Assembly: GCA_973895155.1 (NCBI GenBank)
Contig: OZ316892.1
Coordinates: 26,249,233-26,313,232 of the forward strand
Origin: Marsupella aquatica
Lineage: Eukaryota > Plantae > Marchantiophyta
Length of the DNA stretch: 64,000 nt
Direction of reading: 5' to 3'
A program made the position numbers and the translations under genes. Below the pieces are notes generated by a model that saw nothing but the letters and a program-made list of their open reading frames with translations, had not been told where the DNA came from and ran no database searches. Positions 1 through 64,000 of this stretch are shown piece after piece. How positions within the stretch are numbered: the stretch's first letter is position 1; each line of letters opens with the position of its first letter.

Positions 1-1567
1 GATCTTACTCGAAAAAGAGACGAGGCGGACAGGTTACAGCTGAAAGAAGCACACAAACTTGGTAATCGCCTGTGGTATATGACCGATGCTCATTGGCTTG
101 CTCAAGTGCCTTAATGTTGAATTGTTATAGGACGGAGGCTTTGCATGGTGTCTGACGTCTGACTTTTACGTGATGCCATTTATTCCAGAGTGCGATGCAC
201 TGAAATCGGAAATTCAGGGGCTTCGAGCGCAAGCAGAAGGTCATGCAAAGGCGGTACCTTTGGACCAGTCCTATATTCAAGGAGAAGGAGTCGATAATGG
301 ATCTTACTGAGAAACCTGGTGGATGCACGTTTTTGAGGACAGTGGCAGTTTGAAATGAGGCCATGATCAGCGAAACGAGGATCAGGGGAACTCCCAGTGG
401 TCGTGATCGAAATTATTTTGTAGCTGACTCGCGAATTTTGAACCTACTTCAGCCGTGGTGAATCCAATTCAGTCCTCCAATCTACTGGAAGGCTTGTACA
501 TGAAATTTGGATAGATGCAGGTAGAGAGGTTGCAGCGAAAGGTCCATCCACGAAAAACTGCATGTCTTACCATTGTCAATCTCTCCTAGGTATTACGGTG
601 CGGTACTACTGAACAGGAATTAGGGTAAACCGATATAGCACAGCCATATGAAGCGAAAATCATGGATATACTTTGGGAACATAAAGGTCTACAGGAAGAA
701 CGATGAGAAAGTATGAGAGAAAGGATACGAGCTAATCTATTTGTTTTCCCAATTGTTAAACTTTCTTCAGTCCTTTCATGGATGCATCTAAAGGAGCTTT
801 GAGCTTTCATCCGCGGAACTTGCTTCCACCACATTTTGTTAAAATAGCCTAGACAATTGTTAGTTTGGAAATTGCTTCACTTTCAACAGATTTGTGTTAC
901 ATTGCCTTCTTTGAATGTCCACTAGATTCACTCACAATGCTCTATTTGGAAATGTCTAGGTTGGCCGTAGAATATAGAGACCACTTCCCTAGCTTCAGTC
1001 AATCGATACGATTACAATCCGAACATCGTTATTTGCCTCCGACGCACACTGGGCACGAAAATATCTCAGTGCAAATGTTGAGCGGCCTTTCATGAAGAAG
1101 CTTGGATTGAGTGCTTCCCTACATATGTCATCGAATAGTGAGTGACTCAGCATGAGTTTCTTGGTATGACCATTCGAAGCTCTTTCTATGTGCTGGAGTG
1201 AGTTTCTGTATCTAGTTTTCTCTCAAGGCGAGCATGAACACAACACTCCCTATCTTGTAGGTTGAACGTCCTTTGAGTTATGCCGTCTTCGCAGAAAATA
1301 GCACTATCGTGCTCTATGAATTTTGAGTTAACTTCAAATTAATGTTGTCTTTCTTCAAAGCTGCCTCCGCATTTCAAATAAAGTACTCGCAACTATGTAT
1401 GCATACAAGAGTCCGTGATACATAGCACCATGGTTTTCTCAGTTCGAAGATTACACAAACACATAACATCGTGGTGCAACTCGAACATCACATCTCGAAT
1501 ATCATGTCGAGCAATAATTGTTATGACTGAATAATGGCGGGTTAAGGCTAGCCGGTAGCTGGGCCAC

Positions 1568-1900
1568 TAGTGACTTGCCATATTGCCACATTGTAACAAA
1601 AGTTTAATAGAAACCCAGTGACTTGCCATATTGCCACATTGCGGGGGGAGGGGGCGCCTAACTTGTAACAAAAGTTTAATAGAAACCTGTGAGACAAGGG
1701 TCCTATCAAGCATATATCGCTTGTTCTTGTTGTCATAGACAAACCCTGTTATTATAGACAAACCCAATATCAAGACTAATCCATGTTCTAATTCTGCGAG
1801 ATGGACTCATTAATGAGATCATGTTGTTGTCGACAAAACCAATATCAAGACTAATCCATGTTATGATTCTGCGAGATGGACTAATTAATGAGATCATGGC
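1568..1900. repeat. Two short local direct duplications (~50-60 bp each)
   Basis: AGTGACTTGCCATATTGCCACATTG and TTGTAACAAAAGTTTAATAGAAACC each occur twice within 1568-1690. CCAATATCAAGACTAATCCATGTT...GCGAGATGGACT...TTAATGAGATCATG occurs at ~1764 and ~1839. Confidence 0.8.
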
Positions 1901-3207
1901 ACAGCCGCATAGCTGCCCAGCCGCCCTGTGTCACGATATTATATAAATACTAGACACGACACAAAACACAACATTAAAGAGGTCCGGTATTGGTCTTCAC
2001 GACTTCACCTGAAATATATTATTCCCTTCGCATGACGCCCCATTATAAAACGTTTTGTAGATTAGCAACATTAATGTGCATCGAGATTGGGTTCATCATT
2101 CTGTACTTTTGTAGATTTTAGCATTAATGTGCATCGAGATTGAGTCTCTACTTAATTAGAAACAAGCAGTCCTTGATGAGCCTTGATTAGTGTCTCACGC
2201 AATAATTGTCTTTCACTCGGTCCCATTTATGAGCCGCGAGCAAATTCAAGAACTCCCCATCATAACTCGGAAAGTTTGACGTGGGAATGATTCCCTCCTG
2301 GGCCCTGGCCTCCTTTTTCCATGAGAGAGTGATGGCAAGTACGGTGCAGGGTACACACATGCAAGACGGCTGCTGAAAAATCCGTTGAATCGAGGGAAGG
2401 ACTACCAATCGAAGGGAATGAAGGATTGGAGCTCCCACATGGGTGTGGCGAAGCCATTTTACTCTACAATTAATGTAGTCACGAAGGAGAATCGCCTTCG
2501 GGCCTTCTGCTTCTGCTTCCCGCCCAAGCAAGCAGCTCTTGTGACAGCTTTTGGGGTCCCAACCAGTACAGTACAGTATCAGGCGCGCTAATCTATACAA
2601 TGGGTTCCAGGTGGAATCTGATCTGCTTTTCAATGCAGTGATTGAAGTGCATGGTGATCAGTTACCTGACGCAATTCATGGTCAGTTGAAGATTTGTGCG
2701 TGTGTTTTGTTGCACAGATATTGTCGGACTGTCACGAAGCTCAGAGTCGAATGGTGATGGACTCGACATCATTCTTGATTCGATTCAAGGTCAGCTTAAG
2801 ATTCCGTGCATTTGTATTCTAGAACAAGAACAGTAGCACTGTAGATGCTAAGCCGAAGTCGCTTGGAAATACCGTAAACCTGTCGATAGTCGGATTATGA
2901 TCGGCTTCATCGGTCAGTTTGAGAGTGCTGCAAAACTTGTAGATAGTAAATTATGATCGAGTCATCTAATCGGATTCATGGATAGAGTGCGTTTGTGTTG
3001 TTGAACGATTCTAGGACTAGCTGAAGCTCCTAATGAAAGTGAACTTCTATACAAATGATCAATGTTGCTCGACATGAAGCAGGCTGAAAATTATCACTGA
3101 ACATCAATTAGAGAGGACGCAGGCGAAGGGAAGGGAAGGAAGGCCAGGGAGCAACGTGAGTAGCGAACAGCGTCTGTCTGTCCTCTCAGGCAGCAGATTC
3201 TCTCTCC

Positions 3208-3909
3208 ATGGATCCAAAGTCGCAAGGGGTGAAGTCTTGCCAGGCTCTCCTCCGTTTAGTGGATGGTGATCCTCGAGTCAGTGATTGGGAGACGATCGAA
3301 AAGTGGAAGATGCGTGGAACTCAGTTGAAGTCATCTTCAAATCGCATAGGGAAGATAGACGAGGAGATTGAAGTGTTGGTGAACGCGAAGGCAATAGCCC
3401 TCGAATCAAGGGAGACCTTACAGACTGAAATCACGCGGAAAGAGGCTGAGAGGAATAAGCTGGAATTGTCATTGTTCAAAGCTCTTGCTTTCAAGAAAAT
3501 GAAGGGGATACAAATTTTGCAGCAGGATAAACAAAAACTAATCCTCCAACTCGAAGAACAGACAACGAAGATAGATATTGTGCAAAGTCAATTAGCGGAT
3601 GACAGACGGCGAGCAGAGGAGCTTAAGGTCACTGTGAACTCATTAGGAACACAGCTGGCGGAGAAGGACACATTAAACGACGCTCTGAAGAGGAATTTGG
3701 TAACATTGGCTACACATTTAGGGAAGATGGAATTGGAGAAAAGACGTGAATCACAGGAGGCTTTGATATCGACCGTATATTCATTAGAAAGGCAGCTGAC
3801 AGAGACGGCCAAAGCGAATGATGTTCTCAAAAAACGTGTGCTCTCATTGAAATCGGAGATAAAATGTAAATCACAGGAGAAGGATGTGCAGATCACGGAC
3901 CTTGGTTAG
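3208..3909 (+). CDS. Intronless 233-aa ORF, predicted coiled-coil protein of unknown function
   Basis: ATG-started ORF rich in E/K/Q/L with heptad-like spacing and an internal near-repeat (VNSLGTQLAEKDTLNDALKRNL vs VYSLERQLTETAKANDVLKKRV). No recognisable domain. Confidence 0.4.
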   Translation: MDPKSQGVKSCQALLRLVDGDPRVSDWETIEKWKMRGTQLKSSSNRIGKIDEEIEVLVNAKAIALESRETLQTEITRKEAERNKLELSLFKALAFKKMKGIQILQQDKQKLILQLEEQTTKIDIVQSQLADDRRRAEELKVTVNSLGTQLAEKDTLNDALKRNLVTLATHLGKMELEKRRESQEALISTVYSLERQLTETAKANDVLKKRVLSLKSEIKCKSQEKDVQITDLG

Positions 3910-4902
3910 AGCTATACGAAGCGTATAATCTTGGTAATTCCCTCTCATCCATACTCACTGGTGATTATCCGCACGCGCGCTCAAGTGCCTCATTTGCATT
4001 GTATTGCTGTGGCTGGGAGACTCTGCTTATATGGTAACTGACGTCTGCCTACACTTGATGTCTCTTATTCCAGACCGCGATGCGTTTCTGTTGGGGCCAC
4101 GAACAAATTAGATGATTAACCATGTTCGCCTTAGGAAGCGAAAACATCCGCCGACGAAAAATATGACGTGGAAGGGCCCAAACCTTGTTCTGATACGGAC
4201 TCGGAGGATAGCTCAATAATTTGAACGCTAAATGGGTACTTATACTAATGGCGATCATGACTGTCCCAAAGAGCACGGTACTATTTAATTAACAGTTTAT
4301 GTTTGTGATCGATTGTTGTAGATCAATAGATCGAGATCGAGCCGAATGCTCTGCGGGCAGCGTAACAGGGAGACATCCTGTGAGCAAAAGCAAGGTGCAG
4401 TTTATTACAGAAAAAGGGTAACATTCGAAAAGGAAGTGAAATTGCCTGGTGACCCAGAGGCCGAGGTGGCCACCAGGCAATTCGGAACATTCTGGAACTA
4501 TGTCAGCCGTAGTGGAACAAAATCAGCCCTCTAATGAACTGGCCAAGGAGGTATTGCGTTTGATTCTGGGCTGAACTCACGGCTCTTACTTATGTACATG
4601 GAATTTTTAAATCGGTGACGTACGGGAGACGGGCAGCAGCGCGAAGTACATGAACAAAACCGCATCTCTGATACAGACGGAGTCAGTTCTAGTTTACTAC
4701 AACTACATGGACTACAATTGTTCAGATCATTCATTCAGATCAAAACTGCCTTCGACTTCGTAATTGAAACTAGAATTATTCTTAGTTTGGAACATGGATC
4801 ATTGGATAATTACCGCCTCCTGATGTCCACTCCTTTCAACTAGGATTTTGGACGCAACAAGTTTCTCAGTCTGTACTGTAAATGAGTGCACCAGTTTAAC
4901 AG

Positions 4903-5200
4903 CTCTTCTTCCAGACACAACCTCAGGAAATTGAGCTTTGAATGTAGGTTTCTTTTTAGGTCATGCGAGTCTTTGAAATCTCTTCTTCCAGACACCACCT
5001 CGGGAAATTAAGTATTGAATATGTTGGCTTTTGTTGGGACCTTGAGTGATGCGAGTCTTTGAAATGTCTTCTTCCAGACACAACCTCAGGAAGTCGACCA
5101 TTGAATATGCCGTTGCTTTCCTAAGGACCTTGAGTAACACGAGTCTTTGAAATCTCTTCTTCCAGACCCAACCTCAGGAAATTAAGCATTGAATGTGCTG
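4903..5200. repeat. Degenerate tandem repeat, ~4 copies of ~80-90 bp
   Basis: Recurrent CTCTTCTTCCAGACACAACCTCAGGAAATT...TTGAAT...GAGTCTTTGAAAT at ~4903, 4980, 5067 and 5153. Confidence 0.8.
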
Positions 5201-5268
5201 TAAGTTGCTTCCTGGGGACCGTCAGGGGGGCTTTCCAGATCTTTCATATCAACAGGCGCACAGGAGAG

Positions 5269-5673
5269 CATTAGAAAAGAGGAAGTCCTTCTGGTGAATA
5301 CTAGGATTATATATGAGTAAAGGACTCAACTGGTCAATGTTGCATGAACTAATTATGAAAGTTTCCATAAGCCCGAAGCTTCCGGACAAGGGTATGGGGC
5401 CTGCCGAGCTTCCAAACTCTGGCAACCCGTGTAATAGGATTCCTAGAGAGTAAAAAATCCATTCCAGATTACGCTCAGCAGTCTTCAAGCTCAATTGTTT
5501 TCACATATTACACGGGTTGCCAGAGTTTGGAAGCTCGGCAGGCCCCATACCCTTGTCCGGAAGCTTCGGGCTTATGGAAACTTTCATAATTAGTTCATGC
5601 AACATTGACGAGTTGAGTCCTTTACTCGTATATAATCCTAGTATTCACCAGAAGGACTTCCTCTTTTCTAATG
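5269..5673. repeat. Near-perfect long inverted repeat (168-bp arms, 69-bp loop)
   Basis: 5269-5436 is the reverse complement of 5506-5673, with about 2 mismatches seen by eye. The ORF track shows the same peptide (PEFGSSAGPIPLSGSFGLMETF) on both strands. Confidence 0.92.
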
Positions 5674-7989
5674 TCCTTCTCCTCCTGAATACTCCAGTAG
5701 GATTGTATGTGAGTAAAGGACTGAATTCATTGATTCCTCGTAAGAAAACTAAAGTAGGGACACTAGAAAGGCTTGCAAATCCTGATAATTAAAGGACTCA
5801 ATTCATTGATCCCTTGGAAAAAGACGAAAGTAGGAACACTAGAAAGACTTGCAAATCCTCATCATTAAGACAACAAAATCTAAATATTCTGCCTTACCAC
5901 GGGAGAATTATATATATCCAAGCTTTAGTTGTGGTCCATCCGTGATTTAACTTTGGTTGAAGTTTGGTAACACCCTGTCACATTGGGTGTTCTGACTTAG
6001 AAATGTAAGCCAGAACACTCTCTTGACAGGATGTTATTGTACTCTTACACCTTATGCCTTGTAAGTGAAAAATCAGTGACAGGTTAGCAGTTTCCTCAAG
6101 TTTACTAGGCTACTGTTGGTCTTGGTGGGCTGGATGGGCCCTATTCCAACTCAATTTGAGAGTAACCAGCTCATGATTTGTTAGGTCACTCAATCCTAGT
6201 TTATATCTTTGAAACTTAATTACAGTCATCCTATTTGCCAACTGACCTGTTATTGTCAAGGTTCTTAGTTATATCCAAGTTCCCAGACCAGAGCCCTGTT
6301 TTAGCCACTGGCGGAACATTATCCAAGACACCATAGAAACTTGTAGGAGCCTTTTGTGGCTGCTGTTGGTATCTGGCACACATTAATCTTATCAGTTTAC
6401 TTGTCCACCTTGGACAATAATTAAGTGATAACAACAACTGACAATTAACTTAATTAATAACTGATAAGATTAATGTGTTGCCTTTGGACAAGAATTAAAT
6501 TGACCTATCAGTAAACTTGCTTAACCAGGAATGATTGGTGACTCATTCTTGACCAAGACGGCCCACCACATCACAAAGGCCGCATTAAACAAAGATGTAC
6601 ATGGAGATTTGTTTGGCAACCCAATCGATGTCAAAAACATTTTCAAAACCAGCACCAGTGGATATGAAGTCATGAGTTTCCGGATAGGTCTATTTATTGT
6701 CCAAGGAGTTACAATATACTTCGATTCACCTATATAGATATAACCAACTGCTACTATGAGTTTTTACAGGATCCTCATGGTTCACAAGATGACTGTAAAC
6801 TATACAAGTTAGTACTCCACATGATTTGCTGAACATAGAAGGTGCAATTTGCTTCTGTGCAATCTCAAGGAAGCGCTAAAATACCCTGAATCCTACATGG
6901 ATTGGAAGCGGGCCCCAAAATCTTATGTGCTAGCCAGGGAGTGCTTTGGCCAAAGTTTGGCCCACCTCTTTAAGGTAATATTTCAAAATAACTTGACCGT
7001 CTTTTCTCATTCTGACAATACAACCTTAAACTTCATTTTGAGGTCATCCTTCACTCAGGGGTTTTTCACAAAAATGACACATCATGTGCGATGAATGATA
7101 GTGTCATATTATTGGTTCAAAGAGAAGACTTGAGAATTTTCTTAGATGAACAATAGGGTCACTCTTTTAAATCCAATTTTGAAACTTATAAGAACATTAG
7201 GGTCATTCCAACCAAATTTGGAGAATATTCTAATTTTATAGGGGTTAAAAAACAATCATATATTTTAGGGGGATTGATACCTAAAACCATCCCAGGTTAT
7301 GGGGAGGCCACCATATAGCGAGACCCCCAGGTCCTTCAGCCCTCTGCTCTGTCTCGGATTAATTCCCCTTCTTCTGATCATACCCCTTTTTCTGCCTTGT
7401 GATCCATGGGCTTTTTGTGTATCCCCTTAAACTCCTCGGAGGTACCATATCACGTGCAATGGATGATGAATACCCTCAAACATACGAAAAAATAATTTTT
7501 GAAGTATTTTTACATATTTTTGGATGGTGCCTGAGTAGGCTCTTTGGTCAGGAGAGTGTCCAAATGGCCTGGTTGATCAAATGGTAGAACACAAATGACC
7601 AGTAGGTAGCATGTATGGGTGGTCCTTTCCTTAAAATTAGCCGAGAATGGGTTTCAAGTCATTTACCTTCATAAAAGTTGCCAAAGTCATTTTGGGTGAC
7701 TCTTGAATGTTGTCTTTCATACCAATTTTCACCCTAGTCACTTTTCATGACTTTCAGTCATTTTAATTCACTACTTAAGTCCTTTGATACAACTCACAAA
7801 GTCATTTCAACAACTTTAACTAATGAGTTAATTATAACTAATTTTCTCATTTGTTTTAACTCGTGAAGGCGGTCTCTATGACTCGGATAGTCATTAATTG
7901 CAACTAATTGGGTCATTTGTAACTCTGGAAGTCATTTGCTATGGTTGGATAGTTGCTCATTTGACTTGAGCAGTCATTCCACAGCCTAA

Positions 7990-10980
7990 GTCAATCTTTA
8001 TGATATCAAGACTGAGTCATAGAAATGACTTAGTCTTTGGTTGAGTCACCAAACCTCTGACTTGGTGTCTTAAGAATGACTCAAGAGATGAGATAGTCAT
8101 AAACTAGTCATAATTGTTGTCAATTTGGGGGTGATTTCGCGACATGCTTTTCTAGGGACATTAGTTTGCTTGGAACCCCAACTCAGAGTTCTCTTGGTAG
8201 TTTGGTAGTTGAAATCGCGCCCAAGGTGTTCACACATCTGCCCATAACACTATACCAAACAAGTGCACTCCAAAGTACAAACAAGTTCAGGGAGAGGGGG
8301 CTTAAAATAACCAGAGTTTTATGAACATGACCCCCAATTCAAACTACCTGAATTTAAGAAGGTGTCCCCCAAACAATTTCATTTGCTAACCTGGCTCCCA
8401 TTTTGTATACAGGATAGTAGTGACTCAATAATAAAAAAGGCCTTGAGTCCTACAATCATGCAACTTTGCAAGAGTGGTCCAGTTTTGCAATTGTTATGAT
8501 TGTAGTTTCTGTTCTATACTTCTTTGTTGCCCTTAGTCATGCACTAGGGGCACTGCCTCTTGTGGCTGCCCTGATTCATTCAATGTTTTCCCGGAATATC
8601 TTATTCTTCACCAGTACTCGTAAAAATAATTAGGCTTGTAATTAGGCAAACAGGATACTTTGGAAAATCCAAGAGCTTGCCAGGGCAACTTGATAACCTG
8701 CTTCATTATTTTCCCTTTCAGCTGTCACTAAGCCCATGGGTAGTTGTTCGTTCTAAGTTGAGAAGTCATCCCACATTGAAGCTAGTCTCTAAGAAATGAC
8801 TCTTAGGTCGAGTCAGGAAACTTGTGACATGGTGTCATGAAAATGACTCCACAGCCCACACTATCATCAACAAGTCATCAGCTAGTCATGGTTGCTATGA
8901 TTTTTTATGTTTACTAGCCAGATACTTTTCCAGGGACATTGCCCTTGTCAATCTCGAAAGGGCTTTAAGGTGCTTGGAGTCCAACTCTGAGTTTTCTTAT
9001 TTTTGGAATGTTGGTAGTGGAAACATGCCCTTCACGAATCTACCCAGAACATTACCTCAAGCAAGTGCACTCCAAAGTAAAAGCAAAAAAAATTAGGTGG
9101 ACTGTAAATAATCAGGCAAACATAATAATACTTTTGGAAATCCAAGAGCTTGAGGGCAAAACCTGGCCATTTTGTAAAATTCCCTCTTACCTGTCACCAA
9201 GCCCAGTTGTTCATTTGACCTGAGAGCTCAAGTCACAACTTTTGATGAGGGCAGCCAGGCTCCCCGGAAAAGCACCTTACTAGTAGAAATCACCCCCCAA
9301 AATAGCAGGAATTATGACTAGCTTATAACTACTGTAGTCTATGACTACATAATCTGTAAAGTTAATATGCTTTACGTTATTTCTTTGACTTTGACAAATG
9401 GCTCTGGCCTAAATTATAGAGGCCCGTATAGAGGGATTGAAGGATTGAAGCCCAACTCCCGGCCCAACTCAGACTTTTCTTATTTTTGGAATATTTGGTA
9501 GTTGGAAACATGCCCAAGACCATCAGACATCTACCCAAAACATTACCCTCCACAAAAGTGCACTCCAAAGTACATGCAAAAAATCAGGGGAGGGCCTTAC
9601 ATGATTAGGCTGCAAGCAGGATATTTTTGTAAATCCAAGAGCTTGTAGGGGCTATTTGGTATTGGTCACCTTCACCGGACACAAAGCCCATGGGTAATCA
9701 TTCATTTTGACCTGAGAATTCATTCCATAGCTTTAGACAAGGGTAAAGTCCCAAGAAAAGCACCTTGCAAGTATAATCACCCCAAAATTAACAACAAGTA
9801 CAACTAGCTTATGACTATTTTGTCTAGAAAGTAATTCTTATGACACCAAGACACAAGTTGTTATGACTCAACCAAAGAGTCATTTTTATGACTCTGAGAG
9901 ACCACTTCTAAGGATATCGAGGGATTTAATGTGCTTGGAGCCAGACTCAAAGTTGCCTTATTTTTGGAATGTTTGGTAGTTGCAAACATGCCCAAGGTGT
10001 TCACACACTACCCAGAGCAATACCAAACAAGTGCACTTGGTACAAGGAAAATCAGCTGAGGGCCTAAAATAAATGGGCAAACAGTATACCTTTGGAAATC
10101 CAAGAGCTGTAGGGGCAATTTGGTAATGTTCATTTTTAGCTGTCAGGAAACCCACAGCTAATCACTCATTTTGACTTGAGAATTTATTCAACAACTGCAG
10201 ACAAGGGCAATGTCCCAGGAGAAGCACCTTGTGAGTAGAAATCACCCCAATAAATAACAACAATTACAACTAGCATATGACAATTTTGTCTGTAAAGTCA
10301 TTCTTATGACACCAAGTCACAAGTTTTTGTGACTCAACCCAAGAGTCATTTTTATGACTATGAGAAACCACTTTAAGAATATCAAGGGATCCACGGTGCT
10401 GGCTCAACCCAAGAGTCATTTTTAAGACTCTGAGAAACCACTTTAAGGATATCAAGGGATCCAAGGTGCTGGCTCAACCCAAGAGTCATTTTTAAGACTC
10501 TCAGAAACCACTTTAAGGATATCAAGGGATCCAAGGTGCTGGCTCAACCCAAGAGTCATTTTTAAGACTCTCAGAAACCACTTTAAGGATATCAAGGGAT
10601 CTAAGGTGCTGGCTCAACCCAAGAGTCATTTTTAAGACTATGAGAAACCACTTTAAGGATATCAAGGGATCTAAGGTGCTGACTCAAGCCAAGAGTCATT
10701 TTTAAGACTCTGAGAAACCACTTTAAGGATATCAAGGGATCCAAGGTGCTGACTCAACCCAAGAGTCATTTTTATGACTCTGAGAAGCCACTTTAAGGAT
10801 ATCAAGGGATCTAATGTGCTTGGAGCCAGACTCAAAGTTCTCGTTGGAATTGGAATGGCGGTAGTTGCAAACATGCCCAAGGTGTTCACACATTGACCCA
10901 CAACAATACCCCAAACAAGCGCACTCCAAAGAAGAAGCAAAAGAAATGAGCGGAGGGCCCTAAAGAATTTGGCAAACATT
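7990..10980. repeat. Long degenerate repeat array (units of several hundred bp)
   Basis: The motif TTGGTAGTTG(G/C)AAACATGCCCAAGGTGTTCACACA...CAAGTGCACTCCAAAGTA recurs at ~8200, 9010, 9495, 9972 and 10860, mostly followed by CTTTGGAAATCCAAGAGCTTG-like sequence. Confidence 0.7.
10336..10815. repeat. 60-bp minisatellite, ~8 copies
   Basis: Unit CAACCCAAGAGTCATTTTTAAGACTCTGAGAAACCACTTTAAGGATATCAAGGGATCCAAGGTGCTGGCT repeats at an exact period, visible as near-identical aligned lines at 10381-10800. Confidence 0.95.
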
Positions 10981-11908
10981 GACACCTTAATCCAGAAAAG
11001 CTTGTGGGGGCACTTTGGTCCTCTGGTAACTTATCGTTTTCACCGTTTCTCTCTGTTCGAGCTCTCGACTACTTTCAAATTGTTTTACTGTGAGCGCTCG
11101 ATTTTGGCGCGAGTACCGTCTTGCGCGCGTTTCGAAAGCTTGAAGGACGACATTCATTCATTCCTCTCTCCGTCCGACACCAATTCCGTCACAATGCAAT
11201 TCCCATCGGAGCTCCTGATTCACCGATGCAAGGATCCGGATACGCTGCGCATATCTTGAATGGCCGCCGAGAAGCTTAATTAATGAAGCGCAGACAGAGC
11301 CGCTCTAGAGAGCCTGATCGGAAGAAGGTGAGCGAATTCTTCCTTCTGCATCAAATTCCATGATTTGGGAGCGGATTCGATTTCGGTACACTGATCTTGA
11401 ATGGCCGCGAAGCATGAGGCAGCCAGAGGCTTCCAGACAGAGCCATCGAGCTAGAGGCGGTTCAGGCGAAGGGTGAATGAGAAGGTTGAGGAGGCCGAGA
11501 GAGCTGATGAGGTAGAGGCGGATCGGGAGTCTTAGGGTGGGATGAGAAGCTAAAGGAACCACAGAACAGGTAGATCGGAAGGTGGACGGATCGTTCTTTC
11601 TTTCTAGAGGAGTGTTCCGCTCTTCATTGTGTCGAGGTTCCAGCTGTGACTACTGGTGATGGATTCAAACCAGTCATTCGAGTGACACAAGCGCCTGCCA
11701 TGGGGTTTATTTAGTCTGCGGTTCATGGACGAACGTCAGTCGGAGAAGCACCTACACTGACTCTGTATATCGAGATTTTGAGTGGGTTTAGGTTTGGCGA
11801 TCACAAATGTCCTCCCTGCTCCTCGAGAGTCCGACTCCATTCGTCAGAATGGTCCCTCGAAGAATTGTCATCTTTCTCCTCTTGAACTGTCCACTGTGAA
11901 CCAGCGGA

Positions 11909-14900
11909 ATGATCCCTTTGAGAACTCCCATCCCTTTTCTCGCCGACAGTCCACTGCCAAAGTCGGACTCCCCGAAGATTGCAAGGGTGTCAGTCACTGA
12001 AGAATCCAGTGATGAAGAAGATGGCCAGGAGGAGAGTGGAGAGAAGAGGTAAGAGAGAATCCTCTGCTCACCTTCTTACTTGCTTTCATTCGTAGAGGTA
12101 AGGAATCTTGCTGGTCGATCAGACGCAGAGAATTAGGTATCACTCGTTTTGTTTCTATAATTGTATGGTCTGTTTCTCACGGGAGCACGAACCCTGTCCT
12201 GATGACCGAAGGCTTCCCTCAAGAGAGTGACTCAGTAGTGCTCGTTGTGTCCTTCAGAATTACTAGAGCGTGGAAAGAAGATGATGAGATAATTACATAC
12301 AAACGGCGATCCCGAATTGGGGGTAAAGTCGACAAAGCGGGAAATGGAGACGACTTATGTAATCACAACAGGGAATTCCCTGCATGCGTCCTAAAACGGT
12401 ATTGTCTCTTTTCACAGCCCTCATTGTGTTCATTGTCGTAAATTGTGACATCAAGATGTTAGAGATGACAAGATGGGCTTCTTTCTTCCTCGTCAGCTCC
12501 CGACCCGCAAGGCACTTGCATGCACAATTCAAGGCTATAAGATACTGCTAAATGCGACAATATCCCCAGAGAACTGATGTGCACCAGCGTAGAAAGGACG
12601 ACATATCATTCACGATTGACTTCCAACGATTATTTGGATGACATTTCGATTCTCAATTTTACCTTAATATGCCTATGCTTCTGGAACTAGATCCTGCACA
12701 TAAGTCACCCGAGTTTTACATTCACAAGCATGATGTGCTCCAATTTTTCCACCTCTGAAGGTAGGATTGCTGGATGCTGAACGGATTCTCCAGGTGAGCC
12801 CTACTGGCTTCTTTAGCTCGTAGCCTGCCGCCAACGTGGGGCTAACACCGTGGCTGTATTGCAGGAAGACTCCAGATGACTGGGAATTGGATAGTTCTGA
12901 GAATGTTAGCGATGGGGAGATTGATACGTCTGATTCCATCGACCAAAGTACTCACACTTCAGGAAAAGTCTGCGGCTGGGCGTCGAAAGAGGCGAAAGGG
13001 TTTGGTAGAGGGAAAGCATTGTCCATGATCAAGAGTTGGAAGAGGGTGATTGGCATACAGAAGACGCTCGCTCCCAAGCGTGTGATAGGTCAATATTTTC
13101 TTGATCTAGGTCAGTCTGACTTTTCATATACAACATGCCATACATGTGGGTTATTTTATGCCCGTGGGCATGAGAATGACGAGAAGGTGCACAAGACTTT
13201 CCACAGGAACCTTACACAGGGTATTATTTTTAAGGTACTGAGTCTGTGACTATTCTGCTTCTCTAAACTTTTTTTCTTTCATTTTTGCTAACACAATTTC
13301 TTCGGAATTCTGCCTGGCATCCTCCTTTGTTCCTTCATGAGACGGCATTATCCCTTGTCGAAAGTTTAATCTTTGTAGATTTCTCCATGCCTCTTGACTA
13401 GGGAAGGCGATTCCGTGTATTGACTCGAAGATGTTGTGCACGTAAGAATGCGCAGGGTTGGCAAAGTGAACGGGTTGCCAGCAGACTTGATGACAAGGGA
13501 AATCGTGTCATAGTCGTCCTAGCAGAGGATAGTCACCATCAAGCTAAGGTAGCTCAATTGCACTTCGGATCTGGAACCGAGAAAGCTTATAGTTGCTCCT
13601 CTAGTTATGCTGTGCAAAACATTTCTGTACAGTAGTAGCCTGTAGATGGTTCACAGGCTATGTATCATGAGCTAAATTTGTGGTTAGAAGGTCTCCTTCA
13701 TTTCAGTTCAAGGGCTGTGTTTCTCTTCAAGAAGAACGTGAAGACTGGACGACCGTGGATGTGTTAAATTTCTCTGAGTTTCTAGTGGGAGGTTGAGTAG
13801 CTTGTAGTTTCCGTCACTGAAATTTTGTCCATTGTGGGTCCCTGTTGTAGGTGAGAGAAGTGATTAAAGTTATGGAACTTGAGTTGGGGCTCACTCCAGG
13901 CTGGCTTCTGCAGAGGTCTTCTAAGGTATAACTCCTGATTTGTAAGCCCTCGTTTGGGTCAGTTTGTAATGTGTTAGCGGAATGAGTGCAGCGCTTTCTT
14001 GGTTATTAACCATGATGATCTAGAACTCTCGTGGCCAGTGAGGTTGTTGTTGTTTGGGCTCTTCTGAGGCAAGTGTTGACTTTGGTGCGTTCTTTATATC
14101 TCTGGTTCTCAGGTATATCTCTTCATCTCTTCTTCAAAGAAGATCGTGGGCTGTCTGATGGCAGAACCGATTCAGTCTGCTTTCCGAGTGGTTTCGGCTC
14201 AGTCACAGATTTCTAGAGAAGGTGGTAAGCTAGACCAGAGTGACGGAGGAGAGAAGAAATCTTCAAGTTTGAGAACTCGCCTTCAGAATGCCTTGAACGA
14301 GAGCCCCAGTCAATTGGACATGAGTGCATCAGAGCCTCTAGCTATACGAAGTGATGAAATGGACGAAAGCACGCAGGGTCTTACTGAAGGAGAGAGTCGC
14401 CTTCTTCCAAAGAATAGCCCAGATGTGAGATCAGAGGATTTAATCTCTGCTTCCAGGTTATCTTCCATCTGTGTATCAAAATGTGGGGCGCCTGGAGAGT
14501 CACTGGAGTGTACATCCAAGATCAAGGGACCTCTACTACATCCTTGTGTCAGTGTAAAGCAAGAACGTGGGTCGGTTAGAGACAGAATAAAGACACCAAA
14601 GATTACAGACTTTTTTGCTCTGAAAACTCGTCGTTCGGAAAGTCAGGGAGTGTGCAAGTTTGAACGGGATGTCATTGAATCCAAAGCTGATGTCAAGGGC
14701 ACTCATGTGAAGGTTGAAAATGGCGAGGAATCATCACATGGTTTTTTTATTTCGGGACAAGACAAACAACAAGACTGCAGGGAGCCAGAAAATGAAGAGA
14801 AAGTGTTACCGAGTTCTGTCCCTGAAGCAGCTGAACAGAAAGGGAGGCCTTTGGCTTCAGGAAGTAGAGAGACAGATGTACAGGAAGGAGATAATAGGGA

Positions 14901-15494
14901 GGGTAAGCAGCCTAGAAATAATGTCATGCTTTTTGGAAATATTAAATTCTTTAGAGAGATACCATCACGAAAGCGACCAAGTACGGAGCGCACACAGGAT
15001 TTAGGTAGTGCAATTTTGTGCACCAAGACACCCGTGCCAGCTGTTTGTGGTGTCCGAGTCATCTGGGTTTCACAAACGGAAAGGAGGAAAGGCGTTGCTT
15101 CACATCTTCTTGATGCTATGAGGTAGGCTCAGTATGTAGCTCACTTTTTTCAGTTCGGACATATATCAAGGAAATACTACATTTTCATCCGTGTTCTTTT
15201 TGCGCCCTCTCACATCCTCCAGATTTGTAGTTCAAAGTTCGGGTAAGAAAACCGTGCAACGGCTAGCTATTTTTTGTTTGAGAAAGAATCTTTGAAAGTT
15301 GCCTTGCGATCATGTGTTTTGCAACTGATCATATCATACGATGGCCTTGAACGCTTTTTTGCAGGAAAACGTTTTCTCTGGGTGTTGTACTGGAGCCTTC
15401 GCAATTTGCCTTTTCTCAACCGACACTAGAAGGAAGAATATTTGCCGCATGGTACTGCAAAGCAGATGAATTTCTAGTTTATACTTCTAGCTAG
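11909..15494 (+). CDS. CTF7: Cohesin acetyltransferase CTF7/ECO1 (multi-exon)
   Basis: C2H2 Zn finger QYFLDLGQSDFSYTTCHTCGLFYARGHENDEKVHKTFH and GNAT motifs AVCGVRVIWVSQTERRKGVASHLLDAMR and QFAFSQPTLEGRIFA. GT-AG exons: ..13234, 13456-13548, 13851-13925, 14113-15122, 15365-15494 (TAG). The 5' exons (11909-~12048, 12258-12322) and the start codon are tentative. Confidence 0.9.
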
Positions 15495-16727
15495 TTTGGT
15501 AAAAGTGTTACCCAGAAAGGGCTTTAGCATCCATACCATTCTTTGGTACGTATTTGGATTCTTGCGAAAAGCAAGGTCTGAGCTAGTACCGCTTTTAGTT
15601 TTCAATTTTACCAGATGACTGTTGAAATCTTTATCGAAATAGTAAAACACATTCTGACAGTGGTGCCATCTAGAAGAAACTTCTACTCAACTGTGCTGGG
15701 CTTTTTGGCAATAACCTCACTCAAGATGCTGCTCGGACACAATTGTTTATTTGGGAAGTTCAAGCGCAAGCATCGCTGCGAAAGCGAGGGATTAGTGGGC
15801 TGGAAGTGGGCCGTAGTGACATTATTTTCAACCGCGATTGCAATTTCAATTTGCTCTATGTCGGTCATGTGTCGACAGAACAAGGCCAGCCTGTTGCCAT
15901 GCTTGGAAGCAGTAGGTTGTTGTTATTCTGTAAGTGGATGAGCTGGATAAGCTGTTAGTCTCATCCGAAAATGATGCGCGCAGACAAAGTGAACACGATT
16001 TACACAAACGAAATTTGTCAGTACAACAGTGAAATCTTCCTCTTATTTCTTGCATTCAGTCAGCTTCTTGTTACTGAAGGTGACTATCAAATTTGAGTTG
16101 GACGGCCTTTCCGACTATCATTACCCACGCTGTCTGCAATCGCACCGAATCCCAATTTCTTTTCGATGTGGCTTCTACGGCTCTAAGGATTGGCGGGGTA
16201 ATCATTCAGGATGAGGAGAGAAGGCCTCCAGAACTTGCTGCACCGTGTTTGGTGGCTATCTATATATCTATCCATCTATCTTAATACGTTCACAACTCTA
16301 GTGCTGCTCACGCTGTGGGGATGAATGTGCCAGCCGTTCGGAACAGAGGTGGTTACTGGAAGAAAATTACAGTCCGCTTGTAATGTGGTTCAGCGTTGCA
16401 CGCTTACAAAGTAGAGGTATATTTCACGTAGAGGTATATGTCAAACTGCCAAAAACAAAGAGAGACAAAATCACTTCCTGTGGCAGGAAACCAATCAAGG
16501 GAGAAAAAGCAAAGGGCCAAAAAGCCAAAAGTACCCAGGCAAAAGCCCATGGCAAGAAAAGTCAAGAAACAAACCACTTAAATCCTACACCCTACCTACA
16601 GGTAAACTGAAGTGCCTGGTATAGTTCAGGTGTAAAGGGTCAAGCAAGGGAAGTTGACTAGAGGCCCGAAATCCAATTGTCTCTCTCCTATGAACAATAG
16701 TGAAGGCCTGTGTTCTCTGGAGAGCAT

Positions 16728-16935
16728 TAGACACCCACTGTCTAAAAAAGGCTGTGATAATAAAAGGCTGATAGAAGGGTAGACACCCACTGTCTAAAAA
16801 AAGGCTGTGATAATAAAAGGCTGATAGCAGGGTAGACACCCACTGTCAAAAAAGGCTGTGATAATAAAAGGCTGATAGCAGGGTAGACACCCACTGTCTA
16901 AAAAAGGCTGTGATAATAAAAGGCTGATAGAAGGG
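16728..16935. repeat. ~52-bp tandem repeat, 4 copies
   Basis: Unit TAGACACCCACTGTCTAAAAAAGGCTGTGATAATAAAAGGCTGATAGAAGGG; each unit begins with a small TAGACA/TGTCTA hairpin. Confidence 0.9.
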
Positions 16936-18736
16936 CCTGAATTGGAGTGAGAACCTAAATCTAACTGCTAATTTTCCAGTATAGTAAGCATAAGGGACAG
17001 TAGAAGTGTGACCCGTGATCTACTGACAATCCTAATCCTGATCATTAAACTCCTATAATGCACAGGCGTTCATGCTGGTTTTATACAGTTGTCATGGGAT
17101 GTCTACTGGGAATGCAACTCATGGGCCAATGCTAATCGAGAGGTTTTGGGCTATCCTGGATATATATTGTCATCAAGCTTTTCCCAGTGACCAGGGTTTA
17201 TGGTAGTAGATGCAGTTGCCAGGGTTGGGCCCTCACTCCCCAGGAATTGGTCAATGTTTGTGGAAGTTTATGTTCCAACGCTGCTGATAATTTGCTTGAT
17301 GTTGAGACCGGGATGAGATTACGAATGACAAAAGAATGCTTCATGCACAAGAAGAACCAGTTGCAATGTCGTGCAAGGCAGAGCCACTGAATGTGCAGGC
17401 AATGTTGTCTAAGGTCCAATGCAAATGCAAATGCAAATGCGCATCGCATCACGTAACATTGACCAGGCTGGTTTGAACCATTGCAGGGACAGTTCAAAGC
17501 CACAGTTAGCAAATGGGGGTCTATTAATGGGGAGACTATGGGAATGGAGTTGAAAGACAGGACCGGGAAAAATGCCAGGCCCGTAATCTTGCCTGTAAAA
17601 TTTCCCAATAGCGGCTGAAAATCTCCAAACGGTATGAGAAGCTCTCAGATTTAGATTGGCCCTTAGTTGATTGTTGATCCTTGGTTGCCATCTCTGGCTC
17701 CACCGTGTATTTGTGTGGGGCCCTTGCTGAGCAATGATTCATTGTCTCAAACTCTTAGTAAAGAGCAGTGTACACTTCGAAACAACAGATAGACGACCAC
17801 TACGTGGCTGCTTCTGTTTGCCACTTGAACACCTGGCCCTCATAGAAAAAAACACACTGTCTAACATCGAAGGAAGTCAAACCATACTGACGCAATAGAT
17901 TGTACGTACTCCCTAAATCTATGCTCAGATTAGTATTCGTTATAGCGTTTAGGAATATAACTGAAAGCCATTGTGTTTTTGCAAGGAGCCAACTAAAAAT
18001 TTACATTCCTCATACAGAGTCACCTATAAGTGCTTAGAAAGTACATTGAGGTCAAAACTCCTAGTTACATGTCCTTCAAGTCTTGGAGTGAAGTCCTGCT
18101 GAAATACATTCTTTCCAAGCATTCACAATCAAACAAACCAATTTCTTCCACATCGCCCGCAATCGGATTCATACTGATCCCAGTGAGATGGCACGGCGCC
18201 GAGGAAAGGGAGTTGCCTTTCGCGGTGCAAAAGCTCCCTGAAATTCTCGAATCCTTTCTTGGAAGTGAAGATATTGTGCTGGGTGCATTAAGATTTTCAC
18301 GTACCTCTTCAACCCTCTACCGTACTATCTACTACCAACTGTCGTGGAATACCATACTTCTCCAGAATATCTGAAAAGCTTTACAATCTAGCCTTGATCT
18401 CAACTGTGTTTTGAATGGAAGACCCAATCTACCTCTCCTACTCTGGGTCTGACAGCTACGGGATAAAATAAACGTGAGCGCGAGTTTCGATACAGTTCCA
18501 AGTTCCTTCTTGCTTGAATCATCCGCCTTTACTTAATTACAATACTACTAACTAATTTGTAAACTGCGTAGTGCTATAATGTCAACTAATTAGGATGACT
18601 AAGTACAACAGGGAGGATCGAACGATTATTCTTCCACACGTATGTGTGTGTGTTCTATTTGAAAGAGTTCCGTATCTGGGAGATCACAATTTCAACACGG
18701 TACCACCGCAGAACTGTCTTCGTAAAGACTAGCAAT

Positions 18737-21700
18737 TCATGTTGAGCGACGTAATCCTGTACCCTGCAGACTTCGTACTGCAACACGTACAGCTCCAACA
18801 GCACCCAATTGCCTCATCTCTGGACTCATTCCTATCCCTTCTTTCTCATCTACAGCGGACACCTGGATTTGTACTCCTACGAAAAAGGCCACCTGCAATA
18901 GTTTTCAGAATATCAGTTGAAGATCATGATGAAGTGAAAGTGCAGCTGCAATTAGCGACCAACCTTTAAAACCTCTTACTCCCAAAATAATTGTTACATG
19001 GTTTGCGACCTCCGCTAAACAAGCTGTAAAATGTATCTTATGTTTCCGTTTCAAAAATTCTATTGTAGACTCAAATCACAGAGCCGGACAAAAAATTAAC
19101 CGACTGCAACCCACCTTGCCTTTGGAGCATCGAACAGGAGCAACATGCAACAAGTTCCAGAAAGGTCTCTTGTCCTTCCTGCACTCCACAACACACCAAT
19201 CGTCAGAAGAGACGAGACGCAAGAGGTTAATAATAATGTCAGGCCTCAACGCTCAATCACTAGTAGGATGTAAAATGTAACAGAAAGTTTAGCTTATGCA
19301 AAGACAGGCGGTACAAAAGTCACAACATTAATCCAGAGACAAATATTGCAGATCAGGTACCTGTAATTTATAAGTCGAACAGAGCATGACTTCTCCAAGC
19401 TCATGCTCTCCCGGATCTGACAAACCAACCAACGATGGAAACAATTAGTTGAGGTTGAATGTAAGGTCCTGTATAGAACAAAAAGTCTGCCGCACTGCGA
19501 CTCGACAGAAACGCCCAGTTCTGAAAAAAAGACAGAACGGTCTGACTGGCCTAATGCAATCACCAAACAATCAAAGAAGGATATGGGCCATCATCGACCC
19601 ATTGACCACCAGGAGGAACATTAAGTTACAGTTCAAAAGCAAAGTAACAGTTGGTTAAATTACCCAGAGACCACCAACGTTACTTTTAGATTACATTTCA
19701 ACAGCACAGCAAAACTTGGAGACAAGAACAGTGGGATGACCACCCCATAGATACTAACGTTCGGGCCCAAATTAGTAAAAGAAATAAGAATGGCTTCGTT
19801 TGCTTCAATATGGAAATATCTACCGTGTCTTTTCAGGAGCTCAACTAACAAATTCAGAAATACTGTCGATGCAGTCATTTCAATATAAACCCAAATGGCC
19901 TAAAGGGAGAATGTTAGATTGTGTTCCAAGTTTTACACTGCTTATTCCTCCGGTCCAACCTCAACGGGTTAAATAACCCAAACTACAATAAAACCTAAAT
20001 AAAGCAAGGCTTTGTACACAACATCCAGCTGTGCCATATCCTTTCTAGGTCAGAACTTTCGTAATACTCATTCCACTGAAGGAAAATTTGTTCTAGACCA
20101 CAAGAAACAAATTTCGTTGCTTCAATTCAGAAAGAGCCTCGGTGAGACTTGGACTTGCATTTTCCCCAAGGATGCATAAACGTACAAGAATTTACCCATC
20201 CGACCATTAATTGAAAATGGCGGCATTAAGAAGGGGTCAATGTAAATCTAGCTTCGAAGGCACTGAACTCTTAATGACCGTAGTAACCCATACGATCTGT
20301 GAAACGACTAGATGAATGCTATCCAATACCAGGGTCTAGCAAGATAACGATCATAAATTAAGACAAAACAGAGTAAAATAGATTGTGGAACCTTGAGTTA
20401 GCAGGTAACAAAGACAACAACCACCTGTTCTATCCCGCAAATATTCTTTCACGAGCTCCAAAGGATATGTCCTACAGGTAGTGACTGACCGCAATGGGGT
20501 ATGGGTTCAAAACACATCGCAAATTTATGAATCCTCAGTTCTCAATTTTAAACTGCCGGCCCCCAAGAATGGGATTCATTTCCATAATCTAGATATTCGA
20601 GCTTGAGCTCGAGACAGCGGAAAAACGAGAAAATCGGGATATGAATGGGACTACTAGTGGGCAATCTTTCGACTGTATATATTTGACCAAGACTTAAATG
20701 ACCTGTGCAACAACAATTGCGAACCTTCACATTTTTCTCAGTCTATCTGATATTGCCAAAAACGAGATAGACAACAGACAAATTTAAGACGTTCTGTCGA
20801 CTACTTTGTGCGAATACTGTCCATCTAACCCCGGGGTTCTAGGACTGCGTGAAAAATCTCAACAGCAGATTAAGGGCATCTGGACGAGAAACCAGGATAA
20901 TTCACGGATACGGGAGGATAGCATTCCGACTGTGGTGACTAAGATTACCAGACCTCAAGCAGCTGCTGTAGACAGCGCCTCGGTTTCATCCAATTTCTGG
21001 CAAGTTTGACAGTTTGTACAAAGCGACCATCAAATCAATAAGATGCATAAATCAATGTCAATCGGACCAGAATATATAATAACGTCATCCATAACTATAG
21101 AAACTCAAAAACCCTGCAACGAAATATAACAATACCTGTGCAACAGATTTTGGATCAGTACCAGGGCCCTGCAAGAACCGGCAATTGCGGCCCATGACTT
21201 CGTCTCGGCTGTATCCTGCAGTAGAAACATTAGCAAGAAATAAGATTAGCGAACTTTTCTGGAAATGTAAGCTACAACAGAATGTTAACGGAACCTGACC
21301 ATGATGCGCAAACAGAGCTACAGTAGAAAGATGGCATCTCATCCAATATACTCATCATAGCATCCAAAACGATCCACACCAGAAAGTTTACGCTTGGGAG
21401 TATATCTCACCAGTTAAATGAAGAAACAAATCACTCGCATGCACAATCGGTGTATCAGGAAGATGTGGATCAGCCCTGCAAACAGAAAACAAATGTACCT
21501 GTCAGTATCCCTTCCAAGCAACTTACATAAATTTGAAATGAGCGACAAACCAGACGGTGCTTGAGACGAGATTGACGGCAGCAATGCAACAGGGCTTTGC
21601 AAACCTGCTAACAGAGAAGGTCTCAATTATAGACGTCAAGGATAACACTCAAGGTATGAGGTCAATCAATTAAAAGAGGGACTCACTCTCAACAACTTAG

Positions 21701-23598
21701 CCTCAACCCTTGCAATGGCCCTGCATGGATACCAAAGATGCAAATCATGGTCTGCAAGGTTGCCAGCCACAAACTACGACAGGCCAGTAACCTAAACCAC
21801 ATTTACTTTCCTACTCTATCCCTCAACGACCCCAATTAATTGATAAGAGATTGGCCACCAGAGAACACTAGGAACGAATCTCAAATCCATGATGGTTGAA
21901 GAATAATACTCGAGGGCAGAGCGCTCCGCCTTTATCACTGGCAGAGTGCTACAAATTGGCCAGGAGCCTAAAGCACAGTTTCCTGTCTACAACCACAAAT
22001 CTTCAGCACTCCACAACCCCACTGACAGTTGATCAGTTGCTGGCCAGCAAGTCAGCATCTACCACCAAATCGCAGGACGTAGTGGTTTAAATAAATAAAT
22101 GAATTGCAGACGGTATGGAAACTACGAAGCTGACGACAATTGTAACTGTTCCTTATACATCGAGAAGGGATCTGTGATTTAGAATGCGCAGCCCGCATAG
22201 TAGCAAAGTAAAGAAGCAGCTACATAAAGGATTAACCAGCCTCTGCAAACAACGACCGATGATACTCTACGTGTATGGTTTAAGCCCTTCGACGTTCGTA
22301 AGACCTTCCCTGACTGTAACAGAAACTTGAGCTATCGACTGTACAGAGTTCACCGTCCCATTGTCAACTTCCATCCGATAACCAGGGCCCACTCAGCGTG
22401 GTCACAGTTTTAACGCAAAGAAGAAGAACTCGAGATTATTGCCCTGACTAGAAGATAGAGAAACTCACAGAACGAAGCTTTGCTGTATCCGAGTCAATGA
22501 GAGCAGAAGGGACGAACACACAACCCCCGATGCTGTACATTCAGAGAGCTGCTTGTTCCTGCTTTCGAGGACCTCTCCCTTCCCTTTGCTGGATTCCACC
22601 AGTTGAGAAACTATACTTCTCGTTGCATTTGTAGCTTTGAGCGACTCAGGTTCTTGTGGGTGGCAAGCGTCAGAAACCGCCATTCCTGTCATGTAAAACC
22701 CATTGACGCAAATTAGCTATTAACACTACTGAATACTAATGAGTCAATGGCATCGCACCAACAGCTGTCACTAACATCCTGAGAAAATTAATGTCTTCTC
22801 ATTCAATCTGCAGGGAACCGAACAGTGCTGACCTCCGCCCATAAAGCGCGTCGCGACCACGTACTCTACATCCGTTTCACCATCATGCATGTCCTTGCCT
22901 GAAGTGGACAGTCCTACACGATCGGGAATCCTCTCCACATTCAAGAAGCAGTTTGACAAGCCATTCAATCCCTGACCTTCTGAATTACGCCTCGCGCATC
23001 CTGGTTCCGGAGACCCCACATCCAAATCCATCTTTTTCTGAATTAGATTTGACTCCTCAACCGACGAGGGAAGGTCCTTGGCAGGCTCTGAACTCGGGTT
23101 CAGGCGACTCATGATTGTCTCCGTTTCTGGACGGGAAGTGGCTAACTGACGAGAAATAGGAGTTTGAACTCCGACGAAATGGGTCACAGTGCCGTCTACT
23201 TTCGAAAACACGGGAGCGAGGTGAAACAGATTCCAAAACGGGTTTCCTTCCTTCGTGTAATTTAAAATCCGCACTTGAGCCGATCTTTCCTCCCTGATAG
23301 CGTCTCTTAGCTCGACCACAGTACGCCGGTCCGTGAGAGGGCCCTGCAAAAATCTACAATTCCGTCCCAACACTTCTTCTCTACTGTACCCCGACATCTT
23401 ACAAAATCCTTCGCTAGCATATATAATCGGATTCTCAGGTAGCCGTGGATCGCTAATCACGAAATTGAACTCATAGCTCCTCAACGACTCCTTCACCGAA
23501 TCCGTGTAAGTCGTGCTCAAAGATTCTACCAACGAATTCATCTTCCCGGTCCTCCGGACAACGTCCTCCTCCTTCTCAACAGTCACTTCCCGCCCCAT
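18737..23598 (-). CDS. LLP: LOV/LOV protein (PAS/LOV protein, LLP/PLP), blue-light flavoprotein
   Basis: Two LOV domains, each with GRNCRFLQG, and a C-terminal [17 protein letters not shown] motif typical of PLP/LLP; no kinase domain. In-phase GT-AG exons: 23598-22833, 22685-22469, 21475-21411, 21215-21136, 19416-19361, 19178-19115, 18892-18737 (TGA). Confidence 0.92.
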
Positions 23599-25149
23599 TC
23601 TCGAAATGCGATAGGGCAAGGAAGGAAAACCGATGATCCGCCAGCGTCCAACTTACTCAACAGTGTCTTGCCCACGGTCAACCGCTTTCAGTTCAAATAG
23701 AAACCCCGCTCATCGCTCAGCCGATCCAGGCGCCGTTCTGCTTGAGCCAAAATTATTCGGGTTCAGTGACACAAACGAGCTTCCACGCCCTCGCACTCCG
23801 GGCGAAAGATGAGACAGAATTTGAACAACACCATGTACCGACAAGGGCTTGAAGACTTCGTATTACGATACGACCGGCGAAATGCACCACAAGCAACCCC
23901 TCTGGTGTACACGCTGCAACCTTCACTGCCTTGGTCCTGTTTCGCAGAAGGTCTGGCAATGGGTAGACTTTATTCTACAGATCGCATCACATACGAGGAT
24001 ACCAGCTATCCGATTACAACCCTATCATGTGCTCCTGTCGGAACCCTTACCTGATCACTGGGGGATCCCGATAAAGCTCCAAAGCATTCTGCGTGCTGTC
24101 GTCTGCTTGGGAAAGACAGTTCATCGCACTTCATGGACCATGCACGCGCTAGGTGTTATCAGCAAGTCCTGGCATCCTCTTGGTACCTACAGAGAATGGC
24201 ATCAACAAAGTCAGAAGATGACTTTAAGGCAAACTGCCCCATTGGAATGCTCACAACGAGATGCAATTCAACTTCGGGGAACCAACGACAGGCTCTGATA
24301 TTTCACGAGGACCGTCTTCGGGTGCCGCGGTCCTGGAGAGAAAATCTAATACCCCCACTTGGATAGGCAATCTGTCTAAGGTTAGGAACTTATAGTAGGA
24401 TGTAGACTTGAGACGCTGCTTTCATTTAGAAGTTTTTCAAGGCAAAGAATCATTTGCTGAAATGACTAAGGCCCTCTCGACCACATCAGACCAACAAGGC
24501 AAGTTACACAACCCCATTGACGTGCAATTCGACAAGCTAAGTCCAGGGCAAAGACTTCACGATGAGGTACCTGACTACCGTACAGTCCACAATTTGCACT
24601 ATGGAAACACCGGGCAATGTGCACCAAAAGACGCGAGTGTAAACAGCAAGTGCCAATTGACAACATGGACAAGAAAGACAGATAGGACGTGTTGCGTAAT
24701 GCCCGTTAAACATTGAATTGCAATCTGACTAAGATGTCCACCTACCTAACGAGAGTCCCAAATACCACACTACCGAACGGAAGGTAGGGTTCACGACTGA
24801 TCACGCCTCCTCCGCCAGGGAGCAAATGAGCACATCAGCGAGCAACAGGAATCCGCTCCGACCACACATTAGTGCAGTGTGAAGGACGAATCGATAGCCT
24901 CTCGCCGTTGTTTCACCGAACTGCCCTGCACCGAATCAACGAGCTGCAAATCTGTAAGGTATTCGGCAAGAATCGCATCAAATCACTCTCTCCCGACTTC
25001 TCCGTGGAGCAGGCTGATGTGCACGTGATCGGGCAAGTCAATCTGCTCACAATCCGTATCGATCAGAGCGTAAAAGACCCGATAATCGAGCGGCGTCGTC
25101 ATGATCACCTCGACGACACTGTCCACGAGGGGCTTGCAGTGAGCTCCAA

Positions 25150-25680
25150 CTAACTGCACAATTTCATAAGTGCAATACCAGGTAAGTGCAATGCCTCCCG
25201 TTCTTTCCCCTTTTTTCCCGACCATGTCGCATTTTCTGCAGATCTCGTGTATCGTAAAATCCCACTAAGTGCACAATTTCGTAAGTGCAACTACCAGGTA
25301 AGTGCAATGCCTTCCGTTCTTTCCCTTTTTTCCCCACCATGTCGCATTTTCTGCAGTTTTCGTGGATAGCAAAGTCCCACTAAGTGCACAATTCATAAGT
25401 GCAACACTAAGTAAGTGCAAGGCCTCCCGTTCATCCCTTTTTTTCATCATGTAGCACTTTCTACAGTTTTCGTGATATAGTAAGGGTCCCACTAAGTGCA
25501 CAATTCATAAGTGCAACACTGAGGTAATTGCAAGGCCTGCCGTTTTTCCTCTTTTCATGTATAATAAAGTCCCACTAAGTGCACAATTCATAAGGGCAAC
25601 CATGGGTTATTGCAAAGCCTCCTGTCCTTCCCCATTTTCCACTACCATTTCGCACTTTTTGCAGTTTTCTGTTTATAGTA
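25150..25680. repeat. ~115-bp tandem repeat, ~5 degenerate copies
   Basis: CCCACTAAGTGCACAATTCATAAGTGCAAC...AAGTGCAAGGCCTCCCGTT recurs at ~25150, 25261, 25376, 25488 and 25571. Confidence 0.85.
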
Positions 25681-25926
25681 GGGGCATTTCAAGTAGAGTT
25701 AATTTTCACAAGTGATCAATCCTGGGATTGTTGAGGGCTGCAAAGGTTTGGGCGGGCACAGAATGGGAGGCCCTACCAGTCACGCCAGGGAGTCATGACC
25801 AAAACGGAAGGCCCGACTGGTACAAGGATGAGCACGGATTTTAGAGTAGTCATTGACTCAGGTTGTCATTCACACACAGCACCGCGACCCCTCTCAAATC
25901 TGACTACCTGGAAAACTCTCGGCCCC

Positions 25927-26022
25927 CCACCCAGTTTCAGTGTGAAAAGATCACCCCCCCGGCTGCACCCAGTTTCAGTGCGAAAAGATCACCCTCGGTT
26001 TCACCCAGTTTCAGTGCACCCG
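25927..26022. repeat. ~37-bp short tandem repeat, 3 copies
   Basis: CACCCAGTTTCAGTG(T/C)GAAAAGATCACCC repeated; the third copy is partial. Confidence 0.8.
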
Positions 26023-27159
26023 AGCACATCGCAGGCCACCCGCGAGGTGTAAAGTCTTGTTTACAGGGCATTTGCATGTCCTAAACCGCCACACACCCCC
26101 CACCCAATTGAGAGCTTCGTTTTAGGTTTCTTCCGGCAATTGTGCACTTATCCAGAGCTCCTTGTATCTCACTCATCTCGCCCTCGAGTCCTCCAATGCG
26201 CGACCCTCCACTGGACGACGGGACGAGACGAGACCCTCGTCTGGGGGCCGAGCGTCAAGTGGGGTATCCCGTACGCCCCGGCCTCCACGAGTCGCGTCAG
26301 CACTACCCCTTGGTGGGACCCAGGGGAGGCATCTTGGCGGTACGCTGGGCGCGGGCACGCTGCAACGTCTCCGATGTGCCGCGTGCCGCGCTTTGTCCAA
26401 GTGGCTGATACCGACGGCCTTTACGCTCGTGTGCGCCACAGCCAGTAATGATTGGCGTATCGTTCCTTGAGGGAGCGGGCTCAGGGCCCGCGGTAAAGGT
26501 GTCGTCCCGAGGGAGGCGGTACTCGGGTTACATGCAAAAAGCAGGCGAGCCCTCACTGGTCGCTTTGATTACCTTGCCCCTTTTTTTCCTAGGTTTCGAA
26601 CCGAAAACTACAAAATAGACTATGTAGAGGATAACAACGGTCCCGGCACATGCATACTACTGTAGGTAAAGACCTCGGATCAGAAAATGAAGATAAGTTA
26701 ACCATTTGTACAAGGAAGCTTTTCTAAGCATTCTAGCATTCTAGGAGTTCAGATTATAACCCCAGCCTTATGTATAGGGTAATGCAGGTATGGGCACAGG
26801 GTTATTAGGCTGTAACCCTGCGTCTGGAATATGAAAAGAAACTGATCGGCGACAGCCAGGAAGCTTCTTTGAATATTTTGGGAGCAGGTTACAATCTATA
26901 ACCCCAGCCCTGCCCTGCATTAGCGTACTTAACTCCTGCCCGGAAAGAGGTTAATGGCTCAACTTTTCAGGACAGCACCGGTAACCTCTTGTCCTGACAG
27001 GATTTACAGTACCTAAATGTAGTATGGAAAATAAAGTTAGCTCTCAAAATTTTATGGAGGGATATGCTCAATAGACCCCCTCCTGGAGATAGTTTGCTTG
27101 ATCAACCCCCTGCAAACATTTTTGCCCCAATCGACCCCCTCTTTATGATCCGTACCCTT

Positions 27160-27741
27160 TGTCGTGCGCATACACATCGCTTGTCACATACATCCAAACA
27201 TAGTCACACTGTCACATCACAAACACAAGAGAATGGAATACAAGTGGAACTCATGTCCACACATGTCCAAAACCCACAATAATCTTTTCAAGTATAGAAA
27301 ATGGAACAACAATCGACGCCAATCCGACAACGATCCATCCAATGCGATCACACACGTATGTCAAGCCCAACGCACCTTGTGCTTCAAGGAATCCACGTTA
27401 CATAAGAGAGCTCTCAGCCACCATAGCTAAGCTCTCCACTTCAGGCTCAACATCGAAAGATAACCCTTTCGATGCCTCACAAGAGAGAACTACTCTCTCA
27501 CACAAACCTAACAGAACCTTATCGGCTCATATAGTACACATACTAATCATACGGATTTAGATAGTACAATACACTCTAACACTACCTAGAATGGTGTGAC
27601 AGCTGTCGTGCGCATACACATCGCTACACAACATACATCGCTTGTCACATACATCCAGACATAGTCACACTACCACATCACAAACACAAGAGAATGGAAT
27701 ACAAGTGGAACTCATGTCCGCACATGTCCAAAACCCACAAT
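27160..27741 (-). repeat. 3' terminal repeat block A'-GC-B-A (one complete A-GC-B LTR plus a terminal A segment)
   Basis: A and A' differ by a 17-bp indel and about 4 substitutions. B and B' (321 bp each) differ at about 9 positions, mostly transitions. Confidence 0.9.
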
Positions 27742-27750
27742 TGCCCCCCT
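27742..27750 (-). promoter_or_regulatory. Polypurine tract (plus-strand primer)
   Basis: Minus strand AGGGGGGCA lies immediately upstream of repeat block A' (ATTGTGGG...). Confidence 0.65.
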
Positions 27751-27914
27751 AGCTAGGAATAAGATCCCCTAACTCTAGCTAGCCATGAGTTCTACAAGGT
27801 TGATATACACCTTTTTAGGTGTGAAGATCAGGAGGCCGGGTGCAAGTGAGCCCCATCGATCACCTACCTGCAATCTACATCTACCAAGAGAACGCAAATG
27901 ATAACTAGTCGGCG

Positions 27915-29433
27915 TCACCGACACTAAGGACACAACCACGATCCACTAGGAATCACCTCCAATGGTGGTGTCAAACACGACATGTGCCATCCTCTAGAAC
28001 ACTTATCACAAATCAACATAGTAGCTACTCCTTGAGCAGATCCACACAACATACACTTCAAACCAACACGAACATGTGCTAAGCTTGGATTTACTGTACC
28101 ATCAATGTTTGGAAGATGACATGGTGCACAGTTGCGCACATGATCCTTCCAAACCATACCATCACGTCCCTCCAACATCAGGACACCAGAAGGCAACACT
28201 TCACGCACACGCAAAATGGTCCGACCTGCGGTCACATCAAGTGTCGTTGGTGCTGTCTGCTGCAAATAAACATAATTACCTGGATGAAATCGTCGAATCC
28301 TCGCACGATAACCCCCTCCATGAATAATAGCATACCGCAAAGTATCACGATGCTGGGCATTAGCAAGGTTGTCAAAGGCCATGGGCATGACTCTCTCAAA
28401 AACTCGTGCCCTCTCTGAACAAACCTTTACCCAAATATCTGGATCATCCAAATCCACAATAGTTGCAACATCATGACGAATAGCCGTTGGCAAATCTGGC
28501 TCTCTACCATAGAGCAAGAAATAGGGTGAGAAGGATGCAAGTGATGCTTGTCGACTGAAACGGTAGCCCATAGCTAACCAAGGTAATTGGAGATCCCAGT
28601 CTCCCAAATGACCAACCTGCAAGCCATACTTGCGCAATCCTCTCTTCACAGTTTGTACAACTCTCTTTGCCAATCCATTTGCCTCAGGATGATCGCGAGA
28701 AGTAGTACGATGGTCAATCAAAGCTTGCTCACACAAACCCTCAAAATCTCCACGGAATTTCGTGCCCTGATCAGTCAACACCTCAGCTAGTGCTCCAAAG
28801 TGATTGAGTACTCGATCCAGAAATGTGGTAGCCACTCCTCCACTAGCTTTATCTGGCAATGCCACTAGTTCAATCCACTTGGAGAAGTGCTCCACCATAA
28901 CCAAAACATAACGGTTATGTCGTTGGGTGAGAGGCAATGGACTAGCAAAGTCCAAACTCCATCTATACCCCAACCCATGATTGGCAATGGATGCAATTGG
29001 GGAGTGGGAGCATTAAATGATGCCCTCACTCGATCACATACCACACACTTAGCTATCAGTTGCTGGACATGAGTGTGCATACCACGCCACAATACTGTGT
29101 CTGCATCAAACTGTAAGTGCGCTTCACACCAAAGTGACCCAACTCCTCGTGCGCATGTCGCACCAAATGTACTCGTTGTGATGGTTTTGGTACCACCAAT
29201 ACCTTACCATCACGTAGTACTCTCAAAAGATGGTTTCCTTCCCATCGAAACCTCTTCGCTCTCTGTAGAACCCTGTCACGTTCCTTGGCATCAACACTGC
29301 CAACAATAGAACCACTGCGTAGATATTCCAACACTCTCACATCATTGTGAATATCTTGCTGTCTAAAAGTTACCTGACCAACATCCACATCTGAAGACTC
29401 ATCATCTGCTTCATCCAATGAAGTAGAGTCCAC
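27915..29433 (-). pseudogene. Integrase (HHCC + DDE core) with C-terminal PHD finger
   Basis: HAHEELGHFG...CVVC; SLDFA...LTDQG...ANGLAKR (catalytic E changed to K); PHD CMLC...[30 protein letters not shown]. Frameshifts at ~29095 and ~28976. Confidence 0.9.
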
Positions 29434-30990
29434 AGAACCACTGCATGCTGGAACCCAACAAAGGAAGGCAGATGCATGTCATCCTGGCACCATCTCCTTA
29501 TCTGACTCATCATGTCATCTGGCTCCAGTCTCATTCTCCTTACTGGTACATGGATTGCGGCTCAACCGATCTGCATCCAAATTTACCTTTCCAGGCCTAT
29601 GCATCACCTGGAAATCATACTCCTGTAACAACAATGTCCATCATGCAAGCTTCCCAGTAAGCTTGTCAGACTCCATTAACCACTTGAGAGGCTGATGATC
29701 AGTGATCAAAGTGAAAGGATTACCAAACAAGTAACAACGGAAGTGTGCCATAGCCCACACTATTGTCAAACACTCTCCCTCATAAGAGCTATACTTAGCC
29801 TCTGCTGAATTGTTTGATCTACTGGCATATGCCACAACAAACTCATGCCCTTCATCATCTTTCTAAGTCAGCACTGCTCCAAGTCCTACTCCACTCCAAT
29901 TAGTGTGTAGCTGAAATGGTCTCCCTGAAATGGGTCTTCTCAAAATAGGGGATGATGTCAATCTTTCTTTCAACTCCTGAAAGGCATGCTCCTGATCATC
30001 ACCCCAAATCCATTTCTAATCCAACTTAGTGAGTATGGTCAAAGGTTTAGCAAGTTGGCTAAATCCTTTAACATACCTCCTATAGTAGCTCGCCAATCCC
30101 AAGAATGCACAAATTTTGCTCACATCAGCAGGACGAGGAATCTGTGTAATGGCCTCCACTTTAGTCTGTTGTACATCCAATCCCCCTGGGTATATAGTGT
30201 GGCCCAAATACTCAATCTGTTTTTGGAATAACTTACACTTGCCAGGATGGAGCTTCAACCCATCTGCTCTCAATCTCTCCAACACAATCTGCAAGTGCTG
30301 CTGATGTTCTTCCACAGTGGAAGAATAAACCAAAATATCATCAATATAACATCTCACAAAATCCAACCCTGCAAGAATTCGATCCATGACTCTCTGGAAT
30401 TCAGCTGGTGCATTCTTCAACCCAAATGATAAGAACAACCACTGATACAAACGATCCTTGCCATACGAATCAATTCCCCATAATGCTTTCTTGGACCTGT
30501 CAAAATGTCTGATTGGAAGCTGATGGTACCCTGCCCTCAGATCCAATGAACTAAAAACCTTTGCATGCCCCACTGCATCAAAGATCTCCTCAGGTGTGGG
30601 CATGGCATATCGATCAGATTTTGTCTGACGATTAATAGGTCGGTAATCACCACACATGCGCCTATTCGTGTAATTATCATGCACATCCTTCTTGGCTGGC
30701 ATCATTGTGGCAGATGCATACTCCCCGTATGAGATCTCCACCAAACCAGCCTCCAACAAATCCTGAGTTTTGCTTTGAATCAGAGCTCTCTCCATGTCAC
30801 TATAACGGTATGGTCTACGAAAGATTGGCGCATCACTAGCCAATTCAATCTGAATACCAGGGCCCTTCAATGTCCCCAAATCCTTCATGCTGAATGCAAA
30901 ATAATTCCAGTAACTCTTCAGGAATCGATGCATGCGACGTCTCTCCTCCCCTGTCAACTTAGGACCAATCTGTGGCTCCCAACTCTCCAC
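29434..30990 (-). pseudogene. Reverse transcriptase and RNase H
   Basis: RRMCGDYRPIN, LDLRAGYHQL, FGLKNAPAEFQR, YIDD, FLGLASYYRRYV; RNase H AYASRS...YEGECL...TDHQPLKW. In-frame premature stops. Confidence 0.95.
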
Positions 30991-31239
30991 CAGATCCCTA
31001 ATATCTTTTTGTAGGGTAGAAGAGATAGCCGATGATTGCTATTTAGCAGTAGATTGAGCAGTCCCTTCCTGCTCAACAATCTGTCCAGCCTTGGCCAATC
31101 CTGCCATAGGTCCATGGACTGTCTGCTCGCCCCCAGTTGTGGTCACTACTGTCTCAGTAGACCGCAAGTTCACTAATGGACGATCAGTAACACCAGTAGA
31201 ACGCATCTGCAATTGTTTAGCGACCCCCAAGCTGAGAAT

Positions 31240-32232
31240 CCAAGTCAAGCAATTCAAATCCATTGCTTGACCAAGAACCTGGCGGCGTGAACTCTCTGAC
31301 ACCGAGGCAACGGCAGTGGTGCTTGTCAAAAATCCCATAGCACGTTCCCTCTCATCAGTAGTAGGTTCCACTAACTGTTGGAGAGCTGTGTCCCACACAA
31401 GTCTAGGGCCACCTGCTCTGAATGCATATGAAGCAGAGTGGCTTACAAAAGTGGGTAATGCACAACGTGGGCGCCCAACGACATTGACCACCGCCAATGG
31501 AGGTCTGTCAGACTGGGTCACATGTTGTGCACAACGCCCTGGATCCAAAATATCATCCACCACCAAGGATGTTGAGCGAGGAATGCTATCAAATGCTCGC
31601 TTCAACACCTCACAAGGTAACAAATTAGTCCACCACAAGCGTGGACGATGTGCACGAGAACCCACACGTGCAACATCCAATAACATAGCAGGTCCAATCC
31701 AAGATCTGACCTGATGAATACTAGCAACAAGTCAATGACGATCATCACCCAATAGTGGCACATTCTCCAAAATGTAGGCAGGGGAATGTGTTTGATGTAA
31801 TTGGAGATGACGCAATATCTGTAACATCTCCCAAAACAATGCAGAGCGTGGATCATGAAGTCCATGTCCAACTCCAGCTCTGGATTGGCCCTGACATGGC
31901 CAACTTGCAATCACCAAATCAATAGGGCCAACGCGATCCAAATGATCCGCTCCCAATAGTGAAATATCAGCAGGCAGTGCATGCTGATAGCCACGAACAG
32001 CATCCACTGGCAACAACTATGGATAACGATCCACCAACATAGCCACATGGCGCAATGAGACTCTCCGTGCTATCTCATCTATCTCCACATACAAGTAGCA
32101 ACGCACAGGAATTCCAGCGTGAAGAATAGCAGCAAATCCAGTGCTAATCCCACCAAATAGATCCAACAAACAAATACCCTCTAGTGGGTACTGCCAAGCA
32201 ATAGGAGTGGTATCCAATGGTGAAAGAGTCAC
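31240..32232 (-). pseudogene. DNMT3-like C5 cytosine DNA methyltransferase domain within the retrotransposon polyprotein
   Basis: Motifs in canonical order and in the RT frame: I LLDLFGGISTG, II YVEID, IV IDLVIASWPCQGQSRAG, VI ILENV, VIII AHRPRLWWTNL, IX ERERAMGF, X RRQVLGQAMD. Confidence 0.9.
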
Positions 32233-32599
32233 CGGTCCATTTGCAAGAGGCTGCTCTGCTCCTGACTATGGTGTAAAAGCATGACGCCATGCATCATGTA
32301 CCAATCGTGCTGCCCTTTGCGGCAAGGCCTGTGCAACACCCCATATTGGTGGCACAATACTAGTTGGATTGGGATGATCCCATCCAGGTTGCTCCTGCGC
32401 ACCATCTGCTCCTCATGTGACTCCTCCAATGGTGGAACATCCGCTGCATGCGTATTACCCTCAATCAAATCATCAAGTCCAGTAATCACACCACTGAATG
32501 CTGATAAAGACAATAGTGTGGATTTAGGGCCTCCAACAGGTCCACTAAATCGCACTGGCAACCTACTCAATCGAGCATCTCCTGACTGCCAATCAGGTC

Positions 32600-35060
32600 T
32601 ATATGACACTGATTCATCCCAAAAATCAAGAATAAATCCCATGGGGTAGAGCACTGTACATCCCACCAACACATTATATGAATCTGCCTTAGTCAAAATA
32701 GCTCACGCCTGTATCTGTGAGCTATCTATCGCATGACCTTCCTGAATCCTCAAATCAAGTGGTCTCTTGGTGATATGCTGTGTAGGTGTAGGTCCCCCCA
32801 AGGAAGTCTGAATGGGAAATGGACAATCCTCCAAATCCTCTGGATGCAATCCCAATCCGCGTATGACAGACTTTCCCAACATCAAGGGCTGAGCACCAGT
32901 ATCCAGTAACACTCTCGCTGGCTGGTATACCACTCTAGAAGGCCCAACTAATCAGAAGATACCACTCCGATTATCCAATGACACAACACTAGGGTTAAAC
33001 CTAGTCCTCTCAAATGCAGGATGTGCTGGTAAATCCACCAACTTTGCCGCTGATGCATGCCACGTCTCACTAGTAGCAGTAGGTGGTGTCAACTTTACTG
33101 CTCCAGAACTGCATGCTGCTTCTACATGAGAAGCCAAAACTGGAGTATCCTCGCATAATGTGGCTGCCAATCTAAACACATCAGCTGGACCAACTCCCAA
33201 GTTCAGCATGTCTGTCGCTGAAAATAATGGGGTGCGCACTATGGTAGTAGCCGCCCCCAGCAGGGTACCTGTCATCCCTGCCGCATCACTACTTGATTTT
33301 GCCAACTTACCCACACTACGGTTTGTCCGAACCGGGTTCATAGAGGTAGTCTGAACTGTCTCTGACAATATAAAAGATTGAGGAAGCTTTGTCTGCCGAC
33401 GTGCATCCCCCTTCTATGGATCTAGCTCCACTACTGCTCCTCGGGGCTCAAGAGCTTTGGCTGCTCTACGTGTCAAAGCTGCTGATGCATCAATATGTGC
33501 AGTGCCACACATGAATCCCATGGTGGCAAGGTCTCCATTAGCCCCATAAGATGTGGAAGCCCCATAGGATGTAGAAGCCCCATCACCAGAAGCAGGTCTC
33601 ACCTGAGAACTAGCCATAGCAGCTAGTTGTTGCTCCAATTGAGCAATCTTAGCATCCTTAGGATCTGTGGTCATAGCAAGAGTAGCATCACCTCCCTGCC
33701 TTGCTGCATGTGGCATACATCGGCCACGACCACCACCTCTACCTCCTCTTCCCTCATCATGTGTGCGTTGTCCTCCTCTCCGTACCTCGGGATGGAGTGA
33801 GAAACACCTATCCTTGGTGTGTCCAGGAACTCCACAATGATCACACTGTCGCTGATCAGGTGCTGAGGCCCCTCCTGGCCCTCTATGATCCGGTCAATAT
33901 CGTTGTGCATGGTCCCCACCACAAGTCCAACATCCTGACTGCTGTCCAGCATAGGAAGGCACAGGTCTCTGACTTGTAGACTCTCGTGCAATAGGCTTCT
34001 CCCTCTGGGTCTTCCGTGCAGTAGGTTGTGGTGTGGGTGTAGATGCAGCCTTTGGTGCTTCCTTGGCAAATCCGGAAGTCACCACCTTCTCATTCACCAT
34101 ATTGAGCTCAATTCGCTCAGAAAGTGTAAAAACAACTGCCAATGTGGGATCTGCATCCCTAAGCAAAGTGACATCTCTCACTCTACGTCGCAATTCTCTA
34201 TCCAGAATTGCATACCAAAATTGGACTGCCTGAGCCTCTGTCACTCCCTTGGTGACAGTGATCAATCTGCGCATACGAGTGTATGCCTCACGTAGACTCT
34301 CTCCAGTCTTGCGCTGAAACTCTTGGAGACCCTTCAACTTATCAGTCCTCACACCCTGATAGTTTTGCTTTAATACTTCAAAGAACTCCACCACAGGGTT
34401 AAATGTTGGCGCAACTCCAACCCCTATCACAATTGCACTGGTAGGAGTAGCGGTGGATGTTGTTGGAGTGGTACTGGTAGATGGTGTGCCACTCTGGCTA
34501 GTGCTGCTAGAAGAAGCAAACAGCTATAGCAATGGGTTGGGCAGCCGCTTTAGTGCCATAGGTGATGGACACATAATTAGGCGACCAATGCTGCCTCCAT
34601 GCCTCAATCTCAACCAAATGAGCCTTCCAAAACTCATGGTAATCATCCATGGGTGGCCCCTCCAAATGCTGAAATAATCCCTTCCATGCCATGAAAGGGG
34701 TAAACAACGTGGCATTACGCAATGATTGCATATCGCACCATGTATCAAACTCCTAGATGAAGTCATCCAGATCAATAGTGCCAACAGCACCAGAGTATCG
34801 TCGTGGGCCCTTTGTAGCCCCGTACATCTCTTCCATATCCCACAACAAAGGTGCAATCACCTGATGACAAGGAGAACTGATCACAGAGTCCTCGTCAAAA
34901 TCACTCTCTGAAGATGCACTTGCAACTGATATCAATGTCGTTGGCCGAAACGACACCCCACTTCGAGTGAAACCGGTCCTCTGTCCCTCGGACAACCCCG
35001 TAGCACCCGAAGAATCCGTGATGACAAATCTGCCCTAAATCATCACCATCACCTTCATAA
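32600..35060 (-). pseudogene. Gag (two Zn knuckles) and aspartic protease
   Basis: Gag-like IDLDDFI*EFDTWC and FQRKTGESLREAYTRMRRL; knuckles CWTCGGDHAQRY and CDHCGVPGHTKDRC; protease VLLDTGAQP. Stops, plus a frameshift near 34500. Start codon approximate. Confidence 0.85.
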
Positions 35061-35581
35061 TAGGCTTCACAATGCCCCAATATTGTAGCTAAGAATCCAT
35101 GCAAAATTGATCCAATCTATGCATCCAGATGGATTCAGAAGTATCAAAAACCTCTAGGTAGCTTCTGATTTGGCCCAAAACAGGACTCTAGACAAACTAA
35201 TAAGTGTATAAAGCCCCCTGGCCCTTCAACTTAGACAACAAGTTGTGAAAGCTTGTGTGTACACTGCATGCCATAAGAACTCCATGGTTAAGTACGCGCA
35301 GGAGGAATAACTTTGGGATGGGTGACCTCCCCCTTGGAGTTATGCACCAACTTAGGCACTCCAAACCAACCAATTGTCAACTACTCCTCCCGTACCAGCA
35401 AGCTGCCTTGCGGCCCGCTCCAGTCCCGCTCCTGCTCCGCCCTCACGCCCCTTGTCACAAGTCGCCTTGAAACATCGAGATGAGCCTGAGGGAGCCCTTC
35501 ACACCCGCCACACTCCGATACGTCGGGGTGAACCTCCAATTCAAATTCATTCAACAATCATCCGGACGCTCGGTCCGCAAG

Positions 35582-36023
35582 TTGGAGTGGGATGATCCCA
35601 ATCCAAGTCCTTCACGTCCACTACACAGGTGAAGTCACCAACATACAATTGGATTGGGTTGATCCTAATCCAAATCCACTTCAAGGTCCAGATGACGTCT
35701 CTGGACACGCCAACATACAGTTGGATTGGGATGATCCCAATCCAAATTCACCTTCGCCCAAAATCAAGTTTCCAACGTTGTCAATGTACAGTTGGATTGG
35801 GATGATCCCAGTCCAACTTCAACTTCAAGTCCAAATGGAGTCCAAAGTTATCAGTGTATAGTTGGATTGAGATGATCCTAGTCCAAATCCAACTTCGAGT
35901 CAAAATGCGGTCTCAAGAGACACCCACAATTGGACTCGGATGATCCCAATCCAAATCCAACTTTGAGTCAAAATAAAGTCTCAAGAGACAACCCACGATT
36001 GGACTCGGATGATCCCAGTCCAA
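35582..36023. repeat. CRISPR-like array: 7 x 25-bp palindromic repeat with 42-47-bp variable spacers, in the retrotransposon 5' leader
   Basis: Consensus TTGGATTGGGA-TGA-TCCCAATCCAA (11-bp stem, 3-nt loop) starting at 35582, 35649, 35721, 35792, 35862, 35930 and 35999. No cas genes, so not called CRISPR. Confidence 0.9.
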
Positions 36024-36591
36024 AACAAGGCGCACCACAAAACACGCCGCAATTCTTGGACCAAAACACTGTTCAACAATATTGTCGTTTTCCTTGTGCC
36101 CTAGGTCACCGCTGCACCTCGTCGCAATGCAGACTCCATCGTGACACCGACGACACAATTCACCAACATTTGATTGTCACTTTCTTTGTAAAAGTGTACT
36201 ATCCATCAACGAATCTCAAATCCGCAATAGCCTTTGCGATGCTGCAACGCAATCGGTAAGGACTAGAACTCCAAAAACACAATGTAGCAACTAGCACTCA
36301 AAGCGCCTTGTGATCTTTGATCAGTCTTTCATTGCCATATTCGACAAGCTCCAAATGTCAATTCGATAATCAACTTCAAACAGGACTTCAATGAACAAAC
36401 TATTAGAGAGCTGCAAATAGCACCAAGCTGCGCTCTCAGAGTAATCAATAGCTCACAATCCCCAATCAACCAGCCGCTGATCTGACTTGAGCTACCACAA
36501 ATCAACCAACAAGCTCTCCACGATCCAAGCTACCATGGATCAACTCTGCAATACAGCAAGCTTCGAAACAGCTTCGAATCAACTTGCAGTG

Positions 36592-36603
36592 ATCTTTCGA
36601 TGT
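36592..36603 (-). promoter_or_regulatory. Putative self-priming primer-binding site
   Basis: ACATCGAAAGAT directly follows block B' and is complementary to ATCTTTCGATGT inside block B (12/12 at 27450-27461; 11/12 at 36773-36784). No TGG-starting tRNA PBS. Confidence 0.55.
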
Positions 36604-36924
36604 AATCTTTTCAAGTGCAGAAAATGGAACAACAATCGACGCCAATCTGACAACGATCCATCCAATGCGATCACACACGTATGTCAAGCCCAACGCACCT
36701 TGTGCTTCAAGGAATCCACGTTACATAAGAGAGCTCTCAGCCACCATAGCTAAGCTCTCCACTTCAGGCTCAACATCGAAAGCTAACCCTTTTGATGCCT
36801 CACAAGAGAGAACTACTCTCTTACACAAACCTAACAGAACCTTATCGGCTCATATAGCACACATACTAAACATACGGATTTAGATAGTACGATACACTCT
36901 AACACTACCTAGAATGGTGTGACA
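36604..36924 (-). repeat. 5' terminal repeat (block B only)
   Basis: 321-bp copy of 27281-27601; begins TGTCACACC on the minus strand. Confidence 0.92.
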
Positions 36925-39900
36925 CCTTTGTTCTTCTATAAGTTATTATAGAGTGAGTTTCTGCCTTACAAAGACCAAATTGGGTCACTTGTCACTGTAG
37001 CCATTTCAACCACGAACCATGCTCAGAATCACAGTAACCGAGCGTTGTCAAGCCGCAACCATTCCCGGGCCACAAACTGAACCGGAGGCGTTGAATGTTT
37101 GTGCCGCTTATACATCGACATTAGGGTTATTCTCATGCGAAGACATTGACATGAATGTCTTCGCTTCATAAACATCATTCTGCATTTTTTTATATCCTCC
37201 CATTCTGTTTTCTTGTCCATGCTCGAACGGTGACGACTTCTCAGCGGCTTTTCACGAGGCACATGGTTCACATGTACAATTGATCGAAGTGAGGTTTAAG
37301 GATCATGGGAGGATATCAAAAAATACCCTGAACCCTAAATACCCCTTCATATGGAGAGTTTCAATCTATAATTTAATTGGTAATGTCCGATCATATTTCA
37401 GTCATGGTTGGTATGAATGCACTGTTTGGGAAGACATTGTGGACATTATCTTCCCACCACACTTAGCATTGTCTTCTCACCTAAATTCAATTTGCAATTA
37501 GTGATAGATACTGGTCCCCTATTAACATTTCATTGGCTGGTTTTGTAATGTAGACCTGGTTATTATTTACTCTTGGGTTGTTCCCCTTTCATGTGATTGT
37601 CTTACTACTTTATAGCCCTGGTTTTTGCTGAGTGCATTCATATCAACCATGACTGAATCAAGATCGGACATTACCAATTAAATTATAGAAACTCTCCATA
37701 TGAAGGGGTATTTAGGGTTTTTGATATCCTGCCATTCCTTAAACCTCACTTCAGTTGTACATGTGAACCATGCCCGTCGTGAAAAGCCGCTGAGAAGTCA
37801 TCACTGTTCGAATGTGGACAAGAAAAACAGAATGGGAGGATATCAAAAAAATGCAGAATGATGTTTGTAAAGTGAAGACATTCATGTCAATGTCTAAGCA
37901 TGAGAATAACCCTAATGTTGATGTATAAGCAACGCAAACATTCAACGCCTACAGTTCAGTTTGGGGCCCGGGAACGGTTGCGGCTTGACAACGCTCGGTC
38001 ACTGTGATTAGCATAGTTTGTGGTTGAAATGGCTACAGTGACAAGTGACCCAATTTGGTCTTTATAAGGCAGAAACTCACTCTATAATAACTTATAGAAG
38101 AACAAAGGGTACGGATCATAAAGAGGGGGTCGATTGGGGCAAAAATGTTTGCAGGGGTTGATCAAGCAAACTATCTCCAGGAGGGGGTCTATTAAGCATA
38201 TCCCTCAAATTTTATGGGCAGAAGATTATGCAAATAGCAAACCTTTTAGACACTGATAACCTTTATCCATACAGCATTTGCATATTGTATAATGCAAGCA
38301 AATAGAAAATTTTAATAGCAAGGACAGCATGGTTAGCCAGTCACGAGTGGATCAAAATGTCTTTTGATTTTTGATTACTTTTTTACTTCTAATGCATTTC
38401 TAAGACTCCATATGGCTAGCTAGCCAGGTAGGTAAACGAGGAGTCTCAAATTTGGATTTTACTAACCTGGTTTTGGCTAGCTAGGGGCTAAATTGGGGTT
38501 CTGTTGTTCAAAACAATAGATTTTATTGTGCTTACTCACACCCTACAGTTACCCACCTTGGCATTTTTTGTCTACTTCTCACTTCGGATTAGAGCATCTT
38601 TACGGGTTTGGTGGCCACGCCTCCCCAAGTCATAGAGATGGAGGTGCCTGTGGCTAGAATTGTATTGTATTTGTCATCATTGGAAGTCTACTACCCACCC
38701 AAACCACCCGCCCAAGCTGACCTCCGTCCTGAACTCATGTGCTCGTACTTTCAGAGGTGGTTGATTGTCTTGGGGTTTCTCCTTGGAACTGGAAACTAAG
38801 TTGGAAACTAGAAAGCCTTGGCATGTTTGGTGTGCTAATAACTTGGGTAAGGATCTTTAGCACTTTGCCACCCAAAAGTTTCTCCCCTCATCTTTCACCC
38901 AGCTTTTGCAATATCTTCTTAACCACCCAAGTCATGCAATTTGTTCAACTATGCTCCCTTCTTCTGTCTCCCCCATCTTTCACATCAACAATACAGAGTG
39001 CGTGTTACATATATAACACTGCCAAAGAACTCACATGCTTAGAGTAATTGTTTTCATGAAGAAGCTATCCAAGTACACTCATCATAGCACTCAGTGAAAA
39101 ATCCGTTAGAGCTACCATACCACCCTTTCATGATGGTGTTTGGCTTGTGATGGCCCGAGGGTGATTATAAGCCAGAACACACATGTGACAGGTGTTAGTA
39201 GACTTAAAATCACTGAGGAGATTTACCAGATATACCCTTATTATTCACATTGCCTTCCTCATGCAACGACGTTTTCACCTGAGATAGTTATGTTTTCATT
39301 CTTGATTGTAGTAATAGCCCTCATGTCTTAATGTTTCTGCCATGTAAAACATGCGCAATAATATACAAAAAAAGAAAGTGGAAGTGATTTAAGTTCAAGG
39401 TAGTTTAAATTGCATGACCCTGGGTAGTACACATCTAGGGTGAACGAATTTTTGTTCCCTGAAAAACATTCATTTTGGGGTCAGAGAAGTATGCACTTGT
39501 GCACGAGGGACACAACCTTTATCCAAAGAACTCCATTCACACAAGAATTGGCACCCACTTCCATTGCTACTGTCTTTCACCCAAAATAAGGCCTAGGACA
39601 GTTTTGGACTTTTTTGACAGAACAGTCCCTTATGCTCAAGCACACTGCCCTTTCTATTAGAGAGCTCAGTTTGTATTCCAATGTGGGTAATAGGGTTTGA
39701 AAAAGTGAGTGAGAAAAAGTCATAAAACACTAAGTAAATTAAAACAAGACATCTCATAAGGGTTCACGAGGCAGTTTCTGGTTGGTCAAAATCAGTTTGG
39801 AAAGATTTTTCCAATGAGACTAATATAGTCAAATTTCATTGAGGATTGCAAGACCTACAATTTTACAAAGATGCCACTCCGGGGCCAGACTGCTGACCTT

Positions 39901-41479
39901 CTCTGTGGGTACCTCCCATTGCCCTGCTTGGTAACAATGCCATTAGCTCCCTGAGATTACACATGATTCTTGAGTTACTTTCTGTCGTTCCCAGGAGCCC
40001 ATGTTTGAAGGCACTGTTGGCTTGTTGTGGAGATGGCACTCTCGGACCACCCTCACCAGAGTGCCCTCAAGTTGGAAGCCGCCCAACCTCTCGTAACACT
40101 TCCATGCTTGGGCCTTGAGTAAACACTTCTAGGTACCTACTACTACGAAGCCAGGCTAGTTTCCCTACCTGTGGCACAATATACATTGAACCCATCTGAT
40201 ACAGATAAGTGCAGAACCATTTCATAAATTGCTTTAGATCAAAGCTGCCCGCAAAGCAGGAACATGGGCTGGAGCAAAACCCATTGCAGGAGGCCCACTG
40301 AGCTTGAGACCAATTAGTTACAAGACACATTCTGATTACCTTAACCCTATATGATGCTCTTCAGAATGGGTTTAATGAGTTGTGAGTGTGGGAGAAATGT
40401 GACACACAACCTAGACTTCAACAAGCAAGCATGCACATTGACATGGAGACATGTGTGATTCATCTCCAATGAGGCAGCATCCACGGGAACACACAAAAGA
40501 TTTCTCAGGTACAAGTTGTCGAGGTAATTACTGAATAAACCGGTTTGATAATGTGATTGAAACCGGTTACAAACGGTGAGGAGAGCATTTACAGGTCAGT
40601 GTTACCCGAGTCAGTAAATATTCTGAGCAAGTCCATCCAAGCTTTGCAAGTCCATCGTGGCTTCATAAACAAAGTGGAGGTCCATCCTGGCTTTAGTTTA
40701 CACCTATTTGACTCCATATTGCTAAGTAAAACTCTTTAGTTTACATCTGTTTGACTCCATATTGCTAACTAAGTACAAACTTTCATTCAAAGGTGAAAAA
40801 AGAGAAATAAAGGCAAAAGAATAGTTCGCTCTTTGCTGAACACACGGCTGGCTCACCCTGGTGAAAAAAAAAACCTTAGGTCAATTGGCTAGGGGATTTG
40901 CCTGGAACTGAGGGGTGTGGGTATATGTGTGTGGGTGGGATGGCTTTTGTGAGTAGTGGATTGGAGTTATGATTATCTGCTCGGCCCCTGGTCATCCACT
41001 TTGTGACCCCGATTTAATACTCTCTCCTTCCTGGTGCGGGTCCTTGTAGGGGTTAGGGCTCACCCTGGTTTGGGTTCCCTACAGAAAAATTGTCACATTG
41101 GGATTGGGGGAGTCTAATTGTATTTCCTCCCCATTTCCGTTCAAGACAAAAAAGAGAAAAAAATGAAATGTGTAATCGAAAGTAAAGCACTTGTCACTAG
41201 AAACATTTTACGTCCTCTACAATCCATCCCGCCCGCAATCCACACTGCAACGAGCGCTCCTCCGCGCCACAACCTCTGCACGCATTCTCGTTGTTGATTT
41301 TGATTGTGATTGTGCGGTGAATGTGTGCACAGGTAGACGCATTGCTCAAGCTTGTGATGTACCACAGTCGAAGTGCACGTAGTGTTGTTGGCCATCACTG
41401 GTTGTCAGTCGACTCTGATCTCTGATCGCTCGAAGCGCGATCTTGCCACATTTCGAGCTTCGCTGCGGTATATATCTGT

Positions 41480-42170
41480 TTCGTATTTCTTTTGCATCTT
41501 GCTGAATTGTCCGTCCTTGATTATTACTTTGCGCGGTGTGCAGCTCGTCCTCTGTTTCTCACCTATTTGAGCATCTCTCCGGTATGTTTCTCTTGCATCT
41601 TGATGAATTGTCCATCCTTGGTCATTCTATTTGAGCAGTGTGCATTTTCTCCTCTGTTATCACCTGTTCGAGAATCTGTCGGGGATCGTTTTCTCATGTT
41701 TTTCTTGCATTTTGATGAATTGCTCACCTGTTCGAGAATATGTCGGGGATCATTTCTCATGTTTCTCTTTCATCTTTGAGAATTGTTCTCACTTTATCAT
41801 TCTATTGTGTGGTGTGCATTTTCTCCTCTGTTAACATCTTTTCGAGCAATTCTGCGGTGTCTTTTCTTCATGTTTCTCTTGCATCATGATGAATTGTCCA
41901 CCCTTAGATCATAATTCTGTTGCGCGGTGTGCATTTTCTCCTCTGGTATCACCATTTCAAGCACTTCTCCGGTATCTTCACTTCATGTTTTCCTAGCATC
42001 TTGATGAATTTTGCATTCTTTACTATTCTATTGAGTTGTGTGCATTTTCCTCTGTTCTCTTCTGTTTGAGTAGCTCCCGGGTATCTTTTCTTCATGTTTC
42101 TCTTGCTTCTTCATGAATTTTCCATCCATTATTTAGATTATGGTGTTCATTTTCTCTCCTGTGGTAATCC
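41480..42170 (+). repeat. Pyrimidine-rich degenerate tandem repeat upstream of the methyltransferase gene (probably within a 5'-UTR intron)
   Basis: Recurrent CATGTTTCTCTTGCATCTTGATGAATTG...GTGTGCATTTTCTCCTCTG. An acceptor-like TTCTCCCAG at 43214 precedes the ATG at 43225. Confidence 0.65.
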
Positions 42171-43224
42171 TGCTTTACGCTCGAAGCGCGCACCCAATCT
42201 TAGATTGGTCTTTCCTCTTGATTAAGCTCTCTGTTGAAGTAATTGTGAGTGATTGATTGATCGAGTGTTTGATCATTCAGTTGCCTGAGTTTTTAATTCT
42301 GTCAATACTGCTCTTGAGTACCTTGAGTTATTCTCGGAATACTCGATGTAGTGTCAGCTATCTCAGCCAAGTCCTTGCTTGTGTTATAATGAGTAATTGA
42401 GAGTGTATTAAGCTTTTCTCCGAACCTTTCTTGCATTGCTGTGGTAAGCGCTAGCTCTAGTATGACTGCTTGAGTTACGCCTCGAGGGGTTTTGTCGTGC
42501 TTGATATGACCATGGGTCACGTAATTTTTTCCGACTAATTTAGCGTCGTGAGTCGAGCCTACTTTCCACCTAGTAGTCCGTGGTGTAAAATGCCCCTAAG
42601 CTTTGTGGCAGAGAATTTTGGACCTTCGTCATGACGGATTGGTTTGATATGATCTTTCCAGCAGCACTCCTGTTATCTACTTATTACTGGAAGGTATGGA
42701 CAGTGCAAGTGCGTTGAAGCTTACCTTGCGTACAATTGTTCCATCTGGGTGCAGTGGAGGTTCGGTCTGCGGTAGAACGAATTAGGGCAGAGCTAGACCA
42801 CGTAAAGAAGCGAGACCGATTTTTCGTTTTGCTGCGGTGAGATTTTACTTCGCATTGGTCTATTCAATTGGTTGTGCTGATTGGTATACGTTTGCTTCTG
42901 CGAGCAATTGGATTATTTGTTACAATCGTTTTTATTTTGTTTCCGTAGTCGGTATGGTTACGAGGGCAGCGAGAGCGGACAAGAGCACAGTGCTTCCTCA
43001 TTGATTTATTTTTTCACTACATGTGAGGAATCTCGGTACCCACCAGTTGCCAATGACACACCTGGGTAGGACAGATAGAGAGTGCCGGGCAGGGAGTCTG
43101 ATGAGACCAAAGTACGAGTGCACATGTCGATTTGTCGATTAAGAGGTGACGGACAGGATTGAGATACGCAATTCAATGTTTCAAGGACCAAGTTTTCCAC
43201 TTTGCTTCTCCCAGGGTGGCTACG

Positions 43225-46200
43225 ATGGCATCTCTTGCCCTTCAAGCAGCAGCTTCATTCACAAAAGCATCCATACAGCATCCGGCTCTGCTCTCAGATG
43301 GCCGCCAACCCTGTTCTTCTTCGACATTACGCGGACGAGCTCTGCCACTGCGGCTGGTCAAGGGAGGATGTAAGGGGTGGAGGAAGAGTCGGAACTCGTC
43401 TGTCAGCGCTGGTGAATATCGCTTGGTTGTTCGCGGGAGCACTGCTTTAGTTGGCCCAATATCGGTAAGGATGCTTGCCATCCAAATTTTCATCTTGTAT
43501 GTTTAACACTGTGGTAACATCACTTTAGGCTTTCAGTTCACTTACGCATGACTTCCACGTTTATCTTCGCGTTTAAGAGGATTCTTTTCACTTAAATCTG
43601 ATCACAAAGTGAAGCCCCTTCCATTACCCAAGCCCTCAGCTTAATCGTCTGTGTACCAGTGGGAAAGGTGCCTCTTTTTGTCCCAGCTCCTTCTACTTGG
43701 ACTAGAGGGATTGCACCTTGTATCGGTACGCACTGCAGGATCGATTATCTGGTACCCACTGCAGGATCGATTATCTGGTACCCACAAATCCGAGTTTTCG
43801 ATAAGCAAGAATACCCAAGAAGAAGAGGCTTGACCTTAAGAACACTCATTCATTTTTTTCTGACCAACAATGACGTTTGCTTTACATGGTCTTACCTTAA
43901 CTGTTGGCTTTTGAATCTCGTCTCGAACACATGAACTCCAGGACGCAGTCATCGACGTAAATGTGGAGGAAGAGGGGGATAAAGTACAGCAAGTGAATGA
44001 AGAGCTGCTGGCTTGTCCTGTATGCTTCCGGCCACTTTCGCGAACGGGAATCACTGGACTTAACCAGTAAGACCGGTCGTCTTGTTTTGTGTGATGCAAC
44101 GGAAAAGTGATGACTGCTTTGAAGCTCCCAGATCTGGGCTGCGTCTGTTGCTTTTGAGTACCTCCGTGATTGATAGACTGTGTTTCTCGCTTCTGCATTT
44201 GCATTGATGAATGAGCTGTCCGGAAGACGGTCTAATGAGTATTTGGCGATCAGTGGATGATTATAGACGCGTCCCATTGGATTGCAGTGTCTTGAATGTG
44301 AAATCCCATTGTTCACATTAGTCCTTGGATGAGCTTGTCTTGTGCAGAAGTTTAATGGGAAAGTATTCTTAGAGATGTACATTGTCTGTTTGTCAAAATC
44401 AGGATTTAAACATCTTATTTGTCATAATGTCTCCATATCACTGTTACGAGAGATATGCACCCTGAGGGGTTAAAACTTTAGTGTAATGTATTACGTCATT
44501 TCCATTATGTCCGGACCACTCTGATTTGTAAGTGTTTTATTTGAGGCTCTGAGTTTACTGGGTTTATTTCTCTTCTTGAGAGAAGTGTTGTTGATTGATG
44601 TTTGCAGACGAGCTATCTCGAGATCAGGGTTTAAGTGCCTGACTTGTAAGAAAGCATACTCTAGCAGATATGATTACCTGGATTTGACAGTCACAGGTAG
44701 TGCAAAGGTGTATTCGGAGACCAAAGCAGCTGGAACTGAATTGTTCAGGTACGATTTCTTCATCCATGTCTTGCTTTGGGGCAGGCCCGAAATATTTCAT
44801 GCCGGTCTAACCTGAAACATGAGATTGTCTTAACGTGATTAGTGTCTAAGTGTGGGAGCTTGTATTTGGAAAGATGCGAACACTTCGGTCATCTCGTTTT
44901 GAAATCGAGTACATATTCTTCTCTGGACATGCTACGGACTCTTGATGTGATGTAGTTTCTCGTTTTCGTGTTCAAGGTTGACAAGGTTTTACAATAGAGG
45001 GGATCAATTTGTCTAGGCTCATATGGGCTCCCCTCATGTCGTCATTTTACTGACCGCTGTGCAATTATGAAAATAGGAGCCCTCTGGTTTCTTTCGCATA
45101 TGAACGAGGATGGCGACAAAATTTTCAGACATCTGGGTTTCCTGGTCCGGAGGAGGAGGTAATTTTATAGGGCTTGTTTCGAACACCAGTTGTTTGGCAA
45201 AATTCTGCAATCACCCTTTGGCTATTCTGTGGTCATGAGTCCTGCGGACTATTCATGATCTTATTTTCTTTAGTTTAGTTGCATCCAACAAGCTAGACTC
45301 GAGCAAGACTGAATTGACGATTTGAGTTTTGTTCAGGTAAAGTTGGCCCAAGAATTCTTGAAACCCACATATGGAGGTGTTTTGCTGGATGTAAGCTGTG
45401 GTAGCGGACTTTTCACCCGGAGATTCGCCAATTTGGATTTATTTGCCGCTGTCATAGCCATTGACTTTTCAGAAAACATGCTACGGCAGACCTTTGAATA
45501 TATCAAACAGGATGATTCACTTCTGAAAAAGTAAGATTCGAATCAGTCTGCCCTTGACAAGCTTCCCACATGTCAACGTGATGCGCTTCTGCCAATTATA
45601 TCCCTATGTGTGACCAACTTAGTCTCCCTCACTTCGGGTCTTTGCAAACTTGGTTGAAGGAAAGGAGAAAGTTTGTTTGCTGTTCGTAACCAAAATTTTG
45701 TGATAATTGTGCAGGACAATAGGTTTGGTTAGAGCAGATGTTGCAAGGCTGCCCTTTGCAACTGAATCTGTTGATGCGGTACATGCAGGTGCCGCTTTGC
45801 ACTGCTGGCCCTCTCCTGCTGCTGGGGTGAGTGATGATTCTATCTTCCTCAATGAGAGTGATAATAGAACCTTTCAATTCTGCATCGGAAAGTTTACATC
45901 TCATTTCTTAGTATACCAGTTAAGAGAACCTGTTTTCACGATTTTGCACAGTATGAAACTAGTTTTCAGGAAAGGGAGAGCTTTCTATAAGCCAAGGTGC
46001 ATTAATGTAGTCACTTTCGCAAGCGTTCCTGGTTTTGCAATCAGTGGACTGATCTGATTGTGCAGTGCGGTACAATGTACGGCTCTTTACTCTAATGAAT
46101 ACTGAAGCAGCCTCACTGTTGTCCCTTGCAGATGGCAGAAATTAGTCGCATCCTACGCCCTGGTGGTGTCTTTGTAGGGACTACTTTCATAAATCCAGAG

Positions 46201-46634
46201 TCACAAGACACATACAGTATTCTAAGACGGATTGTGCGCGAGGTGACTACCTATATTTCTATTTGTCTATCTGAGTGTCTTAGTCAGTTAGTCCTGTCCA
46301 TCCATGTATTTATACCCATAAGGCTACTGACAGACTAACTTCCGAGTCCAGTTTTGCTGTTGAAAGTATTCCTCGGCCTTGCGTGCGTAGGGAAAATGTA
46401 CAAACTTCAAAATTTTGTTGTTGTCCTTCTTAATCATCCACATTTTGTTGACACTATTCTCGTTGGTCAACGTCGTTCGTGCAGGTTTTCAATCAAAGCA
46501 GCCAACAATCATCTAGTCTTCGGCTCTGGCGGGAGGCTGAGCTGGAGGATCTCATGAAAATATCTGGGCTAGTGAAGTATCAATGTATTAAGCGTCGAGG
46601 CTTCATTATGCTCAGTGCCCAAAAACCAGAGTGA
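43225..46634 (+). CDS. Plastid-targeted class I SAM-dependent methyltransferase (Methyltransf_11, At2g41040-like)
   Basis: Transit-peptide-like N-terminus; LACPVC...FKCLTC; TELFRSPLVSFAYERGWRQNF; LLDVSCGSGLFTRRF; DAVHAGAALHCWPSP. Exons 43225-43464, 43942-44066, 44608-44748, 45077-45158, 45337-45530, 45715-45826, 46132-46242, 46485-46634 (TGA), all GT-AG and in phase. Confidence 0.92.
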
Positions 46635-48049
46635 AATGGAGATTGTTTGATTGTTGATAGACTTACATACGGTGTAGAGATAAAGGTAGTTGCATTTACC
46701 ACGAATGGGACTAGAGATGATGAAATTAATTAACTCATGTGCTTAGCCGTTCACCGTGCACGTTGTGAATAACGGTGAGGAAATTGGCGCAGTACGACGC
46801 CCCCGTCTTGGACATGATCCTCGCAGGCACAGTATGGGGAATTGGGGGGAATAGTCTTGGGGCCCCATATAGCTTTCTGCGTAACAGCTTTAGACTTTGA
46901 ACTTTTCCCAGATGTTTTATAAAACACGATTTCATTTTGCGTATCAATGGCGGTGAGCTTGCTGCCCGTTCATGCGAATTAGAGCATGTTTTGGGACTGA
47001 TATTGTATTTTGCTTGGGAGTAGAAATGAGTAATTCTCATCATTGATGAATGAGCTCCTTCAGAATGTGCAACAGTTTGCAAGTCACATGAATGTGCACG
47101 ACCACTAAATCATCGGCATACCTTTGGTGACAGTGAATCTTGATTTGCAAGTGTTTGTCTGGTGGAGCTTAACGAACTTACCCCACGAGCCTGGAAGCAC
47201 AAGCATCTAGAAGGTATGGAGAAAACAACAGTTGAGCAGCTTACATTCTCGTTCAGTGCGTGGCGATAACTCAAATCTCCTCTTTCTCATAGATGGCTTT
47301 AATCTCCAGCAGCCGTCTCTAGACAGATAATGCGCAGAAGCTCTACTAGGACAAAGTTGCTACAATGGCATATACTATGAACAGAATGCAGAGCGCTCGA
47401 GAAATAAGGAAAGATCTCACGCAAATCACTCACCCTATGGTGGCCTTGAAGAGTGGGCGCTGGGGATTTGAGCGCCAGGCAAGTGTAGCTCATTGGAGGT
47501 GCCCTAACAGATGGCCTTTTTGCAAGAAATTATCGATGAGTGAAACAGAGAAAGAACTGATTGCAACGAAGGTATGGAAGATACGGTTGATTGGAACAGA
47601 GGTTTCGCTGGATGGAAAATGCGAAGGAAAGGAGCACGCTTCTCAGGCTGATTCAATCTTCCCCAATCATAAGCTGACAGGCTGGGTAACTAAATAGACG
47701 ATTGGCTCACACATTGGTTGACCAATTTGGTTAATCTACGTTGCCAGACTGATGGACCTAATGGAATGATGAGTATATGACAGACAGTGGATGACATCGA
47801 AAAACCAACACATTAAAACCGTAGATGGGGAAAGCGAAAGAGAGGTAGTAATCATCACGCTGTCCAGCGCAATTAGTCAAACTCTGCTGAGCGAGAATTG
47901 ATATCCACATTGGATTGAGAATATGTGACGGATACTGGACGGACATGAAGAAACCAATCAGCACTGTCGAACGAGAGTATGTGACGAATCTCGAGGAAAC
48001 CAATCAGCAATTTATTAAATCAGGACAACCATACAGACACAGAAGACAA

Positions 48050-48640
48050 CGTCGGAATCGCAAAACCCATCATGCTGAGCACCACACCAAATCCGACTCC
48101 GCGAATCGATGTTGAACAGTCAAATGTGAGTTCAAGACCAAGACTCCATCGAATAGGTCAGACGAAGAATTATCTTTCTGGTTGGTTGATTGGTTCGCCT
48201 CCTCCCACATCGAGACACCAATCAGCAACGTGTTGAATCTGGCAATCTTCATAGAGATACAGGAGACACAACATGGGAATCGTAAAACTCACCATTCTGA
48301 GCACAGCACTAAATCCGACTCCGCAAATCGATGTTCAATTTTCAAAAGTGGGCTAAATACGAAGACTCAAATTTTCAAAACCAAAAATAAAACCAAACTG
48401 GTTTGGTTTTATTTGGATCCACGCATATGGGTATCGATTTGTCGCACAGTGAGCGATCGATTAGCTGAGAGTGTTCGAATCTAACTCAATCTGGCAACCT
48501 TCATAGAGATACAGCACACAACGTTTGGATCGTAAAACTCACCATTCCGAGCACCACACTCAATCCGACTCCGCCAACCGATGTTCGATTGTTATATGCG
48601 GGCTAGATACAAAGACTCCATCTTCAAAACTAGGAATCTA
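48050..48640. repeat. Degenerate ~225-250-bp repeat, 3 copies
   Basis: ATCGTAAAACTCACCATTCTGAGCACCACAC...AATCCGACTCCGC.AATCGATGTT at ~48057, 48279 and 48529. Confidence 0.7.
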
Positions 48641-49380
48641 CTTCCTGGTTTGGTTTATCGGGGTCCACACGAATTGGTGTCGATGGTGTCAATTCTTCGT
48701 GTAGCGAGAGATCGATTAGCTGGGAACACAATTTCCCTAGTTGGTTTGGTTGGGTCTTCCTGATGGGGGAGGAGACCTGGTATCGATGGTGTCAATTCTT
48801 GGTGTAACGAGAGATCGATTAGCTGGGAAAAGTATTTTCCACGTTGGTTTCGTTAGGTCTCCCGATGGGGGAGGAGGGCTGATATCGATGGTGTCAATTC
48901 TTCGTGTAGCGAGAGAGATCGATTAGCTGGGAACGCTATTTTCCTCGTTGGTTTCGTTGGGTCTCCCCGATGAGAGAGGAGACCTGGTATCGATGATGTC
49001 AATTCTTCATGTAGCGAGAGATCGATTAGCTGGGAACACTATTTTCGTAGTTGGTTTCGTTGGGGAGGGGACTTGGTATCCACGGTGTCAATTCTTCGTG
49101 TATCGAGAGATCGATTAGCTGGTGAAACTGTTTCCCTGGTTGGATTGGTTGGGTCTCCCCGATGGGAGAGGACTGGTATCGATGGTGTCAATTCTTCGTG
49201 TAGGGAGAGATTGATTACCTGGGAAAACTATTTTCCTGGTTGGTTTCGTTGGATCTCCCCGATGCGAGAGGACTGGGAGAGGACTGGCATCGATGGTGTC
49301 AATTCTTCGTGTAGGACAGATCGATTTGCTGGGAAAACTATTTTCCTGGTTGGATTGATTGGGTCTCCCCGATGGGGAGG
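48640..49380. repeat. ~100-110-bp tandem repeat, ~7 copies, abutting the U2 3' end
   Basis: Unit TGGTATCGATGGTGTCAATTCTTCGTGTAGCGAGAGATCGATTAGCTGGGAA...TTGGTTTCGTTGGGTCTCCCCGATGGG. Confidence 0.9.
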
Positions 49381-49575
49381 AGGGCTGCGCCTGCTTCGGA
49401 AGTAGTGCAATACCGAAGCGACACTGGCGGTCCCGGTGCAGCAAGCTACACCATTGGGAAGGCACCCGAGAGAAATTAGATTAATATCGTGAGAGTCGAT
49501 GACTCTCGTATCAGATATTAAACTGATAAGAACAGATACTACACTTGATCTTAGCCAAAAGGCCGAGAAAGGTAT
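49380..49575 (-). ncRNA. U2: U2 spliceosomal snRNA
   Basis: Minus strand ATACCTTTCTCGGCCTTTTGGCTAAGATCAAGTGTAGTATCTGTTCTTATCAGTTTAATATCTGATACG (includes the branch-point recognition GTAGTA) and loop IV ATTGCACTAC. The 3' end is approximate. Confidence 0.96.
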
Positions 49576-49600
49576 GCCTTAGTGTCGTTCGAGACGAGAC

Positions 49601-49606
49601 TATATA
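49601..49606 (-). promoter_or_regulatory. TATA box of the U2 gene
   Basis: TATATA at about -26 to -31 from the U2 start, the usual position for plant snRNA genes. Confidence 0.7.
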
Positions 49607-50084
49607 CCTCCGTAGGAGGCTTCCTTCCTCTCGGCGTGCTTGCCTTATGGTTTAACGTATTTCTCTCCACCGGTGCTTAGACGGGAACTGAGGCAGCCGC
49701 AACATTTGCACGTACGCATCGTTACCTCTGTGAGACGACTGCAATAGGGCGTCTCAATTATGGAAAAAAAAATTGAAACTCGGGCTACCCGAGACACAGT
49801 AGGGCGCACCGCGACAGTGTTGATGCGGGCCAAGAAATGTTGGGGTAGTCAATTTTGAGACGGGTTGCGGGTGGAGATGCCGCAGAGTTGACGAGACGCT
49901 GTTCCTGTGTTGTTTTGCGTGATCCCTGGCCAATCGCCATAGGGCGGGGGTTTCGGTGTAAATGTCCTGGGCGTGACGGGTCGGGCACCACAATCGGTGC
50001 CCGACCAGTCCTGTCTGGAGGCCCAAGCGCCGATACTCCCGGGCGCTGAAATTTCCCGCAACTGGCCATATGTGAGACGCCCTA

Positions 50085-50580
50085 ATAGATCGATAGACAC
50101 ACCTTTTGCCTTGAGGGCCAAAAATCACGGAAATGAACCAATTGAAAGAAAGGGATTGACAGGAAGACCTTTTGCCCTGGTCTTTTAGGCTTTTTAGCCT
50201 TTCTGTGTGACGACTGCCATAGATAGATAGACACACATTTTGCCTTGAGAGCCAAAAATCACAGAAATGAACCAACTGAAAGGAAGGGATTGACAAAAAG
50301 ACCTTGTGCCCTGGTCTTTCCGGCTTTTTGGCCTTTCCGTGAGACCAATGACATCGGTAGATAGACACACCTTTTGCCTTGAGGGCCAACAATCAAGTAA
50401 AAGAACCAACTGAAAGAAAGGGATTGGCAGAAAGACCTTTTGCCCTGGTCTTTCCAGCTTTTTGGCCTTTCCGTTGTTTTCCCTTGGGTTTGAAATAAAA
50501 TATATATAATATTTGCAAAGGGATTGACAGAAAGGGATTGACAGAAAGAACCAACTGAAAGAAAGGGATTGACAAGAAAG
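50085..50580. repeat. ~130-bp repeat, 3 copies plus fragments
   Basis: GATAGACACACCTTTTGCCTTGAGGGCCAA...GAACCAACTGAAAGAAAGGGATTGACAG...GACCTTTTGCCCTGGTCTTT at ~50092, 50226 and 50360. Confidence 0.85.
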
Positions 50581-51541
50581 GACAACAAATCCTGGAACAA
50601 GAGCAAATCCTTGTCCTTGGGGCAGGACTCAGTTCCCTTGGAACCTTGTGCGTCACCATTTACTCTGCTGAGAGTTCTTCTACCTCTGCATTGGGGTTGT
50701 GTGAATTCTTTGCTCTTCTCTACATACCTTCATTTGGACATCGCACAACTTGGCAATACTAGGATAGCATCTTCCCTTAACTCAGATTTATGGAAACTTC
50801 TTTGCCTTTGTGAGAAAAGTCTGCAGGCTCAACACTTTCCCAATAATTTTAACCTCAGTCCATGGCACACAAATGGCATAACTCCATTCACGTTAGGCAC
50901 TAACACTGTTTGAACATTTTGGACCTTAGCCAGTGATTCTGGAAATGCAGAAATTAAGAGAACTGCACTCAAGTGCCAATGACTCGTCAAAGATGTTGAT
51001 TACCATGAATTTTGTTGATTCCCTGGAATTTGGGGATGAGAGGTAAATTAAAGAAGCTTTGATCCTGATGTGGCTCTGCCTGCTGCATTGGGGGTGAGGC
51101 CGTAACCCTTCCTTGTGGGGCAGGTTAATCCTCCCACCATTCTCAGACATTGTTCACTTAGTCCCATAACAAATGTTGCAAGATTAACCCTGAATCTGTA
51201 ACCCAGGCCTTATTGCTGTGGTTTCTACCTCTTGCCATGTGTCAAAGTTGATTAGTTCTGTTCAATGTCCTGCAATCTTCTAAGGAACTCTTTTCGCTCT
51301 TGTTTTCGACCAAGGCTCGCTAGAATCCTCAAGAGTTTCAAGCACTCTAAAGGTGGCTATGGTTCATAAATGTGGGCAAGGGAATAGTCACACCCTTCTG
51401 TCAAGAGGAGAAGGCAGTGACTTTAAAGCAGTACATGTTTGCACATTTGAAAATCACCACCATTTCAACCGAAAGCGTTCACATCCAATTCAATTTAGTT
51501 GATATACTCAGAATGGAGTTTTCTTTCCTAAATTTTATTAA

Positions 51542-54500
51542 TCATTGTAATACAGCATCACTGACTACCTCTTCATGCCTTGCGTTCTCTTCCTCGTCTT
51601 TATCAGAACCATCGCCGTCCTCTGCCTCCGGTAATCCTATGTCTAATTCATTTTTGAGGTAGCCCTTTTTCTCATCATCCTCCTCAAAATCAGCCCAGAA
51701 AGAGTCATCATCATCATCCTCCGAATCATCCATGGTGGCTCGACTCTCGATAAACTCCTCATTTTCAACACCCTCTCCTCCCTCGTCGTCGTCATCATCG
51801 TCAACCTCCGAATCATCCATCGTGGCTCGACTCTGGAAATACTCCTCACCTCCTCCCTGTTCGTCTTCGTCATCGTCTTCATTGTCAGACTCTTCCCAAT
51901 CAGATCCGTGCAAATAATCATCATCTTCCTCCACTTCAGCCATCATAGCACTTCGGAGCTGAGGAGGAAGTTCTTCCCAACGCCCAGTATCGTCTGTTGG
52001 TCCGGCCTGTCCGTCTGGCCACCCTCTATACAAGATGACTTTGGAGTGTTCATGAGAAACCAAAGTTCCCCCGGTAGCCTCCTGAGCCACCACCACAGGA
52101 ACAAAAACGTCATGTGATCAACCAAGAAGACTGCACCTCAAACAAGCTGTTGTGCATGCTTTAACATCATTAATATCCATGTGCTTAAAAAAGACCTTGA
52201 CCAATCCATTGACGATAGCAAATACACTGGCTTGCATGAAACATCCAGAAGGCTACCCACAATCCTACTAAGCTAGATTACAGACGACGTGTGATCATCA
52301 ATAAGGAGCCCAGCTAGATTGACTCTGACTCTGAACGAAAGGTCCGAAAAACGTAGGCCAGTAATTCCAACGACACAATTTCCAATCGAGGGAAAGAGGG
52401 AAAATAGGCGAAAATCTATGAGTAAGAATACACGATTTGGGGAATTCGTCTACGCATGTAGACAAAGAGAGCCTTAAATATGGAAATTATTGAAAATGTA
52501 AAAGACTGAATTTGGATTCAAAACTAAACCGTTTCGTTAATATCCTCAACTTGTGAGCTTCGGTGGTCCTTGGTAAACAGAGAAGTTTTGACTGACCGGA
52601 AACAGATCAAAACCTCTTGGGGAGCAAGTTTGGTACCTGTAATTGAAACAGTATCTCCTCAACTGGAGTACCTTTGGCTCTTCCTCTCACACCAACTTTT
52701 ACAAGAGCATGTCTTCGGAAGTGGATGCGAATCGCCCTTGCCAGACCAGCCAAAACATTGCTCCGACCTGCACCAATAACATGCAATTATATAAAAACTC
52801 GGCTTAGAGTGCAGGCAGAACTGAGAGCTTCTTCTACAGCTCTCCGTATTCACAAGTCTGCCATTCCGATTCAAAGACGCCTTTTGCGACTCTTCACTTA
52901 GATCACACAAAACTGTTATACATTTGCTTTACGCACCGACGTTAAAGTGGGCAACCCTTTTCTTCTCCTTCAATGCCTGTTGACGTAATATAAGTTTTTC
53001 CCTCCTAGAAAGAGGATCAGCCCTATATATTAGATCAGGATTGTGCTGTTTGCTCGAGTGTCCCACACTGCCATCTCCATTCCGTTCACCATCTCCAATC
53101 CGTTCACCATCTTCCTTAGGATCCTCGGGCTCTGAGGTCATCGACTCTCTTGTCTCCTCTTGAAAATCCACCGAGGCGCTGGCTGTAGGTTCATGACTTT
53201 CTTCGTCATCTTCTTCGACGTCTTCTTCGCCATCTTCAATATCATCCTCAATATCATCTTCGTTGTAATCTTCTCCATCTTCCTCTCCTAATTTGCTCTG
53301 CAGAAAAAAACAATAGAAGACAATGATTGGGATCCCGCCAGTATGTAACCAATCATAGAAGCAGATTACACTGAAAGTCACAAAATTGGACAAAATGTCT
53401 CCCCAAGGAGATCTTTTAAAGATTGCTTGCTAGAAAGGGTCACAATCATACCAAATCAGCTTTCATGTTCGCTATCTCGTTCTCCAACGTCAGCAGGTGC
53501 TTCGTCAATGCCTGTCATAGCAAACAAAAAGTACATTAGCTGCCCTCGAACACCTCCCTCCCCAATCACAAGCAAAGTAGAACGAAATCTAGTCCAGAAG
53601 ATACATAAAAATACAGTGCAGACTATTAAATTCACCATTCGCCCGCAGTCATTTAGCAAAAGCAGAACCTTTGAGTCAATAACAGGACATGATATTCTTT
53701 TCAATTATTCCTGTATTATTTTCACCAGCCAAAGGTGTGCCTTATTTCATTTTCGAAAGAAGCAGCTCAAGGTTTGAATTGTGAGCACGAAGGAAAAGAT
53801 TGCGATACTTAAAACATAGATTTCAGAACAATCAAAATACAGTCTCAAGGAGGGAGTGAGGAGATGCATACCTGTTGCCTTTGCATTTCTATAGACCTCT
53901 TCAATGCTTGACGCTTCGTAAGGAGAGTTCGGGGTCGAAGTTCTGGTGGACGCTGGTAATTCTTTCCTCGGTACACAATAATAGCCTGGCCCTTATTGGT
54001 CGGAATAGTTGCAACAAGAATCCCTCCACTCTCGTACTCGAGCATCCTGGCTGTTTGCTCCAGGTCCACTCTATCCCTAGCCTTGTATATAACCTTCACT
54101 AAAGGTCTATGTTTCCAATGTAGATGCATGTTCTCCACTGTTCCATCGAAGATTCCCCTTCTACCTGAAGAATACACGAGATGCAAACCCATTACTCACT
54201 CTCAAGTGCTTGTCATTAGTACAGGAAAGGAAATCCTCACACCACCTACAAACTTGCTCAAAGGAAGAGCATACCATATCAACAGGCATCCAAACTAGAA
54301 GTGTAAAATATGAGGAAGGATAGTACTGTCTCAACTACGGTTCAACTTCAATTGAAATAGCTGCGTTACGGTGAGAGTCAAGATAGATCATGGGCTCACC
54401 TAGAAGCAGAAATGCGTGCATCTTCAAGCCAAGCTTGCTAAACATGTATCTCTCCTCGTCTGTAATATGCTCCCGGTCCAAAGGAGGACCTGCTGGTCGA

Positions 54501-57500
54501 AGACGTCTCTGAACCTTTTCCAACTCGAGCTCTGCTCTCTGTTTCTTAGCCGTAGTCTGCACAAAACGCAAAAGAATTAAGTTTCCACTCTTGCAATGCA
54601 GCAAAGGTCCTCGTGTCCACAAATGCAACCACTGACAAGCAGCAACCCAAACGACGAAACTGAACTGAACTGGGCACAAGTACCGATGCCAATTTCAATG
54701 GAAGGCCAAACTTAGTAAAGAAAATGTTGGTTCAGAAGATACGTTAAAATCTACCGTGATTAGTTATAGCAAGCCTCACTGCGTGCTTGACCAATGAGGT
54801 ACCAACCAGGACGAAATCAGACTGGAAACGTTAGGAGTTCGTAGACTCACAATGGATACTTTTCTCCGGATCTGTCTTGTCATGGTCGTCCGTTTAGACT
54901 TGCGGACTTCCTCTGCAATTTTCAGCTGTTCCTCACTGTTTTGCAATCTCTCCCAGTTGGCTTTTGCCTCCAACGTTTCAGCCAATGTCCCCGCAATACT
55001 TCTCTCCACAGCGGTGTCTGAAACTTCTCTGCTTCGGGGAAGCAGGCGTGCTTTCTCTTCCGCTTCTTGCAAGGCCGAGGTCATGGCCTGCCGTTCTTCA
55101 AGAGCTGCAGCTACTGACGGCGGAAGGAAGTCCTTACCTCGATATAACACAATAAAGAACTTGTCTCGAGAGAGGACAATACCTCCAGTAAGCCGCTGCA
55201 CTTATCAAGACTGCAATCCGTTAAGGGAGGCATAGTGCGATGAACGAACAAGAAATGCCATCCGATTGTATAAGAAAGAACAGTCCAACAGCTATTGTCT
55301 TTGGTGAGATTCTGTAATTATATCCATCAAATTGGATGGCGTCTGTCAGTTATTAAATATGCCCTTCCGGTGAGAATAATGGTGAAAAACTTCCAAACCT
55401 TCAGCTGTTCGGCCATCCTCTCGTGATTAGTATTTTGTACTCCTCGCTTCACAGCAATTTTCGCGATCTCACTCTTTTCCCACAATTTAACAATGGCAGC
55501 CGCCAGTCCTTCCAAACCCCTGTTCACTCCTGCCAAAGGACACGTCTCAAATTTCAACTCCCCGCCGCAGTGAGTAAGATAGTTTGACTCAAGGGAACGA
55601 TGAAATTCACAATTTTGGTGTGGCGATTCAACTCTAATATGGATCAAGACAAAGACAAAGGCGGCGAGTACCTAGGACAAAATGAGGGGGAATCGGTCGT
55701 CCAAGTCTGCGCAAATTCGTCAGTTCCAAATTTGACAACGTCGACTTAACTCCATAGGGCAATTGTCTGAAAGGTTTCTTGAAACTATAATCTGGACCAA
55801 CAAGCAAATCTGCATCAACAGGAACAGGTTTCATTCCAGTCCAGTCATCGTAACGGGGGCCAAGAGTCGACAAAATGTCCTCCATCTCCCTCTCCAACTC
55901 CGGATCGTATACACTGTTGACCCTGGGGACAATAATCTTCGGTTCGACAGTCTTCTCCTTGACTCCTTCCTCCATTTCTTCAGTCTCACTGTCCTCCTCA
56001 AAACCAGGTTCATTTTCAGCCATTATTTCCTGAGACTCTGCTTCTGAGCTTGATGTCGACAGAGTAGAAAAATCTAACATCCCTCTCAACTGTGGAGGAA
56101 CATAATCCTTCCCTCGGTAGACTAAACAGGCCCCACCAGCTCGCCAAACTACGAGGCCCCCAGTCCTTTCCTGTTGATGACAGGTATTTGATGGAGAAGA
56201 ATTAGTGCTTATGCCAACAAATAACGAGGCGAAAAGAATGACAGAAAGTAATATGCACAACTTAATAATTGGAGACAGATGGAGAAGTGATCCAAGAACT
56301 CCAGATCAAGGGCTGTGAAGAGTCTGCGGCATTGATTGAAGAATATTTGAATAAAGCAGCTTGAGCTGGAAATATTGAACTCACCTCTAGTGTCTCATGG
56401 GTACGCTTCATGTTTTGTGCTGGAGGTCCCTCACATTTAACCCTAACAACCTCAGAGTTGCGCCATTCATTGTGAATTGATTCCACAATGCCATTAGTGA
56501 CTCCAAGTTTTCCAATTTTAATGCGGTGCCTTGTCAGTATGCCGAGGCTCCTCAGCCTCTTCAATTCGTCTTCAGGGAGAGTCAACTCAGCCAACGAAGG
56601 AGGTTTCACTCGAGTCACCTTATCCGCAGCTTGAGCATCATCTCTGGCATCTTCCCTCTCCCATGGAAACCTTGTATCCGGGCGAAACTTCTCCCTCGAG
56701 GGTGCCGCTGGAGAGGGTATGGGGTTATCCGGAGTGGTCCATCCTCTCCCTGCAGCAGGGAACATTGGCTGCCCGTATTGCTGGCCTGCGCTCGTCTCAT
56801 TTGGAAGTCGCCCACCACCCCTGTCTCCAGACCGGTAAATGTCTCGAGATCCTGGAATTTTGCTAAGCCTTTCCACAATCCGAGACATGGCAGAATCCGC
56901 TCTAGTCCCATCATAACGGGCTTCATCCTCGAAGTCCCTAAATCCTCTGTTGGAATCGGACTCCAAACCATCAAAATCCTCATCATCCTCATCCATTTCC
57001 CGTGCCTCTGCCTCATCTTTCGCTATTGCCGCCTGCATTCTTTTGAGCCTCTCGATGAGGGGATTTGTTTTAGGCGAAACCTTCTCACTGGTGGCCCACG
57101 GACTGCTGCTGCCTCTCCGATTGCTGCTGCTGCTAGGCCCTTGCTCCCAGGGGGCTTTGAAAACAGTTCGGTCAGAAACGAATTGTGTAGACTGCCGAGG
57201 GGTGAAAGTCTGCGTGAATGGACTCGGTTTCGACGAGCTACTAGAAGGTCTGCCAGAAACTCTTCCTCCTCCTCTTCCTCCTCCTCCTCCTCGTCCTTCT
57301 CCTCTTCCTTCTCCTCTTCCTTCTCCTCTTCCTCTTCCTCCTCCTCTTCCCTGTCCTCTACCACGAGCGTCCCATCCTCTGCCACCATCCCTACTAGACA
57401 CAGACCTTTCTCCATCGCCTCTGCCCTGGCGACCCCTTTGGAACGAATTATAATTGTCATCCTCACCTCTTCTAGAATACGATCGACTTCCGGCGTCATC

Positions 57501-57854
57501 ATCACCATACCCGTCATCAGAAACACTCGGGGGATTGGAATTGCTGCCCTGGTGAACTCTTCGAGGATTCGAACTACGCGAAGAAGGAGCAGGAGCAGCC
57601 GCAGCAGCATAACCACTCTGTCTACCGCCACGACCAGCAGCAGCAGCAGCCGCAGCAGAAGAAGAGCGATGCTGGAACCTAAGCTGATGATTTCGCTGAT
57701 CACATCCTCCGCCAACGTGAGAAGCAGATGACAAGCACAATGCACTGGTGCTGCTGCTGCTAATGTTGCTAATGTTGCTCCTACTGATGCTGCTGCTGGC
57801 CTCTAGGACAGCTCCTCCAGCCGCTTGCAGCACAGGCAGCTGCAGCAGCGCCAT
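51542..57854 (-). CDS. CFM2: Chloroplast intron splicing factor with four CRM domains (CFM2-like)
   Basis: CRM1 [22 protein letters not shown]2 [26 protein letters not shown]3 [23 protein letters not shown]4 [19 protein letters not shown]...KVILYRGW; acidic tail. Exons 57854-56385, 56170-55672, 55529-55399, 55195-54851, 54556-54400, 54164-53872, 53511-53452, 53297-52937, 52767-52637, 52081-51542. Four CRM domains distinguish CFM2 from CRS1/CFM3. Confidence 0.88.
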
Positions 57855-57991
57855 AGCTTCGATCGTCGAATTGAAACCAGGTCCGTGACCAGAGAGCGTT
57901 CGGTCACCAACGAGTGATGGAACCTTGCTCTTTCCTTCGTGGATCGTCTTTCGCCCTCCTCTATCGTGAACTGTACTGTCTGTCTTCAATT

Positions 57992-59320
57992 GGGAGGATG
58001 AGGCCTTTCTCGTGTTGGAGGGTTTGGGTTTGGGCACGGTGTTTTGGGAAGGGGTTGGGAGAGTAAATTATCCCAATAGGGACCAAACCAAAAAGATAAT
58101 GGTTAAATGGTGAGGAGGATGAGGCCTTTCTCGTTTTGGAGGGTTTGGGTTTGGGCACGGTGTTTTGGGAAGGGGTTGGGAGAGTAAATTATCCCAATAG
58201 GGACCAAACCAAAAAGATAATGGTTAAATGGTGAGGAGGATGAGGCCTTTCTCGTTTTGGAGGGTTTGGGTTTGGGCTGGGTGTCTAGGGAAGGGGTTGG
58301 GAGAGTAAATCATCCCAATAGGGACCAAATCAAAAAGATAATGGTTAAATGGTGAGGAGGATGATGCCTTTCTCGTGTTGGAGGGTTTGGGTTTGGGCTG
58401 GGTGTCTAGGGAACTAAGGGGTTGGGAGAGTAAATCAATCCAATAGGGGCCAAATCAAAAAGATAATGGTTAAATGGTGGGGAGGATGAGGCCTTTCTCG
58501 TGTTGGAGGGTTTTGGTAAGGGTTTGGGCTCGGTGTCTTGGGAAGGGGTTGGGAGAGTAAATCATCCCAATAGGGGCCAAATCAAAAAGATAATGGTTAA
58601 ATATTGGGGAGGATGAGGCCTTTCTCGTGTTGAAGGGTTTTGGTTTGGGTTTGGTGTCTAGGGAAGGGGTTGGGAGAGTAAATCAATTCGATAGGGGCCA
58701 AATCAAAAAGATAATGGTGGGGGGGATGAGGCTTTTCTCGTGTTGGAGGGGTTGGGAGAGTAAATCATCCCCATAGGGGCCAAATCAAAAAGAAAATGGT
58801 TAAATGGTGGGGAGGATGAGGCCTTTCTCGTGTTGGAGGGTTTGGGTTTGGGCTTGGTGTCTAGGGAACTAAGGGGTTGGGAGAGTAAATCATCCCAATA
58901 GGGGCCAAATCAAAAAGATAATGGTGGGGAGGATGAGGCCTTTCTAGTGTTGGAGGGTTTGGGTTTCGGCTCAGTGTCTAGGGAAGGGGTTGGGAGAGTA
59001 AATCAATCCAATAGGGGCTAAATCAAAAGACAATAGTGGTCTGGCCTGGGGTGCTAGCAATACTGGTTTGGGTTTGGGCTTGTGTCTAGGGAAGGGGTTG
59101 GGAGAGTAAATCATTCCAATAGGGGCTGAATCAGAAGATAATGGTGGTCTGGCCTTGGGTACTATCAAACCGGGATTGGGCTAGGAGTCTAGGGAAGGGG
59201 TTGTGGGAGTGGGAGAGTGAATCATCCCAATAGGGGCTAGAATAAAAGATAATGGTGGTCTGGCCTGGGGTACTAGCAATCCTGGTTTGGGTTTTGGGCT
59301 TGGTGTCTAGGGAAAGGGTT
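57992..59320. repeat. G-rich ~120-bp tandem repeat, ~11 copies, immediately upstream of CFM2
   Basis: Unit GGAGGATGAGGCCTTTCTCGTGTTGGAGGGTTTGGGTTTGGGC...GGGAAGGGGTTGGGAGAGTAAATCATCCCAATAGGGGCCAAATCAAAAAGATAATGGT. Confidence 0.93.
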
Positions 59321-62300
59321 GCTGAAGGGGGTCACTAGCCTATAACCCTCTGACCAGAAGGTAAGGAAAACCTAATTGGGGTGACACCTAGTAAGCTTTT
59401 CTGAGATTTTTTGGAGTTGGGATCAAGTTGAACCACTACCCAGACCTCCTATAGTACACAATTATTGGCCAAAAAAGCTTACTTTGGGCAAGAGATCATG
59501 GAAGTATAGAGTAGGTACATCCCAAAATGGTTACAAACTAGTAATCTGCATTCCGTACATAAATTCAATTCTCAATGTATCTAATCCTGAAGAGGGGCTA
59601 ATGTATATAGTTAAGGACCAAGTCACGGAATTTGACTACACTACCACTTACTTCCGACGCCATTTCTCACGCATGAGAAACCGCGTCAGCCCAATCACAA
59701 TGGGCTTAGGCACTTTGCTTACGGATGTCAAACTAGAAAAATTGGGCCTAGCAAGTTAGTTTTGTGTCTAGTCGATCAAGTTGGAGTCCAAATAGAGGGC
59801 CAAAAATATGGGACCAATGTTGGTTTGGGGATGACAGGTCACCAAAAGCATATATGAGGGGAGTGGTGTATCTTGGGGCCAAGGGTGAGTCTAGACGTGG
59901 AGCGCGGCGATTGCGCTACCAAAAGGAGACATCAAACAAAAACAACAATTTCTCCTCAATGGGAAGTTCGTTGGACGACTACTTGTATGGTTAAAAAGCT
60001 CTCAAGGACGGCTACCTCTCAAGGGTTAACTTAATGTATAGTTTGGGGTACCACGGGCGACCCTAGTCTAACATAATACATTGATTTTATAAAAATAAAT
60101 CAAGAAAATTCTTTATTTTCAATATTAATGACCTATTTTAGTTTATAGAATGTATATATTAGAGAATATTCCATAAATGTGAGTTTACAATATCTTCTTT
60201 TGCCTTGTGTGCTTTTTACAAATTTAGCTAATTTTTATCAAAAATATTTATTTTTGATTGTACATGGTTCCTAAGATTTTGTATGGTCAACCCCTAGAGG
60301 GCTACCTCCTCTTGATCTCCACTGGGTTTTGGGGGTGCCTTGGTCCCCTCACGGTTTGCATGAGACATCATGCTTGCTTGTTGATCATGCCGAAACAACA
60401 GCCAAGCCGTGTTCAATTCCCACGGTAGCCTACGTTGGGAAGGCAAAGCCAAGTACGCTTGGGTGTTGAAGTCCAAGTGCATTATGCCCTTGTGATTCTA
60501 GTGAGCTGGATCCATAGATGCAGTTGCTAGAGCCAGGGTCGAGTTGTTCCTAGCACTTGGGACAAGCTAGCTTTGAGGGCCATGGGCATGTCTTGGAGGC
60601 AAGGTGATCAGCCAATGACGAATAGAGATTTGAGAAGCTCGAGCAACACCTTATAGAGGGACTATTCTAGACAAACAGTTGGTATCAATCTTGGCTTGAG
60701 CTTATGCTAAGGCCAGGCGGGCCTGGGAGGCTCTACCCACTGACCTACTTATCAACAACTATTGATCTTGAGGCTAGACAATGGTCTTGGGATCCGAGAT
60801 GAAGACAAATTACTTATCGATGGGGTTAGTTGTTTGTGCAAACAATAGGGGCCATTGAATAACGATTGTGTTGAGGAGCAAGTGTGATTTTGTATAGGAG
60901 ATCTCTTTGAAGATGACAGTAATGGTGATTAAGATACCGAGTTGCTTGCTCGTGGAATTTTGTGTAGGCTTTTGACACCAAACTACTTACTAGGCAAGGT
61001 GATATTGGGTTTGGTGAGGGCGTTGGGTGGCTAGGTCCACCTGACCTGGGGTCTCCTTTAATGGGATATAAAGTTGACTATGTAACTGTCTCCCCGCATA
61101 TCACGGAGATCGTATATCCGAGAGGCTTTTTATCTCATAATGTGATTGCTCTAAATCTTTAGTTGTTTATGAAGATTGTCAAACACTGATAAAATATAAA
61201 TACTGGGCAGATTGACAGCATCATGATGGTCCATAGAACTGATCGATTGGCAGATCACCGCTAGGGTGTAGTACAATAAATCTTCTATGACCACCCAACT
61301 ACCGCGTTGACAAAAGCAATCGGCTAGTAAACCATAGATTATTGGTCTGTTTTTAATTACATATACTCCTAAAAAAAGATCTTATGTCTCAACTTGATAG
61401 TGAACCAAAAAGTGAATGACACTCATCCGGGAAACTTTTATGAGCATTAAACAAGGAGCCAAAAAGGATGGGTAATAAGCCCAAACTAAAAGAACTTTTG
61501 CTCCAAAAGCGCAAAAAGCTCAAAAATGCCCAAAAATGAACCTAAAAACTATCCCTTTCTCTGCAAAATCTTCATGGATGGAAAAAATGCCCAAAATATG
61601 TTATCATTTTGAGCCATTCAAAACATAAAATGAACCATAATAAATTATTAATCTTCGTACGATCTATTTTTAATCTTAACAATATGCACTTGCACATGTT
61701 CAAGAGATCATTTGTCTAGTTTATCCCTAAAATATCATCTTAGAGTTGATTGGAATCAAAAATATCTAAAACACTTTCAAATATATACTAAAAATTTCAA
61801 ATGAGTCTTATAATGAATTGTTTGTCTTTAATCTATCTCACACAAACCAATTACAATATTATTATTTTCAAAGTGTAACCCTCCCTTAGAAATGATTCAT
61901 GAATTCATGAGTTAGTCATTTTAATATTTTTGAATCTCAACAAATTTAAGTAGCAATAGTTACTCCAACTCTCTCATTCCCAAATCTCTAATGTTCACAT
62001 AAGTTTTAGTGGATTGGAATACTTATTTGCATTCACTTAGAAAAAAACTTCATTCTTAATTTTTAATTAGAACCTTGCATAGAAATACCAAAGTTTTCCT
62101 AGCATTTATAATACTCTTTATCTTTATTGGAGTTGATGTTTTCTTGTACTTTATTCCAAGATAATCATTCATTACTCTCTTTGTCTTTACTTGAGTTTGT
62201 GTTCTTTGTCAAATTCTTCATTCATAACTCTTTTTGTCTTAATTGAATCATTTTTTGTTCCTTTTTTTGTCATTTTCTTTGTCTTGAGTAACCTTTCTTT

Positions 62301-64000
62301 TAATTATTTTCTTTATGTTTGTATGCAATTTTTCTCTCTTTTTAAGATTCCCATACTTGATGCCAGATTCACTTCATGAATTCATGAAAAAGAATCTTGG
62401 ATCAAGATTAAAGAATCTTGAAAACAGGGTTCATGAATTCATGAAGCTTTTGGATGCACAAGCTTCATGAATACACTAAGCTAAGGTTTTTAAAAGGCGA
62501 AGGGCAAAGTTGGTTAACAACAATCCATGATGGAAGATGAGTGAGCTCAGGAGTGAGCTATGATAGGCACATTGCAATGGGCGAGTTGCGACCAGCTGCA
62601 ATGGACAAAATGACAACATGTAACCCGTAAAGGGTACAAGATAGGCAATTAGCGATTAAACATAGGTTGCCAAGGGCAATTGAGTGTTGATTTGTGATGG
62701 GTAAAGGCTTCTGATCTCTGATGTTGTTAGTGACTTTGTTCATAAAGAGTATATTTTCTTGTAACATTTAATTTGTTGGTGATCTTTGAGCCCAAACTCC
62801 AATGTTGAGACTTATATTGAGGAGTTAAATTTGGAAATATTAATTATGAAAAAACTTGTGTCTAAAGCATTGTGTTAATTATGGTGTGAAAATCCAAGGT
62901 CAGGAAATATTAAATATATGATGATTTTTTGTGTTGTTTTTTATGACATTTTGGAAAATCAGAAAATTTTGAAAAAGAGAATTAAGGCCTTGGACCCATC
63001 CTTTAAGGCTTCTTGTTATTATATAAGAACACGATTAAGACTATAAACACAACCCAAATTGCCCTTATAGTACCTTTATAAATGTGGTATAGACAAAAGT
63101 TAACCATCATGACTTTCTTGGCAAGAGATTATGGACGAGCAAGGACTTCCAAAAGTGATTACACTTGGGTAACCTTGCTTCCTTACCAAATTCATTGGAA
63201 GTACATTACCCTTGAGGGCGGTGAGCCCTAGGGGTGTAGAGCTTATTATCCCCAAGTGGGAATGAGTTATCACGCATAAGCCCCAAATAAAATTTTGAAA
63301 CATTCATCTCCTTTTATAGTGCAAACTTGCCATCTACAACTATTTGCCACTTGCGGCTAACCTGTATTCAGAATTTACAGTTTCTGTGTCAGAAAAAATG
63401 GATTTAGTTTAGGTGAACCATGTATCTATCTGTGTCGACTACTTATGCATTGGATGATCATGATGGGCTTGTCGTTATGAATGTTGTTTTTACTCAGCAT
63501 CAATTAACACTTTTCTTTGTCGCAAAAAATCCAAATGCTTGGGTGAACAACAAACCTGATCTATCTACATTACCAGGGTCATGTGAGTGGGCATCTAAAT
63601 GTTAACTTTCTACTCCTCTATTTATTTTTAAATAAAACAAATAATAGATGCTTTTCTCACACCTATGAGCTTGAATGGGATTGAGGGTCTCAAATCCGTC
63701 ACTTGGATACTTAAAGCCAACTTGCATGTGAGCGGACTTACCTTTTCTGACCCTCAACCTGATGCATGGCAACATGTAAGTGAGTGAGAGATGGAGGCCT
63801 GTTGGGACAGGATGTGGACTTCCAAGGCAAAGACCAAAAACTTTCCAGCCCTTTAAGGTTCAGACCTTTGATTCTCAATAGGACAAAAACAAAGCAATCC
63901 CATTTCATTGCAGGACAATAGACACCTCTATCAAACATGATCTACTTTTTGCCAATCATTTCACAAGTGTTGAGGGCTGGTAATCTAAGGGCTAACACAT

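What the first reader, a model, noticed from the sequence alone, without database searches (positions are those of the whole stretch)
27160..36924. Candidate new retroelement system: Gypsy element with its own DNA methyltransferase, PHD reader, hairpin array, self-priming and permuted LTRs
Seen: one element combines a DNMT3-like C5-MTase, a PHD finger on integrase, a regular palindromic repeat-spacer array, a tRNA-independent primer site and a split-repeat terminal structure. Established: C5-MTase-carrying retrotransposons have been reported from Symbiodinium dinoflagellates and the charophyte Klebsormidium, and split direct repeats are a hallmark of tyrosine-recombinase PAT/Ngaro elements rather than DDE-integrase Gypsy elements. 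Inference: this may be a land-plant family that methylates its own cDNA, reads histone marks at its target and integrates through a non-canonical circular intermediate. I do not know of this full combination having been described, but I cannot search.
Basis: partly seen in the sequence, partly recalled or inferred. Interest (0 to 1): 0.92.

Follow-up and report, generated by a model that had tools for sequence, protein, structure and literature searches.

The report
Gypsy integrating through an internal palindrome
This is a dead copy of a jumping gene from a land plant (likely a moss or liverwort) whose inserted ends lie at a small palindrome inside its end repeat, which likely means it joins its DNA ends into a circle and reopens it before inserting; the methyltransferase plus split-repeat combination was already reported in an alga, but a currently active Chlamydomonas element appears to share the layout and would allow a direct test.

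Summary
All five features are present, but they are not one new five-part system. The 9,765-bp minus-strand element (4-bp target duplication; many stops) has Gypsy gag-PR-RT-RH-IN, a DNMT3-like domain, a PHD finger, a predicted self-primer and the layout B-PBS-internal-PPT-A-GC-B-A. Gypsy + Dnmt3 + split repeats is published (KnitGypsy-Dnmt3, 2018, figure legend). The hairpin array is subfamily-specific (0 of 9 related 5' regions). What stands: the layout is a family trait, not an accident. Relatives down to about 32-38% RT identity end or break at the same CA-GC-TG site, and the B|A junction sits at the primer-defined cDNA ends, once with a primer remnant. This is a two-LTR circle reopened inside U3. 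Read by eye, 17 of 20 Chlamydomonas Gypsy library entries show the same border, including lab-active, tRNA-type-primed Gypsy-7a_cRei, so the permutation is separable from self-priming, array and probably methyltransferase, and is testable. The scan found the permuted layout twice before on other genomes.

The parts
27156..27159 (.). 4-bp target-site duplication, copy at the element's 3' end (CCTT on +)
27160..27280 (-). Terminal A2: start of U3, moved to the right end; ends CGCACGACA
27278..27282 (-). B|A junction: PBS-defined U5 end abutting the PPT-defined U3 start (inferred circle junction)
   Evidence: compare L025, L015, L035
27280..27601 (-). B2: rest of U3, R and U5 (second copy)
27598..27607 (.). 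Internal att palindrome GACA-GC-TGTC; the 2-nt GC spacer (27602-27603) is absent from both inserted ends
   Evidence: same core in L004, L025, L039, variant in L033/L035
27604..27741 (-). A1: start of U3, directly after the polypurine tract
27742..27750 (-). Polypurine tract
27921..28055 (-). PHD finger at the integrase C-terminus (last Cys pair interrupted by a stop in this copy)
28686..29184 (-). Integrase H2C2 and rve core; D(34)E spacing; frameshifted and Lys at the Glu site in this copy
29617..30672 (-). Reverse transcriptase and RNase H
31033..31041 (-). Conserved in-frame stop TAG-CAA-TCA between MTase and RT, predicted read-through site
31200..32190 (-). DNMT3-like C5 methyltransferase, unrearranged motif order (DLFGG, WPCQ, ENV, RPRLWW); two stops in this copy
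32357..32387 (.). Eighth copy of the array palindrome inside the protease-MTase linker
32529..34836 (-). gag, zinc knuckles and aspartic protease (weak Pfam scores, clear match to relatives)
35582..36023 (.). Seven-unit degenerate tandem repeat with palindromic core in the 5' leader; subfamily-specific
36592..36603 (-). Non-tRNA primer-binding site, complementary to 36773-36784
36603..36924 (-). B1: 5' terminal repeat lacking A; starts TGTCAC; holds the predicted transcript start and self-primer at about 36784
36925..36928 (.). 4-bp target-site duplication, copy at the element's 5' end

Best explanation
This is a decayed copy of a Gypsy retrotransposon clade whose inserted ends lie at a conserved CA-GC-TG palindrome inside U3, most likely because the linear cDNA is first joined end to end into a two-LTR circle and the DDE integrase then reopens it at that palindrome. 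Shown: the layout B-PBS-internal-PPT-A-GC-B-A, 4-bp duplications, loss of the GC spacer at the ends, repeat borders that coincide with PBS and PPT. Inferred steps: (1) transcription starts in B1; the RNA 5' end pairs with the PBS and self-primes; (2) ordinary reverse transcription gives [A-GC-B]-internal-[A-GC-B]; (3) the U5 end is joined to the U3 start; (4) integrase nicks after CA on each strand of the left palindrome, leaving 2-nt GC overhangs like processed retroviral ends, and inserts with a 4-bp stagger. Only this permutation keeps R at both ends and can replicate again. Accessories (inferred): the DNMT3-like enzyme ends a Gag-PR-MTase ORF, would be packaged at Gag levels and likely methylates the cDNA; RT-RH-IN-PHD would be made by stop read-through; the PHD likely tethers integrase to nucleosomes; the array is a subfamily-specific leader repeat, likely an RNA structure for packaging or dimerisation.
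For: Same complete layout with 4-bp duplication in L025/L023 (AAGG) with no detectable DNA similarity in B; 4-bp duplication in rearranged L015/L020 (CACA): 3 of 3 insertions with both ends visible, window included. 8 of 8 distinct related 5' ends start at the same TGTCATGAC with different flanks, none preceded by A-GC. PPT-A-GC-B in L004, L025, L035, L039; A ends CGCACGACA even in L034 at 38% RT identity. B|A junctions differ exactly at the primer-defined ends: flush in the window, one extra A in L025, 9 nt of PBS plus 7 other nt in L015, first 2 nt of PBS in L033/L035, as expected of end-joining. 17 of 20 Chlamydomonas Gypsy internal entries whose border I could read carry CA+gc against the LTR's TG (by eye); for Gypsy-7a the paper states the left LTR lacks the last 8 bp of the right. 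HIV and spumavirus integrases can cut palindromic 2-LTR junctions to give CA-3' ends (PMC4372172 Background). MTase: dN about 0.25 vs dS 2.2-2.9 against four relatives; PCQ invariant in 15 of 15. Stop + CAA at the same place in 12 of 12 loci in frame there. PHD in 15 of 15 loci that reach that far.
Against: No circle was observed as free DNA; all evidence is from inserted or assembled sequence. A closed circle has two identical palindromes, yet the mirror product (B|A-GC-B-internal-A) was seen in 0 of 9 5' ends; the model does not explain this bias for a 120-bp A. L009, L012 and L034 (and possibly L017) end PPT-A|flank without GC-B-A; these may be one-LTR-circle inserts, A-by-A deletions or assembly collapse. 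L033/L035 are looped assemblies, so their inserted ends are unknown. L002 and L008 have lost all or part of the self-primer site and L001 the PBS. Chlamydomonas entries were read by eye and not aligned to this element. No methylation, read-through or histone-binding data.
Confidence: 0.6

Rival explanations
1. Cut and insert first, join afterwards: integrase cuts the linear cDNA at the left palindrome, holds both new CA ends, inserts them, and host repair then joins the free U5 end to the short A piece.
For: Gives the same product, the same 4-bp duplication and variable B|A junctions; needs no free circle.
Against: Needs every insertion to survive a double-strand break with a 6-120-bp fragment; junctions are mostly near-flush. 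Does not explain the one-sided bias either.
Confidence: 0.17
2. Reverse transcriptase jumps from the U5 end onto the U3 start and extends the cDNA by part of a third LTR; integrase trims at the two outermost palindromes.
For: Explains why only one permutation is seen (9 of 9 5' ends, and window) and untemplated bases at the L015 junction.
Against: No such extended cDNA observed; rests on recalled template-jumping behaviour of other RTs.
Confidence: 0.15
3. The B|A junction is inherited through the RNA as in PAT/Ngaro-type replication, with no new joining per cycle.
For: Repeat layout is formally the PAT A1-B1-A2-B2 type.
Against: PBS and PPT are canonical in place; repeat borders coincide with them in unrelated LTR sequences; junctions vary and one keeps PBS sequence; no tyrosine recombinase.
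Confidence: 0.05
4. The layout is a one-off recombination, nested insertion or assembly artefact of an ordinary LTR element.
For: This copy is old and decayed; some loci are short-read assemblies.
Against: Repeats differ by 3-4% so they are not collapsed duplicates; clean 4-bp duplication and empty site; same layout in independent families and in a curated library.
Confidence: 0.02

Closest known systems
KnitGypsy-Dnmt3 of Klebsormidium nitens (de Mendoza et al. 2018, PMC5890265; passages, sections 9 and 11, supplement passages; the figure itself not seen)
   Same: Gypsy domains, unrearranged Dnmt3-like domain in the polyprotein under purifying selection, repeats 'the same as a DIRS retrotransposon' (A-coding-B-A-B).
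   Different: Described from one alga; the text I saw gives no internal att site, target duplication, primer type, PHD, read-through stop or mechanism. No Klebsormidium protein came up, so common descent is untested.
Gypsy-7a_cRei and other Chlamydomonas Gypsy entries (Craig et al. 2023, PMC9940879; passages and supplement passages)
   Same: PHD in Gag-Pol; left LTR lacks the last 8 bp of the right; library entry has PPT-A-gc before the LTR and the same A at its end.
   Different: A is about 6-50 bp, many have tRNA-type PBS, the figure legend lists no methyltransferase; the layout is not interpreted in the passages seen.
PAT/Ngaro tyrosine-recombinase retrotransposons (PMC4157794, passages)
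   Same: A1-B1-A2-B2 split direct repeats.
   Different: Here a DDE integrase, TG...CA ends, 4-bp duplication, PBS and PPT.
Tcn1 / Tf1-Sushi chromoviruses (PMC6317226, passages)
   Same: Predicted self-priming in non-seed plants.
   Different: Those have a chromodomain and full LTRs; here a PHD and permuted LTRs.
Retroviral 2-LTR circles (PMC4372172, abstract and Background); IS3/IS30 circle junctions (recalled)
   Same: DDE enzyme cutting a palindromic end-to-end junction to yield CA-3' ends.
   Different: There the cut site is the circle junction itself and, for HIV, a reserve route; here the cut site is encoded inside U3 and appears to be the normal route.

Membership tests
Ty3/Gypsy LTR retrotransposon | gag-PR-RT-RH-IN order with rve integrase | tested here: met
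Ty3/Gypsy LTR retrotransposon | TG...CA ends and 4-6 bp target duplication | tested here: met
   4 bp in 3 of 3 insertions
Ty3/Gypsy LTR retrotransposon | PBS after the 5' repeat and PPT before the 3' repeat | tested here: met
Ty3/Gypsy LTR retrotransposon | Two complete LTRs forming the inserted ends, bounded by PBS and PPT | tested here: not met
   ends are B and A; the PPT-to-PBS unit A-GC-B is complete only once
KnitGypsy-Dnmt3 kind | Unrearranged Dnmt3-like domain in a Gypsy polyprotein | tested here: met
KnitGypsy-Dnmt3 kind | A-coding-B-A-B repeat layout | tested here: met
   against the legend
KnitGypsy-Dnmt3 kind | RT and DNMT cluster with the K. nitens sequences | not testable with these tools
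   no Klebsormidium sequence among hits; trees lack it and lack outgroups
PAT/Ngaro | Split direct repeats | tested here: met
PAT/Ngaro | Tyrosine recombinase | tested here: not met
   Pfam finds rve and no recombinase in the three sense-frame translations
Tcn1/Tf1 chromoviruses | Self-priming PBS | tested here: met
   predicted pairing only; 10-17 nt, 0-9 of 5000 shuffles in 5 of 5 cases tested
Tcn1/Tf1 chromoviruses | Chromodomain on integrase | tested here: not met
   PHD, no chromodomain hit
Tcn1/Tf1 chromoviruses | RT placement in the Tcn1 clade | not tested
   no REXdb references at hand
CRISPR-like repeat-spacer array | Unrelated, unique spacers | tested here: not met
   spacers 47-86% alike

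The most novel reading that the evidence does not exclude
A green-plant-wide Gypsy clade, from Chlamydomonas to bryophytes, has made the two-LTR circle, usually a by-product, its obligatory integration substrate by moving the integrase site into U3; one branch also packages a DNMT3 at Gag stoichiometry (Gag-PR-MTase, with RT-IN behind a leaky stop) so that new copies arrive pre-methylated.
Probability: 0.45. Interest if true: 0.9.

Novelty: new variant of a known kind. Interest (0 to 1): 0.72.

Why it matters
Whether two-LTR circles can serve as integration precursors is a long-running question in retroelement biology (PMC4372172 calls them long considered dead ends). A natural family in which every replication-competent copy bears a circle-type junction, with a member actively jumping in Chlamydomonas laboratory strains, would make this directly testable and would link retroviral-type integrases to the circle-junction chemistry recalled for bacterial IS3/IS30 transposases. 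In practice, standard LTR finders will mis-delimit these elements, so a high-copy bryophyte family and its DNMT3-like genes are probably mis-annotated as host 'hypothetical proteins' or methyltransferases.

Tried and rejected
No whole genome is held, so copies in the host could not be aligned. Sequencing runs: no RNA holder listed. Contig depth was 15-50 times lower over the 5' leader and array than over the coding part in all 4 runs; this agrees with a minority subfamily but contig depth is no copy number. A junction-level tally across the host's own copies was not obtained, which leaves the share of full versus A-only 3' ends in the host open. Viral-contig hits (17 loci) are weak methyltransferase matches and were not followed; L043-L049 (weak) were left out. 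My first reading of a 5-bp duplication was wrong; it is 4 bp. dN/dS among dead metagenome copies (median 0.5 for MTase, 0.35-0.48 for RT) reflects decay and was not used as evidence. Trees (MTase tree is the quick one, no outgroup) only show a bryophyte group and a distant group with MTase between RH and IN; they cannot say whether the MTase was captured once. The fold of the whole primer region is not better than shuffles (z -0.48); only the specific pairing is. No tRNA gene in the window. The REM1 paper is not held. Paper searches found no description of an internal att or circle route for such elements; theses, Repbase and subscription journals are not covered, and figures and part of the PMC9940879 supplement (cut) were not seen.
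Full report
Observation. The element runs 36924 to 27160 on the minus strand, 9,765 bp, TG...CA. It sits in one arm of a foldback element whose other arm shows the empty site; the duplication is CCTT, 4 bp, and contigs of 3 of 4 laid runs skip 9,769 bases at this place. Pfam finds weak gag and protease, then C5-MTase, RT, RNase H, H2C2, rve and PHD. The MTase is DNMT3-like: the 29 best of 36 PDB matches are DNMT3A/B/C, ahead of DRM2 and HaeIII. The PHD's nearest solved relatives are CHD4, DPF3, PHF12, ATXR5, KDM5 PHD1, many of which I recall as readers of H3 tails unmethylated at K4; specificity is untested. The copy is dead.

Terminal anatomy. In sense order: B (322 nt), primer site, leader, coding, PPT, A (138 nt), GC, B, A (121 nt). 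The unit between PPT and primer site, which reverse transcription would place at both ends, is A-GC-B. The inserted element is what results if a two-LTR circle is opened inside the left unit at GACA-GC-TGTC with loss of GC. The B|A junction joins the last base before the primer site to the first base after the PPT.

Is it a family trait? A profile of 15 homologues fetched 49 metagenome loci; I mapped the 42 strong ones. L025/L023 has the whole layout with unrelated B sequence, a 16-bp perfect palindrome at the A-GC-B border and duplication AAGG; rearranged L015/L020 has duplication CACA. Ten loci, 8 distinct insertions, show a 5' end; all start at the same base and none is preceded by A-GC. 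In a distant group (RT 30-40% identical, MTase between RH and IN), L039 has PPT-A-CGACA-GC-TGTCA, L034 ends A with CGCACGACA as the window does, and L033/L035 have GTCA-GC-TGAC within an 824-nt LTR and an LTR|LTR joint. Against: L009, L012, L034 and perhaps L017 end PPT-A|flank; L031, L032, L036, L037, L040 show no terminus; L033/L035 are looped assemblies. Junctions are flush (window), +1 nt (L025), +9 nt of primer site and 7 other nt (L015), +2 nt (L035): variation confined to primer-defined ends, as expected if the junction is made anew.

Which features travel together? PHD: 15 of 15 loci that reach it. MTase: selected for by the search, so its frequency cannot be judged; between families dN is about 0.25 and dS above 2. 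Self-primer: 10-17 nt of perfect complementarity in 5 of 5 cases tested, with different sequences in three families; lost or damaged in L001, L002, L008. Array: real (z -5.7) but absent from 9 of 9 related 5' regions and from all 66 loci at up to 5 mismatches; its spacers are related; an eighth core lies in the pol linker. New: an in-frame stop followed by CAA lies at the same place between MTase and RT in 12 of 12 loci in frame there (6 others of the 18 examined are frameshifted or, L022, have TAG-TAG-CCA), and several intact database proteins end there. The context matches the read-through signal UAG-CAR-YYA that I recall from tobacco mosaic virus. So ORF1 is Gag-PR-MTase.

Literature. de Mendoza et al. 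2018 (PMC5890265; passages, sections 9 and 11, supplement passages) report KnitGypsy-Dnmt3 and state in the Fig. 4c legend that its repeats are DIRS-like while its domains are Gypsy; they propose cDNA methylation. Self-priming is predicted for plant Tcn1 (PMC6317226, passages). PHD fingers are common in algal retrotransposons (PMC8557442, PMC6673714, passages). Craig et al. (PMC9940879, passages) describe Gypsy-7a_cRei, with PHD, 86 new insertions in CC-4532, and a left LTR lacking the final 8 bp of the right. In their repeat library (supplement passages read by eye), 17 of 20 internal entries whose border was visible (families 2, 3, 5-11) have CA+gc against the LTR's TG, mostly with the same short A at the LTR's other end; families 1, 4 and 12 are canonical. 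Gypsy-3's border reads GTGACA-GC-TGTCGTGCG, the window's site in reverse orientation. Many have TGG-type primer sites. These were not aligned to the window element, so kinship is inferred from the border and the PHD. Integrase cleavage of palindromic 2-LTR junctions is known for HIV and spumaviruses (PMC4372172, abstract and Background). Ten searches found no account of this route.

Mechanism. Most likely (0.6): self-primed reverse transcription, end-joining to a two-LTR circle, integrase cleavage at the U3 palindrome, 4-bp staggered insertion. Only the observed permutation retains R at both ends; A-only and mirror forms would be dead ends. The unexplained point is why the left palindrome is chosen; for short-A algal members the joined U5 sequence could complete the site, but not obviously for a 120-bp A. 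Rivals: insert first and repair (0.17), RT end-jump with trimming (0.15), RNA-inherited junction (0.05), accident (0.02).

Earlier scan notes. I had stated the circle reading before looking. Two notes on other genomes reach the same reading; they are unchecked AI notes and are not counted as support.

Verdict. Observation confirmed; the five-part novelty claim is not. The MTase with split repeats is a published kind, here extended to a probable bryophyte; the array is incidental. The permuted, internal-att architecture is clade-wide, unexplained in the papers I could search, and testable in a model alga. New variant of a known kind; interest 0.72.

Noticed in passing
window 27057-27159 and 36929-37430 versus 37631-38206: The element is inserted in one arm of a foldback (long inverted-repeat) element; arms about 90% alike over 600 bp; itself repeated in the host.
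   Followed up: partly
window 28686-28970 (-); L004, L032, L037, L039, L040, P0030, P0032, P0033, P0037: Integrase core has 34, not the 35 residues I recall as usual, between the second Asp and the Glu site in 10 of 21 sequences examined (the other 11 did not match the pattern); a possible clade marker.
   Followed up: partly
L031-L042, P0032, P0033, P0036, P0037: Second architecture with the MTase between RNase H and integrase; L033, L035, L036 also have a PHD-like match inside RT, and long extra ORF-like sequence follows the integrase in several.
   Followed up: partly
window 32357-32387: An eighth array palindrome in the pol linker, where most family contigs diverge; a deep contig in X3 spans it, so it marks a subfamily rather than this copy.
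   Followed up: partly
window 22774-23652 (-), 12824-15123 (+), 54779-58067 (-): Host gene pieces that look like a LOV-domain protein, an ECO1-like acetyltransferase and a CRM-domain splicing factor (named from recalled motifs, no search run).
   Followed up: no
window 10333-10820, 25145-25639, 41486-42124, 48675-49382, 50085-50474, 57993-59321: Several unrelated tandem arrays of 70-135 bp units; such arrays are common in this window, which lowers the surprise of the element's array.
   Followed up: no
PMC9940879 supplement, Gypsy-12_cRei: Canonical LTRs but the internal entry begins with sequence complementary to its LTR: self-priming without permutation (by eye).
   Followed up: no
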